Source: a virus
Taxonomy: Duplodnaviria > Caudoviricetes
Length of the DNA: 64,000 nucleotides
Strand: one strand, 5' to 3'
Virus record (IMG/VR): IMGVR_UViG_3300046539_000030
Location: 7,070 to 71,069 of that record
Shown: piece by piece, positions 1 to 64,000 of the stretch
How positions within the stretch are numbered: position 1 is the first letter of the stretch
How the letters are laid out: every line of letters begins with the position of its first letter
The notes under the pieces: model-generated
The model's database searches: none
Told to the model about the DNA's origin: nothing
What the model saw: only the letters and a program-made list of their open reading frames with translations
Program-made: the position numbers and the translations under genes

Positions 1-14
1 ATTTAGGAGGTATC

Positions 15-263
15 ATGCAACAAATGACTGCGTTAGAGAAGCACACCTACGAAGGCGCCCCGTTTATGGACTTAAACGTCCTTGTCGAATGGGATGGCAC
101 CGGGCAACGTTACTTCTACATCACAACCATCACCGAAAAACAGTATGACGATCTTGGTTGGTATGGCGTTAAACTGGTAGCGCAAGAATGGGCCACCCGT
201 AATAAACTGATCTACAAGGACTACAGGGCAGACACCCTGAAGATGGCAATTAAACTCGACTAA
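15..263 (+). CDS. hypothetical protein
   Basis: 82 aa ORF with AGGAGG RBS at 5-10. Confidence 0.75.
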   Translation: MQQMTALEKHTYEGAPFMDLNVLVEWDGTGQRYFYITTITEKQYDDLGWYGVKLVAQEWATRNKLIYKDYRADTLKMAIKLD

Positions 264-273
264 CTAAGATATC

Positions 274-735
274 ATGAAAAAAGCTGTCATTGCACCATTA
301 CTGTTCTGTATGTCCGTCGCTTATGCCAACGAGTCTGAATCATGGCTGGTCGTAACGGCTGGGTCTTACCACACCAACCGCGATATCGCCCATGCGAAGA
401 ACTTCAACGAGGCGAACTTCGGCGTCGGTCTAGAATACAAACTAGACCGAAACTGGCGCTTGTCTGGCGGGTATTACAAGAACAGTTATCACAATGACAC
501 TTTCTATGCTGGTGCGATCTGGTTGCCCTTGCAGTCGCAAGATGGTGTGGTCAAAGCTGGCATTCAAGCAGGCTTACTCACTGGCTATCCTCAGTACAAC
601 AGAGGTGTCGGGCCGGGTGCAGCAGGTGTTATAATGTTTGAGGGCAAAAAGGTTGGTTTGAACCTGATGTTCATCCCGGCAGCAGAGAAGTCCGGTTCGT
701 CGGTTATTGGCTTGCAACTTAAGATGAGGATCTAA
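274..735 (+). CDS. outer-membrane beta-barrel protein, PagP-like fold (putative)
   Basis: Signal peptide MKKAVIAPLLFCMSVAYA; amphipathic beta-strands; SYH..NEANFGVGLEY, GYYKNSY and GLLTGYP motifs. Confidence 0.6.
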   Translation: MKKAVIAPLLFCMSVAYANESESWLVVTAGSYHTNRDIAHAKNFNEANFGVGLEYKLDRNWRLSGGYYKNSYHNDTFYAGAIWLPLQSQDGVVKAGIQAGLLTGYPQYNRGVGPGAAGVIMFEGKKVGLNLMFIPAAEKSGSSVIGLQLKMRI

Positions 736-908
736 TGTTATACCTTTCAGCTTTTGCCGCCATATTCACAATGGTTGCACTCTATGTTCTAGTAGCACGT
801 GAATTTGATCGGCGGCTTGCATGGTTTGCTGTCATGCTTGCCACCCTCGCTTCAATGCTACTGGTTATTATCTTACTCACATTTACTCATGTTAGAGGTT
901 ATATATGA
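735..908 (+). CDS. small two-TM membrane protein (57 aa, not in ORF track)
   Basis: Manual translation MLYLSAFAAIFTMVALYVLVAREFDRRLAWFAVMLATLASMLLVIILLTFTHVRGYI*; start and stop coupled to both neighbours (TAATG, ATATGA). Confidence 0.7.
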   Translation: MLYLSAFAAIFTMVALYVLVAREFDRRLAWFAVMLATLASMLLVIILLTFTHVRGYI

Positions 909-1330
909 AAACTCCACTCCACGCCAAGCTTCCTTTCTCGCTTGGTGAAGTCCTTACAGACAAAGAAGTTGCAGGATTTTTTGATGAACCCTCCAATGGG
1001 GCGTATATCACTCTGGATGCACCTGATCACGGAGCTTTAGCACTTATCACCTGGCGGTTGAATGGCGAAGAACGCAGCATCAAACAAGAAGAGACTGCCA
1101 AGTTCATTGCTCGCGCATGTAACAACATTGACAAGGCAGAAGAGCTCTTGAAAGACCTGGACACGGTCAGCCGCATGGCTGCTGTTGACCTGCTCAGCAA
1201 AGACCAGTCGCATGAACTGCTGAGGTTGGGCGCAAAGTACCAGGCTGGCAGCTTCCAGGCATTACAATCGCGCATTGCTTTTACTGTTCACCAATATTTT
1301 GCTGATAAGGACAAGGAACCACGCACTTAA
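905..1330 (+). CDS. hypothetical protein
   Basis: 141 aa ORF with GAGG RBS in the + gene block. Confidence 0.7.
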   Translation: MKTPLHAKLPFSLGEVLTDKEVAGFFDEPSNGAYITLDAPDHGALALITWRLNGEERSIKQEETAKFIARACNNIDKAEELLKDLDTVSRMAAVDLLSKDQSHELLRLGAKYQAGSFQALQSRIAFTVHQYFADKDKEPRT

Positions 1331-1463
1331 ACCGCTTGCACCGCAACCCCTAGCACACCCCCCAGCACCGCACAGCACGCGCGGCATCGCATTTAAAATG
1401 CTTAGGGGGTGCGCAGGGTAGCGGGTTAAAATTAAACAGCTTAAAACGCGTTTTAAAAGGTGG
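1317..1463. other. GA/TC-depleted island A
   Basis: 147 nt with a single TC (1387-1388) and no GA; contains the perfect palindrome TTAAAACGCGTTTTAA (1441-1456). Confidence 0.9.
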
Positions 1464-1467
1464 ACAG

Positions 1468-1728
1468 ATGGCAACCCTCGTTGAAGAAAATAGCTTGCAA
1501 AGGGCTATTGCTCGAGCACTTGAAAAGGAGGCTAAAGAAAAAGGCTTAGTTCTGGACGGAACGTATCTCGAAACGACTTACATTATGACCGCTCAGATTG
1601 GCCCAAAACAAATCACCATTACGAACAAGAACTATGATGCTTTCGTAGAATCCGTTAAAGCTGTGCAAGCACGGTTCCCGAATGCGAACTATTACTTTCT
1701 CGCAAGCATGGTAAAGAAGGAGTATTGA
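1468..1728 (+). CDS. hypothetical protein
   Basis: 86 aa ORF coupled to the next gene. Confidence 0.65.
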   Translation: MATLVEENSLQRAIARALEKEAKEKGLVLDGTYLETTYIMTAQIGPKQITITNKNYDAFVESVKAVQARFPNANYYFLASMVKKEY

Positions 1729-2237
1729 TGCCCAACAACAAGAAGCCCCGCAAGGTTATGGGCAAGCGGCCCATTCGTCGTTCGGGAGGCTTGTTCGTCA
1801 TCCACAAGCGTAACCAAGATGAAAAACGCAAACAGTTCTTAACAACAGACGAAGTTGTCAAGCATTCGACGGCTTACCACACTGCTGTCGATTTAATGGT
1901 GGCCGGTCAAGCTACCCTGTGGAACTTTGACACATTAATACATTCAACCAACGTGATGTGTATTATTGCTGAGCAAATGGCTCCGGACTTGCTGCTCATT
2001 ATTTTGCCTAGTCTGGATGGTTTGAGCCGTGCGCGAAAGCGTTTTCAAGATACTGGCAAAATTGGTCTTGACGGCGATGCACTTAACGCTCTAAAAGCCG
2101 CTGCTGACATTCATGAATCTTTATTGGAACAATGCACGGCAGGTGAGCTTAGCGATGCCTTAGAAGAGGCCTACCGCCGCGTCAGCGTCGGGCATATCTT
2201 CAAAGGTTTGAAAGAGCCTCACACATTCGTAGAATGA
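1725..2237 (+). CDS. hypothetical protein
   Basis: 170 aa ORF with basic N-terminus and helical C-terminus. Confidence 0.7.
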   Translation: MMPNNKKPRKVMGKRPIRRSGGLFVIHKRNQDEKRKQFLTTDEVVKHSTAYHTAVDLMVAGQATLWNFDTLIHSTNVMCIIAEQMAPDLLLIILPSLDGLSRARKRFQDTGKIGLDGDALNALKAAADIHESLLEQCTAGELSDALEEAYRRVSVGHIFKGLKEPHTFVE

Positions 2238-2244
2238 GTCCGTC

Positions 2245-2273
2245 TTAACGGACGTTGCATTTTGCGGTATAAT
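2245..2273 (+). promoter_or_regulatory. sigma70-like promoter TTAACG-N17-TATAAT
   Basis: Perfect -10 at 2268-2273, 17 nt spacer, overlapping hairpin GTCCGT/ACGGAC at 2238-2253. Confidence 0.5.
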
Positions 2274-2325
2274 AACAGTTTTACCCCGTAGCACAACCGT
2301 AGTATCTATAGATAGGAGTCACACC

Positions 2326-2598
2326 ATGCCAACGAAACAGATTGACGATAATAAGCGTCCCATCGTCAGCCGCTATTACGAAAATATCCGCGCAACCCGC
2401 ATTGTAAAGACGACACGTTCGCTTCATGCTAACAGCGCAGTCATCAACGCGACTAACCACATGCAGTTGAACCACTACGGCGCACGCCTGGTCGAAGTGT
2501 ATGACGAGCGTGACGGCAAGCCTCATGCGTCAATCGTGTTACATGCCAATGGCAACCTTGAAATCATCTTCAAGCGCGAAGTTAAGGAGGGCATGTGA
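2326..2598 (+). CDS. hypothetical protein
   Basis: 90 aa ORF with AGGAG RBS. Confidence 0.75.
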   Translation: MPTKQIDDNKRPIVSRYYENIRATRIVKTTRSLHANSAVINATNHMQLNHYGARLVEVYDERDGKPHASIVLHANGNLEIIFKREVKEGM

Positions 2599-2999
2599 TG
2601 AACAAGGTCAACCGATCCCAAGCTCTTATCAACTCTGGCAAGGCTCGCGCTGCAATTAGCGCGTTCTTCGCCAACAATCCTGAAGAACGTTACGCAGCTG
2701 AACAGGTTCATGCAAACTGCGTTCCGACCATGCATGACATTGGCTACGATCATCACCAAGTTCGCGGCATCCTTAATGCAATGGTCGGCAATGGTCAGCT
2801 TACCAAGGAAAAGGAAGGTCGTTCGGTTCTTTACAGCCTGATAGCGCCAGCTACCAAACCCGCGAAGCAGCCAAAGGCTCCGCGAAGTGTGGCCAACAAC
2901 TTGCCACCGAACGTTAAATTACAGTTCGTCAAAAGCACTGGCAATTTGCGCGTTCAGTTCAACGGCCTGGTCTTTGAAATAGGAGCAGTAGACGAATGA
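2595..2999 (+). CDS. hypothetical protein, possible winged-helix DNA-binding domain
   Basis: 134 aa; helix-helix-wing pattern (VRGILNAMVGNGQLTKEKEGRSVLYSL). Confidence 0.5.
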   Translation: MMNKVNRSQALINSGKARAAISAFFANNPEERYAAEQVHANCVPTMHDIGYDHHQVRGILNAMVGNGQLTKEKEGRSVLYSLIAPATKPAKQPKAPRSVANNLPPNVKLQFVKSTGNLRVQFNGLVFEIGAVDE

Positions 3000-3670
3000 A
3001 AGATTGGACAGCCCAGCAATTAAACGCGAAGCTGCCCGCCTTTAAGACCTTCCTGACCGCTCGCGGCGGGGAGGTTTTAGAACCCACAAGTGAATGGGAG
3101 GTTGTGCGGTTCAGAAGCGGCAGCAACACTTCCATTATTTACACGAACAAGAAGGGAATATTGAATTTTTATGGCGAAGATGCGAAAGCTGCCTTAGACG
3201 CCTACCGAACCAACGGTAGCTGGCGTGCCAATCTGCATGTCTTTAAGAACCGAACAAAGAATTCCTCGGTTGTATGCCGAACATTGCGCAAGCGTGACGG
3301 CAATAACTGTTTCTTTTGCCTCAAAGGTGTGAAGGCTGAAGAAGAGTCTGAAGAACACCTGTTGTCGCGCACGCACGGCGGAAGCGATCATATCGCTAAC
3401 AAAGTCCTGGCGCATAAAGCATGCAATTTGAACGCTAATCATTTGAGCGTAGCAGAAAAAATTCGTATTCATGTAGAAGCCCAACTAAAGAAAGCAAGGA
3501 CTGACTATGAAAACTCCCTTAAGTTCCGCGAATCCTTGCGCCAACAGCGAGGAATCGGAGAACATACTGATAGCGAAAGCACTAGCGATAGTGGGCCAGC
3601 GGTTACACAAGCCCGGGGCTTATTTGACTTGCCCGAATCTACTGGAGGAATACCTGATTCTAAAAATTAA
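2996..3670 (+). CDS. HNH endonuclease
   Basis: CFFC..EEHLLSRTHGGSDHIANKVLAHKACN HNH/Zn motif. Confidence 0.8.
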   Translation: MKDWTAQQLNAKLPAFKTFLTARGGEVLEPTSEWEVVRFRSGSNTSIIYTNKKGILNFYGEDAKAALDAYRTNGSWRANLHVFKNRTKNSSVVCRTLRKRDGNNCFFCLKGVKAEEESEEHLLSRTHGGSDHIANKVLAHKACNLNANHLSVAEKIRIHVEAQLKKARTDYENSLKFRESLRQQRGIGEHTDSESTSDSGPAVTQARGLFDLPESTGGIPDSKN

Positions 3671-3992
3671 TAACCGCGAGCATGAAGTTTTCGGGGTTAT
3701 CTGGCTCGACATGCGACATGGCGTTATTTATGATAGCGAACTATTCCGCGGTACGCTGAATTCTACCAGTGTGTATCCGCGTGAAGTGGTGAAGGAAGCT
3801 CTGTTTGCTAATGCGGCGGCGGTGATCTTTTACCACAACCATCCGAGCGGCGTGGTCGAGCCTAGCCCGGCAGACAAGACCTTGACAACCAAGCTGAAGC
3901 AGGCTTTGGATCTGGTTGACGTCAAGGTTGTTGACCATATAATTACTGCCGGCAATGCAACGTATTCTTTCTCGAAGAATGGACTGCTATGA
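3507..3992 (+). CDS. radC: RadC-like JAB/MPN domain protein
   Basis: EVFGVIWLD, GTLNSTSVYPREVVKEAL, HNHPSG..EPSPAD, DHII motifs. Confidence 0.9.
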   Translation: MKTPLSSANPCANSEESENILIAKALAIVGQRLHKPGAYLTCPNLLEEYLILKINNREHEVFGVIWLDMRHGVIYDSELFRGTLNSTSVYPREVVKEALFANAAAVIFYHNHPSGVVEPSPADKTLTTKLKQALDLVDVKVVDHIITAGNATYSFSKNGLL

Positions 3993-4585
3993 CTAATTAT
4001 CTGCAAATGCTGAGGAGTCTTGATTGTAAGGAAATGGCGCAGCATTCGTGCATCAACCACCATGTTGACGGCATGAACTATATCTGCTTATTGCGCACGG
4101 ATGAATTAACGATTAAGATTTATATGATGGGCCGGCCGGAAAATCCAAACAATGGTTTTCTGGTGAACCCGCATTCGCATCGTTATCCGTTTGATTCAAC
4201 TGTTTTGTGCGGAGAGCTCGAGCACATCCGGTTCCATAAAACCAGCACCACTTTCAAGGGCGTGAAAGTGTGGTCAGAATACCAGTACAGCCCGGAGACC
4301 CGCGAAATCGTGAACATGGGTGAAGCCCAGTTCTTTATGTCGTCTGTATATCATACCGAAGGTGGTTCGTATTTTGTTAAGTCAGATGAAATACACACCC
4401 TTCGGTTTAATGACGATAAGCCGGTCATAATTGGTTTAACACAGTTCGCAGACGAACGCGAACACTCTGAGTTGTACCTGCCCCGGGAGCAAAAAGGTTT
4501 TCTGCAACCCAACTCACGCTGTCCAACCGTTGAAGAGCTTGAAGAGCTCAAAGTTGTTGCTATCAAACGTATATTAGAGGCTTAA
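3989..4585 (+). CDS. cupin-fold protein (putative)
   Basis: HSHRYPFDSTVLCG and distal EIHTL His motifs. Confidence 0.5.
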   Translation: MTNYLQMLRSLDCKEMAQHSCINHHVDGMNYICLLRTDELTIKIYMMGRPENPNNGFLVNPHSHRYPFDSTVLCGELEHIRFHKTSTTFKGVKVWSEYQYSPETREIVNMGEAQFFMSSVYHTEGGSYFVKSDEIHTLRFNDDKPVIIGLTQFADEREHSELYLPREQKGFLQPNSRCPTVEELEELKVVAIKRILEA

Positions 4586-4587
4586 CC

Positions 4588-4788
4588 ATGATGGAAGAAA
4601 TCCTTACAGGACGTCGGCGGCTACGCATACACCGACGCATATTGCTTGACAATCTGCTGGTTGTCGAGGTTGAAGTTAAAATCACTGTGCCTAGTGCTAC
4701 AGGCGATCGCAGCTACACCGCATGGCGCGATATGCGCCCCGAAGATTGCACAGTTTGGGTGGAGGTGGATTCATGTCTGACAAATTGA
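4588..4788 (+). CDS. hypothetical protein (paralog of 5473..5703)
   Basis: Shared LTGR.R / LV.EVEV / WRD pattern. Confidence 0.65.
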   Translation: MMEEILTGRRRLRIHRRILLDNLLVVEVEVKITVPSATGDRSYTAWRDMRPEDCTVWVEVDSCLTN

Positions 4789-5483
4789 AAGAGACATATC
4801 GGGCAGAGTTCTTGAACCTTGCTCTGGAATGCGGAGCACGTCTAACCGGAAAGCCTGACGGTAGCGAACCAATTGAAGTGCAGTTTCCTATCCCGGCCTG
4901 GAGAGCGTTCGACAAAGCTACTGCGCATCTTGACCCATCACAAGTCTGCGAAGACGTTGCGGCCAAAAGCAATAACTCGCTTTTCAGGTCTGGTGCGAAG
5001 GTTTGCGCGGCTGAAATTCGCAAGGAAGCCAGCGAGGCAGCGCAGGAGCCGTTCCTTCCAGAATTGCCGAAGCCTGCGTTTATGTGCTCCACAGCAGTTC
5101 CAGAAGATACGCCAGCATTCACAGAAATTCAAATGCGCGAGTATGCAGGCAAATATGCGAAGGCATGGCGCGGAATCATGACATCTGCTGACGAAGCTGA
5201 GAAGCGACTTGCCGCACAGCCAGCACCGGCAAGGGATGCGCAACTGCGACTTGTTGCGATCATCAATTCGGCTACTAGCTTGGGCGAGCGTGCCGCATAC
5301 GGGCTTGCCGACTCAATTCTGAGTGCCCTGCAATCCCAGCCAGCACCGGAAGCCGGTAAGACTTTCGACCAGTGGGCCGACGACACCAAGTTTTTATGCG
5401 ACCCGCCGTTCCGTGCAATGCGGCAAGCATTCCGGGAAGTATGGGCTGAAGCTTTAAAACATGGGGGCGACAATGCAAAATGA
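4773..5483 (+). CDS. hypothetical modular protein
   Basis: ORF 4722..5483; GGAGG RBS precedes ATG 4773; QPAP linkers. Confidence 0.65.
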   Translation: MSDKLKETYRAEFLNLALECGARLTGKPDGSEPIEVQFPIPAWRAFDKATAHLDPSQVCEDVAAKSNNSLFRSGAKVCAAEIRKEASEAAQEPFLPELPKPAFMCSTAVPEDTPAFTEIQMREYAGKYAKAWRGIMTSADEAEKRLAAQPAPARDAQLRLVAIINSATSLGERAAYGLADSILSALQSQPAPEAGKTFDQWADDTKFLCDPPFRAMRQAFREVWAEALKHGGDNAK

Positions 5484-5703
5484 ATGGCTAACAGGTAGAA
5501 CCAGGCACGATCAGCGGTTCTGCGGCGTGTTGTTCAACAAGAAGTTGGTACTCGTCTTGCAGGTTGAAGTGACATGGGACGAAGGCCCTTCTGATTCGAA
5601 CGGTATGCCGGAATACCTGCCGGGCCGAGGCTGGCGCGATGCTACGGTCATTGATCTGCAACGTCTTAATGCCGCAGTTACAGTTTTGAAAGCTGTGAAA
5701 TGA
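5473..5703 (+). CDS. hypothetical protein (paralog of 4588..4788)
   Basis: LTGRTR..LVLQVEV..WRD. Confidence 0.65.
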   Translation: MQNEWLTGRTRHDQRFCGVLFNKKLVLVLQVEVTWDEGPSDSNGMPEYLPGRGWRDATVIDLQRLNAAVTVLKAVK

Positions 5704-5849
5704 CTAACGCGCAAATTCCCGCTCCCGCCGTTAAACTCTGTCAAAGTTGCTGGCGCAGACCTGCTGTGGCGCTCTTCAATGGTCGGCTTCGTTGTCAGGT
5801 GTGTTTAGACCATACGAAGGCCGCTGCAAGCAAGGCAAACAAGACGTAA
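5700..5849 (+). CDS. small zinc-finger protein (49 aa, not in ORF track)
   Basis: Manual translation MTNAQIPAPAVKLCQSCWRRPAVALFNGRLRCQVCLDHTKAAASKANKT*; two CxxC; ATGA overlap with the previous stop. Confidence 0.6.
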   Translation: MTNAQIPAPAVKLCQSCWRRPAVALFNGRLRCQVCLDHTKAAASKANKT

Positions 5850-5862
5850 AATATATTTACGC

Positions 5863-5898
5863 GCCCCCGTTGTGATGTTTTAACGGGGGCATTATAAT
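5863..5898 (+). promoter_or_regulatory. sigma70-like promoter TTGTGA-N17-TATAAT within a 9-bp inverted repeat
   Basis: -35 at 5870-5875, -10 at 5893-5898; GCCCCCGTT (5863-5871)/AACGGGGGC (5882-5890). Confidence 0.6.
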
Positions 5899-5938
5899 TA
5901 CCTTCCCCCAACGTTTGCACAGCGCCATGCCAACTATA

Positions 5939-6172
5939 ATGGATGACACGAATCCGGCGCAATCCGAGTTCGATAAAAAATATATCACAGCATGGGAAGT
6001 GATGCGTACCGTGGGTGTCACCCGCGCTGCATTGCTCTATGCTCGGCGCACTCATAAACTCCCCGACCCTATTACCCTCAACGACGGAACTTTATTTATC
6101 TGGTTGCGCGAAGATGTGCAGCCGTACCTTGACGCTTGGAAGATTGTTCTCGATACGCGCCGGGGTCACTGA
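5939..6172 (+). CDS. AlpA/excisionase-like HTH DNA-binding protein
   Basis: YITAWEVMRTVGVTRAALLY...LPDPI...IWLREDV pattern; start uncertain (5927 or 5939). Confidence 0.6.
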   Translation: MDDTNPAQSEFDKKYITAWEVMRTVGVTRAALLYARRTHKLPDPITLNDGTLFIWLREDVQPYLDAWKIVLDTRRGH

Positions 6173-8643
6173 TGGCAATTAATTATGATCGCATCCCAGA
6201 AGAATTGCGCTGGGATAGAAGTTGGTGCATCGCAGGTAAAGATGAAAACACAGGTCGGTATCGCGCACCATACGGATACGGGCGCAGAGGACTGTTTCAC
6301 GTTAGTCCGGTCAAACCGGAACAATGGTCAGATTTTGAAAGCATTGTAGAAATTGCTGCGGCTAATCCTCCATGCGGGATAGGTTACGTTTTAGCTGACA
6401 CAGACGCTTATTCCGTTATTGATCTGGATATTAAGGACGCAACTACTGAACCTGACCACACTAAATGGACATCTCAGGAGCAGATCGACCGCTACCATCG
6501 TATTATCACAGCGTTTGACACTTACACCGAGCGCAGCGCCAGCGGTCTGGGCTTCCATATCTGGGTGCGCGGCAAAATTGGTGACGGCCTTAAGCGCGAT
6601 GGCGTAGAAATCTATTCGCGTGAGCGGTTCATTGTCTGTACGGGTAACGTGTTCCTGGACAAACCTATTGAGGCGCGTCAAGACCTGCTAAATCTGCTTG
6701 CTGCGGAAATTAGCCAGGCTTCCCCTGCTTCACATGGTGCGTTTGAGCTCGTAGAGATCGAACCTACCGAATCTGACACCGCTATCTTCAGGCGTGCAGC
6801 AACCGCAGATAACGCGGAAAAGTTTATCGATCTATGTGACGGCAATTGGTCGGGCAAATATCCTTCGCAGTCAGAAGCTGACCTAGCATTGATGTCAATC
6901 TTTACTTTCTACAGCCCGTCGAACGAACAGTGCCGTCGCATGTTCCGCCTAACTGAGCTAGGTAAGCGGGCAAAAGCAACTAAGAACGATGTCGCTCTAA
7001 ACCGCATACTGACGGTTATTCGCGCAAGGCAAGCTAATGCAGAACTGGTCGACGCTGCTGCGGCTGCTGCTGCCAGTATGCTAGTTGCTAGCTTAAATGC
7101 ACCCCTAGCACCGCAGGCAAGCGCCCCCAGCACGCAAGCGCAAGCAAGCGCACCCTATACCATACCCGCACAAATAAACCCCCCAAAACCGCTGCAAACA
7201 AGCGTCCAATTCGAGCGCATCCCTCTGCCCGAGGAACTGGAAGGTTATGTACCGCCACCTCTGCCAGAAACAGAGACGCGTGAGATAATGCAGAAGACAG
7301 CTAGCATTGATTGGCCGCCAGGTATCTTGGGCCGGGTTGCGCGGTTCATTTACCACAACTCGCCGCGCCCTGTTCAAGAGGTGTCGATTGTCTCCGCGTT
7401 GGGCTTCGCTGCCGGAGTGTGTGGTAAAGCTTACTGCCTCCCGCAAAGTGGCTTGAACTTGTATGTCGTTTTGATTGCTAGGTCTGCAATCGGTAAAGAG
7501 GCAATGCATAGCGGTATATCCACAATTGTGAAACAAGTGGCTGACACTTGCTCACGTGTGACGCAGTTCATAGATTTTACGGACTATGCTTCGGGGCCAG
7601 CTCTGCTGAAAGCGGTCACTGCGAACCCAAGCTTCGTGAACGTATCTGGTGAGTGGGGGCGTAAGCTGCGCAGGTTATCAATGGAAGACGGACGTGACGG
7701 GCCTATGCAACAGTTGCGCACGGTGATGACTAATATGTACCAGAAATCCGGGCCGTCCTCGATTGTTGGTGGTCTTGGTTACAGCGATAAGGAAAAGAAC
7801 GTTGGGAGCGTGTCTGGCGCAGCGTACAGCATGATTGGCGAAAGTACGCCTGGCGGGTTTTATGATTCGCTTACCGACACCATGATGGAAGACGGGTTCC
7901 TTAGCCGCTTCACCATTATTGAATACACGGGCGAACGTCCAACAGCTAACCCAAACATTGTAGATACGCTTGATGAAGATTTAAAGGCGCATTTGGCAGC
8001 ACTGGCGGAAGCTGCTTTAAAGACGACATTAGGTTCCCCTGTATATGTCACGCAGAACCCCGAAGCTGAGGCGCTTCTGCAAGCTTTCGATCTGGAATGT
8101 GATACCAATATTCGTGCCGCAGGTGAAGATGAAAGCACCAGGCAGATGTGGAACCGTGCTCATTTAAAAGCGAGCCGCATCGCGGCACTGTTGGCTTCGT
8201 GTGACGACTTTGAAATACCAATCATTAACAAGGGGCATGCCGAGTGGGCTATTGCGGTTATCCGCAAGGACATTGCAATTATGCAACGGCGCATTTCTTC
8301 TGGTGATGTCGGTATTGGTGACAGCCCCCGCGAGAAGAAGATTCTTGCAACCCTCCAGTTATACTTGTCCAAGCCTGTACCTGAAAGCTATGGTGTTCCT
8401 GACAAGATGCGGGTAGATGGCATCGTGCCTCGTAAATATCTGCAAATCGTTACAAACAAAGCGACCGCATTCACCCAACACAAACTCGGTTCCAATGCTG
8501 CTCTGGATCTCACCATGAAGTCTCTGGCAGATAGCGGATATGTTTCAGAAGTGCCTAGAGATAAGATGGTTAGCGGCTACAGCTTCCATGGGAAGGCGTA
8601 TCGCATTATCAATCTCCCTCGCTTCCCTGGAGGTACAAAATAA
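6172..8643 (+). CDS. primase-polymerase (AEP) with C-terminal DUF3987-like ATPase/helicase region
   Basis: IPEEL..W, DLD, ERSASGLGFHIW, EIYSRERFIVCTG (PrimPol); SQSEADLAL helical domain; ARSAIGKE P-loop-like; DGFLSRF. Confidence 0.8.
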   Translation: MAINYDRIPEELRWDRSWCIAGKDENTGRYRAPYGYGRRGLFHVSPVKPEQWSDFESIVEIAAANPPCGIGYVLADTDAYSVIDLDIKDATTEPDHTKWTSQEQIDRYHRIITAFDTYTERSASGLGFHIWVRGKIGDGLKRDGVEIYSRERFIVCTGNVFLDKPIEARQDLLNLLAAEISQASPASHGAFELVEIEPTESDTAIFRRAATADNAEKFIDLCDGNWSGKYPSQSEADLALMSIFTFYSPSNEQCRRMFRLTELGKRAKATKNDVALNRILTVIRARQANAELVDAAAAAAASMLVASLNAPLAPQASAPSTQAQASAPYTIPAQINPPKPLQTSVQFERIPLPEELEGYVPPPLPETETREIMQKTASIDWPPGILGRVARFIYHNSPRPVQEVSIVSALGFAAGVCGKAYCLPQSGLNLYVVLIARSAIGKEAMHSGISTIVKQVADTCSRVTQFIDFTDYASGPALLKAVTANPSFVNVSGEWGRKLRRLSMEDGRDGPMQQLRTVMTNMYQKSGPSSIVGGLGYSDKEKNVGSVSGAAYSMIGESTPGGFYDSLTDTMMEDGFLSRFTIIEYTGERPTANPNIVDTLDEDLKAHLAALAEAALKTTLGSPVYVTQNPEAEALLQAFDLECDTNIRAAGEDESTRQMWNRAHLKASRIAALLASCDDFEIPIINKGHAEWAIAVIRKDIAIMQRRISSGDVGIGDSPREKKILATLQLYLSKPVPESYGVPDKMRVDGIVPRKYLQIVTNKATAFTQHKLGSNAALDLTMKSLADSGYVSEVPRDKMVSGYSFHGKAYRIINLPRFPGGTK
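7052..7205. other. GA/TC-free island B (inside primase CDS)
   Basis: 154 nt with no GA or TC; encodes the Ala/Pro/Gln inter-domain linker. Confidence 0.9.
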
Positions 8644-8709
8644 TCACATCTGCATAATTGTGTTGTTTGGGTAGTTTGTTTGCGGTATAATTTAATTGAA
8701 AGGTTAATT

Positions 8710-9261
8710 ATGACATTTGGACAAGATATTGATAAGTTCAACCGGATGTATAAGTTGCCGGTAGCCACACATCCAACCTTGCTGCAATTGGGGGTCCCTG
8801 CTTGGAACAGAATGGTTGCCTTTAGAAACATTTTGAGCGAGGAGCTGGATGAGCTCGACCCAATTTTAGGCAAGTTGTTAAGTATCCAGACGGGTGCGCT
8901 TTTCAACCCTGCCGATTTTAAACTGGAAGGTGAACCATATGTACCAACGACCGTGGACGTGCTCACGGACTTGGCAGACTTGCTTGGTGATATCCAGGTC
9001 TATTGCGCGAGTGAAATGGCGAAGTTCGGTCTGCCATTGGACGCGGTACTGACAATCATTATGCAGTCTAACTTGTCGAAAATGGGTGCAGATGGTAAGC
9101 CTATTTATGACGAGCGCGGCAAGTTGCAAAAGGGGCCGAATTACTGGAAGCCTGAGCCAAAGATTCGCGCAATGCTCACTGCCTTGCGTAGCGGTGAAGA
9201 AGCACCTGTACCAACCGGCCTGACGGGCATTTTCGACCCGCTGCCGTTTGTAGAAGAATGA
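8710..9261 (+). CDS. MazG-like/PRA-PH nucleotide pyrophosphohydrolase
   Basis: EELDEL, DLADLLGDI, SNLSKMGADGKPIYDERGKLQKGPNY. Confidence 0.8.
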   Translation: MTFGQDIDKFNRMYKLPVATHPTLLQLGVPAWNRMVAFRNILSEELDELDPILGKLLSIQTGALFNPADFKLEGEPYVPTTVDVLTDLADLLGDIQVYCASEMAKFGLPLDAVLTIIMQSNLSKMGADGKPIYDERGKLQKGPNYWKPEPKIRAMLTALRSGEEAPVPTGLTGIFDPLPFVEE

Positions 9262-9600
9262 CCCACGGCGTACCCCTTTCCGCCAACGGGTTGTAACTGA
9301 GTTTCTGGCATTGGTCTCAGTCTAAATAAAACCAGTGCCAACATTGGAGCGCCTGGATAACGCAGGTGTCGGCCTTAACCTTGCCCCCGACAGGGCATCC
9401 CTCGCCGTAGAGGGCCGGGTGTTCCAATGTTGGTAAGTAGGAGCAGAGTCTCGCGCTACAAGGACTGAGAAGGACGCTTAAGAGGAACTGAGTTAATCGC
9501 CATATGCTTTTGCTATGTCTCAAACGGAGTAACGAGAGGCGTTGATTACGCCAGAGGGTTACACCGGCTTGCCAACAATTTCTATTAACCAAGTCTGAAA
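9261..9600 (+). ncRNA. candidate large structured non-coding RNA
   Basis: ORF-free on +; nested helices with G-U pairs (9306-9315/9331-9340; 9339-9357/9415-9433; 9430-9438/9567-9575) and two pseudoknot complementarities. Confidence 0.55.
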
Positions 9601-9609
9601 GGGGTTTTC

Positions 9610-10023
9610 ATGACTGCTATCATTAAACCTGCGGTGACGCAGGAAGAACTGAACCGATGGTATATCGTTTCAGAACAGCTCACCAAGTTGAAAGACGAGG
9701 AACTCGAGTTGCGCAAGAAAATTTTCGGTGCCACTTTCACAGCACCGAAAGAAGGTGTCAATAAGAAAGACCTGACCGACGGCTGGATTATCAAGGGTGA
9801 CTACAAAATCAGTCGCACGATTGATGTTGCAACCCTGACCAACATGGCCAAAACCCTGGCGGAGCACAAACTCCCAATGGAAGATCTGATCCGCTACAAG
9901 CCTGAGCTCGTTCTTAGTGCATACCGCACCCTGAACGAAGAACAGCGCAAGGAATTTGACCAGATCTTGGTTATCAAGGAGGGTACACCGGGCCTGGAAA
10001 TCGTCAAACCAAAACGCAGTTGA
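9610..10023 (+). CDS. conserved phage hypothetical protein
   Basis: 137 aa ORF; N-terminal coiled coil; in the replication block. Confidence 0.75.
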   Translation: MTAIIKPAVTQEELNRWYIVSEQLTKLKDEELELRKKIFGATFTAPKEGVNKKDLTDGWIIKGDYKISRTIDVATLTNMAKTLAEHKLPMEDLIRYKPELVLSAYRTLNEEQRKEFDQILVIKEGTPGLEIVKPKRS

Positions 10024-10028
10024 ACAAT

Positions 10029-10042
10029 GGGGCTTCGGCCCC
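10029..10042 (+). terminator. UUCG-capped hairpin (terminator/stabiliser)
   Basis: GGGGC-TTCG-GCCCC just after a stop codon; no clear U-tract. Confidence 0.4.
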
Positions 10043-10069
10043 TGAACCTAGTTAATAAGAGACACACAA

Positions 10070-10393
10070 ATGAGCCTTGTAGATACAACCCTTCTAAACG
10101 ACCCTGACTATAACCCTGTCCCGCTGCTGGATGCTGCTTCTCGAGTTCTCGGTGTCCGCAACGACCGCCAGCTGGCCTTTGCAATCGGCGAAGCTCCCTC
10201 CCGCATTTCCCGCATCCGTCACAAACGCGCTCCAGTGACAGCGGAAATACTACTTCGTTTTCATGCCGCCACCGACTTGCCCATTCGCACGTTGCGTAAC
10301 CTGATGGGCGACACTAAAGCAAAATACTTCGGCGCAACATACTGGAATCCGACAAATGACCACACACCAAGCGCCACCTCCGCAGAAGCCTGA
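10070..10393 (+). CDS. XRE/Cro-like HTH protein
   Basis: LLDAASRVLGVRNDRQLAFAIGEAPSRISRIRHKRAPVTAEILLR. Confidence 0.7.
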   Translation: MSLVDTTLLNDPDYNPVPLLDAASRVLGVRNDRQLAFAIGEAPSRISRIRHKRAPVTAEILLRFHAATDLPIRTLRNLMGDTKAKYFGATYWNPTNDHTPSATSAEA

Positions 10394-10667
10394 AAACTCC
10401 GGCGGTGACGTCAACTACTATCTGGTTGAAGTACCGCACCCGAAGCGCCTTGAACCTTACACCGCTGAATGCGAGGACATTATTGAAGCACTCGGCATGA
10501 CGTTTGCGGAGGGCTGCGAGTTCAAAGCCCTTTGGCGTAGCTGCGCCGCTCGCACGCTGGGTCTGCTCAAAGCGGGTAACGACGCTGAGGGTATCCGTGA
10601 CGCTGAGAAGCAACAGTATTACGCCACCCGCACTCTTGTTCAACGCAGAAGAAAGGCTAGCAAATGA
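10356..10667 (+). CDS. DUF3310-like protein
   Basis: GGDVNYY...ECEDIIEALGMTFAEGCEFKALWR. Confidence 0.6.
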   Translation: MTTHQAPPPQKPENSGGDVNYYLVEVPHPKRLEPYTAECEDIIEALGMTFAEGCEFKALWRSCAARTLGLLKAGNDAEGIRDAEKQQYYATRTLVQRRRKASK

Positions 10668-10927
10668 AAACTGAAGCTTATGAAGTAGTATCAAAAGAAG
10701 GCTACCGCAATCTGTACTTCAACGTTGACCGTGCCAAAGCTACTGCGGACGGTGATCAGGTTATTGCGCTGGTCAAGCGTGATGAGGTGCGCGGGGAGGC
10801 CGAGTATGCAGATCTGGTTCGTAAGCTTCAAAAACTTGTGTTTGATTGGGAGCAAGGTATAACTAGCCCGACCAATGTTGGATTCAAACTGCGCGAGGCG
10901 ATTCAAGGTGCGGAGGTACGGTCATGA
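10664..10927 (+). CDS. hypothetical protein
   Basis: 87 aa coupled ORF. Confidence 0.6.
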   Translation: MKTEAYEVVSKEGYRNLYFNVDRAKATADGDQVIALVKRDEVRGEAEYADLVRKLQKLVFDWEQGITSPTNVGFKLREAIQGAEVRS

Positions 10928-11298
10928 AAAAGACATTCTGCGATTGCTGCGGTGATGAAATGACAGGATGCGAGAGTGTTTTCAGAACAAATGACAAGCG
11001 TCCGGAAAACACGATCCCCGATCTAGGCAGCAACATCCCCGTCAAGGTTGAATTGCGGGTTTTTACTACCGTCTCCGGTGAGTTCGACATCTGTGAGCGG
11101 TGCAAGTGGCGAGCTGTTGATCGCATTGACCCGCGCCCTACTGTTCAAACTCCTCCGCGAAAGCTGAGGCTTATTCCGCCAACGCGGTCTGAAGTGACCG
11201 AGGCAGCAGACGGAGCGGGTTTCAATAGCCCCGTCTTAGTTTCAAACCTTTGCAACTTTGTCACCCTTCTTCTCAAGAACGCGAGGTACGAAGAATGA
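10924..11298 (+). CDS. hypothetical zinc-ribbon protein
   Basis: CDCC and CERC pairs; coupled ORF. Confidence 0.6.
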   Translation: MKKTFCDCCGDEMTGCESVFRTNDKRPENTIPDLGSNIPVKVELRVFTTVSGEFDICERCKWRAVDRIDPRPTVQTPPRKLRLIPPTRSEVTEAADGAGFNSPVLVSNLCNFVTLLLKNARYEE

Positions 11299-12242
11299 TT
11301 ATCAAGCCTATGCGAGCGGCGAATTATATTCCCGCTAAGATCAAGTTCCCGGTCTGGGCAGAGCCGAAGGTCGATGGTGTGCGCGGTCACAACCCTGAAG
11401 GCACACTACTGTCTCGCACCCTAAAGCAGTTCAAGAACAGGTACACAACTGACTTCTATAGTGCGCCAGAATACATCGGCTTTGATGGTGAGTTTGCGGC
11501 TGAAGCTGAAACGCACCCCGACCTGTGCCGCCTCACGTCGCAGGCACTTCGCACAGTTGAAGGCAAACCTTTCACCCTGTGGCATATCTTTGATCATGTA
11601 ACCGAAAAGACACGCAAGTGGCCTTACCGCGACCGTTATTTCTTTGCAGATGACAGACTGCGCACCTTGCAGTCGGAAGGGTTGTGTGGTCATCTGCGCT
11701 TAATATCTTACACGGTCTGCGAAAATCTGGAAGAGCTTATGGCCGCTCATCACAGGCACATGCTACTTGGATATGAAGGGACTTGTTTCTATGGGCCGCA
11801 CGTCGCGCACAAGGAAGGTAAGAGCTCGCCGACGCACAATGGTGTTCTACGCATTAAGGACTTCGTTGATACTGAAGCGGAAGTCCTTGAACTGGAGGAA
11901 GGGGAAGAAAATCTTAATGAAGCGCAGACCAACGAGCTCGGGCGTTCGTATCGCACTTCTCACAAGGAAAACAAAATTCCTAATGGAATGGTTGGTACGC
12001 TTATCTGCCGGCAGTTGACCGATGTTTTCGACCCAATGGATGAAACGAAGCTACTCATCCCGAAGGGGCAGATTATCCGTGTATCGCCCGGCAAGATGAC
12101 GCATGAAGAACGGGCGTTCTACATGAAGCACCCAGAGAAGATTATTAAGCAAATCATCAAGCACAAGTTCTTCCCGCACGGTATCAAAGACAAACCGCGC
12201 TTCTCGAATTACCAGTGCATTCGCATGAAGGAGGATCTATGA
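11295..12242 (+). CDS. ATP-dependent DNA ligase
   Basis: EPKVDGVR motif I, FDGE, FD, EG and RIK motifs; ATG at 11295. Confidence 0.9.
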   Translation: MIIKPMRAANYIPAKIKFPVWAEPKVDGVRGHNPEGTLLSRTLKQFKNRYTTDFYSAPEYIGFDGEFAAEAETHPDLCRLTSQALRTVEGKPFTLWHIFDHVTEKTRKWPYRDRYFFADDRLRTLQSEGLCGHLRLISYTVCENLEELMAAHHRHMLLGYEGTCFYGPHVAHKEGKSSPTHNGVLRIKDFVDTEAEVLELEEGEENLNEAQTNELGRSYRTSHKENKIPNGMVGTLICRQLTDVFDPMDETKLLIPKGQIIRVSPGKMTHEERAFYMKHPEKIIKQIIKHKFFPHGIKDKPRFSNYQCIRMKEDL

Positions 12243-12406
12243 AATGGTGGGCTCTCTTATGCGTGATGTTTGCAGTGCTGGTGTTCTGTGGCATGGTTGG
12301 CCCGGATGAATGGGACGAATGCGCAGAAAAACATAGCTGGATATACTGTTACAGAACACTGACAAAAACAACTATCCATCCAGAAAATTCGCTTGCGGCA
12401 AAGTAG
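12239..12406 (+). CDS. small membrane protein
   Basis: MKWWALLCVMFAVLVFCGMVG hydrophobic N-terminus; GGAGG RBS. Confidence 0.5.
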   Translation: MKWWALLCVMFAVLVFCGMVGPDEWDECAEKHSWIYCYRTLTKTTIHPENSLAAK

Positions 12407-12503
12407 TTTCCCACGCAAAATATATACACCTGCCGCCCATGCGGTAGAGACCATAACCACACTCTCTCTCTCGGGAGCGTGTGCCTTTACTTATCGGAGC
12501 AAT

Positions 12504-13334
12504 ATGCCTATTCTTGACACGGTCACCCATACTAACGCTAAGACAGGCATTCGTGCTGTTATTGCTGGCGTCGAAAAGATGGGTAAAACCACTCTTGCAG
12601 CCAGCGCCCCGCGCCCTCTGCTCGTCCCCCTGGAAGCCGGCTTTGCCGGTGTCCAAGTCAGCAAAGTTCCAATGCTGGAACACTTTGACCACGTCGACAT
12701 GCTCATGGACGAAATCATTGCCGCTGCACAGCAAGGTCAGTTCCCCTACCAATCTATTATCTTCGACAGTGCAACTGCACTGGAACGCCTGATCCACCAA
12801 AAGATCATCGAAAAGGATCCTTCCTACGCTAAAGGGAATGGCAAAGCTGTAACAATGGAAAGCGCACTCGGCGGCTATGGAAAGGCGTACCAATACGCCA
12901 ACGAGGTCTTCGGTACGTTCCTCACCAAGTGCGATCAATTGGCCGTGTATGCGGGCATCAACATTATTTTAACCTGTCACGTATTCGCGGCTAAAATAGT
13001 CGACCCTACACACGGCGAATATGATTCGTGGGACATCCTGCTGCATTCCCCCAAGAACCAGAAGACTTATGGCAAGCGTGAAATGCTCACCCAATGGGCT
13101 GACGTTATCGGGTTCCTGTATGAGCCCATGTACGTTACCGAGGGTAAGAACATGAACAAAGGCATCAGCGCAAATCAAGGTCGCGTGCTTGCTGTGACCC
13201 GTACTCCCGGATATGTTGCGGGGAACCGCTTCGGTGTAGTCAACACCATCTCCCTCCCGAAGGACAAGGGCTGGAACTACCTCGCACACGAAATTTATCA
13301 AGCTAGCGGTTTCGATTGTTACAACCGGGATTGA
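12504..13334 (+). CDS. AAA_24/Sak4-like ATPase (recombination)
   Basis: GVEKMGKTT Walker A, IIFDSAT Walker B, GGYGKAY, WADVIGF, AGNRFG. Confidence 0.85.
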   Translation: MPILDTVTHTNAKTGIRAVIAGVEKMGKTTLAASAPRPLLVPLEAGFAGVQVSKVPMLEHFDHVDMLMDEIIAAAQQGQFPYQSIIFDSATALERLIHQKIIEKDPSYAKGNGKAVTMESALGGYGKAYQYANEVFGTFLTKCDQLAVYAGINIILTCHVFAAKIVDPTHGEYDSWDILLHSPKNQKTYGKREMLTQWADVIGFLYEPMYVTEGKNMNKGISANQGRVLAVTRTPGYVAGNRFGVVNTISLPKDKGWNYLAHEIYQASGFDCYNRD

Positions 13335-13336
13335 TC

Positions 13337-13471
13337 ATGGAACCAGTAGAACTGACACCGCAACAAATCATGCGACAAGTTACCCCGGCGATCCAACCTG
13401 TCCCGTTGTATCTTTCGTTTATAATTCACACCCTGTTTCGTGACGGCTTGCCGCACGGATGGGGTAAATAA
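13337..13471 (+). CDS. small hypothetical protein (44 aa, not in ORF track)
   Basis: Manual translation MEPVELTPQQIMRQVTPAIQPVPLYLSFIIHTLFRDGLPHGWGK*; fills the gap before the tRNA-like gene. Confidence 0.4.
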   Translation: MEPVELTPQQIMRQVTPAIQPVPLYLSFIIHTLFRDGLPHGWGK

Positions 13472-13477
13472 AGAATT

Positions 13478-13611
13478 GGACAGGTAGCTCAGTCGGTAGA
13501 GCGCCAGAGGTCTTGCAATAGCCTGAAGCCCGTTCTGACGGAGAGAAGCATTGCAAAAGATCACGCTGTATATGAAGAGGTCGCGGGTTCAAATCCCGCC
13601 CTGTCCACCCA
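13478..13611 (+). ncRNA. tRNA-like RNA 1 (anticodon arm replaced by a ~75 nt domain)
   Basis: Acceptor GGACAGG/CCTGTCC, D arm GCTC-AGTCGGTA-GAGC, AGGTC, T arm GCGGG-TTCAAAT-CCCGC, 3' ACCCA; no canonical anticodon arm. Confidence 0.75.
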
Positions 13612-13671
13612 ATTTTAAACCGCTTTGCTGACTGGCGGCTAACAGTCAGCAACTCCAATATTGGAACTAAA

Positions 13672-14484
13672 ATGGCAATTATTAATTTTGACGCACGTCA
13701 AGTCGCACCTGATGAAGGCCGCATGGGGCCTGTGCCAGCGGGCTGGTATCTGTTGGCAGCGAAAGAAACAAAGGTTGAGCCGACCTCGGATACTCTGGGC
13801 ACCAAGCTGACCGCTCAATTCACCATCCTGGAAGGCATGTACAAAGGCCGCACCGTGTACCATAACTTCAATATCAAGAACAACAGTGAAAAAGCGCAAG
13901 AAATCGGCCTGAAGCAACTGAGCGCCCTGTGCCACGCAACCCGCCTCTTGGTCGTGCAAGATACTTCCCAACTGCACAACGTCCCATTCAAAGCGAAGCT
14001 GAAGATTGTTGCAGCCGTGATGGATCCGCTCAACCCGCTAGTCGAGAAGTACGCAGCCAAGAACGAAATCACCGCGTTCAAAGACGCTGCTGATCCTTCG
14101 GCTGTGGATGCTGCTGGTTCTGGTATCAATCTGTCTGCACCTGCTCCAACCAGCGGCGCTGCTTTCACTCCGCCTCCTGTTGCCGCTGCTCCGGCTGCTG
14201 CCCCTGCTCAAGCTGCCGGTGGCTGGGCTCCCCCTGCTTCACAGCAACCGTGGCAGCAACCCGCCCCAAACGCTCAACCTGCCCCACAAGCTGTCCAGGT
14301 CCAGCCGACGACCATTGCTCCCTCACCGGCGCCTGCTGGTGCCCCTCCAGCCTGGGCTAATGCACCCGCTCAAATCCCGGCGCAAGCACCTGCTCAAGCT
14401 CCAGCGCAGTCTGCACCTCCCGTGACTGCTGCACCGGACGGTCAGGTTATGCCTCCTTGGATGCAAGACCAACCTGCTCAGTAA
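13672..14484 (+). CDS. DUF669 family ssDNA-binding-like protein with Pro/Ala/Gln tail
   Basis: PVPAGWY, FTILEGMYKGRTVYHNFNI, QLSALCHA; follows the AAA_24 gene. Confidence 0.75.
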   Translation: MAIINFDARQVAPDEGRMGPVPAGWYLLAAKETKVEPTSDTLGTKLTAQFTILEGMYKGRTVYHNFNIKNNSEKAQEIGLKQLSALCHATRLLVVQDTSQLHNVPFKAKLKIVAAVMDPLNPLVEKYAAKNEITAFKDAADPSAVDAAGSGINLSAPAPTSGAAFTPPPVAAAPAAAPAQAAGGWAPPASQQPWQQPAPNAQPAPQAVQVQPTTIAPSPAPAGAPPAWANAPAQIPAQAPAQAPAQSAPPVTAAPDGQVMPPWMQDQPAQ

Positions 14485-14492
14485 TCTGTGAG

Positions 14493-14550
14493 CAATACCC
14501 TCTCAGGAGGGTATTTAAGTGACTGCGCCGACAGCGTGGTCACTTAAATA
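14493..14550 (+). terminator. tandem hairpins
   Basis: AATACCCTC-TCAG-GAGGGTATT followed by TATTTAAGTGAC...GTCACTTAAATA. Confidence 0.5.
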
Positions 14551-14574
14551 GAATAACCACACAACAAGGCATCC

Positions 14575-15537
14575 ATGGCACAGTTCCACCTCGCGTTAAA
14601 GACATTGACCGCAATCGAAACTGCAATTGCTGCTGATCAAGGTGCAAAATTCCGCACGTTCTTAGGACAGGTCATCCCGCACATGAAGGATGCCTATCGC
14701 GGGGAAGACGAAGGGTTCCGCAGCCACTTGGGCGCGTCTGTAATTGGTAAGACCTGTGGACGGCATATCTGGTATGGCTGGCGCTGGGCACATAAGCCCA
14801 AGTTCTCAGGTCGCATGCTGCGTTTGTTCAACCGAGGGCATTTGGAAGAAGCACGCTTCATCGCTTGTTTGCTGACGATCGGTGTACAGGTTTATCAGCA
14901 GGATGAAAACGGCAACCAGTTCCGCATTAGCGAGCTCGGCGGACATCTTGGCGGCTCCGGTGACGGCATTGGTGTGGCCATCCCAGACCTTCCGCCCAAT
15001 ACCCCTTGCCTACTGGAATTCAAAACCCATAACGACAAGTCTTTCAAGAAGCTGCAAAAAGAAGGCGTGCGTAGTGCAAAGTTTGAGCATTATGTTCAGA
15101 TGTGTTCGTACCTGAAGAAGATGGGTTTAACTTATGCTCTTTATGGTGCAGTCAATAAGAACGATGACGAGCTGCATTTGGAAATCATTGTGCTGGATCC
15201 AAACATTGCAGACCAGTTCCTAGACCGCGGGCGCAAAATCATTATGATGAGAAAGGCACCTGAGCGTTTGCCCAATGCCTCGCCAGGTTTGTTTGATTGC
15301 CGTTATTGCGACGAGCTAGATATCTGCCACCACAACAAACCAATGGAACGCAACTGCCGCACCTGTCTGCATTCGGAACCCCGCGAAGATGGGACGTGGT
15401 GGTGTGAGAGCAAGAAGCGTCAGATGGACATGCTGTTCCCATCCTGTAAGCCTGAAAATGCAAGTGACGGGGAAACCTTTCAGCTATCTAAAGAGCGTCA
15501 GCTAATTGGTTGCCAAGACTTTTACGAACCAATCTGA
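14575..15537 (+). CDS. Cas4-like PD-(D/E)XK exonuclease
   Basis: HLGASVIGKTC, RGHLEE, GSGDG, LLEFKT, HYVQ, CRYC...C Fe-S cysteines. Confidence 0.8.
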   Translation: MAQFHLALKTLTAIETAIAADQGAKFRTFLGQVIPHMKDAYRGEDEGFRSHLGASVIGKTCGRHIWYGWRWAHKPKFSGRMLRLFNRGHLEEARFIACLLTIGVQVYQQDENGNQFRISELGGHLGGSGDGIGVAIPDLPPNTPCLLEFKTHNDKSFKKLQKEGVRSAKFEHYVQMCSYLKKMGLTYALYGAVNKNDDELHLEIIVLDPNIADQFLDRGRKIIMMRKAPERLPNASPGLFDCRYCDELDICHHNKPMERNCRTCLHSEPREDGTWWCESKKRQMDMLFPSCKPENASDGETFQLSKERQLIGCQDFYEPI

Positions 15538-15544
15538 GGCGGCT

Positions 15545-15763
15545 ATGAGAATATTCGGATGGACTCTCGACCAAGCTGCTGCGGCCAAGGCGTATCACAA
15601 AACTTGCACAGGGCTAGATCTTCAGCCGACTTGCTCAGGCATGGCGCAGGTTCAGCGTTTCTGGCGCAGCAAACGGCGTGACGATCCTTGCGAAACCAAG
15701 TTTGAGGGCATCGAACCTACAAAAGACTTTGATTGGGTAATTGAAGTCATTAAGGCTACTTAA
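15545..15763 (+). CDS. hypothetical protein
   Basis: 72 aa ORF, GAGG RBS. Confidence 0.55.
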   Translation: MRIFGWTLDQAAAAKAYHKTCTGLDLQPTCSGMAQVQRFWRSKRRDDPCETKFEGIEPTKDFDWVIEVIKAT

Positions 15764-15765
15764 CC

Positions 15766-17523
15766 ATGGCGCTCATTCCACGCGACTATCAAAACGGCGC
15801 GGTTGATAGTCTATTCCATTTTTTCAAAACGCACCCCGACCCAATCGACAATCCTGTTGTCGCTCTACCTACAGGTACGGGCAAAGCACTTGTCATTGCT
15901 GAATTCCTGCGACGTGCTTTTGCAATGTATTCAAAGCAGAAGGTTCTCGTAGCAACCCACGTTAAAGAGCTCATCGACCAGAATTATGAGGAGTTTCTGG
16001 AGCAGTGGCCGCAAGCCCCCGCCGGCGTCTATAGCGCCGGGCTTAACCGTAAAGATACCCTGAACAGGATTATCTTTTGCGGTATTGCGTCTATCGTTAA
16101 AAATCTGCAAGAGTTTGGTAAAGTCGACATATTGATGATCGACGAATGCCACTTGTTAAGCCAAGACGATGAGTCGATGTACTTGCGCGTCATCGCTTTG
16201 CTAAAAGCAATCAACCCTCGTTTGAGGGTAGTTGGTTTGACTGCAACGCCTTGGAGAGCTGGGCAAGGTAAGATCACCGACGACGGTATCTTTACACATA
16301 TCTGTTATGATGGCACAGGTATGAAAGCTTTCAACTGGTTCATCAAGCAGGGCTATCTGGTTCCAGTAGTCCCGAAGCGTACAGAAACATTCCTGGACGT
16401 TAGTGGTGTGCATCTGCGCGGCGGTGAGTTTGTCGAGAAAGAACTGCAACTCGCTGTCAATAAAGACGAGATCACTTATGCAGCTCTAAAGGAAACACTT
16501 GGACAAGCGCATGACCGCAAGCACTGGTTGATCTTTGGTGCCGGTGTTGCTCACGTTGTCAGAATTACAGAAATGTTAAACGCGATGGGTGTTTCTGCTC
16601 GTTGCGTCCATAGCAATACCAAAGATTATAAAATGACAGCCAAACAGCGCGATGAAAACATTGCAGACTGGAAGGCTGGCAAGTTCGTTGCAATGGTAAA
16701 TAACGGCATCTTGACAACAGGCGTGAACTTCAAAGCTATTGACCTGATTGTTATGTTGCGCCCAACACACTCAACCGTGCTGTGGATTCAGATGCTGGGT
16801 CGTGGGACGCGTCCGCTGTATGCACCAGGCTACGACATAACCACACTCAAGGGTCGTCTCGACGCAATCTTCAACAGCGCGAAACAGAACTGCTTAGTTT
16901 TAGACTTTGCCGGCAACTCCAAGCGGCTTGGACCTATCAACGATCCGGTTATACCTCGCAAAAAGGGTGAAAAGACTGGCGAAGTGCCGATCAAGATTTG
17001 TGAAGGTTGCGGTACATACAACCATATCAGCGCCAGGCATTGTGGCGGGGAACCTTTCCGCACGAATGAGGGCTGCGGCATGGAATTCCAGTTTAAAGTC
17101 TTGCTGAAGCAGTTCGCAGCTACGGATGAGCTTATCAAGACCGACGAACCCATTATCGAAACATTCACGGTAAAGCAAATCACCTTCCAGCAACATCAAA
17201 AAGTGGGCAAGCCTCCGAGCGTTCTTGTCACGTATTGGTGCGGCTTGCATCGGTATAGGGAGTTTATCTGTTTCGAACATGGCGGTCAACCAGAGCGTAA
17301 AGCTCGGTCGTGGTGGAAAGATCGCACAGACCTACCTTTCCCACCATCTACAGCCGTAGCATTGGAGCTCGCTGACAAACTGAGAGTCCCTAACACGATT
17401 CGCGTTTGGTTGAACAAACCCTACCCCGAAGTCTTGCTGCATGATTTCAGTGAGCCCTCCACTGCAACAGTGAACGTAAAGAAGCCCGAAATGCTATCGA
17501 TGGATTCTGACATTCCTTTTTAA
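15766..17523 (+). CDS. SF2 (DEAD/ResIII-like) DNA helicase with Zn finger
   Basis: PTGTGKA, IDECH, GLTATP, QMLGRGTR, CEGC; acidic tail SDIPF. Confidence 0.9.
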   Translation: MALIPRDYQNGAVDSLFHFFKTHPDPIDNPVVALPTGTGKALVIAEFLRRAFAMYSKQKVLVATHVKELIDQNYEEFLEQWPQAPAGVYSAGLNRKDTLNRIIFCGIASIVKNLQEFGKVDILMIDECHLLSQDDESMYLRVIALLKAINPRLRVVGLTATPWRAGQGKITDDGIFTHICYDGTGMKAFNWFIKQGYLVPVVPKRTETFLDVSGVHLRGGEFVEKELQLAVNKDEITYAALKETLGQAHDRKHWLIFGAGVAHVVRITEMLNAMGVSARCVHSNTKDYKMTAKQRDENIADWKAGKFVAMVNNGILTTGVNFKAIDLIVMLRPTHSTVLWIQMLGRGTRPLYAPGYDITTLKGRLDAIFNSAKQNCLVLDFAGNSKRLGPINDPVIPRKKGEKTGEVPIKICEGCGTYNHISARHCGGEPFRTNEGCGMEFQFKVLLKQFAATDELIKTDEPIIETFTVKQITFQQHQKVGKPPSVLVTYWCGLHRYREFICFEHGGQPERKARSWWKDRTDLPFPPSTAVALELADKLRVPNTIRVWLNKPYPEVLLHDFSEPSTATVNVKKPEMLSMDSDIPF

Positions 17524-17587
17524 ATGCTGGTGATTAATTTTGTACCGTGCAATAATGTTTTAACGTAATAAAACTAGGGAGACAGAA

Positions 17588-18301
17588 TTGCTGGTATTGA
17601 TTGACAGATCCGCTATGTGCGTCCGTTACAAGCATCAGAAGGCTAAATGCTTAACCGACCTCATGCACATCGAAATGTCCCACGTTGCGGCATCCGTGGT
17701 AGAGCTACATCATCCAATGGTGTTCGACACCTTCACCGACCTGGAGCTTCGGCTGCTGTATCAGAACTTGTGTGGTCAAAAGTTCACAGGGTACAGCCGC
17801 GACATACTTTTATCCAATGTGTTCAAGCTTTGCACAGAGCTACCCAATTCCAATTTAAACGGACTTGAGCTAACTGTTCAGTCAGGTAAGATTGGTGAGG
17901 AAGATGATGGTTTCTATCGCTACCAGTTTGGCAGCATCTACCCTGCTGCGCTGGAAGAACCGTTTAACGGGCAACCCCTTACAGCGGCGCCGGGGTATGC
18001 ACCCTTACACACCCCCCTGCAAGCGGTAAAAACAGCACCAGCACCCGCACCGCAAGCGGCAAGCACACCCGCAAACGCACCGCGCCCCCGTAGCGCAGCA
18101 CCAGCAACAGGTGAGCCGCCCAAGACCGGAAGTAAGACAGGCCGGGTCTGGGAAATTGCCGACAAGGTCTGGACAGATAATGGTAGCCCCTCCAATATCA
18201 AACCATTGCGTGGCGCAATCGTTAGCGCATGTGAGGCTGAAGGAATCAATGGATCCACTGCGAGCGTCCAATACTCTAAGTGGCTTAAAACTAAAGGTTA
18301 A
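17588..18301 (+). CDS. hypothetical protein with C-terminal helical domain shared with 18423..18992
   Basis: GRVWEIAD...GINGSTASVQYSKW vs GKVWALAD...GLNDATTRTQYARW. Confidence 0.75.
   Translation: MLVLIDRSAMCVRYKHQKAKCLTDLMHIEMSHVAASVVELHHPMVFDTFTDLELRLLYQNLCGQKFTGYSRDILLSNVFKLCTELPNSNLNGLELTVQSGKIGEEDDGFYRYQFGSIYPAALEEPFNGQPLTAAPGYAPLHTPLQAVKTAPAPAPQAASTPANAPRPRSAAPATGEPPKTGSKTGRVWEIADKVWTDNGSPSNIKPLRGAIVSACEAEGINGSTASVQYSKWLKTKG
17958..18113. other. GA/TC-free island C (inside CDS 17588..18301)
   Basis: 156 nt with no GA or TC; encodes an Ala/Pro linker; two GCAAGCGG copies. Confidence 0.9.
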
Positions 18302-18331
18302 AATATTTTTGTCGCATCCAGCAAAAATAGC

Positions 18332-18360
18332 TTGCCCCCTGTAATTTGCTTTGCTATAGT
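18332..18360 (+). promoter_or_regulatory. sigma70-like promoter TTGCCC-N17-TATAGT
   Basis: Intergenic, 17 nt spacer, upstream of AAGGAG RBS of 18423. Confidence 0.6.
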
Positions 18361-18422
18361 CGTCTCTCTGATTTGCGTAGCACCCTTAACCGTTCGTCCT
18401 CAAACCAACAAAGGAGTCCAAA

Positions 18423-18992
18423 ATGTCCGAAAACCAAGCACAATCCGCCGACCAAGCCGCTCAAGCTGCTGCCCAAGCCAAAGCTGACAAAGACGCTGCT
18501 GCTCAAGCCAAGCAAGCCAAAGCTGACGCAAAAGCTGTTGCTGACAAGGCAAAAGCTGAAGCTAAACTGATCGCCGACCAAGCCAAGGCTACTGCCAAAG
18601 CTGCCGCCGATGCTGCAAAAGCTGAAGCCAAAGCTCAGAAAGATGCTGCTGTCGCTGCTGCCAAGAAAGCCAAGGAAGAAGCTGCCGCTCTGAAAGCCGC
18701 TGAAAAAGCCAAGCAAGCTGAAACCAAGACCAAAACTGTCATGCCTAGCAACAACGGCGTCACCCGTCCACGTCCTGAAGGCGCTTGCGGCAAAGTGTGG
18801 GCCCTGGCCGACCAACTGTCCAGCGAACTGGGCCAAGCTGTGCCGATCTCCAATCTGATCGTTGCCACTCAAGCTGCCGGCCTGAACGATGCGACTACTC
18901 GTACTCAGTACGCTCGCTGGAAGACTTACAACGGCGTGTTCGGCGTCGTTGCTAAGGTTGCCGCTCCTGCTGCAACCCAGACCGCAGCGTAA
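18423..18992 (+). CDS. histone-like Ala/Lys-rich protein with conserved C-terminal domain
   Basis: AKA/AAK repeats over ~100 aa; strong RBS; biased codon usage. Confidence 0.75.
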   Translation: MSENQAQSADQAAQAAAQAKADKDAAAQAKQAKADAKAVADKAKAEAKLIADQAKATAKAAADAAKAEAKAQKDAAVAAAKKAKEEAAALKAAEKAKQAETKTKTVMPSNNGVTRPRPEGACGKVWALADQLSSELGQAVPISNLIVATQAAGLNDATTRTQYARWKTYNGVFGVVAKVAAPAATQTAA

Positions 18993-19026
18993 TCAAGCAC
19001 TGGTTGGCAGTCCATAAAACTGCCAT

Positions 19027-19096
19027 GGAACCGTAGCTCAGCGGAAAGAGTAGCGAGGCATCGCGGACGCAGGTTCGAATCCTGTCGGTTCCACCA
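19027..19096 (+). ncRNA. tRNA-like RNA 2 (truncated anticodon arm, CCA end)
   Basis: GGAACCG/CGGTTCC, A73, CCA; D arm; T arm GCAGG-TTCGAAT-CCTGT; central arm only GCGA-GGCA-TCGC. Confidence 0.8.
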
Positions 19097-19102
19097 ATTA
19101 AT

Positions 19103-19176
19103 GAGGCGTAAAGACCTAGAGGTCAGACGGAGTTCCATGGCCCGTCGGGGTGGTTTGAATCCATCACGCTTCGCCA
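19103..19176 (+). tRNA. atypical tRNA-like RNA 3 (possibly Trp-CCA-like)
   Basis: GAGGCGT/ACGCTTC, G73, CCA; D arm GACC-TAGA-GGTC; GACGG/CCGTC closing an 11 nt loop centred on CCA; 2 nt variable region; T loop TTTGAAT. Confidence 0.6.
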
Positions 19177-19224
19177 ATTAAAACCCGTACTCATAAGCTA
19201 GGCTTATGATCCTCGTGAGGTAAT

Positions 19225-19926
19225 ATGTCAGTAATCAACATCCAACCTGTTGAGAAACAGGATCTCCTCGCACCAACGCTCTCCCTCCACAGTATCTTCT
19301 ACACAATCCAAGGTGAAGGCCCTTTTACAGGCCACCCTGCGATCTTTGTGCGCCTGGCAGGCTGTAACCTGCAATGTCCGGGATGCGACACCGATTACAC
19401 GTCAACCCGCGAGGCTATTACCGCAGGCCAACTGTTGTCAAAGATTTTGCTATTGTCTCAACAGACAGAATGCAAGTTTGTCGTACTGACAGGCGGTGAA
19501 CCGTTCCGTCAAAACATTGCGCCTATCGTTCGTATGATGGTCAGCTCGGGCCTCAAGGTGCAGATCGAAACCAACGGCACGTTGCATCAAGAAGATCTGC
19601 CGTGGGACTCTATCACCATCGTTTGCAGCCCAAAAGCTGGCAAGGTCAATGCAAAGCTTGCCCCGCACATTGATGCATACAAATATGTCCTGGCTTGGGA
19701 TAGCCTGGATGTAAGCGACGGTTTGCCTATCCTCGCGCTTGACCACACTGCTTCGCCCCGCGTAGCGCGTCCGCATTTCGGCTACAAAGGGCTTGTCTAT
19801 TTGCAGCCTATGGACTCGCAAGATAAGCTGACCAACGAGATGAACATGGACGCCTGTGTCGAATCTTGCATGGAACACGGCTACATCCTGCAACTTCAAA
19901 TTCACAAACTCATCGGGGTGGAATAA
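19225..19926 (+). CDS. queE: 7-carboxy-7-deazaguanine synthase (radical SAM)
   Basis: FYTIQGEG, FVRLAGCNLQCPGCDT CxxxCxxC, TGGEP, QIETNG, SPK, QIHK. Confidence 0.95.
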   Translation: MSVINIQPVEKQDLLAPTLSLHSIFYTIQGEGPFTGHPAIFVRLAGCNLQCPGCDTDYTSTREAITAGQLLSKILLLSQQTECKFVVLTGGEPFRQNIAPIVRMMVSSGLKVQIETNGTLHQEDLPWDSITIVCSPKAGKVNAKLAPHIDAYKYVLAWDSLDVSDGLPILALDHTASPRVARPHFGYKGLVYLQPMDSQDKLTNEMNMDACVESCMEHGYILQLQIHKLIGVE

Positions 19927-20126
19927 TGAACCTCGGCGGCTGGTCTGTAAGTTCTGCGGACGAGCGGGGTGAGTTCCATGTGGTCCCCGTCAACGACCTA
20001 GAAGAACACTTCGACGAAGGTTGCAAATGCTGTCCTGTTCGGGATGCAGTATGCGAAAACCTCTGGATGCATAATAGTTTCGACAAGCGTGAGCTTTACG
20101 AAACAGGCGAACTAAAACTATCTTAG
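19926..20126 (+). CDS. small His/Cys-rich hypothetical protein
   Basis: HVVPVNDLEEH...CKCCP...HNSFD. Confidence 0.65.
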   Translation: MNLGGWSVSSADERGEFHVVPVNDLEEHFDEGCKCCPVRDAVCENLWMHNSFDKRELYETGELKLS

Positions 20127-20134
20127 GAGTCACA

Positions 20135-21220
20135 ATGGCAAAAATAAATAACTGGAGCCTCGGCGGCCATCCAACGAGCCCGTATCAAGCACCTGAAACG
20201 AACCTGCGCTTGCATGGTGTGGTCACAGGACACCCCAACTTCCCAGACGGTTCAGAAGTCACAACCAGCCGCATCAAGGAAGTCCGGAACGGCAAGGTGT
20301 ACACTCATACCGGCAGCGAGTACGAGTTAGGCACCGTTGACCCGGAATATGAAAAGCTCTACCCGAATGCTCTACATCGTCTTTTATCCCGCGCTATACA
20401 AATCGAGTCTTCTATTGAAGGAGTCAAAATGAACAAAGGTAAAGCACTGGTCGTTCTTTCTGGTGGTCAAGACAGCACCACTTGTCTGGCATGGGCTATC
20501 AACGAAGGTTATGAAGTCCATACCATCAGTTTCGATTATGGTCAAAAACATGTCGTTGAACTGCATGCAGCTCTAGCAGTTGCACGTATCTTGGGCGTAC
20601 CCGCCTCCAGGCAGGAATTCGTCCCTCTGGGTGCTGGTATTTTGGCAGGCACATCCCCGCTGGTGAACAAAAATGCGGAGCTCGAACAATATGCAGATCA
20701 TCAATCCTTACCGGGCGGCTTGGAAAAGACTTTCGTTCCCATGCGCAATCAGTTGTTTCTCACTGTCGCTGCTAACCGTGCCTATGTTCTCGGTTGCAGT
20801 GTTCTTGTCACGGGCGTGTGCCAGGAGGATTTCGGAGGCTACCCCGATTGTCGCCGTGTCTTTATTGACGCACTCCAAGATGCCTGCAACTATGGTACGT
20901 TCACAGGCCAGGGTGACACCTTGCCCCCGCTGCGCATCCTTACTCCACTGATGAGCCTTACCAAGGCTGCTAGCGTGCATCTAGCAATGAAGTTGCCTGG
21001 TTGCATGTCTGCGCTGGCTTATAGCCACACTGCTTATGACGGCCAGTATCCGCCGCTCGGACACGACCATGCAACTTTGCTTCGCGCCAAAGGCTTCGAA
21101 GAAGCGGGCATCCCTGACCCATTGGTTCTGCGTGCTGTTGGTGAAGGATTAATGGCTTCGCCTAATACGCCGAATTACACCGCTGAATCTATTCTCCATT
21201 ATCTCAACAACAAAGCTTGA
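20135..21220 (+). CDS. queC: 7-cyano-7-deazaguanine synthase with 98 aa N-terminal extension
   Basis: SGGQDST, FDYGQKH, TFVPMRN, YPDCR, PLMSLTK; second in-frame RBS/ATG at 20429. Confidence 0.92.
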   Translation: MAKINNWSLGGHPTSPYQAPETNLRLHGVVTGHPNFPDGSEVTTSRIKEVRNGKVYTHTGSEYELGTVDPEYEKLYPNALHRLLSRAIQIESSIEGVKMNKGKALVVLSGGQDSTTCLAWAINEGYEVHTISFDYGQKHVVELHAALAVARILGVPASRQEFVPLGAGILAGTSPLVNKNAELEQYADHQSLPGGLEKTFVPMRNQLFLTVAANRAYVLGCSVLVTGVCQEDFGGYPDCRRVFIDALQDACNYGTFTGQGDTLPPLRILTPLMSLTKAASVHLAMKLPGCMSALAYSHTAYDGQYPPLGHDHATLLRAKGFEEAGIPDPLVLRAVGEGLMASPNTPNYTAESILHYLNNKA

Positions 21221-21246
21221 CCCATTAACTTGATTTAGGAATAAAA

Positions 21247-21954
21247 ATGAAAAAAGTTCTGTTCGCTTCAATTCTCGCACTAGCTTTTGCAAGTGCGTTC
21301 GCAACAAACAACGGGTCGAAAGACCATCACAATACGGTCAACAATACGACCAACAACACGTCGACCAAAAACGAGAACAGCAACGCCAATCTCAACAGCA
21401 ACAAGAACTCGAACAACAATCTCAACAGCAACACAAATCGCAACAGCGTGAACAACGAAAGCTCAATCACGAATAACAACCGTGTGTCGAACGAGCAGGC
21501 TCAGCGCCAACGTCAGCAACAGCACCAGACGCAACAGTCCACAAGCTCGAGCACCGGCGGCGAAGCATCAAACAGCAATAATGCAGCGATGAACGTCAGC
21601 ATGAGCAATTCGCGCCAGGTCGCTTCAGCTGCAAACGTCACCGTCTTGCCAACCGCTGTCTGTTCTGGCAGCACGGCAGCAGGGGCGCAGGGTGTAGCCT
21701 TCGGCGTCAGCTTTGGTACATCCTGGACTGACGAGAACTGTATGTTGCTGGAACAAGTGCGTACAGTTTCCGTCGTACTGGATGACAAGGCTACTGCAAA
21801 AGAAATGCTCTGTTCTTTGAAAGCATACCGCGAAGCGCGTCAGCGGACGGGCAAGCCTTGCTCGCATGTGACAACCACCCCGGCGCCCGTTTCGCAAGAA
21901 TCAACCGACCCGAACGTTCGTGCTGCAATGGGCCTCCCTCCACTGTCTAATTAA
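21247..21954 (+). CDS. secreted Asn/Ser-rich protein
   Basis: Signal peptide; N/S/T low-complexity stalk; C-terminal 3-Cys domain (C..G..FG.S.G..D.NC...LC). Confidence 0.7.
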   Translation: MKKVLFASILALAFASAFATNNGSKDHHNTVNNTTNNTSTKNENSNANLNSNKNSNNNLNSNTNRNSVNNESSITNNNRVSNEQAQRQRQQQHQTQQSTSSSTGGEASNSNNAAMNVSMSNSRQVASAANVTVLPTAVCSGSTAAGAQGVAFGVSFGTSWTDENCMLLEQVRTVSVVLDDKATAKEMLCSLKAYREARQRTGKPCSHVTTTPAPVSQESTDPNVRAAMGLPPLSN

Positions 21955-21962
21955 GGCGTAAC

Positions 21963-22418
21963 ATGCCGTTCTATTCAACAAAGACGTTCCCCCATAGCAT
22001 CGGGTTGAGCGCAGCATTCCGGCAGTGGCGCGCAGAAAGTCATTGCCGGTTGATTCACGGTTATGCACTGCAAATCAAGTTCACGTTTGGCACCAACGAC
22101 CTGGACGTGCGCAATTGGTGCGTTGACTTTGGCTCGATGAAAAGCCTCAAGACCTGGATGGAGGACACCTTTGACCACAAACTACTCGTGGCGGAGGACG
22201 ATCCGGAACTGCAAACGTTCATGATGCTGCAAGCAAAAGACCTAGCTGACATCGTGGTCGTCCCTGCAACCGGCTGCGAGAAGTTTGCGGAGCTCATCTT
22301 CGGTGCAACCGAAATCTGGTTGAAGGATAACGGCTATGCACCGCGCTGCTGGGTTGAATCCGTTGAAGTATCTGAGCACGGCGCCAACAGCGCAATCTTT
22401 TTAAGGGGAAGAGAATGA
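21963..22418 (+). CDS. queD: 6-carboxy-tetrahydropterin synthase
   Basis: HCRLIHGY, FDH, E..A, SEH motifs. Confidence 0.92.
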   Translation: MPFYSTKTFPHSIGLSAAFRQWRAESHCRLIHGYALQIKFTFGTNDLDVRNWCVDFGSMKSLKTWMEDTFDHKLLVAEDDPELQTFMMLQAKDLADIVVVPATGCEKFAELIFGATEIWLKDNGYAPRCWVESVEVSEHGANSAIFLRGRE

Positions 22419-23323
22419 CAACTAAAATCATTCTTACGCAAGACACCATCAGCCAACTGTCAATTGCTCTGGTCAGAGAAATTGAAAAGGCTTTTGAAAA
22501 TCGTAATCCAGGCAAAGCGGTTAAAATATACGGCATCCCTCGGGGCGGAATGCAAGCCGCTTATGCTGTGAGCCGATATTTGTTTTGCACAATTGTTGAT
22601 ACACCTGAACAAGCGGACGCTTTTGTTGATGATATCATTGACAGCGGCACAACAATGCGCGAGTATTGCGACAAGTATCCGGGCAAACCATTCTTCGCGC
22701 TTGTTGACAAAACCGATCCAGACTGTACCTACAAAAACGACTGGATCGTTTTCCCGTGGGAAGCTGGTGAAGGTACAGGCATCGAAGATAACGTGCGCCG
22801 CATGTTGCAGTTCGCAGGTGACAAGCCTGAGCGGGAAGGTTTGCTGGAAACGCCTGCTCGTGTGGCCAAAGCTTACGAACATTGGTTCAGCGGTTACAAA
22901 GTGGACATCGCTGGTTTATTGAAAGTCTTTGAAGATGGAGCAGCCGGCTATGACGAAATGGTTATCGTACGTGATATTCCTATTTATAGCAAGTGTGAAC
23001 ACCATGTTGCAGATATTTTCGGCACTGTGTCTATCGCTTATATTCCTAACGGGCGTATCGTTGGGCTTTCTAAGCTCTCTCGTGTCGCGGATGCTTTCGC
23101 ACGTCGCCTCCAAGTTCAGGAACGACTGACAGGCCAAATCGCGGACGCGCTGATGGAACATCTGCAACCCAAAGGCGTAGGCGTCATCATGCGTGCGCGG
23201 CATATGTGCATGGAATCACGGGGCCTGTGTCAACAAGGGCATCACACTATCACCTCTGCGCTGCGCGGTGTCATTAAAACCGACCCTGCGGCTCGAGCAG
23301 AATTTATCAACCTCACTATGTAA
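22415..23323 (+). CDS. folE: type I phosphoribosyltransferase - GTP cyclohydrolase I fusion
   Basis: N-terminal GIPRGG, VDDIIDSGTT, WIVFPWE; C-terminal REGLLETPARV, CEHH, GLSKL, RLQVQERL, HMC. Confidence 0.92.
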   Translation: MTTKIILTQDTISQLSIALVREIEKAFENRNPGKAVKIYGIPRGGMQAAYAVSRYLFCTIVDTPEQADAFVDDIIDSGTTMREYCDKYPGKPFFALVDKTDPDCTYKNDWIVFPWEAGEGTGIEDNVRRMLQFAGDKPEREGLLETPARVAKAYEHWFSGYKVDIAGLLKVFEDGAAGYDEMVIVRDIPIYSKCEHHVADIFGTVSIAYIPNGRIVGLSKLSRVADAFARRLQVQERLTGQIADALMEHLQPKGVGVIMRARHMCMESRGLCQQGHHTITSALRGVIKTDPAARAEFINLTM

Positions 23324-23328
23324 ATCAA

Positions 23329-23682
23329 ATGTCAAACTCTATCATGGAACCAACCAACGGACGCATCGTCTGGTACACCCCGGCAGTAGGCGACGGCCAA
23401 ATTGTATATCACGGCAAGCCACTGGCGGCAATCGTCTGCAACGTCTGGGGCGACCGCATGGTCAACCTTTCGGTGATTGACGCAAACGGCGTTCACCATG
23501 CTCGCACGTCGGTTGTGCTTCTGCAAGGCGATGATCCAAAGCCGTCTTACGGCAACTGCGCCGAATGGATGCCGTACCAAAAGGTTCAACACAACAAGTC
23601 TCTAGAGGCGTCAAAGCTGAAGGATCTGAAGGCTTTGGGTCAGCCCTTCCGCGAACCCTTCACAACAGATCCAACCGTTTAA
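23329..23682 (+). CDS. conserved hypothetical protein
   Basis: PTNGRIVWY..AAIVCNVW..VNLSVID. Confidence 0.7.
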   Translation: MSNSIMEPTNGRIVWYTPAVGDGQIVYHGKPLAAIVCNVWGDRMVNLSVIDANGVHHARTSVVLLQGDDPKPSYGNCAEWMPYQKVQHNKSLEASKLKDLKALGQPFREPFTTDPTV

Positions 23683-23808
23683 AACGCGCTGTAAGCTGTT
23701 AAAATTTGCGGGGGTTGCTAGGGTATAGCGCCCCCGTTTTAATTGCTTGCCGCGCTTGTATGCAAGCGGCATAAGGGGGTTTTATGCAATGCGGTAAATG
23801 CAAAAGCG
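23671..23808. other. GA/TC-free island D (upstream of dpdA)
   Basis: 138 nt with no GA or TC; ~30 nt similar to the reverse complement of island A; CGGGGG/CCCCCG hairpin. Confidence 0.9.
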
Positions 23809-23975
23809 AAATGCTTATACGTCAGGGGAAGTTTGGCCCTTTTTGGGCTTGCCCAAAGTCGTACAAAGGTAATGACCACGGGACAGTCAAAACTGATGGT
23901 CGTCTTGCAGAAAATATTTTTGACATAGAAGACGAAAAAGTCCTCGACCAGCTCTACGAACTTGACGGGTATTGA
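23784..23975 (+). CDS. small topoisomerase-type C4 zinc-finger protein
   Basis: CGKCKSEMLIRQGKFGPFWACP. Confidence 0.65.
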   Translation: MQCGKCKSEMLIRQGKFGPFWACPKSYKGNDHGTVKTDGRLAENIFDIEDEKVLDQLYELDGY

Positions 23976-24910
23976 CAATGTATCTGTTTCTCGCTGCTGT
24001 TTATACTAACTCGTACATGAAGACCCAGAACCGTTATGTCAAGTTGACAGACGTTGAGCAGGGTATCATGGACGCCGTGCCCAACATACTCGAATCATAC
24101 CACTATGTTAATTCTCAAAAATATGTTGACGTTATGCGTCAGCAAGGCGCAAAAGTATTCCTTGACTCTGGTGCTTTTTCTGCCCATAGCCTTGGTGTAT
24201 CTATTGATATTCGGGAGTATTGCAACTATATCATACGCAATCGTGATATACTACGGGTTGAAGATGGGAATGTTATGGCTTCTGTCCTTGACGGTATTGG
24301 CGACCCTCTAAAGACCTGGCAGAACCAGTTGTACATGGAGTCGCAAGGTGCGAAGCCCCTCCCCTGCTTTCACTTTGGCGAAGACCCGCGCTATCTCGAC
24401 TGGTACGTCGAGCGTTACGAATATATCACAATTGGTGGTCTGGTGGGACGTTCTGCCAAAGACCAAGAAATATGGCTAGATCGCATCTGGGAAAAGCACA
24501 TGCTGGACGGTAGTGGACGTGCGAAGCTCAAAGTACATGCATTCGGTATGACCGCACCATGGCTGATGAAGCGATATCCGTGGTACAGCGTTGACTCCTC
24601 TTCCTGGATTCAAGCTGCTGCGTTCGGTTCTATCTTTACAAGCGAGCATGGCCCATTGGCGGTCTCCGCACAGTCTCCCAGCAGGCACGACGCAGGCCGG
24701 CATTTGACCACACTAACCGACATCGAGCGAGAGTCCGTCGAGCGGATGCTTGCACAAAAAGGTTTTAATTTTGAGCGTCTTTCCACAGTGTACGAGTCCC
24801 GCGCATGTTATAATTGTTTAGGGTATGTAGAACTCAATGACCTGATAAACAAGCACCTGGATGAAGTCCAAGGTGTGTTAGACGTACAAAAAGCACAGCA
24901 ACTATTCTAG
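23972..24910 (+). CDS. dpdA: DNA 7-deazaguanine transglycosylase (TGT-like)
   Basis: FLDSGAFS, VLDGIG, PCFHFGE, IGGLVG, KVHAFG, PWYSVDSSSW; located in the que cluster. Confidence 0.88.
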   Translation: MTMYLFLAAVYTNSYMKTQNRYVKLTDVEQGIMDAVPNILESYHYVNSQKYVDVMRQQGAKVFLDSGAFSAHSLGVSIDIREYCNYIIRNRDILRVEDGNVMASVLDGIGDPLKTWQNQLYMESQGAKPLPCFHFGEDPRYLDWYVERYEYITIGGLVGRSAKDQEIWLDRIWEKHMLDGSGRAKLKVHAFGMTAPWLMKRYPWYSVDSSSWIQAAAFGSIFTSEHGPLAVSAQSPSRHDAGRHLTTLTDIERESVERMLAQKGFNFERLSTVYESRACYNCLGYVELNDLINKHLDEVQGVLDVQKAQQLF

Positions 24911-24915
24911 GAGTC

Positions 24916-26121
24916 ATGATGAAAGTAATAAACGACGAAGGTTCCCGCCCAATTAAGCTTTGGACGGATGACATCGAAGACGCTGCGCTCAAGCAGCTCA
25001 AGAATTTAGCACGCTTGCCGTTCATTGCCGGCAATGGTGTTGCCTGTATGCCGGACGTTCACGCGGGTATCGGTTCGACGGTCGGTACGGTCATTGCTAC
25101 GGAGAAGGCAATCATCCCTGCTGCCGTTGGTGTGGACATCGGTTGCGGTATGAACGCGGTTCGCTTGTCGCTTAAAGCTTCCGACCTGCCCGATTCGCTT
25201 TTGGTTATTCGCAATCAAATTGAGCGTGACGTGCCACTCGGTGCCGGTGGTCGACATCAGAATGACCTTGACGTTAGCTTAAAGTTCGCAAGACTTCCCC
25301 TGATGCAATATGCTGTACAGAAAACGCTCAGCGATGTTGCTGGTAGCTGGGAAAAGGCTGGAAAGAAAGCTGCTTGCCAGCTCGGCACGCTTGGTTCAGG
25401 CAACCATTTCATTGAACTGTGCATCGACGAGAACCAAGACGTGTGGGTTATGCTGCATTCTGGTTCGCGCGGTATTGGTAACATGATTGGCACCTACTTT
25501 ATCGAAAAAGCGAAGCGTCGCATGGAGCAGTATTTCATCACCTTGCCTGACGGTGACCTAGCGTACTTCCCGGAAAACACTGACGAGTTTAACGAGTATG
25601 TGGAAGCGGTCAGCTGGGCGCAGAACTACGCGCTGGAAAACCGCCGGTCGATGATGCAAGCTGTGCTATCTGCTTTGAGCCGGCATATTCCCGTTGAGTT
25701 TGCGGTCACCCATGAAGCTATCAACTGCCACCATAACTATGTTGAAAAAGAAAACCACTTCGGGCGCAATCTTTGGGTTACGCGAAAAGGCGCTATCCGC
25801 GCACGTGAGGGCGATCTGGGGATCATACCTGGATCAATGGGACAGCGTTCTTATATCGTACGTGGAAAAGGAAATGCAGAGTCGTATTGTTCATGCTCGC
25901 ATGGAGCTGGCCGGAAGATGTCACGATCGAAAGCGCGTAAAGTATTTACGATCGATGACCTTGCAAAGCAGACTGAAGGCGTGGAATGCCGCAAAGACGA
26001 CGCGGTCTTAGACGAGATCCCAGGCAGCTACAAGAACATCGACGAAGTCATGGCGAACCAGACCGACCTCGTTGAAGTTGTGCATATCCTGAAACAAGTG
26101 CTTTGCGTGAAGGGCGGTTAA
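24916..26121 (+). CDS. rtcB: RtcB RNA 3'-phosphate/5'-OH ligase
   Basis: MPDVHAG, VGVDIGCG, GTLGSGNHF, HSGSRG, HHNY, HGAGR, DEIPGSYK. Confidence 0.95.
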   Translation: MMKVINDEGSRPIKLWTDDIEDAALKQLKNLARLPFIAGNGVACMPDVHAGIGSTVGTVIATEKAIIPAAVGVDIGCGMNAVRLSLKASDLPDSLLVIRNQIERDVPLGAGGRHQNDLDVSLKFARLPLMQYAVQKTLSDVAGSWEKAGKKAACQLGTLGSGNHFIELCIDENQDVWVMLHSGSRGIGNMIGTYFIEKAKRRMEQYFITLPDGDLAYFPENTDEFNEYVEAVSWAQNYALENRRSMMQAVLSALSRHIPVEFAVTHEAINCHHNYVEKENHFGRNLWVTRKGAIRAREGDLGIIPGSMGQRSYIVRGKGNAESYCSCSHGAGRKMSRSKARKVFTIDDLAKQTEGVECRKDDAVLDEIPGSYKNIDEVMANQTDLVEVVHILKQVLCVKGG

Positions 26122-26122
26122 T

Positions 26123-26368
26123 ATGGCCACACATCCCGACGGCACAATGGACGTCATGGTCGATAGCAAACCTGAGCGGCGTAAGTTTCAGATGGTGATG
26201 CAAGCACTGATCATCCAAGCTGGTGAGGAGCGTCTAGGTTTTTACCGCGCAGAACCGGAGCTCAAAGAGAAGGAGGTCATCTGTTGGATAGTGGGTGACG
26301 AAGCTCCGCGAATCTTCACGAGCAAAGAACGCTACTCTGCTCTTCATAGTTATTTAAGGTTAGTGTGA
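26123..26368 (+). CDS. hypothetical protein
   Basis: 81 aa ORF in operon. Confidence 0.6.
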   Translation: MATHPDGTMDVMVDSKPERRKFQMVMQALIIQAGEERLGFYRAEPELKEKEVICWIVGDEAPRIFTSKERYSALHSYLRLV

Positions 26369-26553
26369 TGACTAAACCAATTCAATCCTGCAAGGTCTGC
26401 CACAAGAAGACCGCAGACGAATGCTCACATGTCGCTTGCCCAAACCGCAAGCCTGTCACAGCGCAGTTGCCTGAGGGTAACGAAGGTTACGGGACGACGG
26501 TTCCGCGCTGGCCGACAGGAAGCTTCCGCAAGACTCCTACTAGCAAGGACTAG
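26365..26553 (+). CDS. small Cys/His hypothetical protein
   Basis: CKVC..CSHVAC. Confidence 0.55.
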   Translation: MMTKPIQSCKVCHKKTADECSHVACPNRKPVTAQLPEGNEGYGTTVPRWPTGSFRKTPTSKD

Positions 26554-26555
26554 AA

Positions 26556-26774
26556 ATGATTAATGCAATTGTAGCCCGCACACTGGATGAAGCTTTGCAG
26601 GGTAAGTATGAATTCTTCATGGCGAAACGAAGGTTCCCGGACGCGTTCCTGTTTCACTCGAGCGACATGGCGAACCTACGGTCGGATCCAAAAGCAGCTC
26701 AGTTCTTCCAATACAACCCCGGCGAAGGTAAAGGCTGGGAACTTGATGGCACACCAGTCTATGTGAGGTACTGA
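26556..26774 (+). CDS. hypothetical protein
   Basis: 72 aa coupled ORF. Confidence 0.6.
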   Translation: MINAIVARTLDEALQGKYEFFMAKRRFPDAFLFHSSDMANLRSDPKAAQFFQYNPGEGKGWELDGTPVYVRY

Positions 26775-27733
26775 TGTTTAATGCACTTAAATTCTGCCAA
26801 GGTAGTGTGGCCAAAAAGGACTTCCTCCCGGCTCTTACGCACTTCGTAATTGAGCATGGACGCGTCCGCGGTTACAACGGGGTGATCGCATTGTGCAGCC
26901 CCATCCCCTTTGACATTGCTTGCAAGCCTCGGGCGGATAAGCTTATCAAAGCGATTGCAGCTTGCAAGGATACTGTTCAGCTTAGCTTGACGCCTACCGG
27001 CCGGCTAGCGGTTAAGAGCGGTAAGGCCAGGGTGTATGTGGACTGTGTTGAAGGTGACACCGCCCACGCAATGCCGGAGGGTGCATTCTTCCAGCTTAAT
27101 GGCGAAGCTCTGCTCGAGGGGTTAAAAGCAGTTGCGCCGTTCATAGGTGATGATGCTTCACGCCGCTGGGCCAATGGTGTGTTGGTGGAAAATCAAAGCG
27201 TCTTTGCGACCAATAATATCACACTGGTTCAGTATTGGGTGGGCTTTAACCTGCCTCGCTCGCTTGTGATACCTCGGGACGCTGTAAAGGAAATGCTCCG
27301 CATTGGTGAAGCACCAACCAGCGCACAGCTGGCGCAGAATAGCATCACCTTCCATTACGAGAACGATCGCTGGCTGCGCACTCAGCTTTATGATTCGGCA
27401 GCCTGGCCCAACCTGGCTAGCATTCTCGACACACCGTCAAGCCAGGGTGCAATTGAAGAGACTTGGAAAGAGGCCCTGGAAACAATCAAGCCCTTTGTCG
27501 ATAAGCTCGGTCGGGTCTTGTTTCAGCAGCAACGGATCGCTACACATGACAGCGACAGTGAAGGTGCGCAGTTTGACATGCCTGAGCTGATTGGTGTGGA
27601 TGGTATTTACAACATTGACATGTTGGAGCTTATCATCGGGGTTGCTAAAACAATTGACTGGAGCACATACCCCAGACCGTGCCTCTTCCAAGGTGGCAAA
27701 TTGCGCGGAGCCATTATCGGGATGCGCCCATGA
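26774..27733 (+). CDS. DNA polymerase III beta-clamp-like protein
   Basis: KKDFLPALTHF, ATNNITL, IPRDAV, C-terminal GAIIGMR; 319 aa; upstream of the polymerase. Confidence 0.7.
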   Translation: MFNALKFCQGSVAKKDFLPALTHFVIEHGRVRGYNGVIALCSPIPFDIACKPRADKLIKAIAACKDTVQLSLTPTGRLAVKSGKARVYVDCVEGDTAHAMPEGAFFQLNGEALLEGLKAVAPFIGDDASRRWANGVLVENQSVFATNNITLVQYWVGFNLPRSLVIPRDAVKEMLRIGEAPTSAQLAQNSITFHYENDRWLRTQLYDSAAWPNLASILDTPSSQGAIEETWKEALETIKPFVDKLGRVLFQQQRIATHDSDSEGAQFDMPELIGVDGIYNIDMLELIIGVAKTIDWSTYPRPCLFQGGKLRGAIIGMRP

Positions 27734-27906
27734 CGAACGATATAGTTAATCAGATTAATTCTTTGCTGCTTTATGATAAGCCTATCCCCGAAGCTTGGAA
27801 GGCTACGCTCAAGGAAGACGCAGACTCAAAATGTACCTCTTGTGATGGGTACGGCATTTTCTACGGAAATGTCTGTGTTTGCCATTGCGTTGAGGTTGAA
27901 GAATGA
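27730..27906 (+). CDS. small hypothetical protein
   Basis: CTSCDG...CVCHC; ATGA coupling. Confidence 0.5.
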   Translation: MTNDIVNQINSLLLYDKPIPEAWKATLKEDADSKCTSCDGYGIFYGNVCVCHCVEVEE

Positions 27907-28091
27907 ACCCGCTGCGCATAGCGAAAAAAGAGTTCACCTGCTATGACGGGCCTTGGGCTGGGCACATCCTTTTCCTGTCAACTGCCCCGACAGCTTATTT
28001 CAAAAGTAACGATGTAGTTGGCAGGTATGAGCTTGATCGGGTCAACAAAAGCTATCTAGTTTGGAAGGTGCAGCCCAATGCCAAGAGCTGA
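27903..28091 (+). CDS. small hypothetical protein
   Basis: 62 aa coupled ORF. Confidence 0.5.
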   Translation: MNPLRIAKKEFTCYDGPWAGHILFLSTAPTAYFKSNDVVGRYELDRVNKSYLVWKVQPNAKS

Positions 28092-30123
28092 TGCAATAGG
28101 TTTCTTTTGGCAGGACATTGCCAAAGTAAAGCCCCCGAAGGTTGAAAAGCCCAAGCGTGATCCACCCCCACGTTTCTGGGAAGCTCCGGACTACCTGCCT
28201 GGCTTGGAAGCAGCGCGCAACTTCAAGCCTGACCTCTACAACGACATGGAGCTTTGGCAAGCGCAGCAGTCCGCCGAACCCTTGCTGTTCGACGTTGAGG
28301 TTTATCCAAACTACTCGCTGATTGGTTTTAAGGGACTGCACAGCAGCAAGGTTGTTATCTTTGAAACCGACGACAATGGTTATTTCAACGAGCTCACGGA
28401 CATCCCGAAGCTGCGCTGGATATTACATAACTTTTGCATAATCAATTTCAACGGTCTCAAGTATGACTTTCCTGTGACCACACTACCTTTGGCCGGCTAC
28501 AGCTCTTTTGAAATGTGGGACGCCACTGACATGATAATCGGTCAGCGTATGCAGGCCAAGGAAGTCTATAAGAAGTACGGGACAACTAAACTAAACCTTA
28601 ATCAGATTGACCTTATTGAACTGACGGCGCTGCGGCCAGGTTTGAAGGTTTGCGCCGGGCGCTTGCATGCACCGCGTTTGCAGGATTTACCGTTCAAACC
28701 GGGCACTATACTCAGTGCAGACCAGAAATTGATTGTCCGCCGGTATTGGGTTAATGACCTGGACAATACCCGCATTCTTTATGAAAGCTTAACCGAGCAG
28801 ATCCACCTGCGTGAATCGCAAGGTTCAAAGTATGGTTTGGACTTACGCTCACATTCTGATGCACAAATGGCGGAAGCCATTATCGGTAGCGAGATTAGAA
28901 AAGCTACTGGGCAAAAACATATCCGGCGCACAGAAGTTGACCCGGATGCCCGCCTCAAATACAATATCCCGAGGCACGTCAAGTTTCAGACCCCGTTGCT
29001 GAATTGGGTCTTAGATATTATCCGGGATGCAGTCTTCACCATCAACCCGAAGGACGGGTCGGTAGTGATGCCAACAGTGCTTGCCGACCTCGTCATTAAG
29101 ATGGGTGAGTCCAAGTACAAGATTGGCATTGGCGGTTTGCACAGCCAGGAAAAGAGTATTGCGCATGTGACGGACGATGAGTTCCTCGTCATCGATACTG
29201 ATGCGACTTCGTATTACCCGTTCACCATCTTGAATGCGGGTCTTGTGCCGGAGAACCTCGGTCACATGTTCCTTATCGTATATGCTAAGGTTGTGAATGA
29301 GCGCGTCGGTGCAAAACTTAGCGGTGACAAGGTACTAGCAGAAGTGCTGAAGATTGTTGCCAACGGAACCTTCGGCAAGCTCGGGAGCATGTGGTCAATC
29401 ATGTATGCGCCACACCTAATGCTTCAAGTTACACTTACAGGTCAGTTATCCATTTTAATGTTAGCAGAAAGATTCGAACTCAATGGTATCCAAGTCACAT
29501 CAATCAATACTGACGGAATCGTCGTTAAGTGCCGCAGAAGTCTTGAACCGCTTTTCCACGCAATCGTTAAACAGTGGGAAGTCGACACTGGTTATTCAAC
29601 AGAGGAAACACGGTATAAGGCTACATATAGCAAAGATATTAACAATTACATCGCTGTTTATGAGACCCCGCAAAAAGGGGAGATCTTTAAGACAAAAGGG
29701 CTCTATGCCAAGACGTCGTCTAAAAAGAATGCTGTCAATGAGGTATGCATCACAGCTCTTAAAGCCTTATTAGAAAAGGGCACACCTGTCCCAGAGACCA
29801 TCCATGCCTGTAAGGATGTCCGCATGTTCACAACAATGCGGTTCGTTGACGGTGGCGCTGTAAAGATGGGCACAAACGGTGAACCCGATCAATACTTGGG
29901 CAAGCTTGTAAGGTGGTACTATGCAACAGGCGCAGAAGGGGAAATTATATCCTCGTTAAGTGGAAACAAGGTTGCGCGAAGTGACAATGCAAAGCCTTTG
30001 ATGGATCTTCCCGAAGCGTTCCCTACAGATATAAATTACGATTGGTATATCGAGGAGACTTACAAGATCCTCCAGAATATTGGTCACACACCGAAGCCAC
30101 CTAAGGAGTCTAAAAAGAAATGA
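28078..30123 (+). CDS. family B DNA polymerase with 3'-5' exonuclease
   Basis: FDVEVY (ExoI), FNGLKYD (ExoII), [21 protein letters not shown]. Confidence 0.9.
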
Positions 30124-30740
30124 CCACACTATATGAAGTGCTAGGCGTCAACCACGATGCTACCGAAAGCGAAATCAAACGAGCTTACCGCAGCCTTGCG
30201 CAAAGGAATCATCCTGACAAGGGTGGTTCGCGCGAAGCTTTCCAAGCAATTCAAAAGGCGTACGATATTCTTAGCGACCCGGAGAAGCGTGCCCGCTATG
30301 ATGACACCGGGGAAGAGCCTAGCCAGGCTCCCCGCTTGCGGGACATTGCAATCCATGAACTTGCCAGTTTGCTTGCGCAGACAATGGCACGGTCGGACGT
30401 GGTCTATACAGATCTTGTGCTCACCATGATAAAGCAACTTGGCCAGCAAGTCCAGCAAACAGAGTCAAACCGCAAGGTTGCTCTAGCTGCCATTGCAAAG
30501 AACAATGAAGCAATCAAACGCATCGTTGCAAAAGGTGACGGCAACATCCTTGCAGCCCTGCTAGGCACAGCCAACGAAGCTGCCAACAATCAACTTAAAG
30601 AGTTGGATAACTTGCTCATGGTGTTGGCGGAGATGAAAAAGGTACTCGACGACTACGAGTATAAGATTGACGCGCGACCCTCGATGACAAGCGGAAGCAC
30701 CATCTTTGGAACTACTACTGGGACTTATTACACCCCTTAA
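30120..30740 (+). CDS. J-domain (DnaJ-like) protein
   Basis: LYEVLGV..EIKRAYR...[21 protein letters not shown]. Confidence 0.9.
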
Positions 30741-30871
30741 TTAAAGCGCCGGCAAGCGGTTTAAGGGGTGCGGGTAGGGTTGCATACAGGGTGCGGCAAA
30801 CCAACAGCGCCGCACCCCTTTGCCGTGCTTGCTAGCTTACTTTGCTGGCGGGGTAGTAGCTTTAAAAAGGT
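30723..30871. other. GA/TC-free island E at the convergence of + and - gene blocks
   Basis: 149 nt with no GA or TC; 11 bp inverted repeat AAGGGGTGCGG/CCGCACCCCTT. Confidence 0.9.
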
Positions 30872-31106
30872 CGCTAGCTTTTAGCTTGGCAATCAAAGCT
30901 TCGAATGTTGGCCAGACATCGTCGAACGCATCAGCAACATCATTGTGCGCATCATACGCAGCCTTCAGTCCGATACGGACGATTTCCAGTTTCTGCACAC
31001 CAGGCAAATGGCCGGCAGCTTCTTCGATTGCTTTCATTGCTGTCAGGATGATTGGGATCATGCTGAAGATCAGCTTCACGGTTGCCAAGATTGTAGCAAA
31101 GTTCAT
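30837..31106 (-). CDS. hypothetical protein (lysis region)
   Basis: AAGGAG RBS before ATG 31106; amphipathic N-terminus. Confidence 0.65.
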   Translation of the reverse strand: MNFATILATVKLIFSMIPIILTAMKAIEEAAGHLPGVQKLEIVRIGLKAAYDAHNDVADAFDDVWPTFEALIAKLKASDLFKATTPPAK

Positions 31107-31162
31107 TTGAGACTCCTTAATTGAGGACACACTTTATTCCGATTACCACACCATCCAGCTCT

Positions 31163-31573
31163 TCAAGGTAAGTGTCCAGGGATATCGTTGAAGTTTGGCT
31201 GGTCGGATTCTTTTGGCTTGGCAGGCTCATCAACGGTAGCATCGACGGGCGGCAAGGATACTGCTTCAGTGTCGGTGGCTTGTTCAAGTGTTGGCACAGC
31301 AGTTCCCCCGGAAGGCAAGATGCTAATGTCTTTCGTGGTGGTGATATGAGTGAGCACCCAATTAACGACAGCAAAGATGCCGCCAGCAATGAGGGCAATA
31401 GTAGCATCATCCATTTGGATTTCATACTCTGTCCCCTTGAGCAGCTCAATGATCGTCACCAACAGTGCTGCCACGACTGGCTGACCAACAGCTTGAGCCT
31501 TCTTCCAAAACTCAGGATTGGCAACTTGACGGCCTGCATTGAGCAAGTCCCAGAATGCAAGTAGCTTTTTCAT
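31163..31573 (-). CDS. holin-like membrane protein
   Basis: Two hydrophobic segments; adjacent to the putative endolysin. Confidence 0.55.
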   Translation of the reverse strand: MKKLLAFWDLLNAGRQVANPEFWKKAQAVGQPVVAALLVTIIELLKGTEYEIQMDDATIALIAGGIFAVVNWVLTHITTTKDISILPSGGTAVPTLEQATDTEAVSLPPVDATVDEPAKPKESDQPNFNDIPGHLP

Positions 31574-32085
31574 CAGATTGCCTCTGGTGAGAAGTAGTTA
31601 GTGACGCCTGTAGCCTTGTCCCAGTTAGCGACCCATGTACTTGGATGCGGCTTGCCCGGACGCCATGCGTCGACGTATTGCAGCCAGCCTTGGTCGGCAG
31701 TTTGCGGAAGACCTTTTGGCAGAGTAAAAATGAGCAAGCGAGCAGCAATGGAGGCAACAATGTCTTGATAGCGCATTGCTTCCCATAAGCCTTGAGGTGT
31801 TGGTTCGACGTTGTAGTTGACACAAACGTCCTTCATGTGCTTTTCGACGCCAGGATGTGTCAGCACACCTTTGCACCCGCCACCTTTTTCGAACTGCCAG
31901 AAAGAAGCGGCAGGGCCTTCTTCTTTACCAGTTGCGAGGACTTGCCTGCGATGTGTCAAGCCGGACTCTTGCATTGCAATTGCCAGCATGAAGCGAGCAG
32001 CGTCACGGCTGAACCGAATGCCTCGAGTGTCTAACTCAGCTAATGCTGGGACGATAGCGGTTAATAATAAACGATCGGGGGTCAT
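31573..32085 (-). CDS. putative endolysin (lysozyme-like)
   Basis: LAIAMQES..GPAASFWQFE..YVDAWRPGKP; position among membrane genes after the tail block. Confidence 0.6.
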   Translation of the reverse strand: MTPDRLLLTAIVPALAELDTRGIRFSRDAARFMLAIAMQESGLTHRRQVLATGKEEGPAASFWQFEKGGGCKGVLTHPGVEKHMKDVCVNYNVEPTPQGLWEAMRYQDIVASIAARLLIFTLPKGLPQTADQGWLQYVDAWRPGKPHPSTWVANWDKATGVTNYFSPEAI

Positions 32086-32093
32086 GTTGGCTC

Positions 32094-32399
32094 CTACTTG
32101 CCAGCAGACCTGGAACGTTCCAGGCTATCTACACGAATTACCAGTCCTTCGATAGTTCGTTCAAGTGCAAAGTTTTTGTCCCTGACACTGTCAATACGGA
32201 TGTCCCGCTCGTCAAGACGCTTTTCAAGCTTTGCGTTACTGACGATCAATTGGTCAAGTTTGTTGGTCTGCTGGGCGATGCTCCACAAAGTGGTCACCAG
32301 CGTCATGAGGATAACTCCTGCTGCTGATAGGAGCCAAGTAAGTGGGATTCGCATGTCCACGATTTTTCGTTCTTCTGTTTCCATATTTATCTCCACCAT
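32094..32399 (-). CDS. single-TM coiled-coil protein (lysis accessory)
   Basis: N-terminal TM helix then coiled coil. Confidence 0.55.
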   Translation of the reverse strand: MVEINMETEERKIVDMRIPLTWLLSAAGVILMTLVTTLWSIAQQTNKLDQLIVSNAKLEKRLDERDIRIDSVRDKNFALERTIEGLVIRVDSLERSRSAGK

Positions 32400-32508
32400 G
32401 GAAGAGCCTTAAGATTAAATATACCGGAACGAAGAAGGGGAAGGAGGTTGCGACTTGGTGGAGTATAATGCACTTCCCGTTACTCCACCAAGCTCCACAT
32501 AATGTTAG

Positions 32509-33762
32509 TTAATAGCTTCTATACCATGTACTATTTGATGCACGGAATTTAAACGCGATTTCAGTGTTCGCTGCCAGATTAATTGTCCAGTTTCCAACTT
32601 CGCCTGACGCAGCTTGCACAATGAACGCCTGGATTGGCGCAACCGATATATACTTGACTATTTGATTGTCAGTGGGAGCGTCAGGCAATATGACTGTAGT
32701 CGAACCCGTACCCGGCGAAACATTGATGAACATTGGCGGCGGGTTGTTCAACAGTTCGTTGTATGTGCAACCGTGCCAAGAGCTAGGCACGATGCCGCCC
32801 GACCCGCGCCATGTGGACGTAGCCTTCAGAATCTTTGAATTGAACATGCCTGGAACCCACGAAGTTGGCCATTCATGATATGTTTCAAAGTCACCGTTTT
32901 GATAACCTGGACGTAAGTCCATGCCGCAGTCAACGACGAAGACGGCGTTGGCACGGTCGTCCGCACCGGCAGGGTTATCTTTAATCAGGCGGAATTCGCA
33001 AGAGACGGCAACTGCTCTCCAGTCCCAAGGATCGCCAATGTATCCCCCGTTGCCGTAACCGTGGTTGAACAGCTTGTCCCCGCCAGAAGTATAGCTAGGC
33101 TTGACAGAAATGCCGCCGCCGTTGGCATCGCTTTCACTTCGAGCATCGCCATCACCTGCGTATGTTGGTTCGAACGGGTACATCCATTCTTCAGGTGATG
33201 GTGCAGTCTTCCAGTCAAACTGCACCCATTGGCGGGTAGACTCGCTCATGTATTGAGTCACCAAGTTGCGGATTTGAACTCGGGTGTTGGTGGCAGTATG
33301 ACCGACGCCCTCCATACAGACAAACCAAGCCAAGCCCGAGTGGCACCATTCGAATTCGAACGGGCCATACGCGCTTTCGTACCATGACTCAACCGAATCG
33401 AGGCGCGTGCTGTCCATTGTCACATGCGTGTTAGCTTGCCAGTCAAAGCTCGCTTCCGGGATAGCAGCCTCGGAAGCCGTGCTTGTGGTCATGTGTTGAA
33501 CATACGTCACAATGTCATGCACGTTGTTCGGATCGACCGCTATTCCGTCACCAATGTGGTGGACGCTAGTAGTGCCAACAGGGGTTACATATGTTCCGCC
33601 CTCAGTAAGCGTGACATAGACGGTTACTTCTGGCGGAGGGGTTGTGACAACAGCGTCAGGATCAAGCGCGTTGACTTGTGCCTGCAACGTGGCGATCAGG
33701 TCGTCCATCTCGTTAAGCTTAGTGATGTAATCTTTTTGGTTGTGGCTGAATTTGGTTGACAT
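32509..33762 (-). CDS. tail fibre/receptor-binding protein
   Basis: N-terminal helical anchor, Trp-rich central beta domain, end of the tail block. Confidence 0.6.
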   Translation of the reverse strand: MSTKFSHNQKDYITKLNEMDDLIATLQAQVNALDPDAVVTTPPPEVTVYVTLTEGGTYVTPVGTTSVHHIGDGIAVDPNNVHDIVTYVQHMTTSTASEAAIPEASFDWQANTHVTMDSTRLDSVESWYESAYGPFEFEWCHSGLAWFVCMEGVGHTATNTRVQIRNLVTQYMSESTRQWVQFDWKTAPSPEEWMYPFEPTYAGDGDARSESDANGGGISVKPSYTSGGDKLFNHGYGNGGYIGDPWDWRAVAVSCEFRLIKDNPAGADDRANAVFVVDCGMDLRPGYQNGDFETYHEWPTSWVPGMFNSKILKATSTWRGSGGIVPSSWHGCTYNELLNNPPPMFINVSPGTGSTTVILPDAPTDNQIVKYISVAPIQAFIVQAASGEVGNWTINLAANTEIAFKFRASNSTWYRSY

Positions 33763-34595
33763 TATACTTCCTCGATTTCAATTTGAGTTGAGTGACGATT
33801 TGCAAACTGGTATGAGATAGCAGACTGCTTGCTTAACTTCCCGAACACTTGATAAATTTGTTCTCCTTCATCGTCGTCGCTTTCTGGCAGTATGCAGACA
33901 AAGAGTGGGGTGTGCTTGCCCACGCCGATAACAATGTTCCATAAATGGTTGCGATCGATGTTAGGCATTCCAGAAAGATTGAATGACAACGTTTTGCTGA
34001 TTGTACCACGATCAGTTTTTAGATCACCAGCATCATTGCGCTCGTTGCGGCTATTGTCATTTGCAGATACTGTCACACCATAGTCGGCGTTGACCTCAGG
34101 CGACCAATATGGCCCGATAACAAGGCGAGCTGATTCAACATAACCCGAAGTATTACTTAGGTCAACCATTTCAATAATAACCTTGCGGCAGGACACAGGC
34201 TCGAACCAAACTGTGCCGTATTTCCCGCCACCGTAACTGTATGTATTAACGCCAAACGGCTGCAAACCCCAATCAAGGTCACCTAGCGAAACGCCGGGGC
34301 AAGCGAGCACGTATCCCGAGTCGTAAGACGCAACGGTGTCATCAATATTAGTGTAGCAGCGGACACGCATTTGAGCGTCCGCGGTGAAATTGCAGAACGG
34401 TAGAGCAACCACGCCTATAATTTCATCGGTGGCCCATGTAGCTGTCAGCGAAGCAGTTGTGGAGGTACTGCGCCAAACTTCGGCTTTTGTCTGCGTGAGC
34501 AGGTTGATTGGGAATAGCGTGCCTGCACTCGTTGATGCGTTCAGCGATTGCACACGATTAACAACATTGTCATAAACTACTCTGAGGTTTGCCAT
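33762..34595 (-). CDS. tail tip protein
   Basis: 277 aa beta-rich ORF; GYVESARLVIGPYWSP. Confidence 0.6.
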   Translation of the reverse strand: MANLRVVYDNVVNRVQSLNASTSAGTLFPINLLTQTKAEVWRSTSTTASLTATWATDEIIGVVALPFCNFTADAQMRVRCYTNIDDTVASYDSGYVLACPGVSLGDLDWGLQPFGVNTYSYGGGKYGTVWFEPVSCRKVIIEMVDLSNTSGYVESARLVIGPYWSPEVNADYGVTVSANDNSRNERNDAGDLKTDRGTISKTLSFNLSGMPNIDRNHLWNIVIGVGKHTPLFVCILPESDDDEGEQIYQVFGKLSKQSAISYQFANRHSTQIEIEEV

Positions 34596-34597
34596 AT

Positions 34598-35041
34598 TTA
34601 TCCTTGGGGCTTAGATGGCCACACTACATTGGATGGGAAGCCTGGCTGCGTTGTCAAATCGCGCAAAGCTTGACGGTAATCTTTCCATACTTTGCCAACA
34701 GGCTGCCCTTGCTCTAACGACTTTAACGTGACCCAATCAGTCTCGGCTAGCAGCTTGTCGCGCTTTGTGCGCAGGGTGTTTTCAACCTCAACAATGCCGA
34801 CCCAGACTTGCCGCGTGTCGTCCCAAGTGTCCGTCGGGTTGGGCTTGGCGGCAGTGTGGTCAACAACTTCCATTGTGCCGAGGTCAAGCTTTTGTACGCG
34901 ACAATTGAACGTACCTTCGATCAAACCGAAACCTTGTTTCTCGTATGCCACCTTTTGGTTGTCAAGATGCTTCTCTTTAAAACTCAAAGTGTACGATAAA
35001 AAGGAACCTGTCAGAAGATCATATATGCTATAAGTTTTCAC
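34598..35041 (-). CDS. tail fibre assembly chaperone
   Basis: LRTKRDKLLAETDW...WKDYRQALRDLTTQPGFP..VVWP. Confidence 0.85.
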   Translation of the reverse strand: MKTYSIYDLLTGSFLSYTLSFKEKHLDNQKVAYEKQGFGLIEGTFNCRVQKLDLGTMEVVDHTAAKPNPTDTWDDTRQVWVGIVEVENTLRTKRDKLLAETDWVTLKSLEQGQPVGKVWKDYRQALRDLTTQPGFPSNVVWPSKPQG

Positions 35042-36117
35042 CGCTTCCTCACTTCAACAAGCATCTTAACATTGTCAGTCCAAGCTTGGTATTTTGTCGA
35101 CTGTGCCTTAACCTTCAGCGATATCGTTATCGTGCCCGTTGGTGTCACTGCAAAGTTGTCAGAACCAGACAGGGTCACGTCGTACGGTAGAGCTGCACTG
35201 CCGCCCGGGACGGTCACTACATTGCCAGCAGTCCCGCCAACTTCAAAGTACCAGGCCGGGTTATCAACAAGAACCGTTCCAGGACTAGCTGGTTGTGTTG
35301 TTGTCAGCGAACCGCTTACCGAGCAAATAATGACGCAAGATTGAGCAGCGTCATAAGTTAGAGAGGCGACGGTAGTGTACGTCCCCGTATTGAAACCGAT
35401 AGCCCCGCCATCGTTCGTAGCTGCAAAGATGTCATTGACTGCGTCAGGGATCATGTTGCCGCTATCAACTTCCAAGCCTTGTATTTCATCAAGCGCAGGA
35501 ACAAAGTCAATCTTGGTGGTGCCTTTTATAATCATCGCGTTGCGAACTAATATATAAGGCGTGCCTGCGACCGTCGGGATTCGGATCTGCAAGTGGGGTG
35601 AAGTGTAGCCGCTAGTCAACGTGATCGCGTCAAACTTAAAATACGCGACATAGGTTTGCCAGCTTGTCGTAATGACCGGATTTTCTTCTTTGATCAAAGT
35701 CGCCGAAGTAAAGAGATCTCCAGAGTTGCCCCAAGTTAAATAGAACTGAGTTCCGGGTGGTCCGAAAAAAGCCCTTGTTTCAAAACTTAAGACGTAATAC
35801 GTGTGAGGTTGCCAGCCTTCTTCCGGGTCTTGACCGAAAGCAGCATAAGCCGCCGTAGCCGTCGTAATAGGAGGAAGGATGCCGTACCACTCGGTTAAAT
35901 CCCCGCCAATGCTTAGACGATTAACTGTCGGGTTAGTTGTATAGTTTTGCCAACTCTCAACCCAGCTTGTTAGAAACGGGTCTGGATCCCAAATCTTGTG
36001 TTTTCTGAATCTGGAGTTTCTAAAGCCATTAACCTGCGCGAACGGAGTGGTCAAATTGACCATGCGCGGAACTGCCGCTTGCAGCAATACATCGCGAGCA
36101 TTTACAATCGTAGCCAT
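35038..36117 (-). CDS. tail tip/fibre protein
   Basis: 359 aa beta-rich; carbohydrate-binding-module-like pattern. Confidence 0.55.
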   Translation of the reverse strand: MATIVNARDVLLQAAVPRMVNLTTPFAQVNGFRNSRFRKHKIWDPDPFLTSWVESWQNYTTNPTVNRLSIGGDLTEWYGILPPITTATAAYAAFGQDPEEGWQPHTYYVLSFETRAFFGPPGTQFYLTWGNSGDLFTSATLIKEENPVITTSWQTYVAYFKFDAITLTSGYTSPHLQIRIPTVAGTPYILVRNAMIIKGTTKIDFVPALDEIQGLEVDSGNMIPDAVNDIFAATNDGGAIGFNTGTYTTVASLTYDAAQSCVIICSVSGSLTTTQPASPGTVLVDNPAWYFEVGGTAGNVVTVPGGSAALPYDVTLSGSDNFAVTPTGTITISLKVKAQSTKYQAWTDNVKMLVEVRKR

Positions 36118-37628
36118 TAGATAAGCACCTCAATGTCAACCTTTGCTGTAATCCAGTCAGTGCTAATGGAAATAATCTGACCCTTCACGCCTGTCCACAA
36201 TCCGTAACGGCTGTGAGTTATGGTTTGCCCGGCACCAAGCTCTTGAAGCAAAAGGTGGCGCATTCCATCGTAGCGAAGAACTTTGCGCTGCACCTTGAAC
36301 ATATTCAAACGACGCGTAGCTTCAGCAGCCGCATCACTAGCTGTGAGCAACTGAGTCTGGATCATTTCCGGGTCTGAAAACTGTTTGTACGTGAGCGCAA
36401 TTGTGTAATCTTTCTGCGCTGTCTCTAACCATTCACGGGCAAATAAGTCAATATGTTCTTGCGGGATACCTGTTTGCAGACCAGTCTGAACAGTGTAGTT
36501 CTTGCAGTAGCCAATTTTCACAGCAGCTACGACCGGGGGCATTGACGCCATGGCAAGGCTCATCTCTGCCATGTCTTTTGGCCCAATGTTTGTGGTACTG
36601 ACTACATTGACAGGGTCAAGCTTTACAATGCGCATCTTACCGGCACGACTCATAGTTACTTGAGCGCCAATGCTCGCGGCAAGCCTGTTGCAAACCTCAA
36701 GCGTATTTTCTCTATCTTTGCAGTAGATGCCGACGGCTTGCGTGTTGGCAGCGTCAAAGGTGGCAAGCTGCGTTTCGTCCAGGTCTGCCGTTGTGAACTT
36801 GCCAGCCAAGTAACCTGACGCCGCAGTGCCGTGGCCGTAACGGGTTACAATGCGCCTGATGATTTGTGTGACGCGGTTGCTATAAGATACCGTTGTACCG
36901 TCAATATCACGCTTGTCGCCTTGGGCGCTGCAAGTAATTGTTCCAACGGGAGCGTTGAGCAGTCTAAACTTTCCTGATATAGCGGTCTGCGTATATTGTA
37001 CAGGCACGCCGTTGTCGCGCACTTCAAAGACCCCTTCAATGGGGCCGTTGTGAACTTGATATTCGTTTGTTACAGGGTCAACCAATAGCGGGGAGATATT
37101 GTGGCATTCACCGAACAGCAAGGGGATTAGCTGATCTTTGTTGGCGGTTGAGCCGCCTAGCGGGGTTTCGCTAATTGGCGCGTTTAGACGTTGCAGCTTA
37201 TCTGACAGCTTTAAGTTGATACGGTTGCGTGAGCGTGAATCAACTCCTGTGACCACACCACTATAGACCGTGCGGTAGTCCGAACGCGCCCAGCGCATGT
37301 CGCCGATAAAGATTGTGATTGGTTGCCCGGCCCAAACATAGTTCAGCCAATTGTCGAATTCGCCGCCAAGGTTATACAGTTCAATGTCGCCGTAAGACAT
37401 TGATACTCGTCCGTCAATTGAAATAGATTCGTTGAAGCTAACACCGCCAGCAATCATTGGCAGGTAGGCTCTGTTGGCTGGTGTGTCAGTTGGTGAGGTA
37501 GTAAAGCCAGTTGTCGATAAATACAACGTGGTTTGGATGCCACCGGCAACGACCCCAACCTCAACGAGGATAGCACGGATTGCGATATCCTCGTTACCCA
37601 GCCAGTTATTGAATTGCGTGTCGTTCAT
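36117..37628 (-). CDS. tail hub/baseplate-like protein
   Basis: 503 aa directly after the tape measure gene; IPLLFGECHNISP. Confidence 0.65.
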   Translation of the reverse strand: MNDTQFNNWLGNEDIAIRAILVEVGVVAGGIQTTLYLSTTGFTTSPTDTPANRAYLPMIAGGVSFNESISIDGRVSMSYGDIELYNLGGEFDNWLNYVWAGQPITIFIGDMRWARSDYRTVYSGVVTGVDSRSRNRINLKLSDKLQRLNAPISETPLGGSTANKDQLIPLLFGECHNISPLLVDPVTNEYQVHNGPIEGVFEVRDNGVPVQYTQTAISGKFRLLNAPVGTITCSAQGDKRDIDGTTVSYSNRVTQIIRRIVTRYGHGTAASGYLAGKFTTADLDETQLATFDAANTQAVGIYCKDRENTLEVCNRLAASIGAQVTMSRAGKMRIVKLDPVNVVSTTNIGPKDMAEMSLAMASMPPVVAAVKIGYCKNYTVQTGLQTGIPQEHIDLFAREWLETAQKDYTIALTYKQFSDPEMIQTQLLTASDAAAEATRRLNMFKVQRKVLRYDGMRHLLLQELGAGQTITHSRYGLWTGVKGQIISISTDWITAKVDIEVLI

Positions 37629-37629
37629 G

Positions 37630-40600
37630 TTAGCTCAGGGTTGGTTTGATTGCGTCTTTCCTTGCGGCTTTGCTTATGCATTCGTCCAGTCCTTCAACAA
37701 CCGTGCTTGCGTTACGGTCGCTGGCGTCGTAGTTCGAAACAACCAAACGGGCGGTCTGGTCACGCTGTTCCTCTTTCAACTGCCTGACTTCTTCACGCAG
37801 TCCTCTAATTTCCTGGACAAGAGCTTCGTTAGCTCCCTTGCCGTAAGAGCTCAGATTTGTATTATACGCACTGTTCTCTTGAGAAGTCAATACGCGTTCA
37901 CCTTGATGCAACTCTGCACGGTAGCCGTCAAATGGTACATAAGACAATCCGCTTGCATGAACACCGTCAAGGTGAGCTACACCGCTGTCGCCAGGCAAGA
38001 CACCTCCGGTCATCTTCAAGAAGCTATAGTTTGAAATTGCTTCAGCAATCGTCTTAGTATTCTCTTCAACACCAAGCAAGTGATCGACAGTTGACTTCAA
38101 GTAGCTTAACGACTGTTCTGCCGTAGTCTCTTGGTTCGCAGCCATGTCCTTCTGCCGTGCAATGTCGGTCATTACCTGATTGTAGTCAGTATTGTAGCCT
38201 TGACCCGAAGCATTGAACTGCTTTGACAGCTCGAGGAACTGAGTTGCCTTGGCCTGATAATCCTGCATTGCATCTCGGTCACCGCTTTGCGCAAGCGCAG
38301 AGACTCTCATCATCTCCATCTTGGCAACAGTGTACTTGTCTGCCGTGTTAAGCGGGGACAGGTCGCCCATTGTCAGGTCGTCACGTAGCTGGGTCAGCGA
38401 ATCGCCAAACGCGCCGAATGCATCCCGCAGTTCACCAAGGCGGGTGGCTTCTTTGTCGTACGAATCTTCAAGGTCTGCTCGGGCCTTCGCAACTCTGTCT
38501 GCTGCTTCCTCAGCTGCCTTAGAGCCATCCTCAGTCACTTTGTACAGTTCGGCAAACGCGTCGGAAAGCATCATGACCTGCACACCAATCATCTGGCCCT
38601 TTTCGCCAGAGTGCATAAGTGCGTCCACGAGCTCTTTAAACCCCTCCATGCTGGTAGGCAGATCCATGCCAAGTCGGGCAAACTGCTCGCCGAGTATTTG
38701 AGCCTTCTGCACCTTCTGCTCAGCTTCGGTGAACATGTTTTCCATGTAAGTTGACAGCGCACTGTTCAAACCATCAATGCTACCAGCACCACGAAGCGCG
38801 CCAAAGGTCACTTCGCGACCCAGACCGGCAGCGTCCATTTTCATACGGGCGTCAACAAGACCTTGATATGAATCAACAATCTCGTCAATGGTGCCGCTCA
38901 TCTTGTCCATGACATCGAACAACGACGTTCCAAACTCGCGCCATTTCAATGTAGCCTTAACAATCTCAGCGCCAACGTCACCTTGCTTGTCGTCAACGTA
39001 GAGGAGCGGCAAGGCTTTAACGCCCAACGTTTCCAGTGCAAACTCTGCAGATTGGATTCCGCTAGCCACACGCATGAAGGTTTCGTAATAACCTTCACCC
39101 ATGCGCTGGAATTCGTCGAGCTGATTGCCCATCAAACCTTTTGCCAGGCTGTCTCCAATACGCGAGAACCAAGCTTGCAAGGTTTCTTCGACCTCCTTGC
39201 CGTCCATGTCTTTCAAGCTCATGAAGCCTACGGTCGTCCACTCACGGAACCAACGATCAACCTCTTTAGGGTCAAAGTGGAAGCTGGCGCTAGCATCGGC
39301 CAAGCTGGTGATCATGTTATCAATAACGTCACCAATAGCTTTGCTGACCGCTGGGTCAACCGCTCCGTATTGCGTGCTCACGGATGTCTTTTTAACCAGA
39401 CCGAACCAACTGCTGGACGTGCGCTGCACATCTGCATATTGCGAAACGCCTTGACCGTTTGCAAGGTCGCCTAGCTTGGCGTTCACGTACAAACCTGCAT
39501 CGGTGATGCTTTGAGTTGTCTTGCCCCACAAGTTTCGCAGAGCACCAATTAAACCGCCACCCTTGTTGATTTGCCCTTCAAAGATTCCCATGTTCTGGCC
39601 TGTGGTGATGCCCGCATTGCGCACCAACACGACCGCCAAGCTACTGATAGAACGGTTGATATCACGCAGGGCGTCCAGCATGTCTGTGTTCTGCCCGAGG
39701 CCTTCCTTAGTGTCTTTCTCAACTTGCTCCAAAGCTTTCAGCAGCGACTCGGACTTAGCTTCGCTGTCACCCATCACCGTGCCTGTGCCCTGGGCTTTCT
39801 GGCGTGCTTCCATGCGAGCTTTACCCATGCCCTGCGAGCCGCTATTGAACCCGCCTCCCACGGCAAAACCCAGCGCCGCCACCGCCGCAGCCATTGCTGC
39901 CATGCGGAAGAAGGCGCTATACGGGTCTCCCTGTGCTTGAGTCAAAACAGCCTTGACCGCCAACTGGCCCATCTCGATTAAGTTCATTGCTAACTGCGCA
40001 GCGTGGAAGGTTTTAGCAATACCGTCCATCATTCTGTAACCAGTGCTGTTCTCCTGGAAGAAGCCTTTAGCTGCGTTTGCCATTGCACCGTAGCCTGCGA
40101 GGTTATTCTGCAGGCTCATTCGGTCAAGCTTATCACGATCTTCAAGGAACTTCACTTGGTCTTTATTGCCGGTGGCCCTTGCAACATCATTGTTCTTATA
40201 CTGCGCAGCAAGCTCGTCCTGGCGATCCATAAAGGCGCCCATAGCATTCGAAAGATCCACAAGTGCGCCCATCGCACCTTTAAAGGCGCCACGCAACGCA
40301 TCACCGAACTTACGAGCCTTAGTTGGATCAAGGAACTTATCCAAGTCTTTCTTAGCCTTATCGCCGACGTTGAAAGCTTCAATACCTGCCAATGCCGCAG
40401 CGTTCTTTTTCTTGGCAGCAATCAAAGCTTCCAGCTTTTCAGTTTCAGCCGTGCATAGACCAATGCTGTTCATTTGCGCAAGTTGCTCTTCCATGCGAGC
40501 AATAGTCATTTCTTCAGTCACGGACTTGCCTTCTCGCAATTGCGAAAGTTTAAGTTCGTTTGTGGCAGCTTCTTTCTCTGCGCTTTCAATTGCCTTAGTG

Positions 40601-43005
40601 TTTGCTGTTCCCAATGCGGTAGCCTGCTTGACGCGTTCTTCGATAAGCTTAGCGTCGTCTTTGGCAAGCTGAATTTTTTTCTCAATAGCGCGAGCAACAT
40701 CTAAATCGCTATAAGCTAAAGCTTTTTGAGCTTCGTTCAAGGTAAGCTTACCTGATGCCAAATCTTGGTCAAGTTTGATCTGCATACGTTGAACTCTGGT
40801 AGCGTTTTCACCAGTTGCAGATTCTAGCTTAAGTTCTTCACGTACAGCCTTAATCGACGAGATCAATTGATCGTAAGCTGTGATCTTTTCGGATGTAGGA
40901 TCTTTGTCTACCTTGCTCGCAGTGTGGGTGGCTTGTTTGATCTTGTAAAGTTCTTCTTCAGTCTTTTGCTGTTCGCGTGAAGTTTGAATTGCTTTCTTGC
41001 GATTTGCGCCTTCAACGTCAATTTCATAGTTGAGCTGTTCTTGCAGCTTGACTAACTTCGCTTGGTCTGCTTGTTTTTGCTTGTCGTCTGCTTTCCCACC
41101 AAAGACCTTGATAGCATCATAATCTTTTGATTGGATAGCTTTGATCTGGGTCTGAATGCTTACAATCTTTTCAGCTTGTGTTTGAGCACGACCATAGCCC
41201 ATCAGCGCATCCATAGCTCCGCTAATAGCCTTCTTAATTCCATCCCAAGCTTTTTCAATGTAGCCGAGGTTTTTCTCAGCTTCTTTTGAGCGGTCGTCCA
41301 AAGCTTTTGACCACACCCTCATGGCTTCGTTGGACGCACCAATTTGGTCGCCATGCAGCTCCAATGAACGAATGTGCTTGTACACTTCAACTGTCAAGAA
41401 GTGGTATTGGTCGTTAAGCTTTAACAGATTGTTTGAAATCTGGTCGGAGAATTTATTCAGCCGCCCGCCTGACTGGATAGCTAAACTATCAAAGCTGGCA
41501 ACCATCTTGTCAACGTTTGCACCAGTTGCGTGGCTTACAGATGCAATTGATTTGCTAACCATGTCCATCTGGTCTGCTGTGATACGCCCGCCCTCAGCGA
41601 GCTTCAGCACAATGTCTTTAGCTGTACCAATCGTGACACCTGTGTGAGTAATCTGCTCTGCTAGCGAACGCATGGACGAGGTTGTCTGCCCCGCATAGTC
41701 GCCGGTCATGATGAGGGCGTCAGCAAATTGCTTTTGCTCATGCTGACCTTTAGCGATCGCGTAGGTGAATAAGGCAATCGACCCAACGGCTGCAAGTATG
41801 GCTACACCTATCCCCGAGAAAGCTAAGCTCGCCATGTTGGTGTATTCGGCCAGCACCATCATTGAAGCTGGGATGCGCGAGAAGCGTCCTTGCACAGCTT
41901 CGTGCGCCAGTACGATTATTTCTGAACGAGCGCGTGACGAACTAAAATTAATTTGGTCAATTGCTTCTGCAAAGTTCTTAGCTGAACCGTGGCCAGCTTT
42001 ATGAGCGCGGTCGGTTGTAGCGACAGCCTCCGCATATTCTTTCTGGTATTTGGCCAGGTTTGGTAAGTCTTTGATTGCCGCATTGGAGAACGTCGAGCTA
42101 ACGGTGCTAGGGCTGATTGCCGAGTTGGCTTGATATTGCTTTAGCTTCTCAAGCTCGTCGATCCGCGCCTTAACGGATTTCTTCGACCAAGCAATTTCGT
42201 CAATGGCTTGCTTTTCAGCAGCCTTAGCAGCGTCTGCTGCCATTTGGTCGAGGATACGGTTTGCTTCTTTGCGGTTGTCCGCCATCGCGCGAATGCGCTG
42301 TGCATTCAAGGCAGTGCGGGATGCCTCTTCTTTGGCCAGCTGGTCAAGCCGCGCCTTCTCCATAGCTTCGATTTCTTTTGCTGCCGTCTTACGGTTGTCA
42401 GCTTGGTCTCGGATGCGTTGGGCGTTCAACGCAATAGCAGCTTGGCGCAACTTATCCTCAGCCTCTGCTTGCCGTGCAATCGCAGCAGTCTCCGCTTCAC
42501 GTTCCTTGGTGATACGAGCCAAGTTCTCTTGATAAGCTTTCTGGGCAGCAGTCACGTTCTCCTGCGCTGCCTTTAAACGCGACAGGTTGGCAATTAAAGG
42601 TTCCGCCTGCTTGGCCACACCAGCCAGCTCTGCCTGGTAGCGTAGCAGCTCCTCGCGTCCCATTCCGAACGTTTTGTTAAGCTCGTTCAGTTTGGCGATA
42701 AAGGCGCTCTGTGCCTGTGTCCCAGACTCAAGGGCTTTGTTCGTGTCTTCGATAGCTTGCTTGGCAGCTTGCTCCTCCTTCCAAACGCGGGTGAGGGCTT
42801 GGATCTGGTTCTCATAGTTCTGCTGGGATTGCTTAACCCAATCAGCATTACTCTTCAGGGCCTTATCCAAGCCGTCAAGATGCTTAGCAGTAGTTACTAC
42901 CGCCGAGCCAAACTTGTCAAGGGCTTTTTCGCCATCTGCAAGTGGCTTAGTGTCAACCCCTACGCCTAGGTTGACTATGTCCGTCCCGCTTGGAGTGTTC
43001 GCCAT
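37630..43005 (-). CDS. tail tape measure protein
   Basis: 1791 aa, Ala-rich helical, lambda-TMP-like N-terminal region, follows the chaperones. Confidence 0.92.
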   Translation of the reverse strand: MANTPSGTDIVNLGVGVDTKPLADGEKALDKFGSAVVTTAKHLDGLDKALKSNADWVKQSQQNYENQIQALTRVWKEEQAAKQAIEDTNKALESGTQAQSAFIAKLNELNKTFGMGREELLRYQAELAGVAKQAEPLIANLSRLKAAQENVTAAQKAYQENLARITKEREAETAAIARQAEAEDKLRQAAIALNAQRIRDQADNRKTAAKEIEAMEKARLDQLAKEEASRTALNAQRIRAMADNRKEANRILDQMAADAAKAAEKQAIDEIAWSKKSVKARIDELEKLKQYQANSAISPSTVSSTFSNAAIKDLPNLAKYQKEYAEAVATTDRAHKAGHGSAKNFAEAIDQINFSSSRARSEIIVLAHEAVQGRFSRIPASMMVLAEYTNMASLAFSGIGVAILAAVGSIALFTYAIAKGQHEQKQFADALIMTGDYAGQTTSSMRSLAEQITHTGVTIGTAKDIVLKLAEGGRITADQMDMVSKSIASVSHATGANVDKMVASFDSLAIQSGGRLNKFSDQISNNLLKLNDQYHFLTVEVYKHIRSLELHGDQIGASNEAMRVWSKALDDRSKEAEKNLGYIEKAWDGIKKAISGAMDALMGYGRAQTQAEKIVSIQTQIKAIQSKDYDAIKVFGGKADDKQKQADQAKLVKLQEQLNYEIDVEGANRKKAIQTSREQQKTEEELYKIKQATHTASKVDKDPTSEKITAYDQLISSIKAVREELKLESATGENATRVQRMQIKLDQDLASGKLTLNEAQKALAYSDLDVARAIEKKIQLAKDDAKLIEERVKQATALGTANTKAIESAEKEAATNELKLSQLREGKSVTEEMTIARMEEQLAQMNSIGLCTAETEKLEALIAAKKKNAAALAGIEAFNVGDKAKKDLDKFLDPTKARKFGDALRGAFKGAMGALVDLSNAMGAFMDRQDELAAQYKNNDVARATGNKDQVKFLEDRDKLDRMSLQNNLAGYGAMANAAKGFFQENSTGYRMMDGIAKTFHAAQLAMNLIEMGQLAVKAVLTQAQGDPYSAFFRMAAMAAAVAALGFAVGGGFNSGSQGMGKARMEARQKAQGTGTVMGDSEAKSESLLKALEQVEKDTKEGLGQNTDMLDALRDINRSISSLAVVLVRNAGITTGQNMGIFEGQINKGGGLIGALRNLWGKTTQSITDAGLYVNAKLGDLANGQGVSQYADVQRTSSSWFGLVKKTSVSTQYGAVDPAVSKAIGDVIDNMITSLADASASFHFDPKEVDRWFREWTTVGFMSLKDMDGKEVEETLQAWFSRIGDSLAKGLMGNQLDEFQRMGEGYYETFMRVASGIQSAEFALETLGVKALPLLYVDDKQGDVGAEIVKATLKWREFGTSLFDVMDKMSGTIDEIVDSYQGLVDARMKMDAAGLGREVTFGALRGAGSIDGLNSALSTYMENMFTEAEQKVQKAQILGEQFARLGMDLPTSMEGFKELVDALMHSGEKGQMIGVQVMMLSDAFAELYKVTEDGSKAAEEAADRVAKARADLEDSYDKEATRLGELRDAFGAFGDSLTQLRDDLTMGDLSPLNTADKYTVAKMEMMRVSALAQSGDRDAMQDYQAKATQFLELSKQFNASGQGYNTDYNQVMTDIARQKDMAANQETTAEQSLSYLKSTVDHLLGVEENTKTIAEAISNYSFLKMTGGVLPGDSGVAHLDGVHASGLSYVPFDGYRAELHQGERVLTSQENSAYNTNLSSYGKGANEALVQEIRGLREEVRQLKEEQRDQTARLVVSNYDASDRNASTVVEGLDECISKAARKDAIKPTLS

Positions 43006-43390
43006 TTTTGTCTTTGGAATTTGAGTAAGTCATATAGGCCACGTCGATTGCTCGCAAAGCCCGTCTTTCAAATGGCAAAAGTTTTATACCCATTCCTTCA
43101 GCCCAGAAGGTTATCTCCTGATGGGTAATTGGACCAATCGACATGCCATTAACCCTTGTCGAGTCCAACTCGTGAAACCAACTCCAAATATATTCTACTT
43201 CATACGGGCAGTAACGTTCTTCAGGGACTTCATCAAAAGTCTGATCCGTAATAACAAGGGAGGCGAAACAGCTTTTCTTTGCAACATCAACATGATCCTG
43301 AGTTGTTGCTCCGTCAGACTGCTTGCCTCCCCAATAGAATTTGTATTCCGCAAACTCTACAAGATCCCGAATCAGACCTTCATAAAATTT
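42953..43390 (-). CDS. tail assembly chaperone, -1 frameshift extension
   Basis: Slippery A AAT TTT at 43390-43384; -1 frame open from there to 42953. Confidence 0.75.
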   Translation of the reverse strand, partial: KFYEGLIRDLVEFAEYKFYWGGKQSDGATTQDHVDVAKKSCFASLVITDQTFDEVPEERYCPYEVEYIWSWFHELDSTRVNGMSIGPITHQEITFWAEGMGIKLLPFERRALRAIDVAYMTYSNSKDKNGEHSKRDGHSQPRRRG

Positions 43391-43812
43391 GCATCATTTT
43401 CCAAAGCGGCACTGATAGCAGTCTGCCAGGTCGGGAATGCGGTCAACATCTTGTCCACCACTGCTTTGTCGAATGACAGAGGCTCGCCACCTTTGAGGAA
43501 GCCAAACCAGTCAACGACCACTGCGGAAACAATCGTCTTCTCGTTCGACATAACGGTGCGGGAGATTATCTTCGCGCCTTCGTCAGTGCTTGCATCCACC
43601 TGCTTGTTACGCTTGGCTGCGCGCTTGATGTTTTCAGCGCGGACAGAGTTGTTCGCCTCTTGATACTGTGGGCTATTCTTACCCACGATAAGGAAACCGG
43701 AAACTGGTTCGCCGTCGTCATTGAACACGACGCCAACTTTGTGAGTCGCCTGAACAACATCAACGTTGTTCATGTTGTCGATGTCAAAACCTTGTACTTG
43801 TGCTTGAGTCAT
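43372..43812 (-). CDS. tail assembly chaperone
   Basis: Between the major tail and tape measure genes; ends ...ANFMKV at the slippery site. Confidence 0.8.
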   Translation of the reverse strand: MTQAQVQGFDIDNMNNVDVVQATHKVGVVFNDDGEPVSGFLIVGKNSPQYQEANNSVRAENIKRAAKRNKQVDASTDEGAKIISRTVMSNEKTIVSAVVVDWFGFLKGGEPLSFDKAVVDKMLTAFPTWQTAISAALENDANFMKV

Positions 43813-43835
43813 ATTATATCCTGCTATAGTGGTTT

Positions 43836-43864
43836 AAAAAACCTCCCGGTTATCAGCCGGGAGG
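43836..43864 (-). terminator. rho-independent terminator
   Basis: CCTCCCGG/CCGGGAGG stem followed by a U-tract on the minus strand, after the major tail gene. Confidence 0.7.
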
Positions 43865-43908
43865 AAAGCACAGGGTGAGGAGTCACCGACACCCTGATCG
43901 TTCGCGCA

Positions 43909-45135
43909 TTACACGTATGCGCTATCCTGAATTGCAATGGTGCCGGTGAAAGTGCCAGCAGCTCCCGACGGATTTTCCAGTGCAGTGAACGGCATGGTCA
44001 TAACCAGACCTTTTTCACCGTCATCTTTTGCTGCGCCACCCATCTTCACACGCGGCATTGTGATCGCCATGAAGTCTGCGGTCGCCGTGGTGCCGGTCGC
44101 AAACGCTGCAACGATCGAGACTTCCGTCTCGTTGATGAAGTAATCGCGGAAGGTTGCATTTTGCAGCAACACAGTCGCATTGCCGGACACGGTGATGGAG
44201 CCAGGGAACACGTCTGGTTCAGCGTTGGAACCAACGACGCCACCGATAGTAGTGTGGCCACCAGACACGCTGATATCCAAACCAGTGACCAAGCCCACGG
44301 CGGCGCCTGCAATGTACAGAACGCCGCTTGCCGCAGCCAGTGCCGAACCGGACGTTGCAGCGGTAGGCGTCAGGAAGTATCCGGTCGCCGTGTTGGTCAT
44401 GGTTGCATTCAAACCCATGATACCGAAGTCAACTGTTGCCAGGCCAGTTGCAGGCAGCTTGATATCCATTTGAGAAACGACGCAATCGGTAAAGACTTCA
44501 GACTCTTGGATATCGCTGAAGTAATGTTCGATAGAGTAGTAATCGCGGGTATGCGAAGCGGACGCCGCTTGAGTGGTTTTACCCACTTCCAGGCAAGTCA
44601 CAGAGTCACCAAGAACCTTGGTTGCAACTGCGACACCGTCAAGACGGGCAACGGTCATCACTGTTGCGGTCAACGCAATGATGAGCATGTTGGTGGAGTT
44701 GTTGGTGGTGGCGGTAGTCGTCCAACCAGTCCAGCGAACAACTTTACCGATACGGAAGCCGTCGGTGATGAACGAGCCAGACGAACGGGTGAACGTACCC
44801 AGCGCGCCCGACGTGGTTGCAGCCGCGACGGTAGCAATTGCGCCAGTAGTTGAAGCAGTCTGTGCAAGCTGGCGCAGCATGGACTCAACAAACGACTGGT
44901 ACGAACCAACGGACAGTTCGCCGCTGATATTACCTGCGACGCTGACCACACCATGACGCATGTCAGCTACCTGCTGGGACGGGCGAATTTCAGACGACTG
45001 GTAGGTCGCTTTGTTCTTGTCCAAGCTGGATTGAGTACGACGCAGATACTGCGCACTGCCCGTCGTTGCAATGGTGCCGAGTGCAGATTGCTTTTTGAAG
45101 ACTAGGCGCTTATTTACGCCAGTTGCGATAACCAT
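43909..45135 (-). CDS. major tail tube protein
   Basis: SSEIRPSQQ, GNISGELS, YSIEHYFSDI, ITMPRVK; position. Confidence 0.85.
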   Translation of the reverse strand: MVIATGVNKRLVFKKQSALGTIATTGSAQYLRRTQSSLDKNKATYQSSEIRPSQQVADMRHGVVSVAGNISGELSVGSYQSFVESMLRQLAQTASTTGAIATVAAATTSGALGTFTRSSGSFITDGFRIGKVVRWTGWTTTATTNNSTNMLIIALTATVMTVARLDGVAVATKVLGDSVTCLEVGKTTQAASASHTRDYYSIEHYFSDIQESEVFTDCVVSQMDIKLPATGLATVDFGIMGLNATMTNTATGYFLTPTAATSGSALAAASGVLYIAGAAVGLVTGLDISVSGGHTTIGGVVGSNAEPDVFPGSITVSGNATVLLQNATFRDYFINETEVSIVAAFATGTTATADFMAITMPRVKMGGAAKDDGEKGLVMTMPFTALENPSGAAGTFTGTIAIQDSAYV

Positions 45136-45152
45136 GATTTACCTCACTAAGT

Positions 45153-45800
45153 TTAATTGAAGATTTCTGCCCTGTACGGAATCATCACGGCCATCGCAAA
45201 AGTTTCACTTTCCACGAGCCCAGGAAGGATTGCCGGCGTTTTGTCTATATTTACTACTACTCCACCATTACTGAACGAAGCTCCCCTCGGGAACGTTGAC
45301 CTAATCAACTCTGCTCGTGTAACAACGTCTACTGTGCCCATGTTGGTTGGATAATACAAGCTGACTTGCAAATACCCATGTTCACGATAATGACTCGTGC
45401 CCAATGTTGAATTAATGGGGGTTGCGTACAAGACGTTGACTTTTTGGTAGGGAACCCCGGCAACGGGTTCAAACGCAACCCCTTCCCACGCTATTAGCTT
45501 AGGGGTTAAAACCCCGCCTGTACCGCTTGCCGTGCTTGCTATGGGGGTTTTTGTTACCTTGTTTTGTAAGCTAAAAGTAGTATCTGTCAGCTTAACAAAA
45601 TAATACGTGCCATCAAGCAAAACTTCAGAGTGCCCGCTAATACCAACGGTCACACCTGACTCTAAAAGATGTGGGGTGGCTGTCTCGAAAACCGCAGCAG
45701 TCGAACTCGCAGTTGATGCAACAATAGTCACAGGCAACACAATGCCCGGCATGGCGGCAACCGCTTGTTCCAACGCTGCGCGAACTTTAATCAGCGACAC
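45153..45800 (-). CDS. tail terminator with inserted beta-domain
   Basis: RAALEQ...IAWEGVAFEP..PYQ..GYLQVSLYYP terminator pattern interrupted by ~75 aa. Confidence 0.7.
   Translation of the reverse strand: MSLIKVRAALEQAVAAMPGIVLPVTIVASTASSTAAVFETATPHLLESGVTVGISGHSEVLLDGTYYFVKLTDTTFSLQNKVTKTPIASTASGTGGVLTPKLIAWEGVAFEPVAGVPYQKVNVLYATPINSTLGTSHYREHGYLQVSLYYPTNMGTVDVVTRAELIRSTFPRGASFSNGGVVVNIDKTPAILPGLVESETFAMAVMIPYRAEIFN
45485..45583. other. GA/TC-free island F (inside the tail terminator CDS)
   Basis: 99 nt with no GA or TC; shares the exact 15-mer TTGCCGTGCTTGCTA with island E. Confidence 0.8.
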
Positions 45801-46282
45801 TATGACCCCTCGGACGTCGAACCGGAAAGCACTTTGGCCTCCGCATCTCGCACGATTTGGTTAAACTCCAGTTTAGCTAGAGCTACGATCCCGAACGGTG
45901 CTTGCGGCGAATGGAGGCCGGTTTCCAAGATTCTCGCATAGGGTACGTTATTTGTAAAGTAGTATGTGTGCCCCACCGTCCATCGTCCCAATTTGGCTAA
46001 ACGGGCTAAGGAGCTGGATCCGCTTGCGTCTGAACCTGCAATGATGCCAGGAGGGCTGTAATCGATACCGACTTGCCAGTTGTTGATGAAGTGCCCAGGA
46101 ACATACCCTCTTGGCCAGCGTGGTGGATGCCAGGTGGTAGGATCGCCAACGGGCGAACGCATCACCAAGCGACGGCCGAACTCCAAAAGGATCTCCCGGC
46201 TAACCGCTTGGATCTTTGCTTTCTGCCTGGTAACGATGTCCGCCATTTGGCGTTCAACCCGAGCTGAAATTGAATTGCTCAT
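45800..46282 (-). CDS. HK97 gp10-like neck protein
   Basis: SPVG..G....NW..G..TNNVPYA..LE.G.S.QAP.G. Confidence 0.8.
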   Translation of the reverse strand: MSNSISARVERQMADIVTRQKAKIQAVSREILLEFGRRLVMRSPVGDPTTWHPPRWPRGYVPGHFINNWQVGIDYSPPGIIAGSDASGSSSLARLAKLGRWTVGHTYYFTNNVPYARILETGLHSPQAPFGIVALAKLEFNQIVRDAEAKVLSGSTSEGS

Positions 46283-46677
46283 GCTTGTAAGACCAACATA
46301 TAAAAGAGCGCGACACCGCCAGGTGCGGTCACTTGAACGTTCACAATGGAATAGTTCACCCCGTCCAGCAGTACGTGATCCATCAATGTTGGAGCAGCGC
46401 CACTAGCGTCAAGATAAAGCCACTTCTCCTTGTTGGCAATCTGAGAACCCTTTTGCAACGTCTGCCCGAAGTGTCTTGCAATCTGCGACCCCGGCTGATC
46501 TGCCGTCAAAGCGTTGCGAGTGGTATCCGTATAGGATACACCTCCGGATGCTGATCCGGTGGCCGGGTTGTAATCACCTGCGCCCTGAGAATACCGGCGC
46601 AAGGTAACTTCTTGCCCGTAGCTCTTCAGCATCCGAATAACGGTTGCATTCAGCCTCGTATAAAGCGCCGAGCTCAT
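46279..46677 (-). CDS. head-closure/head-tail joining protein
   Basis: YGQEVTLRR..YNPATG; position. Confidence 0.7.
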   Translation of the reverse strand: MSSALYTRLNATVIRMLKSYGQEVTLRRYSQGAGDYNPATGSASGGVSYTDTTRNALTADQPGSQIARHFGQTLQKGSQIANKEKWLYLDASGAAPTLMDHVLLDGVNYSIVNVQVTAPGGVALFYMLVLQA

Positions 46678-47183
46678 GTCCGCACCAGCTTCACGGTTGC
46701 TCCACCGCTAGAGCGAAGGTAGCTTGCCAGGATCAGGGTTACATATGGATAGCGAGCTTGCTGAGGCGATAGCGGATCATATTTAATCTTGATGGGCCCT
46801 ACTGCCTCTTCTAGAACCCCACGAGTCTGATCGTCCGACAATGGGCCTGAAGCGGCACGGAAAGCTAGCTCTGCGCATGCATTCCCAACGACGCGAGGAA
46901 TGTTGGTGTCTGAAACCAAGACAGGTATCCGGGCTTCGAGCCAGACATTGTAGCGGGGCCAGTCCAGGGCTTGCGTGCCAAGCTTCTTGTCACCCTTCCA
47001 ACGCTCGCCGTAAAAGCCGACCATGAATTCGGTGGCACGGCGCAAGCAATTTTCGCGCTCGGTTACGTTCATGGTTGACCAGAGAGTATTACCGCGTCTG
47101 TCGTGATAGGTGTCAGCATCAGTTACCGAGATGTAACTTTCTGCATTTGCCAGTCCAGTACCGTCTTCAACAATTAGTGTCAT
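46674..47183 (-). CDS. head-tail connector (adaptor)
   Basis: MTLIVEDGTGLANAESYISV, QALDWPR. Confidence 0.8.
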   Translation of the reverse strand: MTLIVEDGTGLANAESYISVTDADTYHDRRGNTLWSTMNVTERENCLRRATEFMVGFYGERWKGDKKLGTQALDWPRYNVWLEARIPVLVSDTNIPRVVGNACAELAFRAASGPLSDDQTRGVLEEAVGPIKIKYDPLSPQQARYPYVTLILASYLRSSGGATVKLVRT

Positions 47184-50100
47184 GATTGGCCTTCTAATGG
47201 ATAGGTTTGTGTTTGACCGCTCAATGGGTACGTCAATGAAGATCCTGCAAGTGGCTGACCTTGTGTCTCGCCCTCTAACGGATACCGCCGGATAATTGCA
47301 TCTGACGCGCCAAGGAACGCAAAGTCGTCTTCTTCCTCAATCCAGGCAATTACACCAATAGGAAGTGATTCAGCGAATACGTTAATTGTAGCAGTATCAG
47401 ATGCTTCCGTCCAGGCAATTGTTACGCTAGCCAAAAGCGAGGCGCTGAAGCCAACTGTGTCTGCAACTTCAGCCCATCCGGCAGTTGCGCTGACGCTTAA
47501 TGTGCCAAGCGCGGCGGTCACATCAGCTGCTTCAGTCCAGCTTGCAGCGCCTGTAACTGGATTGCCTGACAGTGCAGTGATTGAAGCAGTATCGTTCGCT
47601 TCTACAATGGCAGCGGTGAAGCGAACCGTCACTGTGCTCGCCAGCGTAGCTGTATCGCTTGCTTCAGTCCATGACGCGTTTGCTGCAATGCCGTTGTCAA
47701 CAGCGCCAATGATTGCAGCAGTGTCGTTTGCTTCAGTCCAGGCACCCGCCGCGTTGACTGTTACAGCGCCAGTTGCAGAAAGCGTATCGGTAGACTCTGT
47801 GCTTGTGACCACACCAGTCACAGTGACCGTGCTCGCGACGGCTGCAACGTCAGCAGCTTCAGTCCATGCAGCAGTTGACGTAACGCTTAACGCGCCTGCG
47901 AGTGTGGCTATGTCAGAAGCTTCAGTCCAAGCTGCGGTGCCGGTAACAGGATTGCCAGACAGACCTGCCATTGCAAGGGTGTCCGCAGCTTCAGTCCAGC
48001 TTACCGTGCTTGTTACAGACACGACGCTGGCGAGAGCTGCAATGTCGTTAGCCTCTGTCCACGCTATATTGCCAGCAACGCTGTTACCCACCGATCCACT
48101 CAGGCTTGCAGTGTCGTTTGCTTCAGTTGTAGCCGAGGTTGCAGTGACCGTCACTGTGCCAGCAACAGAAGCTGTATCGGTTGCCTCTGTAGTAGCAGAC
48201 GTACCGCTTACAGTCAGCGTGCCAGCGATGGTGGCCGTGTCATTGGCTTCGGTGGTGGCGCTGGAAGCCGTAACAGTCAGTGTACCGGCGATAGACGCAG
48301 TGTCAGAAACCTCGGTCGTTGCAGAAGTGCCGCTAACAGTTACGGTAGATGCAACCGTCGCAGTATCGTTCGCTTCAGTTGTTGCAGACGTAGCGGTGAC
48401 CGTCAATGTGCCTGCGAGCGAAGCAGTGTCAGTAGCTTCTGTCCATGCAAGCGTTCCCGTAAGAGCCGCAGCAACCGAACCTGCTAGAGATGCAGTATCG
48501 GCAGCTTCTGTAGTTGAGCTTGTTCCACTGACCGTTAATGTACCGGCAACGCTTGCTGTATCAGATGCCTCAGTTGTTGCAGATGTACTGCTAACCGTCA
48601 AGGTGACCGCAAGAGATGCTGTATCGCTCGCTTCGGTGTAAGCTACCGGGCCAGCAGTCCGAAGGTCGACCGTGGCAGAGACCGTTGTTGCGCCTCCTGC
48701 AACAGTGGCAAAAGTCTCACCGTTGACCGCCAAGCCCTGCCATGCGCGCGAAGCAGGCATGGCATGTTGTGACCAAGTAGCGCCGTTAGTAGAACTTGCC
48801 GCGTCAGCAGATCCGCGAGATACGGTGAAGAACCTCTGACCGTTATACGCCGCATAGCGCCATGAACCAGTCGCAGGCAAAGTTGCGGTATTCCACGTGA
48901 CGCCGTTGTCAGTAGAATAGGCGGCGGCGTTGCTCGATTCCGTTGTCGCGACAAATCCTGAGCCGCCGCCAGCAACCCCGCGCCAGTCGGCAGTGGTAGG
49001 CAGAGTGCGAGCAGTCCAGCTAATACCGTCATCAGATGTTGAAGCATGTGTTGAATCGCCCAGCGAACCGCCCGGAGCGTAAGCTGCGACCGCACAAAAC
49101 CGAGTTCCGTTGGCAGTGATGCCGAGCCAACCTGCGGCGCTCGACATCGTCTTTGCACTCCAGGTGACACCAAGGTCATTCGAATACGCGACGGTACTTG
49201 TGCCGGTGTATGCCACCAAGCAAAAGACACTTCCGTTATACGCGCCACTGCACCATCCGTGAGCAGCAGGCAGGGTGCGTGATGTCCAGCTAGTACCGTT
49301 AGTCGATGTGTAAGCAGTTGCCGAGCCATCTGCGGCAAGCACGAACGTTCCGCCGCCTGCAACCAGCGCAGTCCAATTGCCAGAAGCAGGCAGGGTGCCG
49401 GAAGACCAAGTTTGTCCGCGGTTGGTAGATGTTGCATAAGTTGCCGACCCGTAGGCAACCGCGACCATGATTGAACCATTGTCAGCAACAAGGTTCCAAT
49501 CTTGTGAAGCTGGCAGCGTGCGCTCAACCGCAATTATTGGAACGGTGCCCGTCGTAACGGTTCCCGCCACTGCGCAAGTGTCATCAATTTCGGTCGTAGC
49601 ACTTGAACCGCTTACAGTTACCGTACTAGCAACGGCGGCAGTATCGTCAGCCTCGATCCAAGCCGAGCGACCTGTTATTCCAAACGGTACAACTTCGGCC
49701 AACTCAATGAATGACGCTGCGCTACTAGCTGCGGCGTTCTCAGTCGTTGACGTGGTAGTGCCGTCGTAGAAGAACGTACAGGTACGAGAGGTTGCCGCCG
49801 TTTGACTAGCTTGACGTGACCACACCTCACAGACGATAACGTCGCCGGCCAGCGCGGAAACGCCAGACGATGTGATGCCGGTGATGTAAGTGATTTGTTC
49901 GGTTGTACTGGTCGGTTCAGTGCCGCCAAGCGACGCGCCTGTGCTATCGCGAATAGTGCCAACCTTAGCACCTGTTGAAGGACGCCAAACATAAATGTTG
50001 ACAGAGTTGACCCAAAAGTCGGCTGAGGCGTTGCTCTCTGATTCAGCAGCCAGCAGAATCATACTGCCGCCGCCGACAGTCTTTGCGAGGGCCAAAGGCC

Positions 50101-51400
50101 GCGACACAAACATGCCCAGCAAACCATTTTGAGCAGACGTGCTTGCAAGCGATGCGCCAACGAGCGAAGCCTGGGACGCGCCTATGGTCGTGTCCATTGA
50201 CCGTAGGGTTGTTCCTCCGGTGGCCGTCCAGCTAGGCGTCGCAGTTGCTTGTTCACCAGACGGCAACGTGCCTGTGACGGTATTTGCTGCGGCGTGGAAG
50301 TATAGTCGAGTTGACGTTGGAACCGCTGCGTTTATCACGCAGGTGTCATTTGCCTCAGTAGTTGCACTTGAAGCTGTGACAGAAACTGTTGCAGCCACGG
50401 AGGCAGTATCGTTTGCTTCGGTCCAGCTTGCCGCAGCAGTCACACCGGAAGAGGCAAACTCCCACGCGCCGATATCTATCGTGCTGCGCGAGGTGCCAAT
50501 AATATCCGTGGTCAGACCTGAATACGCTACACCAGCGTTAATCAAGTCTGAACCGGACTTTAGACGGAAGTCTTCTAGGTTGCTACCAGTCGATGTGTTC
50601 TCAAACTGGTTGGCGTAAGTCAGACTCGTCAGGTTGCCTGTGCTGCCGGGAATCTTGCCTGAAGTGCTGTCGGTTGCGTTATGGCCGTCCGTATCGTAGG
50701 AGCCAGTGACATCTACAGTAAATCCAAACACTGCACAATTGCGAACAACTGACGATCCGTAAGAAGTCGCTGACACCTTGCCGCCAGCAGTGAAGTTACT
50801 TGGCCTGACAACTGTACAGTTCACAGCCGCAGCACCGAACGCCAAGAAGAGTGCGGTATGCTGGTTATTTGACGGAATTATAACTAAAGAGTTCTGGAGA
50901 ATAGAACTCGGCCCCATTAGCTTACATCCGCTAGCGTTAAAATTGCTGTCGACAGATATTGACGACAAAATGCAATTCTTTACGGTAACGGTCGAGACGT
51001 TGAAACCAATTTGCAACGCTCCAGTTCCCGGCCCGGATGCCTTGCATTGTAGACCATCCACAACGGTATAAGGCGTCTGGATGTCAATGTTATCCGCACC
51101 ATATCCTGCGGTTGTCAGAATTGAAACGCCGTTGGAGCCATTAAAGGCTAGACGGTTTGTCGCCTTGCTACTGTGGTCATAGAATGACTGCCCTGCTGCG
51201 CATTTCAGGGTGATGAAATTGGTCGAGTCAGTAGTCTGACCCGAAATTTGAATAGCGGCAGTGAACTGGCTATCGTTATAACACTCGCCGACTTGCGCAT
51301 TGCCATCAGTAACCATGTTGGCCGGCAACGCGTCTTCCCACGATTGCATCGTGGAGTAATCGCGACTGCTAGTACCAATGCTTTTGGTAATCGTGCCCAT
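47180..51400 (-). CDS. large repeat-containing virion fibre/decoration protein
   Basis: 1406 aa; beta-helix-like N-terminus ending DFRLKSGS..DIGAWE; propeller-like repeats; >20 ~19 aa TEAxDTA repeats. Confidence 0.65.
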   Translation of the reverse strand: MGTITKSIGTSSRDYSTMQSWEDALPANMVTDGNAQVGECYNDSQFTAAIQISGQTTDSTNFITLKCAAGQSFYDHSSKATNRLAFNGSNGVSILTTAGYGADNIDIQTPYTVVDGLQCKASGPGTGALQIGFNVSTVTVKNCILSSISVDSNFNASGCKLMGPSSILQNSLVIIPSNNQHTALFLAFGAAAVNCTVVRPSNFTAGGKVSATSYGSSVVRNCAVFGFTVDVTGSYDTDGHNATDSTSGKIPGSTGNLTSLTYANQFENTSTGSNLEDFRLKSGSDLINAGVAYSGLTTDIIGTSRSTIDIGAWEFASSGVTAAASWTEANDTASVAATVSVTASSATTEANDTCVINAAVPTSTRLYFHAAANTVTGTLPSGEQATATPSWTATGGTTLRSMDTTIGASQASLVGASLASTSAQNGLLGMFVSRPLALAKTVGGGSMILLAAESESNASADFWVNSVNIYVWRPSTGAKVGTIRDSTGASLGGTEPTSTTEQITYITGITSSGVSALAGDVIVCEVWSRQASQTAATSRTCTFFYDGTTTSTTENAAASSAASFIELAEVVPFGITGRSAWIEADDTAAVASTVTVSGSSATTEIDDTCAVAGTVTTGTVPIIAVERTLPASQDWNLVADNGSIMVAVAYGSATYATSTNRGQTWSSGTLPASGNWTALVAGGGTFVLAADGSATAYTSTNGTSWTSRTLPAAHGWCSGAYNGSVFCLVAYTGTSTVAYSNDLGVTWSAKTMSSAAGWLGITANGTRFCAVAAYAPGGSLGDSTHASTSDDGISWTARTLPTTADWRGVAGGGSGFVATTESSNAAAYSTDNGVTWNTATLPATGSWRYAAYNGQRFFTVSRGSADAASSTNGATWSQHAMPASRAWQGLAVNGETFATVAGGATTVSATVDLRTAGPVAYTEASDTASLAVTLTVSSTSATTEASDTASVAGTLTVSGTSSTTEAADTASLAGSVAAALTGTLAWTEATDTASLAGTLTVTATSATTEANDTATVASTVTVSGTSATTEVSDTASIAGTLTVTASSATTEANDTATIAGTLTVSGTSATTEATDTASVAGTVTVTATSATTEANDTASLSGSVGNSVAGNIAWTEANDIAALASVVSVTSTVSWTEAADTLAMAGLSGNPVTGTAAWTEASDIATLAGALSVTSTAAWTEAADVAAVASTVTVTGVVTSTESTDTLSATGAVTVNAAGAWTEANDTAAIIGAVDNGIAANASWTEASDTATLASTVTVRFTAAIVEANDTASITALSGNPVTGAASWTEAADVTAALGTLSVSATAGWAEVADTVGFSASLLASVTIAWTEASDTATINVFAESLPIGVIAWIEEEDDFAFLGASDAIIRRYPLEGETQGQPLAGSSLTYPLSGQTQTYPLEGQS

Positions 51401-51401
51401 A

Positions 51402-51821
51402 TCAACCGATCACATTAGGGTCAGTGCGATGTACGTGCTTTGTCTTAAGATCCGCAATTGTAATGTTTGCGGGAATCGAAAAGAACCATTGCGCACGAGT
51501 GTTGTCGTTTATGAAGTTCTTTAATGCTTGTGGCAGACCGGCTTTATCAAGATTCAAATAAAACCCACGACGCTGCAACATTGGGTCAGGGATAGTGGTT
51601 TCGACTTCTGGCAATTCTGGTGTCAACAATGTTGACGCGTTCACAACTGTTTCACTCGGCCATTTGACTATGCGCCAATCGGGGTTAGTCTTTTCTTCAA
51701 TCGACCAGCCCCAACCGTCAGGCACAACCATAATCACGTCGCCGCGTTTAGTCAGCTTGACGTCTTTATAAACGTCGTCAGGGTTTAGCTTGCTGACGAC
51801 TCGCACCAGCAATTCGGCCAT
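51402..51821 (-). CDS. hypothetical protein
   Basis: 139 aa ORF in the head block. Confidence 0.65.
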   Translation of the reverse strand: MAELLVRVVSKLNPDDVYKDVKLTKRGDVIMVVPDGWGWSIEEKTNPDWRIVKWPSETVVNASTLLTPELPEVETTIPDPMLQRRGFYLNLDKAGLPQALKNFINDNTRAQWFFSIPANITIADLKTKHVHRTDPNVIG

Positions 51822-52327
51822 TATTGATAAGCCCCGTAATATCCATTCTGTTCAAGGACAACCGTCCCGGTATTGGGGTCACGATGTGCGTACACACAAT
51901 CGAACATTGAATAAGGCGAGAGCGCCACTAATTCATGCAGGTACTCAGCCTTGATTAAACGATGCCAGCCCTTTGGAGCGAAAAAGATTTCAGTTCCGCC
52001 TTCAGGCACATCTTCACCAGCTTTGATGAACTTTACTGCAAATGTCTTGCGCCCGGTTTCTGGGTCAACAAGGTCATCGAAGCGAATAGGACGCAGGATG
52101 GTTTGCGGTTCGTATTTTTCCAGCAGCGAACGAACATGCAGATATTCTGGTGAACAGAACTGTTCAATATATTCAAGCCCTGTATCAGGAGCAATTACGC
52201 GCAAAAGAATCCAACCCTTGCGTGCAAAAGTCGCGTGCGGAAAGTTGTGAGTGTGACCCACAACTCCCACTCCAGGTTCAGCAATATCGTTCGGCCGAAC
52301 AAAAATGTCACCGCAAACCCATTCCAT
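51821..52327 (-). CDS. cupin-fold protein
   Basis: GHTHNFPHATF and distal HELVAL. Confidence 0.55.
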   Translation of the reverse strand: MEWVCGDIFVRPNDIAEPGVGVVGHTHNFPHATFARKGWILLRVIAPDTGLEYIEQFCSPEYLHVRSLLEKYEPQTILRPIRFDDLVDPETGRKTFAVKFIKAGEDVPEGGTEIFFAPKGWHRLIKAEYLHELVALSPYSMFDCVYAHRDPNTGTVVLEQNGYYGAYQ

Positions 52328-52329
52328 GA

Positions 52330-52722
52330 TTAGGCATTCCCGCGAGCGATGGTAAAGGAAGTGATCGACACAGCCACGCCAGAGCTGATGGTTGCAGTGT
52401 TCAAAATCAGGTCAGTACCGGAAGTACCAGCTGAGCCGTCCAACACATGAGTTGTGCCGTCAGACTTGACGATACGGAACCATGTAGCCGTCCCTGCCGC
52501 CGCGCCCGTAGTGGCAGATGGGTTGGTAACAGTCAGCGAGCCTGCGGAAGCGCCAGAACCAAGCGGCGAGCCCAAAGTGAATTCGGCCAGCAGAGTGGTT
52601 GCAGTGCCGCCAGTCGCAGGACGGGTGCCGTCGTAAATGCGGAGCTTTGCGCCGTTACCCGCAAAGGTTGTAATTGCATCGAGTTGCGCGTTGCGCAAAG
52701 AAGCAGCGTATCCAGTCGTCAT
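52330..52722 (-). CDS. virion structural protein (head decoration/fibre base)
   Basis: RNAQLDAIT..LRIYDGTRPA..GTATWFRI..DG.AG. Confidence 0.65.
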   Translation of the reverse strand: MTTGYAASLRNAQLDAITTFAGNGAKLRIYDGTRPATGGTATTLLAEFTLGSPLGSGASAGSLTVTNPSATTGAAAGTATWFRIVKSDGTTHVLDGSAGTSGTDLILNTATISSGVAVSITSFTIARGNA

Positions 52723-52748
52723 GATCTATCCTTTGCGCAGTGCGCGAA

Positions 52749-52943
52749 TTATTTCGGTTGAATCCAAGGCTTGTCAGCGGCAGCCGTTTCGACGACTTGA
52801 GCTGGAGCTTCGGGGGCTTTTGTTTCGTGAAGCTCGTGAACCGCTGGGTCGAAGTCCGACTCGTTAATGATGACCACACCATCAGGGTTCTCGTCGGTAA
52901 CTTCAGCTTTGATCTTAACTGTATTGCATGTGCCGTGGGACAT
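52749..52943 (-). CDS. small capsid-adjacent protein
   Basis: TVKIK..GVVIINESDFDP..HEL; GGAG RBS. Confidence 0.6.
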   Translation of the reverse strand: MSHGTCNTVKIKAEVTDENPDGVVIINESDFDPAVHELHETKAPEAPAQVVETAAADKPWIQPK

Positions 52944-52966
52944 TGTTATAACTCCAAAAGATGTAG

Positions 52967-52994
52967 AAAAGCCGCCCAGTTTTCACTGAGCGGC
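52967..52994 (-). terminator. rho-independent terminator after the capsid gene
   Basis: GCCGCCCAGT/ACTGAGCGGC stem plus U-tract on the minus strand. Confidence 0.65.
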
Positions 52995-53009
52995 CATACT
53001 TCAGACTGA

Positions 53010-54155
53010 TTAGCCCAGCAGGATTGCGCTGTGAGCCGGCTTGATACCCTTCACGCCCCATGCAGCGGAAATCTCGTACTGCATTTGGCGATATTGGGCG
53101 TACATGGCAACTTCGAAGCTGATGCCCGAACGTGGGTCGGTAATCATCACGCGATCGACAGCCAAGTCACCGCCGTCTGGCAGAGCTGGTGCGCGGGTTG
53201 CCAGGATCAACGAAGACTTGGTGAAGCCGACGTTGGTGGTGGCAGTTGCGCCCACGGTCACAGCAGTAGCCGAAGTGGCGATTGCAACTTTCAGGCCAGG
53301 AGCAGCAATCTCCAGAGCACCTGCGGCAGCGATGCCGGTCACGACGACATACTTGTTGGTATCGCCGGCGAAGGTGACGGTGTCACCGGCCAGGATAGTG
53401 CCAGTACCAGTGATCAGGGTGATCGAGGTAGCGCCGACAGCGTAACCAGCGGTATTCGTAGTGTACGATGCGCCGGTGCCTTTGGTGGCATTGCGAACAC
53501 CAGCCGATTCATGGATCGAGAAGCCGTGCAGGTTCAGCAGCTCACCGTCACGCAGGGTCATGGTGGTTGCAGCTTCGTTTGCCTTGGTCAGTTGAGCCAG
53601 GGTGCGCAGGGAAGCGCCCGCCGTGGTGTCGATGATCAGGGCGCGGTCGGTTGCAGGAGCACCGTTGTCGTCCAGGATCTTACGCAGTTGCGCAGTAGCC
53701 GACAGGTCAGACGCGAATGGTGTGGTTGCGGCGGTGCCGTAAGCGCGCGAAGAAGCCACGACAGCAGCGCGAACCAGATCAACTTCCATTTCGTTGACCA
53801 GAGTACGCATAGCCTGGATCATCTGGTCGTTGCGGATTGCAGCGAAGCCAGCGCCATTGCGGTTCAGGCCGAGGGTTTGTTCGCCGTTCCAGCGGAAAGG
53901 CACCCGGCGGGACTTGGTGATGGTCAGCGAAGTGCTGCCGATCGTTTGGTCGCCGTCATCCGGAGGAGTTACGCCCGGGGTGATGTCGGTTGCAACTGCG
54001 GCAGGCGACATGAACGAATAAACAACTTGGTTGACCGCAGCGCGGGACACATCGGCGTCCAGAGTTGCAGCAGGGATCGCGCCGACCAGCTCACGGGATA
54101 CAACATCCAGAGAGGCGTAGAGCGATGGGATCAGATTGGTGATGGTATTTGCCAC
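53010..54155 (-). CDS. major capsid protein
   Basis: GTG start at 54155 with AGGAG RBS (ANTITNLIP..); between scaffold and head genes. Confidence 0.85.
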   Translation of the reverse strand: MANTITNLIPSLYASLDVVSRELVGAIPAATLDADVSRAAVNQVVYSFMSPAAVATDITPGVTPPDDGDQTIGSTSLTITKSRRVPFRWNGEQTLGLNRNGAGFAAIRNDQMIQAMRTLVNEMEVDLVRAAVVASSRAYGTAATTPFASDLSATAQLRKILDDNGAPATDRALIIDTTAGASLRTLAQLTKANEAATTMTLRDGELLNLHGFSIHESAGVRNATKGTGASYTTNTAGYAVGATSITLITGTGTILAGDTVTFAGDTNKYVVVTGIAAAGALEIAAPGLKVAIATSATAVTVGATATTNVGFTKSSLILATRAPALPDGGDLAVDRVMITDPRSGISFEVAMYAQYRQMQYEISAAWGVKGIKPAHSAILLG

Positions 54156-54171
54156 GGTGAGGCTCCTATTT

Positions 54172-54951
54172 TTAATCCACGATTGTGATGCCGCTCCGCG
54201 CCTTTTCAGCCTGTTCGTAAGGCTGTAAACGGTCGAAGTCAGCGCGTTTAATTTGCTTCCCAGCTCCACCCGCCTCACGAGCGTTGCCACCACCACTGCC
54301 CGAGGTATTCATCGGGAACCAATGAGGTTTCAGTTCTTTCTGTAGCTCAATCCATTCTGCCGGGCTGAACGGTGTAGTGCCGTCTTTGCCCAGCACCGGA
54401 CGTCCCTCAGAGTCCAGTTGTACCGCATTGCCAGCAGCATCCAGAGTGAACAGGTTGCGAGCATGTAAAAGGGCGTCCTCAACGGCACCTTTATGCAGGC
54501 TACCAGCAGCCCGGAGGATGTGGCTATCCAAAACACTCTGACGATAAGTGTCAGCGCGCTTTCCTTCAGCTGCAATCTGGTCCTGGAGGGCCTTCTTGTC
54601 CAGCTCATGTTGAGCACGCATGCGCTCAGTGTATTTTTCGATTACAACGTTCTTTTTGCCCTCGGCGAGGAGTTTTGCGTCCTCGTCTTGGTCAAGGCGA
54701 TCTTTCAATGCCTTTAGTGCTTCAGGGTCCAAACCATCGAAACTGCGAGCCCGTTCTGCCAAGGTTTTGTTCTTACCTAGCAGTTCTTCGTTCTTCGCCT
54801 TCAAACCTGCGGTTTCAGCTGCAACGGCAGCAGCAACGGCAGCGTCGATCTTTGCTTGCAGAGCGGCGGCTGCGGCGGCTTCGTCCTCACCCTCACGTGC
54901 GGTTAAGACGGTTGCATGGCAGAGCAGGCTATAAAGATGTTTCTTGATCAT
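54172..54951 (-). CDS. capsid scaffolding protein
   Basis: Coiled coil, GLKAKNEELL, PHWFP..SGSGG C-terminus. Confidence 0.8.
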   Translation of the reverse strand: MIKKHLYSLLCHATVLTAREGEDEAAAAAALQAKIDAAVAAAVAAETAGLKAKNEELLGKNKTLAERARSFDGLDPEALKALKDRLDQDEDAKLLAEGKKNVVIEKYTERMRAQHELDKKALQDQIAAEGKRADTYRQSVLDSHILRAAGSLHKGAVEDALLHARNLFTLDAAGNAVQLDSEGRPVLGKDGTTPFSPAEWIELQKELKPHWFPMNTSGSGGGNAREAGGAGKQIKRADFDRLQPYEQAEKARSGITIVD

Positions 54952-55031
54952 GGGTTCCCCTCGGGAAGTTAAGTTATGCGACCTAGTCGCGCTATGAAAG
55001 GCCTGACTTAATCAGGCCTTGATTCCGTACA

Positions 55032-55060
55032 ATTATAATGTGTCCATTTGTAGATTGCAA
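55032..55060 (-). promoter_or_regulatory. sigma70-like promoter TTGCAA-N17-TATAAT for the scaffold/capsid genes
   Basis: Minus-strand -35 at 55060-55055, -10 at 55037-55032; hairpin 54998-55020 downstream. Confidence 0.65.
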
Positions 55061-55084
55061 CGATTATTTAAGAATATTTACGCA

Positions 55085-56656
55085 TCACTTACCTCCGTTG
55101 TTTTGAAGTTGGGTAGATGTTGGAGCGAGCGTCGCGGGAGTTGCTGCCGGCTTAGGGCCAGCACCCTTGGAGTGCTCACCGACAGCCCTGTTACCCGGTG
55201 TCGTTCCAACTTCCTGCATTGGAGGCGGATTGGCTTTAATAGCTTTCTGTTCTTTCTCTGCATCGGCATCAACAGGAACGATTTCGCCCTTGCGCAAGTT
55301 CTCAAACATCGTTTCATAGCTGTACGCTTGGTTCTGCCAACCAGCGATAATAGCTGTCAGAGTCAATGCATCCATTGGAATTGGGAAGAAGTCGCGGTTC
55401 AGTTCGAACTTAACCTTATCGGTTGGAGCACCAGCAAAGCGGCAGAAAATTTTGAGCACCTTCTCAATGCCCATGGAAACCGCTTGCGCAACACTGGACA
55501 ACATGGACTGCTCACCGCCGTGGTGGATCGCAGCAGTATCAGCGGACTCAACTTTGGAAGACTGGGCTTCAAGCATGCGAGCACCAATCACAGCCATGTA
55601 ATTTTCTTTCTTGGTCAAGTTCTTTTCCAAGGCGCCCAAACCCTGCCCGGTAAATTCCAGGTAGCTTGCTTTCGCTTCTGGGCGCGGGAAGACCCAGGCA
55701 GTCATGCTGCCAATGCAGAATGTATCTTTTGCCTTACCCTCTTCATTAGTCTCCGCGACATAGCCGGAGATCACAGGTGTTGGCAAGCCGGTAAAGTGGC
55801 AACCATGTTCGTAATCCGCGGTCGTGCGATAGTGCGACAGGTTCATATCCACCAAGTCGATCAGTGGCGGTTCGTCAACCTTCCAGCTAATGTCGTCAAC
55901 GCCAATAAAATAGAACGGCAGCTCATCGAGAGTCTCGCCTTCAATCTGAGGGAAGGCTGTGCTGATTAAGACGTCCTCTTCTTTACCTTCCTTCATCTCA
56001 ACTTTAAACACGCGCACACGATAAACGTCTTTGACCACACCATCCGTGCCTTCGAGCGGCATGAAGTCCAGTACGCGGTAATGGATCTCTTCCTTGTCCT
56101 CGAACTCGTCCTTGGGAACGTCAACACATTCCTTCAACACGACCATGGACAGCTTCGTAACATTGTCGACCGTCTTGGTCTTCCAGTTGATGATGGAAAG
56201 CGCCGTGTAGATCTTCATTGTCGGGTTGAAGCGTTTGCGGTCAGCGCCAGTAGCACCAGCCGGGACAATTGGGAAGTCCACGAATATACCCAGCCGGCCC
56301 ATCTTCAAAGCAATCTCCGTGACTTCCAGAGCAAGCATATGCAGAGGGGTGCCCGCTTGGTCAACGTTTGCAATCAGCTCCGCCATGCTTTCCGGAGTAT
56401 CAACGCGAGGAGGTTTGCGGAACAGCATGCCTTGCAATCCGACAATGGTACGCCAGGTCGCATTGTAGAACGGGGTACGATCACGATAAGCTTTGTACTC
56501 AGTGTCAGTTTGTTCGGTAAGACGCGGGAGATATCTGTCCGCCGCCTTGTGAACAGCGTCTTGCCCAGCACATACGTCTGTGCAACGCTCCCACTTGGTG
56601 ATCATGTTATCGTAATCAGGATGTTGGTATTTTACGCTCATTTTAAACTCCGCCAA
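55085..56656 (-). CDS. portal protein (DUF4055-like)
   Basis: YLPRL..Y..RTPFYNAT..TI..L.G..FRK; follows the terminase. Confidence 0.85.
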   Translation of the reverse strand: MAEFKMSVKYQHPDYDNMITKWERCTDVCAGQDAVHKAADRYLPRLTEQTDTEYKAYRDRTPFYNATWRTIVGLQGMLFRKPPRVDTPESMAELIANVDQAGTPLHMLALEVTEIALKMGRLGIFVDFPIVPAGATGADRKRFNPTMKIYTALSIINWKTKTVDNVTKLSMVVLKECVDVPKDEFEDKEEIHYRVLDFMPLEGTDGVVKDVYRVRVFKVEMKEGKEEDVLISTAFPQIEGETLDELPFYFIGVDDISWKVDEPPLIDLVDMNLSHYRTTADYEHGCHFTGLPTPVISGYVAETNEEGKAKDTFCIGSMTAWVFPRPEAKASYLEFTGQGLGALEKNLTKKENYMAVIGARMLEAQSSKVESADTAAIHHGGEQSMLSSVAQAVSMGIEKVLKIFCRFAGAPTDKVKFELNRDFFPIPMDALTLTAIIAGWQNQAYSYETMFENLRKGEIVPVDADAEKEQKAIKANPPPMQEVGTTPGNRAVGEHSKGAGPKPAATPATLAPTSTQLQNNGGK

Positions 56657-58085
56657 TTTTAACTTTATGAACTACATGGTCGGCCGCAAGAACGCGATAC
56701 CTAGTATCGTCCGCAGCATGGTCTTCTGCATCTGTGTCCACGTCGTCAGGGTCACGCATATCCCTTGGGATTGGTGGAACGGTACGAATAAAATCTCTAC
56801 AAGTGTTGAAAATATACAAACCCGGTTTTTCCAAGTCGTCCTCTGCAACAGCAGACAAACGATCACGCATCAGCTCCCAACCGTTCTTACGGCTACCCGA
56901 ACGCTTATCTGCCAGGTTCCAGTACACGCCTTCAGACTCCATGTTCTGGCCGATAGAAGCGTCATCCGTAACCGCATAGATAGCAGCGTCAGCAGGGCCT
57001 TGCATCACACGGTGTTCGATGCCCATCTGGCGCTCACGATTCTTAATACCGATCGCAACGTTCTTGGCAGTCATCCGCATACCTTCATTGGGCTTGCCGG
57101 TGCAACCATACCATTCGCCAATGCGAATCAAAGTCTTGGGCGGAAATTGGCGCTTGGTGCCATCGGGCATAACTGCTTCAGTACCGTCTGTCTGTGCCCA
57201 CCAACCCACGCTGAACGGCTTGCTCGAGCCCCAGTCGAAGCTGCGGTCAACTTTCCAGCTAGGTGGAATTTTAAACGGTTTGAGGATATGTTTCTCAGCG
57301 TTCCACAAATCATCGAACATACCGCCGGAGGTGATATCCCACGAACCTTCAAGCCAAGCTTTACGTTTGTTCTTGTCAGTAATGGATTGCAGCGTCTTGA
57401 CATAGTCTTCGCCAAGGTACGGGTTCTCTTTGATGGAACCGAACAGCGCCACCCGCTTATTGCCATCTCCATCGGTAATGACATGCCCATAAGGGGCAGG
57501 GTCAATGAAGTAACCCTTCACCCAGGCATGCCCCACGCCATACGGGTTTGTTGAGCTGCGAATAATACGCGGGATGGAAGGTAAGCGGGGCGTTCCTTGA
57601 AACGAAGAACGGTTCGTGGACTTCATCGACTCGTAACTATCGATACTGGGCCAGCTTGTCAATTCTTCCCATCCAACGAATGGGTATTCATGCCCGTGGT
57701 ACGACCAATAATCTTCTTGGTCTTCAAACGCACGCAACAGCAATTCTTCGCCAGTTGGCCAAACCCATTTAAGACTACTACTTCCTGCAAGAAAGCGAGG
57801 CTTCTGCGCTGAACGATTAAACCATCGCTTCGACTTAGAGATAATATCATCCAAGTGCTTGTAATTCCGTCGAAAAATAACGCCCCGCCAGTAGTCGCCA
57901 TATCCCCTCCCGCAATACTGCGCGAACGCCATAAGCATTGCATCAGTCTTTCCAGGGCCGCGCGTACCTGCAAAGCAAACTTCACGAATAGGGCTTTGCA
58001 GAAAAAGGGTCTGACTACCAGGCAGCGCCCTCCAGATTGGGGGCGGTAATATAATCTTCTTCGACGGAAGAACAAGGTTGGACAT
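56643..58085 (-). CDS. terL: terminase large subunit
   Basis: GTRGPGKT Walker A, WEELT Walker B, STNPYG, DWGSSKPF, EDHAADDTRY. Confidence 0.92.
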   Translation of the reverse strand: MSNLVLPSKKIILPPPIWRALPGSQTLFLQSPIREVCFAGTRGPGKTDAMLMAFAQYCGRGYGDYWRGVIFRRNYKHLDDIISKSKRWFNRSAQKPRFLAGSSSLKWVWPTGEELLLRAFEDQEDYWSYHGHEYPFVGWEELTSWPSIDSYESMKSTNRSSFQGTPRLPSIPRIIRSSTNPYGVGHAWVKGYFIDPAPYGHVITDGDGNKRVALFGSIKENPYLGEDYVKTLQSITDKNKRKAWLEGSWDITSGGMFDDLWNAEKHILKPFKIPPSWKVDRSFDWGSSKPFSVGWWAQTDGTEAVMPDGTKRQFPPKTLIRIGEWYGCTGKPNEGMRMTAKNVAIGIKNRERQMGIEHRVMQGPADAAIYAVTDDASIGQNMESEGVYWNLADKRSGSRKNGWELMRDRLSAVAEDDLEKPGLYIFNTCRDFIRTVPPIPRDMRDPDDVDTDAEDHAADDTRYRVLAADHVVHKVKIGGV

Positions 58086-58612
58086 TAGTGAACAGTTGGT
58101 GTGGCCACAGGCGCAGGACTGTCAGGCGCAGTCAACGCGGTTTGTTGAGCTGCTGCACGACGCGTCCATTCCTCTTCTGTAATCATACCAGGCACAACGA
58201 ATTCACCTGCGCCTTCACCTTCTTCTGCACCCTTAGGCACAACATCCATCTGATACAAGCTTGCGAGCTTCGACCAGGCAGCTACCCGAGCACTTTGTGA
58301 ACTACCTGCGCCCCGGAAATTAGCTTCACGCATCAAGCCGGCAACAATACGCTTCTTGACATCTTCAGGCTCGTTGGATACTGTATCGCCTTCGGTCTTT
58401 TTGATTTGTTGCAAGACATATGGGTCTTGCATTAATTTGATAGAATACTCTTTTGCGAAAGCCAAGGAGTAGCCGATCCGCATTGCTGCTTGCAATGCAT
58501 CGTAATCACTGAGGTACTCTGCAACGAATTTATCGCGGAGCTGACGCTCGCGGAGGCTCAACGTCACTGTGTACGTCGGCTCATCAATCGTTTGGTCTTC
58601 GAAGTCGGACAT
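58085..58612 (-). CDS. terS: terminase small subunit
   Basis: KFVAEYL.DYDALQAAMRIGYS HTH; directly upstream of terL. Confidence 0.85.
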   Translation of the reverse strand: MSDFEDQTIDEPTYTVTLSLRERQLRDKFVAEYLSDYDALQAAMRIGYSLAFAKEYSIKLMQDPYVLQQIKKTEGDTVSNEPEDVKKRIVAGLMREANFRGAGSSQSARVAAWSKLASLYQMDVVPKGAEEGEGAGEFVVPGMITEEEWTRRAAAQQTALTAPDSPAPVATPTVH

Positions 58613-58644
58613 GCCCTGGCTCCATGATACTCACTATTGGCTAG

Positions 58645-58674
58645 AGTATAGTTTGGAACTTACAAGGAGGGCAA
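58645..58674 (-). promoter_or_regulatory. sigma70-like promoter TTGCCC-N18-TATACT for the terminase operon
   Basis: Minus-strand -35 at 58674-58669, -10 at 58650-58645. Confidence 0.5.
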
Positions 58675-58691
58675 GCGTTTATTTTTGGGGG

Positions 58692-58819
58692 AGTAAAACA
58701 GGGGTAAAACGTACCGGGCAAAACACGGCAAGGGGTGTAGGCGCTGCGCTGCTGCTGGGGTAGGGTAAAGGGGTGCAACTATATAAAGCGCACCCCGTAA
58801 CGCGTTTAAGCGCGCCAGT
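58692..58819. other. GA/TC-free island G upstream of terS
   Basis: 128 nt with no GA or TC (152 nt from 58668 with one GA); G-runs; GGGGTGC/GCACCCC hairpin. Confidence 0.9.
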
Positions 58820-59180
58820 CCCCTATCCGCCAACGAGTAATATTTGGTCGAAACGCTAGGATATTCAATAATGCATCATAACTTTCCTGCTGGCGTATCG
58901 TCCTTGTACCTGTAAGCAAGATGACTAGATTGCACTTGTCCAATGATTTTACATTCTCCAGGCAACCTATATGCTGACAGCGCCTGCGAATAGCCATGGA
59001 AAAGTCATCCGTGAAGCGACTGGAATCCGCATACACATAAATGATTTCATCTTTAATTATTGCGGACATTGCCGTCAACATCACATGCACATCATCAGGG
59101 TTGTGAGGGCGACGATTACGCATTAACGTGGCTTCAATCAACGCCTTCATCACAGCTTGATCTTTAGTTAAGCTGGTCAT
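58806..59180 (-). CDS. hypothetical protein
   Basis: 124 aa coupled ORF. Confidence 0.6.
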   Translation of the reverse strand: MTSLTKDQAVMKALIEATLMRNRRPHNPDDVHVMLTAMSAIIKDEIIYVYADSSRFTDDFSMAIRRRCQHIGCLENVKSLDKCNLVILLTGTRTIRQQESYDALLNILAFRPNITRWRIGDWRA

Positions 59181-59560
59181 GTGCCCTCCGACATATACCA
59201 GTCAAGGGTCTCTCTAGCTTTTTCCCAATGGTCACAGCAGCGATATAGATACTTCTGCTCTATTAGGTATGCTCCAAATTCCTTTTGGTTTGCAGATTCT
59301 CTTCCGCCAGGCTTCTTCATTTCAATGTAAAGACCGTGGAATCCTTTTCGGGCGCAGGGTAAGCTAATGTCACTCACACCTGACTTAACGCCCTCCGCTT
59401 TGAGCCTGGCAGCAACGGCAGCATTTCGTTCACCTCCGTTTGGAATAGCATGCAGCCATTTCAGTTCAGGGTACTTCTCCAGGTTCCTATTCACCCAGCA
59501 GAACAGAGCAGTCTGGTGCGCGTGCTCAGTATTTGGTGCAGCGAGTTGTTCCGGTGTCAT
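59177..59560 (-). CDS. VRR-NUC domain nuclease
   Basis: EHAHQ, HAIPNGG, GVKSGVSDI, YIEMK, SANQKEF. Confidence 0.88.
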   Translation of the reverse strand: MTPEQLAAPNTEHAHQTALFCWVNRNLEKYPELKWLHAIPNGGERNAAVAARLKAEGVKSGVSDISLPCARKGFHGLYIEMKKPGGRESANQKEFGAYLIEQKYLYRCCDHWEKARETLDWYMSEGT

Positions 59561-59883
59561 CTGAGGCCTTTCATCTTCGCGTAACTTTTTGGCCCCATCA
59601 TCAGCGAGTCAACAGTTGCGTAAATTTCATCCTTCGTGCCAAAGAACTCGAGCATCCACTTATCCATTTCTCTCGCAAACTCCGGAGTCACCACCCTGCG
59701 AGCTTCAATTGAAAGCTGCATCTTAGGCATGTTGTCCAGCAACGGGTTGATGTGGACTTTATAACCCAGAATATTCTGAGGTGGTGGCGGGGCTTTGCCT
59801 GGAAGCCTTAACTCTTTTTGGAGGATCTTCATGCTCTCGCGGAGCGTATCCATGCTCAGGGTGCTGTTAGTCGCGTTACTCAT
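59557..59883 (-). CDS. hypothetical protein
   Basis: Probable start MSNATN at 59883. Confidence 0.55.
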   Translation of the reverse strand: MSNATNSTLSMDTLRESMKILQKELRLPGKAPPPPQNILGYKVHINPLLDNMPKMQLSIEARRVVTPEFAREMDKWMLEFFGTKDEIYATVDSLMMGPKSYAKMKGLR

Positions 59884-60382
59884 TTGCAAGCTCTCCCGGT
59901 CCAGGCAAAGGCGAGCGATGCGGCTTGCCTGCTTGCTTTGCACGAATTTGTTCAACCTTAGTCCAGATACGCCCAAGCTCAATATCGCCTTGTGCGTGCA
60001 TGTTAAGACCTTGAGCCAAGCAAAGCGCCGCCAGCGTAATCATCACGCCACCAACTTCTTGCCCTTTCTCGCCAACAGGCCGACCGTACACATAGTCAAC
60101 GAGCAAATGCGCGTCTTCTTGGGTACAGCCGCACGCCTGAACCAGTTCCAGGGCTTCTTCCAGGAAGCGGTGGTTGCGTTCGTTTGTATCGGCAGAAATT
60201 GCAGGCCCAAAGCAAGCCATCATCCACGGTTGAACGCGGTCTTGCAATTCGCTGGGAAGCAATTCCATTATTTGCGGAATTAAAAGTTCGGCCAGTTCAA
60301 AATCAGGCGTGTTGGTTTTGGCGTCAATGCTGTGATAATTCAGAGCGAACTGCAACGCAAGTTTGACAGTTTGTTTATTCAT
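59876..60382 (-). CDS. hypothetical protein with MazG-like C-terminal helices
   Basis: ERNHRFLEEALEL..QEVGGV. Confidence 0.6.
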   Translation of the reverse strand: MNKQTVKLALQFALNYHSIDAKTNTPDFELAELLIPQIMELLPSELQDRVQPWMMACFGPAISADTNERNHRFLEEALELVQACGCTQEDAHLLVDYVYGRPVGEKGQEVGGVMITLAALCLAQGLNMHAQGDIELGRIWTKVEQIRAKQAGKPHRSPLPGPGELANE

Positions 60383-60629
60383 TTGGCACCTCGGGCGTAA
60401 CGTAATGGTTTGGAATGACGATCTTCACTTTGCCGTGCTTGATGGTGGTCAGGAAGTGCTCGCCTTTAATGACAAATTCACCGTCAATGGTGCGCTCGGG
60501 CACTTCAACTATGTGAGCTTCGTCGTCAGCATGCAGGCAGTCTTTGAGGAGCACGCCTTGGAAGTACACCTCTGCTATGGCATGATAGGTGGTGTAGTCC
60601 GGGTGATTTGGGTCTGCGGAAATTTTCAT
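60375..60629 (-). CDS. hypothetical protein
   Basis: 84 aa ORF in operon. Confidence 0.6.
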   Translation of the reverse strand: MKISADPNHPDYTTYHAIAEVYFQGVLLKDCLHADDEAHIVEVPERTIDGEFVIKGEHFLTTIKHGKVKIVIPNHYVTPEVPNE

Positions 60630-60634
60630 GGCAT

Positions 60635-61318
60635 TTAGGATTCGAAATATTTGTTGTAAATACTCAAAATGAGCTCCGATTGCTTATCATTGAACACAGC
60701 GGCGTTACGATGTTCGTTGTAAATTCGCAGGAGCGGCTGGAGAAGCATGTGGTCATCGTGTGCAATGTCCGCCTGGTGGTAAGTAAGACGCAGCTTACGG
60801 GCGAGCTCTTGGGATTCAGATTTGGTGCGTGCCATTTCAGTGCCTCCGGACGGGTTGTTTGCTTGGACTGGCACATCTATGACGGGAAGGGTAAGTGTAT
60901 CATACCCGTTTCCACAATAAATGTCAAATTTACAAGCAATTTGGACAGCTTCCGGAGCGGATTTACCGCATTCCATCGCAGCAATCGCATAATTCCGCCC
61001 ACTTCCCATGGCAAATTTAACGTCCTCCACTAAATAAGGGTGCCCGGAACACTCATATTTCCAAATCGCCCCATTATTTGCAATCAAAACAATATGAAGA
61101 CACGTTTCCACGTCCTGCTGAAATTTCGGGCAATGCTTGGGCGCTGCATCTTTCTCCCGAAACCATTCCAGGATAGCACCGAACCGTGAAAATTCCCCGG
61201 CAACCCCGAGCAATCCCTGCGGCACTTCATATATCTTGGTGACCACACTAGCTAGGCCGCTCAAAGTCGCCCGTTTGTCAGCTGCTAAGGTCTGACCGTC
61301 CCATGCGATTATTGTCAT
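60635..61318 (-). CDS. Ntn-hydrolase (HslV/proteasome beta-like) with C-terminal extension
   Basis: N-terminal T (MTIIA..LAADK), K, GVAG, GSG; internal GGAGG-ATG at 60835. Confidence 0.7.
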   Translation of the reverse strand: MTIIAWDGQTLAADKRATLSGLASVVTKIYEVPQGLLGVAGEFSRFGAILEWFREKDAAPKHCPKFQQDVETCLHIVLIANNGAIWKYECSGHPYLVEDVKFAMGSGRNYAIAAMECGKSAPEAVQIACKFDIYCGNGYDTLTLPVIDVPVQANNPSGGTEMARTKSESQELARKLRLTYHQADIAHDDHMLLQPLLRIYNEHRNAAVFNDKQSELILSIYNKYFES

Positions 61319-61860
61319 GATGCGTAATGGACAGCCACTCGAGTTAGTTCATAATAAGCATGAAGGAAAGCCAATCGCGCTTGCTTCGGCGGCACTGGAA
61401 CGATTGTAAAGGGCAAAGGTTTTTCGTCCGGGTTATTGCCTACAATCATGAAATGGGGCGGAGTTGTAATTAAGTCACGCATCTCCGTCGCCAAAACTAT
61501 ATTGTCCGCACGTTTGACGCTATAGTGCATCAATAACGGTGTGCCAAACCGCTTGAAAATCTCCATTTGCAGAGCAGTCTCAATGGTGCGGTATTCCGGC
61601 AGCATTTGTTTGAGCGGCCTGGTAATGTCATGGATAAAAGCTTCTGAGGCGTCATGCAAGAGGGCTTGCATACGATGTTCGGTAGCAACCAACCGGCTGA
61701 CGAGCACGGAATGCTGGGCTACGGAATAGAAATCATCGCACTGCCCGGCAAATCGGCAGGTATTGGACAGGCCCTGTGCAATGTCTTCGATGGTGAATTT
61801 ACTGAATTCTGGGTTTTCAAAGTCAACGAACCCGCCGCTGTTGGTAGTCATGTAGTTCAT
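61315..61860 (-). CDS. HD-domain 5'-deoxynucleotidase-like protein
   Basis: DIAQGLS..RFAG..YSVAQH..LLHDASEAF..D; probable start 61860. Confidence 0.85.
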   Translation of the reverse strand: MNYMTTNSGGFVDFENPEFSKFTIEDIAQGLSNTCRFAGQCDDFYSVAQHSVLVSRLVATEHRMQALLHDASEAFIHDITRPLKQMLPEYRTIETALQMEIFKRFGTPLLMHYSVKRADNIVLATEMRDLITTPPHFMIVGNNPDEKPLPFTIVPVPPKQARLAFLHAYYELTRVAVHYAS

Positions 61861-61861
61861 G

Positions 61862-62107
61862 TTACACCTCGTTATATTGTGGGACGATACGGATAGCGGT
61901 GGGTTCTTTGGATTGGGATGAGCAGTCGGCATAAAAGCCGTTATTGCTGCCGAAATGACCATCGGAGAACTTATAGATGGTGCAATTGTCGTTCGTGAAG
62001 ATCTTTGTGACGGCAATGTGCCCGTCAGGAATGTTGTTTAAGCGGACGGCAAGAGTGCCGCCGGCGGTTATGATAACGAGTAAAGCAACGAGCAAAATCT
62101 TTTTCAT
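61862..62107 (-). CDS. small exported/membrane protein
   Basis: Signal-like N-terminus. Confidence 0.55.
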   Translation of the reverse strand: MKKILLVALLVIITAGGTLAVRLNNIPDGHIAVTKIFTNDNCTIYKFSDGHFGSNNGFYADCSSQSKEPTAIRIVPQYNEV

Positions 62108-62172
62108 TTCTTATTCCTTTCTTTCGATTTTAACTACTGGCGTGATGGGTTGTGGGTGCTAGCGGATGGGTT

Positions 62173-62373
62173 TCATTGTTTCTCCTTTATGGCAATTTCA
62201 AAACTGAGCATGAGAATAGCATACTCGACGGAACTACCGTACAAATCAATCATACGACGCAGAGAGTCCTGGGCAATACGGATCTCCATTTGCTCTTCCG
62301 GTGGGAAAGCTAGGAGGCGTTCTTCCATAATGCTCAGGGATGTTTGTGCAGCCGTTTGAGCTTCGGAGGCCAT
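62173..62373 (-). CDS. hypothetical protein
   Basis: Coupled ORF, probable ATG at 62373. Confidence 0.55.
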   Translation of the reverse strand: MASEAQTAAQTSLSIMEERLLAFPPEEQMEIRIAQDSLRRMIDLYGSSVEYAILMLSFEIAIKEKQ

Positions 62374-62606
62374 TAAAACTTCCATTCTTGAGTGCAGAGG
62401 AACATTGCTTGAGCTTCGGTGAAGCCTTGGGCAATAGCATTTTCGTACTTGGAACGAATAGCGCGGGCTTGGACTTCATGCACCTCCATGGTCATTAGGA
62501 AGTTGTCACGTATGGTTTGAATAGACTTAGCCAAGCTTGCGCCGGCCTGGTTGACTGGTTGGGGCTTCGGCAAGTTGTATGGAGGTGGCTGGGTTGGGTC
62601 GCTCAT
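62373..62606 (-). CDS. hypothetical protein
   Basis: 77 aa; IAQGFTEAQAMFL C-terminus. Confidence 0.6.
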   Translation of the reverse strand: MSDPTQPPPYNLPKPQPVNQAGASLAKSIQTIRDNFLMTMEVHEVQARAIRSKYENAIAQGFTEAQAMFLCTQEWKF

Positions 62607-62638
62607 TCTGGTCTCCTTGGTTTTTGTTGGCTTGTTGA

Positions 62639-62890
62639 TTATTGAATGGTCGGTTTGTACAGCCCGAGCATGAAAGTGGTGATGGGCGCCCAGGCAACGA
62701 AGTATTCTCCCAGATCACCGTCCCAATACCCTGGAACGCTGACGCCTCCAATAGTCAGCAGTTGCAGAGGATTGGAAAGGAGGTTGTCGGGTGGCACAGT
62801 GAACTGCCACGTCAACGTCATTTTTGGAATGGGTTGCATAAAATGGCTCCGAAGAGCTGGCAGTTGTTCGCGTGTGAAATACATTGACAT
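62639..62890 (-). CDS. hypothetical protein
   Basis: 83 aa ORF. Confidence 0.5.
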   Translation of the reverse strand: MSMYFTREQLPALRSHFMQPIPKMTLTWQFTVPPDNLLSNPLQLLTIGGVSVPGYWDGDLGEYFVAWAPITTFMLGLYKPTIQ

Positions 62891-62940
62891 TGGGGTGTCT
62901 CTTTGTGGTGCTTGGATATTGTAGTGCTTGGATATTGTGG

Positions 62941-63828
62941 TTATACGGCCATTGGAGCTTTAATCGCCGGATGATGCAGATAATGTTGCAAGGTAATGTC
63001 GGTCGGATGGAGATTCAGCAGCTGATAGTCCAGCTCGTGGGTGGTTGGTTCTATAAAGTGCTTGATGGTAAGGTTGGGCAGCGGGAACGGGTCGCGTGTC
63101 AGTTGTTCTTGCACTTGGTCGATGTGGTTGGTGTAGATATGCGCGTCGGCCAGGAACATGGTGAGCCTGCCAGGTCTGTAACCGCTCCAGTTGGCAAAGA
63201 GGTGCAGCAGAATCGCATAGGAGGCAATATTAAACGGCACGCCCAGGAACATGTCACAACTGCGCTGATACATGGTCATGTGCAGCGTTTTAGTGCTGAC
63301 ATGCGGCAGCAATTGGAACATGAGGTGGCACGGTGGGAGACAGGTTTCTTGTAATTCCGATGGGTTCCAGGAATTGACAATAATTCTGCGGGATTGTGGG
63401 TCGTTGCGGAGGGTATTCAGGGCGGCTGAAAGCTGGTCTGTCTTGTGGTTATAATCTCGCCACTGTACGCCGTAGATGCGCCCGAGGTCGTCACCGGGGT
63501 CGGTGTTGTAAGGGGAGTTGAGCCAGCTTGGAGCGTTTGCATTTTGATCCCAGACGTCGCAGCCCAAGGCTTTGAATTGGCTAAGTGAGCGATTACCACG
63601 GAGGAAAGCAATGAGTTCGCCCTTGACCTGATTAAAGGCAAGCTTCTTTGTTGTGATTGCGGGGAAGCCGTCCTGCATATTGAATTGCAATACTGCGCCC
63701 GGGACTGTGAGGGTGGCCACACCAGTCCGGTTCTGCTGGCGAGCGCCGGTGTCCAAAATATGTTGCAAAAGATGGAGGTATTGGTGTTCAGGATGAAATG
63801 CTGAGTGCATCATTTGTCCGTTGGGCAT
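62941..63828 (-). CDS. thyA: thymidylate synthase
   Basis: RTGV, GRIYGVQWR, LPPCH, YQRSCDMFLGVPFNIASY, DAHIYTNH. Confidence 0.97.
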   Translation of the reverse strand: MPNGQMMHSAFHPEHQYLHLLQHILDTGARQQNRTGVATLTVPGAVLQFNMQDGFPAITTKKLAFNQVKGELIAFLRGNRSLSQFKALGCDVWDQNANAPSWLNSPYNTDPGDDLGRIYGVQWRDYNHKTDQLSAALNTLRNDPQSRRIIVNSWNPSELQETCLPPCHLMFQLLPHVSTKTLHMTMYQRSCDMFLGVPFNIASYAILLHLFANWSGYRPGRLTMFLADAHIYTNHIDQVQEQLTRDPFPLPNLTIKHFIEPTTHELDYQLLNLHPTDITLQHYLHHPAIKAPMAV

Positions 63829-64000
63829 CTGCGTGGTCTCGGTAGGGTTTATATAGGGTTGCGGTGTTGTACTAATTTACAGGGGGTAATAGGCTCTGGC
63901 AAGCGAAAACGGGTGATAGACGCTTGTAAAATTTTCCCAGTTTTTTTTTGGGATCGGGAGAAGGAGAGGGGGGGGTGATTGGGATGAGGGTGGTCAGAGA

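Follow-up and report, generated by a model that had tools for sequence, protein, structure and literature searches.

A GA/TC-free tract through the primase-helicase gene of a dpdA-carrying phage, probably a patch lacking DpdA targets

The DNA of Pseudomonas phage iggy is modified at 97% of its GA sites and essentially at GA alone (PMC10484667), and the targets of DpdA were reported as GA only for iggy and as GA plus GGC for Escherichia phage CAjan (PMC10484667, PMC7544227). The published work on DpdA covers modified sites (PMC10484667, PMC7544227), whereas the phage described here is known from its sequence alone. Long motif-free tracts are not mentioned in those parts of the DpdA papers' text that were searched, and a wider literature search likewise returned no mention of them. 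Modification-mapping reads of iggy are already public, namely the nanopore runs SRR22405777 (native) and SRR22407576 (amplified).

Classical restriction-site avoidance is genome-wide and aimed at the sites of host enzymes. The locus reported here resembles the avoidance of restriction sites and short motifs in phages in that selection on DNA words appears to override synonymous codon choice. It differs from the classical case in that GA is common in this genome (GA/TC frequency 0.1145, i.e., 11% of steps) and is missing only from tracts of about 150 bp with sharp boundaries, and in that the enzyme presumed to read GA is encoded by the phage itself. A second point of comparison is the lambda origin within gene O, which consists of four iterons of about 19 bp and an AT-rich region. 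There, as in our locus, a DNA-level constraint lies in a tolerant, flexible linker of a replication initiator gene; unlike the lambda origin, the tract studied here has neither iterons nor an AT-rich region.

The window, i.e., the whole stretch of DNA that was analysed (64,000 nt), belongs to a 71-kb dpdA-carrying phage and contains the following genes of interest:

6172–8643, + strand, primase-helicase gene (called start 6172; longest ORF from 6136; product of 823 aa)
19225–19926, + strand, QueE-like 7-deazaguanine precursor gene (PHROGs match)
20135–21220, + strand, QueC-like 7-deazaguanine precursor gene (PHROGs match)
21963–22418, putative QueD gene (probable assignment)
22415–23323, + strand, FolE gene (Pfam, E = 7.6e-69)
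23972–24910, + strand, dpdA, DNA guanine transglycosylase gene (phrog_887, E = 5e-84), encoding the presumed GA reader

The set of dpdA, FolE, QueE and QueC-like genes is common to this phage and the iggy/CAjan group, which it further resembles in being Queuovirinae-like and in its primase (41–48% identity). Its DpdA is 60% identical to that of iggy and 65% identical to those of CAjan and PaMx25; by analogy with iggy and CAjan, we infer that it targets GA (PMC10484667, PMC7544227). The primase-helicase ORF matches phrog_3022 'DNA primase' (E = 1.6e-204), with an N-terminal AEP primase-polymerase part resembling that of phage NrS-1 (PDB entries 7OLA, 6A9W and 6K9A match residues 8–258) and a C-terminal DUF3987 helicase part (Pfam). 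A megablast search of the gene against GenBank phages returned no near relative, and the closest relative of the protein does not exceed 60% protein identity.

Within this ORF and in frame with it (6136/6172–8643), positions 7052–7205 (154 nt; hereafter island B) contain no GA and no TC, meaning that both strands are free of GA. The preliminary description had given exactly these coordinates, and its observation that the encoded linker lacks Asp and Glu and spells Ser with AGY codons also held: the peptide contains neither acidic residue, and all six Ser codons are AGY (one AGT, five AGC), compared with 38% genome-wide. The edges are formed by a GA starting at 7051 (codon GAC) and a TC starting at 7205 (codon GTC), with all acidic residues of this primase linker lying just beyond them. 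The tract has a G+C content of 59%, its peptide uses 14 different amino acids, and all dinucleotide classes other than GA/TC are present.

Gaps of this length exceed what chance predicts. Among 300 simulated first-order Markov genomes, the longest GA/TC gap averaged 69 nt and never exceeded 124 nt, and six runs of at least 99 nt were observed compared with 0.007 per Markov genome. None of the other nine dinucleotide classes showed a comparable excess of long gaps in this genome.

With the peptide and the codon usage of the genome taken as given, island B should contain 12.46 GA/TC steps, but none is found (exact P = 1.5e-8); protein composition does not account for the tract. In a composition-corrected scan of all genes, island B was the top outlier of the genome. 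When synonymous codons were shuffled inside the tract with local usage kept, 5.2 GA/TC steps were expected at codon junctions against none seen (P = 4.5e-4). Codon choice and codon junctions thus avoid GA/TC far beyond what the peptide requires, so that the earlier proposal of DNA-level selection on the primase linker is supported. These statistics are to be read with the proviso that island B is partly repetitive internally (a Q-A-S-A repeat and three copies of GCAAGCGC) and its codons are, as a consequence, not fully independent.

The internal repeats, the hypervariability of the linker among relatives and at least one non-significant dpdA+ DUF669 tract (G011) would fit a low-complexity by-product, in which slippage and biased codons in a Pro/Ala/Gln-rich spacer produced the tract with no function at the DNA level. 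Such by-products do occur: in dpdA-minus Septimatrevirus and Paracoccus phages, the SSB-like tails carry GA/TC-free runs of 114–180 nt that are explained by composition (P0 0.016–0.06; shuffle expectation 0.4–1.3). Like the Septimatrevirus tails, island B is an extended run without GA/TC that encodes a disordered part of a replication protein, but it differs from them in its statistics: its P0 of 1.5e-8 is about a million-fold below these controls, and its shuffle expectation is 5.2 even with local codons. The use of 14 amino acids, the top rank in the genome and the non-coding tracts of the same genome, which a by-product of coding does not explain, all argue against this reading, which is largely refuted and to which we assign a very low probability.

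When the two strands were considered separately, the depletion given the peptide proved to be mostly one of TC (9.7 expected; P0 = 9e-7), with GA on the coding strand being only marginally depleted (2.7 expected; P0 = 0.03). This asymmetry, together with an mRNA that is C-rich and unstructured in island B, is what would be expected if the constraint acted on the RNA, i.e., if the message avoided UC (and GA) in order to escape a ribonuclease or for a translational effect, independently of modification. GA and TC are, however, both absent from the intergenic tracts of this genome and from tracts in genes of both orientations, the step that is avoided coincides exactly with the DpdA target, and the feature is absent from dpdA-minus relatives. 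An RNA-level constraint is therefore considered extremely unlikely.

Island B is one of eight GA/TC-free tracts, about 100–190 nt each, in this genome, so that the site in the primase gene is not special. Besides island B, the following tracts enter into the comparison (none is assigned to a strand):

1317–1463, island A, intergenic, immediately ahead of the ORF at 1468; contains a single TC and a long imperfect hairpin
17958–18113, island C, 156 nt, within the gene following the helicase (17588–18301, phrog_7864); P = 1.1e-6
23671–23808, island D, intergenic, upstream of dpdA; terminator hairpin (z = -2.7)
30723–30871, island E, at the convergence of + strand replication genes and - strand genes; long hairpin (z = -2.8)
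45485–45583, island F, 99 nt, upstream of the conserved part of the tail-terminator gene
58692–58819, island G, intergenic, upstream of the - strand gene for the small terminase

A general loss of GA by mutation at weakly constrained sites was rejected as the cause: most intergenic regions have a normal GA/TC density, the observed/expected ratio in coding DNA is 0.96, and the codon-junction ratio of 0.83–0.90 is similar in dpdA-minus phages. No regular spacing was found among the island positions of this genome and of iggy.

Across phages, the tracts go with dpdA, a conclusion supported by genome comparison. At least one tract occurs in 13 of the 17 other dpdA+ genomes (12 of the 16 tabulated besides this one, plus iggy). 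The cultured phages iggy, PaMx25 and MMDA13 have such tracts. Wrong-frame 'outliers' produced by a simple ORF caller in GC-rich genomes were disregarded. Iggy carries four tracts of 152–171 nt, which span 27693–27854, 39299–39456, 42699–42870 and 60073–60225 of its genome. Their sites are the SSB-like gene, the gene that follows the helicase, the junction of convergent genes equivalent to that of island E, and one intergenic region; they are of the same kind as ours, and the step they avoid is the published target motif (PMC10484667, PMC7544227). The position of island C is likewise occupied in several distant relatives (G001, G017, G025, PaMx25 gp43 and iggy QEA09773). Homologous tracts of two relatives, G017 and G025, are separated by a total of 102 substitutions, but the G025 copies contain only 5 GA/TC steps, which indicates that diverging relatives keep their tracts GA-free. 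The control set was small, consisting of six dpdA-minus phages that share the replication module. None of them had a tract between genes, and none had a coding tract that survived correction for composition; their sole GA/TC-free runs were the SSB tails mentioned above, which are rich in Gln, Gly and Pro.

The association is incomplete. Unlike the present phage, CAjan has no tracts, and neither do the dpdA+ genomes G035, G050, G034 and G046. A dpdA lifestyle thus does not depend on islands, and this counts against reading island B as an unmodifiable patch.

Among the homologous primase linkers, those of dpdA+ phages mostly contain Asp or Glu and GA. A GA/TC-free run of 92–116 nt lies in the same linker in about 6 of roughly 60 distinct relatives, including L011, L013, L014, L018 and L085, whose tracts have P values given the protein of 5e-5 to 6.5e-3. 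The observation that the preliminary description had named as refuting its reading, GA occurring freely in the homologous linkers of dpdA+ relatives, is thus made in most of them, with these few as exceptions. Because most linkers contain GA while about 6 of 60 keep a tract, sequence comparison points to the primase linker as a recurrent rather than a conserved site. As a disordered segment, it may be one of the rare coding places that tolerate the loss of Asp and Glu together with codon restriction.

The preliminary description had further regarded a position within or adjacent to the primase gene as a plausible replication origin. In that case the primase-helicase or another initiator would assemble at island B, as one of maybe two sites, and the site, embedded in the linker of its own initiator, would be GA-free in order to work whether or not the DNA is modified. 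Lambdoid phages are established examples of origins located within initiator genes, island B does lie in the linker of an initiator-type gene, and relatives typically have two coding tracts within the replication module. The repeated words of island B are the following:

7117–7151, + strand, three copies of the octamer GCAAGCGC in island B (starts 7117, 7134 and 7144), which also encode the Q-A-S-A repeat
7102–7133, + strand, the 10-mers CCCCTAGCAC and CCCCCAGCAC, whose other exact copies in the window occur only in island A (1317–1463), with their order kept

Together with the three copies of GCAAGCGC, the presence of GCAAGCGG twice in island C would speak for an origin. Iteron-type origins have several direct repeats of about 17–22 bp. 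Island B contains no long iterons; its only repeat is the 8-mer GCAAGCGC, and this also encodes a repeated peptide. No AT-rich unwinding element was found in island B or its flanks, and the GC/AT skew is weak, tracks gene orientation and the direction of transcription, and shows no inflection at the primase gene. The position is, moreover, not conserved, GA being present in the primase linkers of most relatives; similar tracts occur in structural and lysis-proximal regions; and a comparison of islands across 15 genomes yielded only generic GC-rich, GCN-type words. We regard an origin at island B as unlikely, and a replication-related site in the wider sense (origin, helicase-loading site or similar) as hardly more likely.

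Avoidance by the primase of its own recognition word was also considered. It was rejected, as primases of the NrS-1 type recognise GTG and TTTGGTTA, not GA (PMC8718748), and GTG is present in the islands.

Within this genome, two words are enriched in islands: GCAAGCGS, with 22 copies in the window against 10 expected and 9 of them within islands, and GGGGTGC, which we read as forming the hairpin stems of several intergenic islands. Island B has weak local similarity to other islands (P 0.005–0.1), which is insufficient for regarding the islands as copies of one repeat.

This similarity would also be compatible with an internal transcription signal (a promoter, a pause or an anti-termination site) serving the helicase half or downstream genes and insulated from modification, in the manner of those intergenic islands that have terminator-promoter pairs. 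The intergenic islands have hairpins, and island D contains a promoter-like TTTAAA-16-TAAAAT site with an extended -10 as well as the beginning of a 63-aa ORF. Promoters of the canonical TTGACN type, which include a GA step, are located outside islands, a hint of two promoter classes. Island B itself offers no such elements. No sigma-70 -35/-10 pair at 16–18 nt spacing was found in 7052–7205 on either strand, promoter and terminator scans of both coding islands returned nothing inside, and no convincing internal start with a ribosome-binding site was seen directly downstream. Its folding was not better than that of shuffled sequence (z = -0.13 for the + strand and +1.33 for the - strand), and Rfam gave no match in island B, the sole match being a tRNA at 19027–19093. 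A transcription signal is thus a quite unlikely explanation of island B.

The typical tract length of 140–160 nt raises another possibility. DNA-wrapping enzymes of the gyrase type cover about 130–150 bp, and the tracts could be docking sites for gyrase or another topoisomerase, possibly hindered by 7-deazaguanine in the major groove. Both this phage and iggy have a tract at the junction of convergent genes, a place of positive supercoil accumulation; this would agree with the idea, as would the presence of several tracts per genome at flexible positions. The agreement concerns size and position only, and the detection threshold truncates the length distribution; this possibility is accordingly given scarcely more than marginal weight.

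Taken together, we consider it reasonably probable that island B is a patch free of DpdA targets, and hence unmodifiable, that was made GA-free by selection at the DNA level. In this phage family, DpdA would replace guanine at GA with 7-deazaguanine; selection on the DNA itself would have stripped every GA step from both strands of island B; and a tract with no GA would offer DpdA no target. As a consequence, about 150 bp would stay unmodified, remaining ordinary DNA in the fully modified genome at injection as well as in fresh copies that have yet to be modified. By analogy with the phages of described modification, island B is expected to be unmodified in phage DNA, and it probably remains ordinary DNA within an otherwise marked genome. 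Four GGC/GCC sites remain in island B and would be left as targets if this DpdA acted on GGC as that of CAjan does, which counts against an unmodifiable patch.

As to the purpose of such a patch, our guess is a docking site that acts in cis and is used by some DNA-binding machine from the replication/recombination module, which would have to read the major groove alike whatever its modification state. More generally, and only tentatively, phages that mark GA may keep a few unmarkable 'clear windows' of about 150 bp, some of them running through the disordered linkers of essential replication genes, for docking replication, topology or transcription machinery unable to read 7-deazaguanine. The missing word would then point to the motif of the DpdA concerned, as is hinted at by a further depletion, that of GGC following G-runs, which the islands of this clade show and those of iggy do not.

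If the proposed explanation is true, the DNA modification made by the phage itself limits the ways in which its genes can be encoded, to the extent that the linker of an essential enzyme has lost Asp and Glu and taken restricted codons to keep a patch of its gene unmarked. Genome organisation in these phages would then include a layer missed by annotation, consisting of modified bulk DNA and unmodifiable windows, which would point to DNA transactions disturbed by 7-deazaguanine. The word missing from the windows would, in addition, make it possible to predict, from nothing but sequence, which motif an uncharacterised DpdA targets.

The uncultured phage contig of 71,069 bp, of which the window covers bases 7070-71069, is that of a Queuovirinae-like siphophage in which a 7-deazaguanine cassette follows the replication genes. 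The N-terminus of the primase-helicase matched AEP primase-polymerases such as the phage NrS-1 enzyme, and DUF3987 lies in the C-terminal half. Genes and tracts low in GA/TC (GA on either strand) are as follows.

6172-8643, + strand, primase-helicase, replication/recombination module
15766-17523, + strand, helicase, replication/recombination module
+ strand, other replication/recombination genes: ligase, Sak4-like ATPase, DUF669/SSB-like protein, Cas4-like exonuclease, clamp, DNA polymerase
7-deazaguanine cassette: QueE-like, QueC-like, FolE and DpdA (23972-24910)
structural genes, - strand
7052-7205, uninterrupted tract, 154 nt (island B, in the primase-helicase linker)
17958-18113, uninterrupted tract, 156 nt
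23671-23808, uninterrupted tract, 138 nt (island D)
30723-30871, uninterrupted tract, 149 nt
45485-45583, uninterrupted tract, 99 nt
58692-58819, uninterrupted tract, 128 nt
1317-1463, tract interrupted by one TC
4 kb upstream of the window, tract with two interruptions

Around the cassette, the FolE gene (22415-23323) encodes an additional segment at the N-terminus that weakly matched a phosphoribosyltransferase, and an RtcB-type RNA ligase gene (24916-26121) lies directly 3' of dpdA. A tRNA was detected by Rfam at 19027-19093 (49.8 bits), between a K/A-rich ORF (18423-18992) and the QueE-like gene; it had been flagged at first reading as being without a normal anticodon arm. A 63-aa ORF with Cys pairs (23784-23975), preceded by the ribosome-binding site AAGGGGG, starts within island D and lies directly 5' of dpdA; it possibly encodes a small zinc-ribbon protein. 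In a 1406-aa structural ORF (47180-51400, - strand), many diverged direct repeats at 47395-50437 with a period of 63 nt or multiples suggest tandem 21-residue units.

The 154-nt stretch that the preliminary description had placed in the primase gene was recovered at exactly 7052-7205, with no GA/TC starting in 7052-7204 and a GAC and a GTC codon at its edges. Of all dinucleotide steps in the genome, 11.45% are GA/TC, and the longest GA/TC-free gap in 300 first-order Markov genomes had a mean of 69 nt and a maximum of at most 124 nt. Six of the eight tracts are uninterrupted; none of the remaining dinucleotide classes gave comparable gaps in the same genome.

Given its 50-codon peptide and genomic codon usage, island B was expected to contain 12.5 GA/TC, where none was seen (exact P 1.5e-8). 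By strand, expectation was 9.7 for TC (probability of zero, P0 = 9e-7) and 2.7 for GA (P0 = 0.03); the hard evidence in island B is for template-strand GA, and coding-strand GA is avoided mainly via missing Asp and Glu. The reported AGY-only Ser usage of the linker held, all six codons being AGY (genome-wide, 38%). Permutation of synonymous codons within the island, its own codon usage being kept, gave a mean of 5.2 junction GA/TC and zero in 0.045% of cases. On these grounds, protein composition as the sole cause was rejected, the proposed DNA-level avoidance beyond peptide demand was borne out, and it is very improbable that island B is a pure compositional by-product.

A composition-corrected scan of every gene revealed only two 40-codon windows with no GA/TC where more than 7.5 were expected, one in the primase linker (11.5) and one in the gene that follows the helicase (8.7). 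Mutational decay or a bias across the whole genome was also rejected, since GA/TC in coding DNA overall is at 0.96 of expectation, its density is normal in most intergenic regions, and at codon junctions it is mildly low (0.83-0.90), similarly in dpdA-minus phages; the loss is therefore local and sharply bounded.

As controls, four cultured dpdA-minus phages sharing the replication module were used (SCUT-S3, Samson, Loki and Paracoccus R3). A tblastn search with the DpdA of the source phage gave no match in any of the four, and intergenic GA/TC-free tracts are absent from all of them. Three carry GA/TC-free runs of 114-180 nt in the Gln/Gly/Pro-rich tail of an SSB-like protein (SCUT-S3, locus L154, 29620-29786; Samson, L155, 30602-30782; Paracoccus R3, L157, 6698-6920), which match the peptide prediction (P0 0.016-0.06; shuffle expectation 0.4-1.3), are fully accounted for by composition and lie about six orders of magnitude from island B. 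On its own, therefore, an extended GA/TC-free run within a disordered tail does not count as evidence, and scoring such islands by length alone is a trap; the DUF669 tract of the dpdA+ relative G011 is at least one equally unremarkable case. With correct reading frames, composition-corrected outliers were absent from all six dpdA-minus genomes (the four controls, G036 and G048).

Coding tracts recur in three disordered linkers of replication proteins: the primase-helicase linker, the DUF669/SSB-like tail and the phrog_7864 gene after the helicase (source phage, relatives G001, G017 and G025, PaMx25 gp43 and iggy QEA09773). Beside the 154 nt of the source phage, primase-linker tracts of 116, 105, 104, 95 and 92 nt were found at the loci of five relatives (L018, L011, L085, L013 and L014, respectively; P given the protein 5e-5 to 6.5e-3). 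This linker is hypervariable and contains Asp/Glu and GA in most relatives, so that, by the refuting condition of the preliminary description, position-specific conservation is refuted. The conserved trait is the placement of tracts in tolerant linkers, not the primase-linker site.

In the cultured Pseudomonas phage iggy, the DpdA of which has been shown to act on GA only, dPreQ0 is present at 97% of GA sites and 99.75% of modified G lies within GA (PMC10484667), and CAjan DNA is modified at GA and GGC (PMC10484667; PMC7544227). The iggy genome (MN029011.1) contains four GA/TC-free tracts of 152-171 nt (27693-27854, 39299-39456, 42699-42870 and 60073-60225) and a fifth of 108 nt (3178-3286), no mention of which was found by term search of the iggy paper's text (PMC10484667). 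Of the 25 near-complete relatives, 24 carry dpdA. At least one tract was found in 13 of 17 dpdA+ genomes assembled from fetched pieces, the source phage being left out; no clear tract was seen in the dpdA+ phages CAjan, G034, G035, G046 and G050, and tracts are therefore common, not obligatory, among dpdA+ phages. The 80 loci round primase relatives yielded 22 strongly oversized GA/TC gaps, other non-palindromic classes giving 0-7. Eight homologous tracts of G017 and G025 differ by 102 substitutions in total, and those of G025 contain only 5 GA/TC; more would mostly be expected if such substitutions fell at random (per-tract P 0.0009-0.17).

In the ~70-kb clade (source genome, G001, G004 and G005), G-runs in islands continue with T instead of C, the GGC share of non-A GG continuations being 13-21% in islands versus 34-38% genome-wide; the islands of iggy, PaMx25, G017 and G014 showed no GGC depletion. 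GGC may be a weaker second DpdA target in this clade, like CAjan's. In G005 (L108 region), ~800 nt at 65957-66747 contain only a handful of GA/TC, with one gap of 395 nt; by eye, this region apparently spans the full length of a small - strand ORF, encoding a product without Asp/Glu, together with an upstream stretch that has five operator-like TAGGCA-type repeats.

Island B contains GCAAGCGC three times, and two of its 10-mers have exact copies elsewhere only in the island at 1317-1463; its short repeats double as repeated-peptide codons, and its similarity to other islands is weak. No secondary structure or RNA-family match was found in it. We consider it a putative cis-acting site for the replication module. 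An origin-type role is doubtful, as neither long iterons nor an AT-rich element was found in island B and the skew around it is uninformative; an internal transcription signal, for which a promoter-like pair is lacking, is unlikely, and a topoisomerase docking site is scarcely probable. Intergenic tracts contain hairpins, and one includes a TTTAAA-16-TAAAAT site, the sole promoter-like site inside any island. Promoters of the canonical TTGACN type, a motif that includes GA, are located outside tracts; several near-consensus sigma-70-like promoters with a TTGACN -35 element cluster in the early region (2208-2273, 3706-3943 and 5863-5898). The two placements may reflect two promoter classes with different responses to modification.

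DNA modification at GA and motif avoidance are already known. A literature search, the iggy paper's text included (PMC10484667), found no description of sharply bounded, selected motif-free tracts, some of them written through an essential gene, within an otherwise modified phage genome. Such tracts would be cis-acting sites at which an unmodified major groove is needed in any modification state of the molecule.

Follow-up and report, generated by a model that had tools for sequence, protein, structure and literature searches.

Structured RNAs of about 300 nt which show strong covariation and have no assigned function are rare, and they have often led to new biochemistry. The put RNA of phage HK022 is about 70 nt long and consists of two stem-loops; its hallmark is read-through of terminators in cis, which depends on the zinc-binding domain of the RNA polymerase beta-prime subunit. 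STnc100 and PasD are reported to be related prophage sRNAs which associate with Hfq and for which no function has been established (bioRxiv 10.64898/2026.05.13.724894), and YrlA RNA is described as being encoded next to Ro60 (PMC4201824). The element described here lies between two protein genes of a phage and is, on comparative grounds, a real, conserved and structured phage RNA.

The locus and its gene setting

The window, as the whole analysed stretch of 64,000 nt is called here, is part of a 71-kb IMG/VR virus record. Its plus strand carries a primase-helicase gene, a MazG-like gene, a gap of 348 nt (9262-9609) and a DUF7173 gene, followed by ligase and Sak4-type genes; the primase-helicase gene is located 600 nt upstream of the gap. 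The features of the locus are the following:

8710-9261, plus strand: gene for a MazG-like nucleotide pyrophosphohydrolase (phrog_671, 2.8e-19), context outside the RNA
9261-9291, plus strand: hairpin H0, just 3' of the MazG stop codon (read from the sequence)
9296-9340, plus strand: region of hairpin P1', a helix of nine Watson-Crick pairs and one G.U (9306-9315/9331-9340) capped by an A-rich loop of 15 nt
9336-9356, plus strand: 5' arm of helix P2 with the conserved base motif of the family (arm tables, model R2)
9357-9414, plus strand: apical insert of P2, with hairpin 9367-9372/9387-9392 or 9382-9386/9393-9397, plus hairpin 9399-9403/9410-9414
9415-9435, plus strand: 3' arm of P2 (arm tables)
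9430-9438, plus strand: 5' strand of the long-range helix P3, which pairs with 9567-9575 and has 4 nt in common with the foot of P2
9439-9566, plus strand: 3' domain enclosed by P3, diverged counterpart of the family's module X
9567-9591, plus strand: 3' strand of P3 (9567-9575) and conserved single-stranded tail ending UAUUAACCA
9597-9612, plus strand: Shine-Dalgarno (SD) sequence and ATG of the DUF7173 gene (read from the sequence)
9610-10023, plus strand: DUF7173 gene (PF23791, 1e-33)

The nearest cellular homologs of the MazG-like protein belong to Undibacterium, other Oxalobacteraceae or Burkholderiaceae, and are named pyrophosphatase in Burkholderiaceae and Undibacterium. The host of the phage is therefore likely a betaproteobacterium.

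No credible open reading frame was found in the gap. Long frames exist on the minus strand only, and a protein-coding gap was rejected because these are unlike proteins and have no PHROG match, and because the indels relative to the closest relative (L004, see below) are not codon-like. Neither a sigma-70-like promoter nor an intrinsic terminator was found on the plus strand of the gap, nor a plus-strand terminator in a search of 8600-10200. Directly 3' of the DUF7173 stop codon a GGGGC-TTCG-GCCCC tetraloop hairpin without a U tract is located (10029-10042), which may be a transcript-stabilising or processing hairpin.

Searches with Rfam 15 gave nothing at the gathering threshold or at E<=10 for 9150-9700. 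The sole match of the window at gathering level is a tRNA at 19027-19093 (49.8 bits), and there was none to GOLLD, ROOL, preQ1 or other riboswitches; preQ1 had come into question through the que/DpdA-type genes of the phage. A sequence-only reading of this DNA had seen no likeness to tmRNA, RNase P or tRNA in the gap, which agrees with the lack of Rfam 15 and ARAGORN matches. Unusual tRNA-like genes are indicated at 19027-19093 and 13478-13611, at a distance of 4-10 kb from the RNA. Relatives of the RNA often adjoin tRNA genes, unlike the copy in the window.

Fold and parts of the RNA

The minimum free energy (MFE) of the plus strand of the gap is -131.6 kcal/mol (z -4.15), and none of 100 shuffles was as good; the minus strand reaches a z of only -1.79. 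The sequence-only reading had proposed a new plus-strand ncRNA with several pseudoknots, and all the motifs it listed are at the stated positions. These include H0, the 10-bp helix of P1', a 19-bp helix at 9338-9356/9415-9433 with exactly three G.U pairs as its only departures, the long-range helix P3 and the short complementary stretches TGTCGG (9367)/CCGACA (9387), CCCTC (9399)/GAGGG (9410) and GGCGT (9538)/ACGCC (9548). The loop sequence CTCAGT at 9316 is indeed complementary to ACTGAG at 9296, 9464 and 9487, and three ACTGAG copies arose in just 1 of 20,000 shuffles of the gap. One element did not stand: TGCCC (9382) and GGGCA (9393) are complementary, but the H-type pseudoknot proposed for them (9382-9386/9393-9397) was rejected, being sterically doubtful because there are no linker bases between its strands, and having no comparative support.

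P1' occupies the place of the canonical 5-bp hairpin P1 of the family, to which the covariance model R2 aligns it with mismatches. ACTGAG at 9296-9301 can pair with the P1' loop (9316-9321) to form a pseudoknot or an alternative hairpin, and the same loop is complementary to 9464-9469, a pairing used in the MFE fold. The 19 bp form the core of P2; a 21-bp version (9336-9356/9415-9435) contains four G.U pairs, and all non-Watson-Crick pairs of this helix in the window are G.U. At stem positions 13 and 15 (G.U) and 18 (U.G) the wobble pair of the window is in each case found again in other modules. Antisense or guide-like matches of the P2 insert were sought within the genome of the phage itself, and none was significant.

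The 3' domain contains the ACTGAG copies at 9464 and 9487 as well as the hairpins 9538-9542/9548-9552 and 9550-9554/9564-9568. It shares a motif at 9479-9488 with KP591P1 and CF74b, and the segment 9439-9566 is mostly absent from L004. The tail motif is common to L004 and phage PhiPLPE, and the 3' box of P3 is situated about 20 nt upstream of the DUF7173 ribosome-binding site.

Homologs between the MazG and DUF7173 genes

Tracing the products of the flanking genes through public assemblies yielded phages with the same gene order. Four other phage contigs hold a homologous element in the same gap, with lengths from 257 to about 700 nt. L004 is the closest relative (DUF7173 64 % and MazG 67 % identical) and has a gap of 257 nt; despite this divergence of the flanking proteins, its first ~50 nt after H0, comprising the P1' stretch, are 100 % identical to the window, and the last ~30 nt are shared. 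In H0 the stem is altered and the loop kept. The long helix of L004 has another sequence and is again fully paired; from stem position 9 upwards most pairs are unlike those of the window and many are changed on both sides. L011 has a gap of about 700 nt with two long helices, L051/L052 one of 541 nt, and compensatory changes in P2 and P3 occur across L004, L011 and L051/L052.

Comparative support is uneven for the parts of the fold. The 19-bp and the long-range helix covary strongly, the P3-equivalent in L004, L011, L051, KP591P1, CF74b and phage P1. For the 10-bp helix and the neighbouring ACTGAG/CTCAGT pairing the one close relative shows 100 % identity, so that both are conserved and uninformative, and the structures inside the 19-bp helix belong to a hypervariable insert without comparative support.

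In L005/6, L007, L010, L053 and the contigs of protein P0008 the gap is only 0-96 nt long and the element is absent. L005/6 and L007 are next nearest to the window by DUF7173 identity after L004, yet do not have it. Since it is missing from L005/6, L007, L010 and L053, the element is an optional and dispensable insertion. The readable short gaps hold a promoter-like site and a small hairpin: in L007 (1645-1701), L053 (2449-2500) and L010 (3505-3600) a TAAAAT or TATACT site stands just before the DUF7173 gene; next comes a small perfect hairpin, which directly adjoins the ribosome-binding site. This suggests that the DUF7173 gene heads a transcription unit there. The first part of the L011 gap contains, 5' of the two RNA modules, an open reading frame of 49 amino acids (4596-4745), which is preceded by a good ribosome-binding site and whose N-terminus is hydrophobic; it may encode a small membrane protein.

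ARAGORN found no tRNA in the homologous gaps. The ~350-nt gaps of L002 and L003 were discarded as relatives, as they have another position (after DUF7173) and do not align to the gap of the window; the best match of model R2 to L002 (E 0.41) lies elsewhere in that locus. BLAST of the gap against cultured phages gave zero matches, and an exact 18-mer from the conserved 5' block was not found in IMG/VR. A pattern search for the P1' pseudoknot gave none in genomes and, in metagenomes, one match inside a coding region (L008) that was rejected as due to chance.

A modular family of phage RNAs

An IMG/VR scan for the two feet of P2 returned 40 loci, mostly chance matches in coding sequences; only three (L063, L068, L087) are true members, and these belong to other phage types. 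Searching for the small hairpin together with the box brought in L094, L100 and L101, and cultured phages were reached by BLAST. The cultured Iodobacter phage PhiPLPE, which carries the RNA on the minus strand (NC_011142, about 46660-46950; fold z -4.55), gives the clearest view of the canonical unit; here hairpin P1, one A, P2, module X, a short tail and a terminator follow each other. Hairpin P1 consists of 5 bp with the loop GAAAGA directly 5' of P2 and is found in L063, L068, L087, L100, L101 and PhiPLPE; window and L004 carry the 10-bp hairpin with 15-nt loop instead.

P2 has a length of about 13-20 bp. Its foot, ACCAACAUU / AAUGUUGGU, is conserved, and the upper stem is complementary and free in sequence. 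Foot and stem of this kind are present in the window at 9336-9356/9415-9435. The P2 insert varies from 22 to 92 nt, and the inserts of 10 modules share neither sequence nor fold; some members have a tRNA-like T arm in it, which the insert of the window does not contain. Module X consists of P3 enclosing two hairpins with complementary loops and is followed by the tail and often by an intrinsic terminator. In P3 the bases just 3' of P2 pair with a CCAAC-type box after the small hairpin, and the window has the same arrangement (9430-9438/9567-9575, last hairpin 9550-9568). A unit measures ~290-350 nt; P2 modules can occur in tandem, three in L068 and two in L011.

The contexts of the family members are diverse. 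In L087 a TTGACA-17-CATTAT promoter upstream and an intrinsic terminator downstream enclose the RNA, which is antisense within a baseplate gene block, and L063 carries it in an N4-like phage. In L101 a tRNA-Gly follows 12 nt later and then a terminator, whereas the Klebsiella phage KP591P1 shows the order promoter, RNA and three tRNAs. The RNA of KP591P1 is located at about 40146-40560 of OP172809, on the minus strand. The RNA of CF74b lies upstream of a pseudo-tRNA and a holin gene, that of a Stx2 prophage in the pL leader downstream of the repressor gene and that of phage P1 in the ban operon. A terminator separates the RNA from the next gene in PhiPLPE and L100. Own promoters and terminators of the homologous RNA fit a discrete RNA in these phages. 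The hairpin-plus-box signature has a single locus in each of four whole phage genomes; a general promoter or terminator signal, a dispersed repeat and a MITE were rejected on this basis. The P1-P2 model found nothing in three named Oxalobacteraceae genomes or in 151 sampled Burkholderiales genomes, in a search whose first-pass filter may lose weak matches.

Two members are accompanied by tRNA-like sequences. The minus strand of L068 (7048-7158; ~2700-2810 of the reverse complement) carries a tRNA-like module, which combines an acceptor-like helix of 14 bp with a canonical T arm and precedes a CCAACA box; Rfam reports weak tRNA-Sec and mascRNA matches at 7062-7140 of this locus. On the minus strand of L063 (1987-2079) ARAGORN indicates an odd tRNA-like gene of 93 nt whose 'anticodon' has two bases; the P2 helix, on the same strand, is located about 215 nt upstream of it.

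Covariation and model statistics

P2 was tested on 10 modules from 7 phages at upper-stem positions 9-18. With their own arms 96 of 97 positions are paired; arms swapped between modules pair at 62 %, and none of 20,000 permutations reached the observed value. The non-Watson-Crick pairs of P2 in the family are 17 G.U and one A.C, so that only one strand can fold. This excess, together with the z values of both strands, bears out the assignment to the plus strand which the G-U pattern had suggested to the sequence-only reading. Its main proposal, a new structured phage ncRNA on this strand, is supported by the homologs, the covariation of the two main helices and the absence from Rfam.

Model R2 comprises P1 plus P2, and neither the window nor L004 was used to build it. 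It matches 9315-9442 on the plus strand with 37.3 bits (E 7e-8), the minus strand giving 12.9 bits (E 0.2). For module X, 11 sequences were fitted to model R1, an alignment that somewhat favours the structure: 98.3 % of the cells are paired, and 12 of 22 pairs, one of them in the kissing loop, are changed on both sides, a number not reached in 500 shuffles. When the partners are slid by 1-3 columns, a control that retains relatedness, pairing drops to 24-48 %. The canonical loops are GGCUGA and AGAUCAGCA, which form a 5-bp loop-loop pairing; neither is kept in the window. R1 with filters off finds its best match in 9200-9700 at 9423-9584 on the plus strand, in the expected register, with just 3.4 bits (E 0.14). 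The 3' domain of the window is, by this comparison, diverged or partly replaced; it retains P3, a canonical-like last hairpin (9550-9568), the motif 9479-9488 and the tail. Because this domain has no significant module X match, the RNA of the window is classed from its sequence as a diverged member of a modular phage RNA family absent from Rfam.

Distribution of module X

Module X is present in 184 cultured-phage records, among them phage P1, Stx-converting and other lambdoid phages as well as Klebsiella, Pseudomonas and Iodobacter phages. The RNA region of Stx prophages which contains it matches 1605 of 5426 complete E. coli genomes (~30 %), and none of 15 sampled places carries an annotation. 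The family is missing from Rfam 15 and unannotated in GenBank/RefSeq; for its 3' module this includes phage P1 and about 30 % of complete E. coli genomes.

In phage P1 two copies are located on the plus strand (AF234172 69813-69924 and 70074-70207; L114:2014-2125 and L114:2275-2408). Opposite or beside them lie the minus-strand ORFs 'plp' (putative lipoprotein) and 'upl' (unknown), which may be mis-annotations of the RNA region; the family would in this way correct the annotation of ORFs that lie opposite conserved RNA modules. Upstream of module X in KP591P1 a separate 5' domain is found (L112:1229-1374), which is unannotated and occurs in ~870 cultured-phage records. Carriers are P1, P7, Felix O1-like, ViI-like and Erwinia phages, the P1 copy being located just after the 'dicF-like region'. 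This domain, too, appears to be an RNA module which is widespread in phages and unannotated.

Rfam gave nothing for the relatives of the RNA, except for the second module X copy of phage P1. This degenerate copy matches STnc100 with 33.4 bits (E 2e-4, gathering threshold 47 bits) and model R1 with 27 bits. On this match, the 3' module of the family is distantly related to the sRNA STnc100. The idea of a new ncRNA is supported, the family itself being uncatalogued, with the qualifications that some of the inner pseudoknots are unsupported and that a distant catalogued relative exists in STnc100/PasD.

Proposed role and alternatives

The best guess is a processed, trans-acting RNA, and to this role, as to the whole reading of the element as a diverged family member that is co-transcribed, processed and acts in trans, about an even chance is given. 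Established are the strand-specific, conserved fold, in which P1' stacks on the 19-21 bp of P2 and P3 closes the 3' domain, the membership in a mobile RNA family and the expression signals of stand-alone relatives. Since no promoter or terminator is detectable in the gap, the RNA would be read through from the MazG gene within the replication-gene transcript, and a discrete RNA would require processing; host RNases would trim the transcript to a stable folded RNA. This could bind a conserved host or phage factor, or base-pair via its exposed loops and tail. Action in trans is proposed because the relatives are stand-alone RNA genes or lie beside tRNA genes, and because the 3' module is distantly related to the Hfq-associated STnc100 and PasD; the link of the window itself to these sRNAs is indirect, its 3' domain scoring 3.4 bits against module X and having no STnc100 match. 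A secondary local effect on DUF7173 translation is possible. On the other hand, in the siphophage group the element always stands right before a gene, which would suit a cis role as well.

A wider version is tentative and we consider it rather doubtful: all P1-P2-P3/module X RNAs could form one ancient mobile class of beta- and gammaproteobacterial phages acting on a universal host machine. They might bind RNA polymerase for protein-free antitermination, or serve as tRNA-like decoy or scaffold against tRNA-directed defences, and the hypervariable P2 insert would tune specificity.

The main rival to a trans-acting RNA, in itself unlikely, is a cis-acting translational leader of DUF7173. The H0 loop, or else the extreme 5' end, would pair with the SD region and P3 would hold the upstream box, so that ribosome access is set by folding, processing or a bound protein, as in the leader of T4 gene 32. 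The H0 loop (9272-9280) is complementary to the SD region, and a 9-nt complement to 9597-9605 arises in just 33 of 5000 shuffled leaders (p ~0.007). Loop and SD are both retained in L004 while the stem of H0 changes, the MFE fold pairs the 5' end with the SD region, a local hairpin covers SD and AUG in L051, and in five contigs the element directly precedes the DUF7173 gene. However, L011 and L051 differ in their SD sequences and have no anti-SD loop to match them, and the loop-SD pairing shows no covariation. The family also occurs without a downstream gene (L087) or before tRNAs (L101, KP591P1), and in PhiPLPE and L100 the terminator stands between the RNA and the next gene.

Three further explanations are less likely than this cis role. 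Processive antitermination in cis, similar to HK022 put, in which a modified RNA polymerase reads through terminators, is distinctly improbable. The order expected for it, with the RNA just past an early promoter and followed by an intrinsic terminator and same-strand genes, is found among the relatives (PhiPLPE, L100, the pL leader of the Stx2 prophage, the ban operon of phage P1), and the sequence is highly conserved across distant hosts. But the window has neither a near-upstream promoter nor a plus-strand terminator (8600-10200), L087 is a closed unit facing a convergent gene, up to three modules stand in tandem, and the link to STnc100/PasD favours trans-acting sRNAs.

Very improbable is an element of RNA processing or stability, with P2 as RNase III site or the structured block as 5' stabiliser, by which a polycistronic transcript would be cut and the half-life of the downstream message set, as at the early RNase III sites of T7. 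The uninterrupted 19-21 bp of P2 are sufficiently long for RNase III, the position is intercistronic, and L068 and L101 carry tandem modules between other RNAs; the conserved P1 loop, the kissing-loop module, the conserved G.U positions and the stand-alone genes would all be left unexplained.

A role of the sequence as DNA, for instance as replication origin or as an inverted repeat bound by a protein, can practically be set aside: the nearby primase-helicase gene and the box TGCCAACA, present twice in the gap and 11 times in the window (3.9 expected), would suit it, but the G.U excess means that one strand only folds, the upper stem covaries with free sequence, promoters and terminators accompany the element in relatives, where its setting is a baseplate, N4-like or tRNA one, and close relatives have no such element.

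The family occurs in the culturable phages PhiPLPE, KP591P1 and P1, so that its function is directly testable. With the window a betaproteobacterial-phage branch joins the family; here the long P2 and P3 are kept and other parts are replaced, which reveals the conserved core parts.

Comparison with known RNAs

A literature search on the conserved loop sequences found no paper. The T4 gene 32 leader is likewise a structured, pseudoknot-bearing leader before a replication/recombination gene; in contrast, the present family occurs without DUF7173, and there is no sign that the DUF7173 protein binds RNA. HK022 put is a folded phage RNA in early transcripts, and relatives of the RNA of the window show the order promoter, RNA, terminator and genes, but stand-alone and tandem copies do not fit put.

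YrlA (RF02553) resembles the family in a long stem capped by a tRNA-like domain, the T arm abutting the 3' arm of P2 in L068 module 2 and PhiPLPE. It differs in that the family has no GGUCCGA-like Ro site and no YrlA match on the RNA, and the insert of the window has no T arm; a Ro60/TROVE gene is absent from six phage records. GOLLD and ROOL are, similarly, large multi-helix pseudoknotted phage RNAs, often beside tRNA genes and without assigned function. In comparison with these, the family has no Rfam match to them, is smaller (~290-350 nt per unit) and modular, and follows another consensus.

STnc100 (RF02076) has no counterpart of the P1-P2 part and no match in the window even at E<=10, nor in PhiPLPE (E<=0.1), L087 or KP591P1 (E<=1). 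STnc100 and PasD are described as Hfq-dependent base-pairing sRNAs of enterobacteria (Salmonella, E. coli), whereas the host of the window phage is probably a betaproteobacterium. What they have in common with the family is that they are phage- or prophage-borne ncRNAs with a mosaic, horizontally spread distribution, and STnc100 and module X overlap at one place in phage P1.

Follow-up and report, generated by a model that had tools for sequence, protein, structure and literature searches.

A phage tRNA-like element with a conserved shell and a variable arm in place of the anticodon arm

Introduction

What is a gene with the body of a tRNA, and a long irregular helix where the anticodon arm should be, doing beside the replication genes of a phage? 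The question is raised by an element at positions 13478-13607 (+ strand) of a 64,000-nucleotide stretch of DNA (the window, taken from bases 7070-71069 of an IMG/VR virus record that is 71,069 bp long and has an estimated completeness of 86%). A preliminary description took it for a tRNA shell that either displays a functional RNA domain or serves as a decoy for defences aimed at tRNAs. Immunity directed at tRNAs is well documented, and so are the tRNA counter-measures of phages (PMC10264068, PMC11555353). Here we follow the element through its structure, its homologues and its genomic company, and weigh what kind of RNA it may encode.

Results

The locus and the tRNA shell

The phage belongs to a clade of ~60-72 kb phages with dpdA/queCDE/folE (7-deazaguanine DNA), and its cultured relatives are the Pseudomonas phages MiCath, Iggy and PaMx25 and the Acinetobacter phage HD01 (40-44% protein identity). 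All genes in the region of the element lie on the + strand. It is preceded by a DNA ligase, a Sak4-like ATPase and a small ORF whose stop codon ends at 13471, and followed by a DUF669/SSB-like gene, a Cas4-type exonuclease, a helicase and two further tRNA-like genes, downstream of which come queE, queC, PTPS, GTP cyclohydrolase I, a 312-aa ORF (23972-24910; a candidate DpdA) that matched no Pfam family, and RtcB, encoded 11 kb downstream of the element. The gap from the stop codon of the small ORF to the element is 6 nt, the C-terminus of this ORF (GLPxGWGK) is conserved in a relative (L023), and neither a sigma-70-like promoter nor an intrinsic terminator was found flanking the element, which suggests that it would be co-transcribed with the replication genes from this promoter-less position. 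The same setting, with same-strand ORFs on both sides, also suits a cis-acting processing signal (a 't-element' or tRNA punctuation), where RNase P and 3' cuts would divide a polycistronic early transcript, the excised RNA would have no role and its anticodon arm would drift. A search of sequencing runs for the element returned a single DNA run (a rhizosphere metagenome, probably the source of the record), with no RNA run among those listed.

Direct reading confirmed the perfect acceptor, D and T arms that had been claimed for the shell. The 5' strand of the 7-bp acceptor stem (GGACAGG, 13478-13484) pairs at 7 of 7 positions with CCTGTCC (13600-13606); U8-A9, a D arm GCTC-AGTCGGTA-GAGC (13487-13502) and G26 (13503) follow at 13485-13503, with the D-arm tertiary bases A14, G15, G18, G19 and A21 in place; and a variable loop AGGTC (13578-13582, with G46 and C48) leads into a T arm GCGGG-TTCAAAT-CCCGC (13583-13599), which Rfam aligns to the tmRNA/tRNA T arm. 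Every usual tertiary-contact base is thus present between 13478 and 13607. The 3' side (13600-13610) closes with the acceptor strand, A73 (13607) and CCC, so that CCA is unencoded here, and none is encoded in any homologue of this type (hereafter A-type).

A strict scan for such shells (acceptor 7/7; T stem 5/5 with a TTCRA loop; D stem 4/4 with GG in the loop) found two in the 71-kb genome (the element and 19027-19092), where 30 shuffled genomes averaged 0.03, and a looser scan added a third at 19103-19172. The whole element folds at z = -2.18 relative to shuffles. The arm folded alone (-16.9 kcal/mol) gives z = +0.47, with 128 of 200 shuffles equally good, so the statistically remarkable part is the shell and not the long helix. 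ARAGORN reported 0 tRNA and 0 tmRNA over the whole window, and the sole Rfam report for the window at gathering thresholds was a tRNA at 19027-19093; the Rfam tRNA model (RF00005) did not report the element. A permissive Rfam scan (E<=10) of 13380-13720 aligned the T arm alone, with no tRNA, YrlA, group I intron or ribozyme match, and two of the homologues described below (L027:3892-4016 and L024:5520-5640) score 42-43 bits with the Rfam tRNA model only by counting the arm as an insertion. A nearest-neighbour comparison with 1,352 tRNAs from fetched loci placed Thr, Gly, Lys, Asn and Arg all at similar distance with no clear isotype, and two exact-pattern scans of 185,579 species genomes for a parent host tRNA returned nothing; these comparisons point to no specific tRNA as the one mimicked.

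The replaced arm

Between G26 and the variable loop lie 74-75 nt, compared with the 17 nt of a normal anticodon arm. In the minimum-energy fold, C27 is followed by a base helix whose 5' strand CAG (13505-13507) pairs with CTG (13566-13568), and a one-nucleotide bulge (A) just 3' of CAG opens into a long irregular hairpin (13509-13562, also apparent on direct reading). Its long helix is formed by GGTCTTGCAAT (13509-13519) and ATTGCAA-AA-GATC (13550-13562), with a purine-rich internal loop CUGAAG/AGAGAA and an apical hairpin CCGT-TCTG-ACGG at 13530-13541. The helix and hairpin had been described correctly, with the hairpin coordinates off by about 1 nt. On the 3' side, a three-nucleotide bulge ACG and the base-helix strand CTG (13563-13568) are followed by a conserved single-stranded block TATATGAAG (RNA: UAUAUGAAG) at 13569-13577, adjoining both the arm and the variable loop, all on the + strand. 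With a base helix, a long hairpin and single-stranded UAUAUGAAG at the anticodon-arm position, the element is unable to read codons; the 5-bp anticodon stem and 7-nt loop (U33, purine 37) by which a decoding tRNA is recognised are absent. A direct repeat, AGAGGTC (13506-13512 and 13576-13582, + strand), brackets the arm and may be left over from the origin of the arm. It is found in the window member only.

The insert might be an intron, and the preliminary description had held that simple excision could not rebuild an anticodon arm. We enumerated every single excision (prefix/suffix split) with variable loops of 4-13 nt, which bore this out: none yields a stem of at least 4 pairs together with U33 in the window element or in the homologues L023, L024 and L270, and the two L027 copies give 4/5 stems at best. 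A bulge-helix-bulge search (3-nt bulge / 4 bp / 3-nt bulge, flanks of at least 2 bp) found 0 in the element, where the same script found 2-9 in metagenome insert-bearing tRNAs with the insert at the usual intron position. A group I intron (RF00028) had no match at E<=10 in 13380-13720; known introns of this group are ~200 nt or more, and the insert here is far shorter. A real tRNA with an unconventional intron, cut by some nuclease and rejoined by the phage RtcB, is accordingly hard to reconcile with the window element, and L024's phage has no RtcB at the equivalent slot. What speaks for this reading is the RtcB gene 11 kb downstream, one homologue (L027-A1) with a canonical 5-bp anticodon stem around the insert, the many metagenome insert-bearing tRNA-likes that yield perfect anticodon arms on excision, and the tRNA genes of Lak megaphages, whose 'enigmatic introns' belong to no known intron class (PMC6784885). 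The Lak inserts, however, are called as introns that leave a typed tRNA with an anticodon, which no excision does here, and we consider an intron of this sort very improbable.

Other identities fared similarly. That the element is not a tmRNA (RF00023) was upheld: it has a full D arm, A3-U70 rather than G3:U70 and no reading frame, ARAGORN finds none, and the Rfam match is an 18-nt T arm at 13.8 bits. tmRNA is alike in keeping the acceptor and T arm and in replacing the anticodon arm with a long helix; it differs in its G3:U70, its pseudoknots, its tag frame and its lack of a D stem. Inspection of the relatives revealed no common tmRNA-like tag or reading frame, and the AUG within UAUAUGAAG is absent in L023. 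A role as bait for TGT/DpdA through CUGUA in the conserved 3' block was dropped, as L024 and L027-A1 carry UUUAU there.

A small family of homologues

A DNA similarity search with 13300-13800 against 50,697 phage records gave no match, and an exact-pattern scan with the full D-arm and the start of the insert returned nothing. Homologues were reached instead through the DUF669 protein, which led to syntenic contigs, and through degenerate DNA patterns: a scan with the D-arm and a TAT..AAGAKGTC block recovered L027 along with chance matches, and one with the 3' block and T arm recovered only L027 and an unrelated tRNA 3' remnant. The family comprises six members, the window element and five homologues. 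L023:9226-9393 occupies the same slot as the window element, with the same small ORF ahead of it and a Tad3 gene behind it; L024:5520-5643 lies upstream of DUF7173; L027 has two copies, A1 (3648-3805) and A2 (3892-4019), in a tRNA cluster upstream of queE; and L270:15520-15630 has the same cluster position upstream of queE, with a degenerate acceptor stem (two mismatches). The DUF669 proteins beside family members are 47-66% identical among those compared. The slots are variable and accessory, and two members adjoin a Tad3 gene (Pfam PF25185). In a further 21 relatives from IMG/VR, reached by way of a DUF669 protein with 30-51% identity, no tRNA-like element lies within 2.5 kb, and MiCath, the sole cultured relative whose region was read, is syntenic with no tRNA slot.

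In the homologue alignment, 97.9% of cells at the 16 shell pairs are standard-paired, a value matched by 0 of 500 shuffles and compared with 32-52% in slid controls. Nine of the 16 pairs show changes on both sides, namely all 7 acceptor pairs and two T-stem pairs (the middle ones), and the D arm, C27, variable loop and T loop are invariant across the six aligned sequences. Pairs kept in this way by compensatory changes across homologues are not what neutral decay of the shell would produce. The preliminary description had named, as the pattern that would count against it, relatives with a normal tRNA and a recent neutral insertion; in the relatives, instead, the same shell carries arms that are just as abnormal, and compensatory change has preserved the shell stems, so the reading of a maintained shell survives. 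A pseudogene, in which a neutral insertion interrupts a tRNA gene in decay, would fit the accessory tRNA content of the slot, where relatives have normal tRNAs or nothing, as well as the two acceptor mismatches of the L270 copy, the ordinary stability of the window arm and the AGAGGTC repeats on either side of it. Against it stand the five homologues, in which compensatory changes maintain the acceptor, D and T stems, and the fact that damage is limited to the anticodon arm, both in each copy and in each of the phage's three tRNA-like genes. We regard decay as very unlikely. Judged from the alignment, the element is thus a real, selectively maintained gene with a conserved tRNA-shaped shell and a fast-evolving arm.

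The arms themselves behave differently. Arm length ranges over 57-104 nt among the homologues and the sequence differs; from G26 to the end of the variable loop there are 80 nt in the window and 115, 71, 104, 74 and 56 nt in the relatives. The arms are mutually unrelated, except for an arm type common to L023 and L027-A1 and for the 9-nt block, which is UAUAUGAAG here and identical in L024, TATATAAAG (RNA UAUAUAAAG) in L027-A2 and TAT-TAAAG in L023. The minimum-energy folds nevertheless have a layout in common: a 3-bp base helix, a 1-nt bulge opposite about 3, a long irregular hairpin and the single-stranded block. The base helix is CAG/CUG in the window, L027-A2 and L023 (by reading) and AAC/GUU in L024, a compensatory change, and L027-A2 has the bulge layout of the window (G opposite GUA). 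L027-A1 differs, as its canonical 5-bp stem around the insert is CCACG/UGUGG. The arm type that L027-A1 has in common with L023 contains AAUAGGC..AUGCUUGAG and AGCUGAGUAACUAG, and its closing helix covaries (GGAUAC/GUAUCC vs AGAUGU/ACAUCU); such covariation at the level of the arm consists of few changes in a small family of 6 sequences. The parts under selection, as far as conservation can tell, are the shell and the 9-nt single-stranded block.

These observations bear directly on the idea of a natural tRNA scaffold with a payload, whose shell would provide processing and stability and whose arm would be a protein-binding or antisense module matched to the host. A payload role for the arm is possible in general, since the L023/L027-A1 arm type is conserved across two phages, in two genomic slots and with a covarying closing helix; the L027 paralogues, moreover, set three different arms on one acceptor stem, and all arms keep one layout with purine-rich internal loops. 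For the window member, the claim that the 75-nt arm is a displayed functional domain is not supported. Its arm has no homologue, the closest relative (L023, at the same locus) having an unrelated 94-nt arm; sequence and length vary among homologues; its stability is that of shuffled sequence; it matches no Rfam family; an exact-pattern scan of IMG/VR found no further copy; and its complement elsewhere in the phage genome is limited to 10-11-mers, which equals chance expectation. Paralogues with a stub arm and no payload are also conserved. We judge a payload scaffold to be unlikely as an account of the window element.

Other tRNA-like genes in the phage and its relatives

The element is one of three non-decoding tRNA-like genes in this phage, and a member of a small family. 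The second gene (B, 19027-19092) has a 4-bp stem and a 4-nt loop in its anticodon arm, and the third (C, 19103-19172) a 4-nt D loop, an 11-nt loop and G3:U70; all three are without a normal anticodon loop. Relatives carry similar genes, two of them with stub arms (L027:3817-3884 and L024:15367-15444) and one with an odd loop (L271:9792-9868). Ordinary tRNAs also occur in the slot upstream of queE, with Leu and Pro in L027 and, by anticodon-loop reading, Thr and Trp in L273 and Asp and Met in L274, whilst L275-L277 have no tRNAs there. In L027 the order is A1, stub, A2, Leu, Pro, and its tandem tRNA-likes combine near-identical acceptor stems with three different arms and no ORF between them.

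A tandem cluster without ORFs points to separate RNA products with one common handle and not to pure mRNA punctuation. Plant mitochondrial t-elements and mascRNA-type signals are tRNA-shaped, cut by RNase P/Z and non-decoding, lie within longer transcripts and usually keep the acceptor and T parts only. The element differs in keeping the whole body, and its relatives have it in tandem RNA-only clusters. A processing role would agree with the variability of the arm in length and sequence and with the position of the A-type members 20-60 nt upstream of a gene start (window, L023 and L024), besides the placement of the element between same-strand genes. Arguing against it are the tandem tRNA-likes with no intervening ORF (L027 A1-B-A2 and window B-C), the relatives that have the same DUF669 leader yet no tRNA-like element, and the conservation of a full D arm, of the tertiary bases and of the 9-nt UAUAUGAAG, which goes beyond what an RNase P site needs. 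A cis-acting signal is on balance improbable.

Links to Ro60, Y RNA and RtcB

A metagenome pattern scan recovered many tRNA-likes whose anticodon stem is interrupted in its 5' strand by an insert of 45-60 nt. For example, L088 contains an array of insert-bearing tRNA-likes followed directly by Ro60 (TROVE + vWA_Ro60) and RtcB, and tRNA-likes with 45-60 nt inserts adjoin Ro60, and in some cases RtcB, in L088, L086, L096, L066, L046, L037, L084 and L103. A tblastn search with the L088 Ro60 reached 13 further fetched loci, most with insert-bearing tRNA-likes. Many of the metagenome inserts carry GCCGA(A/U/C)G, close to the published Ro60 motif GNCGAAN0-1G. RtcB was present, besides the phage itself, in L126, L069, L088 and L252 among the fetched loci, and partially in L155. 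In the Y RNA YrlA, too, a long helix stands at the anticodon position, and the RNA shows a linkage with rtcBA operons (PMC4201824; 10.1101/312249); in the light of these arrays a tRNA body with a long helix beside RtcB is a Y-RNA theme. RtcB is encoded by the window phage and by L027's phage and is absent from four more distant relatives without tRNA-likes. Strict co-occurrence was rejected: L024's phage has A- and B-type elements and YAcAr instead of RtcB at the equivalent slot, so the link to RtcB is loose.

The element might accordingly be a Y RNA in normal tRNA topology that would work with a host Ro60 (Rsr), its arm docking Ro60 and its body binding an effector, alongside the phage RtcB. 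The adjacency of insert-bearing tRNA-likes to Ro60 and sometimes RtcB in metagenomes favours this, as do the long helix and rtcBA linkage of YrlA together with the RtcB of the phage, and GGUC opens the arm, which also includes GCCUGAAG, a sequence that differs by a single insertion from GNCGAAG. However, TROVE / vWA_Ro60 is absent from the 71-kb record (86% complete) and from L027's phage, and the strict motif GNCGAAN0-1G is absent from the element and, among the other homologues, occurs in the L027-A2 arm only, being missing from 4 of the 5. No YrlA model match was obtained at E<=10, which, with the missing Ro60 motif, upholds the earlier statement that this is not a permuted YrlA; a weak YrlA match (RF02553) in L027 (33.7 bits vs a threshold of 69) spans only the T arm, acceptor strands and D arm of two neighbouring genes. 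A partnership with a host Ro60 therefore seems decidedly improbable, and the element has the Y-RNA theme yet falls outside YrlA, with no model match, no motif, no Ro60 gene and an unpermuted arm order.

Discussion

The reading that we tentatively prefer, whilst giving it somewhat less than an even chance, is that the element encodes a stable tRNA mimic that does not decode and acts by way of its tRNA body. Following co-transcription, RNase P and 3' trimming would free the RNA, the CCA-adding enzyme would append CCA, and the product would presumably fold into a normal L-shaped tRNA body. Proteins that recognise the shape of a tRNA, among them host nucleases or toxins directed at tRNAs and factors of repair or quality control, could then be occupied or tethered by this RNA, which presents no anticodon loop to cut; its arm would serve as an extension or second handle that evolves quickly. 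Besides the shell statistics and the covarying family, the accessory slots, two of them beside Tad3, and the RtcB genes of this phage and of L027's phage speak for this preferred reading. Several points count against it: a decoy protects poorly against catalytic nucleases, which are confronted with the entire tRNA pool of the host; the shell is close to no one isotype; the 71-kb record contains no Ro60 and the arm no Ro60 motif; the link to RtcB is loose; and the family is small.

By analogy, such a mimic may best be compared with the YrlA-type Y RNAs, in which a tRNA-like body likewise carries a long helix at the anticodon position. The likeness to YrlA (RF02553) extends to the L shape of the body, the conserved D/T elbow bases, the long helix at the anticodon arm, the lack of decoding and the linkage to RtcB, and some YrlA-type RNAs are substrates of RNase P and of the CCA-adding enzyme (PMC4201824; 10.1101/312249). 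YrlA differs in being circularly permuted, with a loop-closed acceptor, in ending in the long helix with GNCGAAN0-1G, and in adjoining Ro60, whereas the element has an open acceptor end and a closed arm, and lacks the motif, the Ro60 gene and a match to the model.

Other precedents are partial. RNAC and RNAD of phage T4 have tRNA-like features. They are small stable RNAs from the tRNA gene region, with roles unknown (PMC3014915), and set a precedent for non-tRNA products in phage tRNA clusters, with the difference that the T4 RNAs lie within a cluster of working tRNAs, whereas the window phage has no working tRNA gene. The engineered tRNA scaffold, in turn, has in this element a counterpart from nature. 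In that design, reportedly introduced by Ponchon and Dardel in 2007, the anticodon stem-loop is swapped for a foreign hairpin and the shell gives processing and stability; the scaffold is a laboratory design, whereas the element arose naturally, and its insert is a candidate active part at most.

A bolder proposal, which we think rather unlikely though not negligibly so, is that anticodon-less tRNA mimics form a class, as yet undescribed, of phage RNAs that serve in counter-defence or as cofactors of RNA repair. These would be Ro60-independent relatives of Y RNAs with normal tRNA topology, uncleavable, binding host proteins that recognise tRNAs by their shape (tRNA nucleases, acceptor-end toxins or sensors), and with arms that record the arms race. 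Were the element a mere processing signal or a tolerated relic, it would be ordinary. Phage genomes may hold many tRNA-shaped non-tRNAs, because tRNA finders miss such genes, as ARAGORN did throughout the window. Host immunity often targets tRNAs (PrrC, RloC, PARIS, retron effectors, Schlafen, Cas12a3), a threat that phages counter through repair enzymes and tRNA variants. If the preferred reading of a tRNA mimic holds, a conserved non-decoding tRNA body in an RtcB-encoding phage would be an RNA player in this conflict over tRNAs, and would extend the Y-RNA idea of a tRNA body with a long helix beyond Ro60.

Repeat and leader flanking the tRNA-like element

The arm of the main tRNA-shaped element is flanked in the window by a 7-nt direct repeat, AGAGGTC, at 13506-13512 and 13576-13582, the second copy of which is formed by the end of the conserved single-stranded block together with the variable loop. 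This bracketing repeat was seen in the window member only and in no other family member, and may have been left behind by a duplication or an insertion. Downstream of the element lies the leader of the DUF669 gene (13615-13652), consisting of TTAAACCGC followed by a 10-bp hairpin (13625-13652) with the loop GCGGCTAA; in the homologous locus L023 (L-numbers denote loci fetched for comparison, with coordinates within each locus) the hairpin is maintained via compensatory changes and its loop reads GCGGATAA. Further copies of TTAAACCGCTT occur at window 1327 (+) and 30764 (-), and one more at genome base 2987 (-), which lies upstream of the window; the motif probably serves as a promoter or operator of the phage.

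The tRNA-like pair, the queE leader and an adjoining structured RNA

Two other tRNA-like genes, both with an encoded CCA, lie at 19027-19096 and 19103-19176 with a spacing of 10 nt. The first matches the Rfam tRNA model (49.8 bits), its anticodon arm being replaced by a 4-bp stem and 4-nt loop, whilst the second has G3:U70, G73, a D loop of 4 nt and an 11-nt loop with CCA within it; the equivalent position in L273 holds a tRNA-Trp(CCA) with a canonical loop and G73. A conserved leader precedes queE in the window (19178-19224) and in L024, L027, L270, L271, L273 and L274, running from AACCCGTACTCA through a variable hairpin to GATCCTCGTGAGGT, which covers the ribosome-binding site. Rfam gives no match to this leader, which is a candidate for an RNA that regulates the deazaguanine operon.

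Adjoining the tRNA-like cluster is a conserved structured RNA (L027:4016-4140, L024:15450-15600 and L270:15700-15890) with a long closing stem, CCAACATT...AATGTTGG, and a core, GCGGYTAGTCACCGT...ACGACGACCG. A similar closing stem, with repeated ACTGAG / CTCAGT, is found in the non-coding region 9261-9600 of the window (compare 9340-9440). The GCTGAGTAAC motif is also present in the arms of two homologues of the main element, L023 and L027-A1.

Accessory slots

The RtcB slot (window 24916-26121; L280:10001-10390; L272:20126-20554; L273:20068-20484), directly after a 312-aa ORF (putative DpdA), is an accessory hot spot: its equivalent holds YAcAr in the phage of L024 and NADAR in L272 and L273. 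RtcB is also encoded by the phage of L027. Tad3 genes (Pfam PF25185; L023:9420-9938 and L271:9291-9782) lie in one shared variable slot, between the Sak4-like gene and the DUF669 gene, adjoining the tRNA-like element.

Insert-bearing tRNA-like genes, some beside Ro60 and RtcB

One recurring tRNA-like insert, a hairpin followed by ACAGCAAYC (L047:3482, L064:10558, L089:5246, L146:1170, L266:8325 and L074), gave no match among the things checked.

A large tRNA-like family is represented by the array at L088:2513-3045, which is followed by Ro60 (3192-4826) and RtcB (5073-6254), and by further loci (L086, L096, L066, L046, L037, L084, L103, L054 and L065). Its members are interrupted after position 27-29, within the 5' strand of the anticodon stem, by a conserved insert of 45-60 nt that starts with (A)AAAC, contains GCCGA(A/U/C)G and ends with GGGTTAYC. 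Removing this insert leaves perfect anticodon arms, which present a wide range of anticodons, yet the arrays directly adjoin Ro60, some also adjoining RtcB. The Rfam YrlA model scores only 32-37 bits on these genes. The family may consist of Y RNAs in tRNA register or of tRNAs docking Ro60.

Follow-up and report, generated by a model that had tools for sequence, protein, structure and literature searches.

The closest described systems are those of the Queuovirinae phages iggy and CAjan, in which folE, queD, queE, a long queC and dpdA lie together between helicase and clamp/polymerase genes. Nanopore sequencing and LC-MS place dPreQ0 at GA, GGC and GGT in CAjan DNA (PMC7544227). In iggy DNA, dPreQ0 is found strictly at GA, with 97% of the GA sites modified and 99.75% of the modified guanines located in a GA context (PMC10484667).

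The phage examined here carries the same gene set at the same genomic site, and its genome contains discrete islands in which GA is missing on both strands. The missing word is the published target motif, and iggy has comparable islands, whereas CAjan, with its GA+GGC+GGT target, has none. Unlike iggy and CAjan, the phage belongs to an uncultured clade with genomes of roughly 70-95 kb. The islands also resemble the avoidance of restriction sites and other short motifs, in that the word of a DNA-reading enzyme seems to have been removed, even at synonymous sites. Classical phage motif avoidance is genome-wide and aimed at host enzymes, however, whereas here the word is missing from eight sharp windows and the suspected reader is the phage's own. 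No GA-free, GA-devoid or GA-depleted regions are mentioned in the papers on iggy and CAjan (PMC10484667, PMC7544227), and a full-text literature search found no published description of such islands, in agreement with a first-pass annotation of this DNA that had taken them to be undescribed.

The dpdA and preQ0 gene set

The analysed stretch, referred to here as the window, is 64,000 nt long and comprises bases 7070-71069 of a linear IMG/VR virus record of 71,069 nt with an estimated completeness of 86%. The genome is siphovirus-like, with a plus-strand block of early, replication and nucleotide-metabolism genes that runs to 30740 and a convergent minus-strand block of packaging, head and tail genes. 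A search of a public phage collection gave no match to near-identical phage DNA, and the closest relatives of the DNA polymerase and primase are found on uncultured IMG/VR contigs of 69-95 kb. The genes on which the present argument turns are as follows (window coordinates).

19225-23323, plus strand: preQ0 synthesis genes, whole block (Pfam and NCBIfam matches)
19225-19926, plus strand: queE (Pfam Radical_SAM, 3e-8)
20135-21220, plus strand: queC, long form (Pfam QueC, 2e-51; TIGR00364 score above cut-off)
21247-21954, plus strand: ORF without assigned function within the preQ0 block
21963-22418, plus strand: queD (Pfam PTPS, 7e-16)
22415-23323, plus strand: folE (Pfam GTP_cyclohydroI, 8e-69)
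23978-24910, plus strand: dpdA, DNA guanine transglycosylase and putative GA reader (phrog_887, E=5e-84)

A complete preQ0 pathway (FolE, QueD, QueE and QueC) is co-located with dpdA, and homology bears out the earlier assignment of all five proteins. DpdA of this phage is 64.7% identical to CAjan DpdA over 95% of its length and 59.7% identical to iggy DpdA; searches of its sequence against Pfam, NCBIfam and PDB gave no match at the thresholds applied. An Rfam/ARAGORN check returned a single match, a tRNA-like gene at 19027-19093.

Windows lacking GA and TC

Scanning the genome for 120-nt windows with at most two GA/TC steps returned exactly the seven regions that had been named in the first-pass annotation, all at the positions given there, together with an eighth, weaker one, and no further low-density windows. 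These islands and the genes that host or adjoin them are listed below.

Genome 2953-3144: island I0, intergenic, weaker, 4 kb upstream of the window
1317-1463: island I1, intergenic, between ORFs 905-1330 and 1468-1728; a single TC at 1387 splits it into 71 and 76 nt
6172-8643, plus strand: primase/helicase gene hosting I2 (phrog_3022, E=1e-204)
7052-7205: island I2, 154 nt, in frame in the Ala/Pro/Gln/Ser linker of the primase gene
17588-18301, plus strand: phrog_7864 gene hosting I3 (PHROG match)
17958-18113: island I3, 156 nt, in frame in the Pro/Ala linker of the phrog_7864 protein
23671-23808: island I4, 138 nt, spacer before a Zn-ribbon ORF and dpdA
30723-30871: island I5, 149 nt, convergent junction of the plus and minus blocks
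45153-45800, minus strand: tail-terminator gene hosting I6 (phrog_179 domain)
45485-45583: island I6, 99 nt, in frame in the Thr/Ser/Gly linker ahead of the phrog_179 domain
58085-58612, minus strand: terS (phrog_5334), downstream of I7
58692-58819: island I7, 128 nt, intergenic, 80-207 nt upstream of the terS start

The six longest GA/TC-free gaps in the window are, in descending order, I3, I2, I5, I4, I7 and I6. GA and TC make up about 11.4-11.5% of all steps, a frequency at which the longest gap should be about 79 nt, and 300 first-order Markov simulations of the window gave a longest gap of 67 +/- 8 nt on average, with a maximum of 96 nt. None of the 300 simulations reached 99 nt, as against six observed gaps of 99-156 nt. 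The chance of about 2e-9 previously assigned to a 150-nt run was right in making such runs rare, although the figure is about five-fold too small, (1-0.115)^150 being about 1e-8. No outlier gaps were seen in the genome for the nine other dinucleotide classes tested. GA and TC both fall to zero in the islands, making the effect strand-symmetric, and GA/TC density is normal again within 10-20 nt of the island edges. Most other gaps between genes have ordinary GA/TC density, and the absence of GA/TC is therefore not a general trait of non-coding DNA in this genome. Overall, GA+TC frequency is normal (11.4%, compared to 11.7% for AG+CT) and depletion is confined to the eight windows; on these grounds we rejected genome-wide motif avoidance of the restriction type.

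The five intergenic islands (I0, I1, I4, I5 and I7) are putative control regions at transcription-unit boundaries and have in common a palindrome, TTAAAACGCG(T/C)T, which from its sequence may be operator-like, as well as strong hairpins, GCAAGCGG boxes and ACCCC/GGGGT runs. I1 contains a perfect 16-bp palindrome, TTAAAACGCGTTTTAA, at 1441-1456. I4 takes in the entire 101-nt spacer between ORF 23329-23682 and the 63-residue Zn-ribbon ORF (23784-23975) that precedes dpdA, and reaches 12 and 25 nt into the coding sequences on either side; within it are a conserved box, TTAAAACGCGCT, at 23679-23690, a site resembling a promoter (TTTAAA-16-TAAAAT, 23678-23705) and a hairpin of -20 kcal/mol followed by a T-run (23708-23737). 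I5 is flanked by a DnaJ-domain gene ending at 30740 in the plus block and by ORF 30837-31106 in the minus block, and in either orientation it folds into strong hairpins (-21 and -23.5 kcal/mol, 30782-30823). Hairpins with G-runs and the box CTTAAACGCG are present in I7. No RNA family or tRNA was detected in any island by ARAGORN or by Rfam at its gathering thresholds. The gene contexts described earlier all hold, namely the positions upstream of dpdA (by way of the Zn-ribbon ORF), upstream of terS (80 nt) and at the convergent junction. The accompanying proposal that islands may mark promoters fits less well before terS, where a promoter-like site (TTGCCC-18-TATACT) lies between I7 and the gene, outside the island, and contains TC.

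Three of the islands (I2, I3 and I6) lie inside coding sequence, a point absent from the first-pass annotation. They contain the same DNA words as the intergenic islands. ACCCCC/GGGGGT occurs 11 times inside islands and 9 times outside, GCACCCC 7 times inside and 5 times outside, and GCAAGCGG is enriched about 50-fold; each of the enriched words is found in five to seven of the eight islands. The box TTAAA(A)CGCG is present in I0, I1, I4 and I7. In addition, 1428-1461 and 23674-23707 match at 85% in inverted orientation, and 30803-30834 and 45510-45541 match at 75% in direct orientation. These shared rare words and alignable pairs imply that the islands form a dispersed family of cis-acting DNA, located partly within genes. 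No regular spacing of islands was seen in this phage or its relatives.

I6 can be taken as translated, since the PHROG domain of the gene product starts at residue 100 and no in-frame start codon occurs from residue 61 to 124. The position of I2 recalls the lambda origin, which sits inside the O gene and consists of iterons plus an AT-rich tract. In both cases a replication protein would carry a DNA element, in frame, within a flexible interdomain linker, but the constraint on I2 is a missing dinucleotide, not iterons and an AT-rich tract.

Synonymous resampling, in which the amino acids of a coding island are fixed and codons are drawn 100,000 times from the genome's own usage, gave expectations of 12.6 GA/TC steps for I2, 10.5 for I3 and 9.6 for I6. 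Zero was obtained in 0/100000 draws for each island (P<1e-5), meaning that the codon-shuffled control suggested earlier never reproduced a GA/TC-free island, while in the same resampling the counts of AG/CT, AC/GT, CA/TG and CC/GG in the coding islands were close to expectation. The coding-island peptides, that of I2 included, contain no Asp or Glu (11.4% genome-wide) and encode Ser exclusively by AGY codons, whereas TCN accounts for 61% of the Ser codons in the whole genome. Both the codons and the amino acids used are bent away from GA/TC. The absence of GA/TC is highly non-random and reflects selection at the DNA level that is specific to GA/TC, as had been proposed from the initial inspection.

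These data bear on the possibility that the gaps are a by-product of composition, arising from regulatory repeats and low-complexity linkers written in a small vocabulary (GGGGT, GCAAGCGG, TTTAAA and Ala/Pro/Gln codons). Such an explanation draws support from the strong enrichment of shared words noted above, and from the fact that low-complexity coding sequence gives long runs without any DpdA, as in the 166-nt SSB tail of SCUT-S3 and in the AC/GT-free runs of relatives, which are compositional and encode Lys/Ala/Glu-rich proteins. On resampling, however, P=0.017-0.27 is obtained for the Gln/Gly/Pro-rich SSB tails of three relatives without dpdA, compared to P<1e-5 for each coding island given its actual amino acids, and the test thus separates constrained from compositional gaps. 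A compositional low-complexity artefact does fit the SSB tails and was rejected for I2, I3 and I6. Moreover, the intergenic islands are balanced in base composition, about 17 GA/TC steps are expected in I4 where none is present, and the spacers between the common words are likewise GA/TC-free.

A local, non-adaptive mutational process in DNA that is frequently single-stranded, such as recurrent TC-to-TT/GA-to-AA deamination or mutagenesis caused by DpdA, might also remove both words. The islands are indeed rich in hairpins, and the three coding islands show a mild excess of AA/TT (z of about 1.7-2.3). The AA excess is equally expected from selection acting via synonymous G-to-A changes, however, and such a process is difficult to reconcile with the outcome of synonymous resampling, the persistence of the absence in diverged orthologues, equal purging of both strands, sharp boundaries, the very few TT steps in the C-rich I2 and I3, intact reading frames and conserved boxes, and normal GA/TC frequency over the genome as a whole. 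We therefore regard this explanation as highly improbable.

That GA and TC are both zero points to a reader of duplex DNA rather than one acting at the RNA level. RNA-level readers (RegB-like GGAG cleavage, Rho binding to YC) were rejected for this reason and because CC is abundant in I2 and I3. Avoidance of CRISPR PAMs (TTC/GAA) or of Dam/CcrM sites was likewise rejected, since all GA contexts are absent and not a subset of them. Were GA sites protected, one would expect stronger avoidance of GA-less palindromes than of those that contain GA; in every dpdA+ genome tested, including iggy and CAjan, the observed/expected ratio was 0.92-1.06. This test, being flat in its positive controls iggy and CAjan, is without power and was set aside.

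Islands in relatives, iggy and CAjan

Using DpdA of this phage as the query, we obtained 25 dpdA+ IMG/VR loci (411 kb), in which 20 GA/TC gaps exceed a threshold of E=0.01, whereas the five other pairs give 0-6. Two or three islands are present in each of the five close relatives with complete or near-complete genomes (G001-G005), and G001 and G003 possess an additional zone of about 0.8 kb that is nearly GA/TC-free; this zone takes in an upstream region together with the greater part of an early gene, the product of which lacks Asp and Glu over 110 residues. The junction island, at the position of I5, is conserved in G002-G005 and in iggy. Orthologues of the phrog_7864-linker island are GA/TC-free in iggy (157 nt), G004 (168 nt) and two further loci (L011 and L015). 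Several relatives have weaker versions of the primase, tail-terminator, terS and dpdA-upstream islands or lack them, those in the primase and tail-terminator genes being mostly private to the studied phage, and island positions are therefore labile.

Nine orthologous dpdA-upstream islands from relatives have a mean column identity of only 47%, and none of the nine contains GA or TC. About one quarter of random substitutions would create GA or TC, and none has done so in these diverged orthologues, implying that the absence is maintained. Synonymous resampling and orthologue divergence together largely refute the idea that the islands are a compositional by-product, which we consider improbable.

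In the cultured Pseudomonas phage iggy there are islands of 171, 161, 157, 152 and 108 nt, located among other places at the convergent junction (27693-27854 in iggy) and in the linker of the phrog_7864 orthologue, with islands also placed at 39299-39456 and 42699-42870; synonymous resampling of the iggy coding islands gives P(0)<=2e-4. CAjan, which the first-pass annotation had cited as its example of GA modification, has no GA/TC islands, nor does it have any for the union of GA, GGC and GGT. In a second sample, centred on DNA polymerase, 47 dpdA+ loci (890 kb) have only seven islands, with whole lineages lacking any, and the 32 loci in which no dpdA was found have three, namely two SSB tails and one on an incomplete locus of the phage's own clade. 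Of three annotated phages that share the replication backbone but lack dpdA, two have no island and the third has one, a Gln/Gly/Pro SSB tail that is compositional (P=0.017, 3.6 expected). On the DpdA tree, nearly all members of the phage's own clade carry islands, as does iggy, but its sister CAjan group does not.

The anticipated recurrence of islands in dpdA+ relatives is thus seen in the phage's own clade and in iggy, whereas many other dpdA+ lineages lack them; equal presence in dpdA-lacking relatives, which had been named as evidence to the contrary, is not observed in the three such phages examined. Because CAjan and many other dpdA+ lineages are island-free, the islands are lineage-restricted and no general consequence of dpdA. 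Finding only seven islands in 47 dpdA+ loci similarly implies that unmodified control DNA is no general need of dpdA phages.

DpdA as candidate reader and the meaning of the islands

The target of the present DpdA is suggested by its homologues of defined specificity. As the iggy enzyme acts strictly at GA, the islands of iggy are unmodified DNA. GGC and GGT are freely used inside the islands of the studied phage, confirming that GGC/GCC is not avoided there, and this usage fits an iggy-like, GA-only enzyme; such specificity is extrapolated for the present DpdA from homologues that are 60-65% identical. DpdA is the most likely candidate for the reader behind the avoidance of GA/TC. We envisage that eight windows of 100-190 nt are kept free of GA/TC on both strands by selection on the DNA itself, and that DpdA would replace the G of GA by preQ0, as shown for its iggy and CAjan homologues. 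The GA-free windows would then be the sole DNA to stay canonical, both in virions and during replication, and their major groove would stay readable for phage or host DNA-binding proteins acting there; conceivably, these bound proteins need guanine N7. This account also explains the absence of islands from CAjan, in which avoiding six words is costly and avoiding GA alone would leave modified DNA. It offers no explanation for the remaining dpdA+ lineages without islands, nor does it explain why the islands are 100-150 bp in length rather than the size of a binding site.

Alternatively, avoidance of GA/TC may be selected but by another phage or host factor acting on duplex DNA, with the link to dpdA being a coincidence of lineage. 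Such a factor could be a defence protein, a nuclease or nicking enzyme, or a primase whose start site contains TC. Islands follow particular lineages and not dpdA as such, CAjan modifies GA yet has no islands, and dpdA is invariant within the clade, so that the association is phylogenetically confounded; as all close relatives are dpdA+, island presence and dpdA are inseparable there. That other readers exist is evident from host glycosylases that attack 7-deazaguanine DNA (bioRxiv 10.1101/2025.10.29.685425). Against a different reader stand the occurrence of islands in two separate DpdA clades, that of the studied phage and that of iggy, the latter having an enzyme shown by experiment to be GA-only, and the three dpdA-lacking relatives of the same backbone, which have no islands save the compositional SSB tail. 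Moreover, we know of no protein besides DpdA that reads a bare GA step on duplex DNA. On balance, we consider a reader other than DpdA unlikely, while according it more weight than a compositional or mutational origin.

Our best reading is that the islands are selected windows without DpdA targets at cis-acting DNA, and hence unmodified, a proposal that we judge about equally likely to hold or to fail. It retains from the first-pass interpretation selection at the DNA level and recurrence in dpdA+ phages, and is tempered by CAjan and the many dpdA+ lineages that have no islands. Slightly more tentatively, we suggest that phages with a GA-only DpdA may write selected cis-acting DNA free of GA on both strands, giving programmed canonical windows in a hypermodified genome, and that such windows may comprise terminator/promoter hubs, the convergent junction, in-frame linkers and, in relatives, whole early genes. 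Regulatory DNA is also kept unmodified at Dam-protected GATC sites in bacteria and in vertebrate CpG islands. The likeness would be conceptual, regulatory DNA being spared the prevailing base modification of the genome, but in those systems the motif is present and is shielded by bound proteins, whereas in the phage islands it is written out.

If this reading is correct, a hypermodifying phage pays a measurable price for leaving certain windows of its genome unmodified, in the form of bent codon usage and linkers without Asp, Glu or TCN serine, and the islands would be the first evidence that 7-deazaguanine is non-neutral for the phage's own DNA transactions. Cultured iggy, with its published GA motif and nanopore data (SRR22405777 and SRR22407576), makes the idea directly testable. 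The target motif of an uncharacterised DpdA, or of a DNA-modifying phage, would be readable from sequence alone. Moreover, the islands would mark where modification-sensitive proteins act, and would pinpoint the parts of the genome to which restriction enzymes, Cas nucleases and regulators that bind DNA still have access.

A purged zone in two relatives and the site before terS

An almost GA/TC-free zone of about 0.8 kb is present in two close relatives of the studied phage, close to one genome end:

G001:C1:485-1254, purged zone (locus L037)
G003:C1:65957-66746, purged zone (locus L048)

In both genomes, the zone comprises an upstream region and most of an early gene (919-1380 in G001) encoding a 153-aa product, which has 110 residues without Asp or Glu. 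The orthologue in the studied phage (genome 429-866, 5' of the window) is not purged. A good sigma-70-like site lies directly upstream of terS, beyond the bounds of I7, the GA/TC-free island before that gene, and its spacer contains three TC steps:

58613-58691, TTGCCC-18-TATACT

GA-containing palindromes have observed/expected ratios of 0.56-0.71 in two relatives lacking dpdA (L034 and L035), compared to 0.84-1.04 in all dpdA+ genomes compared. These lower ratios might imply that GA sites are shielded by modification in dpdA+ phages, a reading that is not established because a third dpdA-lacking relative gives a ratio of 0.87.

Genes beside dpdA and the preQ0 cluster

Three genes adjoin or belong to this region:

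19027-19093, tRNA-like gene (Rfam tRNA call, 49.8 bits)
22415-23323 (+), folE, product extended at its N-terminus by about 120 aa
24916-26121, gene for a full-length RtcB RNA ligase (Pfam E=3.5e-129)

The first, directly 5' of queE, is an atypical tRNA-like gene; ARAGORN finds zero tRNAs in the whole window, this locus included. In Pfam, the FolE extension shows weak phosphoribosyltransferase-like similarity (E=4e-6); the match is just above the curated cut-off, and no individual matched stretch within it passes alone. The RtcB gene lies directly 3' of dpdA. The dpdA+ phages CAjan and iggy have no RtcB annotation at the matching position.

Repeat-rich proteins and compositional runs

Two genes encode repeat-rich proteins:

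18423-18992, Lys/Ala/Glu/Asp-rich repeat protein (weak TolA-like match)
47180-51400 (-), structural protein, 1406 aa

Around 47395-48650, a 63-nt (21-aa) unit is repeated in tandem within the structural gene, in at least 10-12 degenerate copies. The iggy orthologue of the shorter protein is annotated as a 'putative transcriptional activator', and relatives' versions of its gene contain AC/GT-free runs of 115-218 nt, which are purely compositional. A GA/TC-free run is also found in the dpdA-lacking Pseudomonas phage SCUT-S3:

L034 29620-29786, 166-nt run encoding the Gln/Gly/Pro-rich C-terminal tail of SSB

Composition accounts for the absence of GA and TC from this run (P=0.017), making it a useful false-positive control in any island census.
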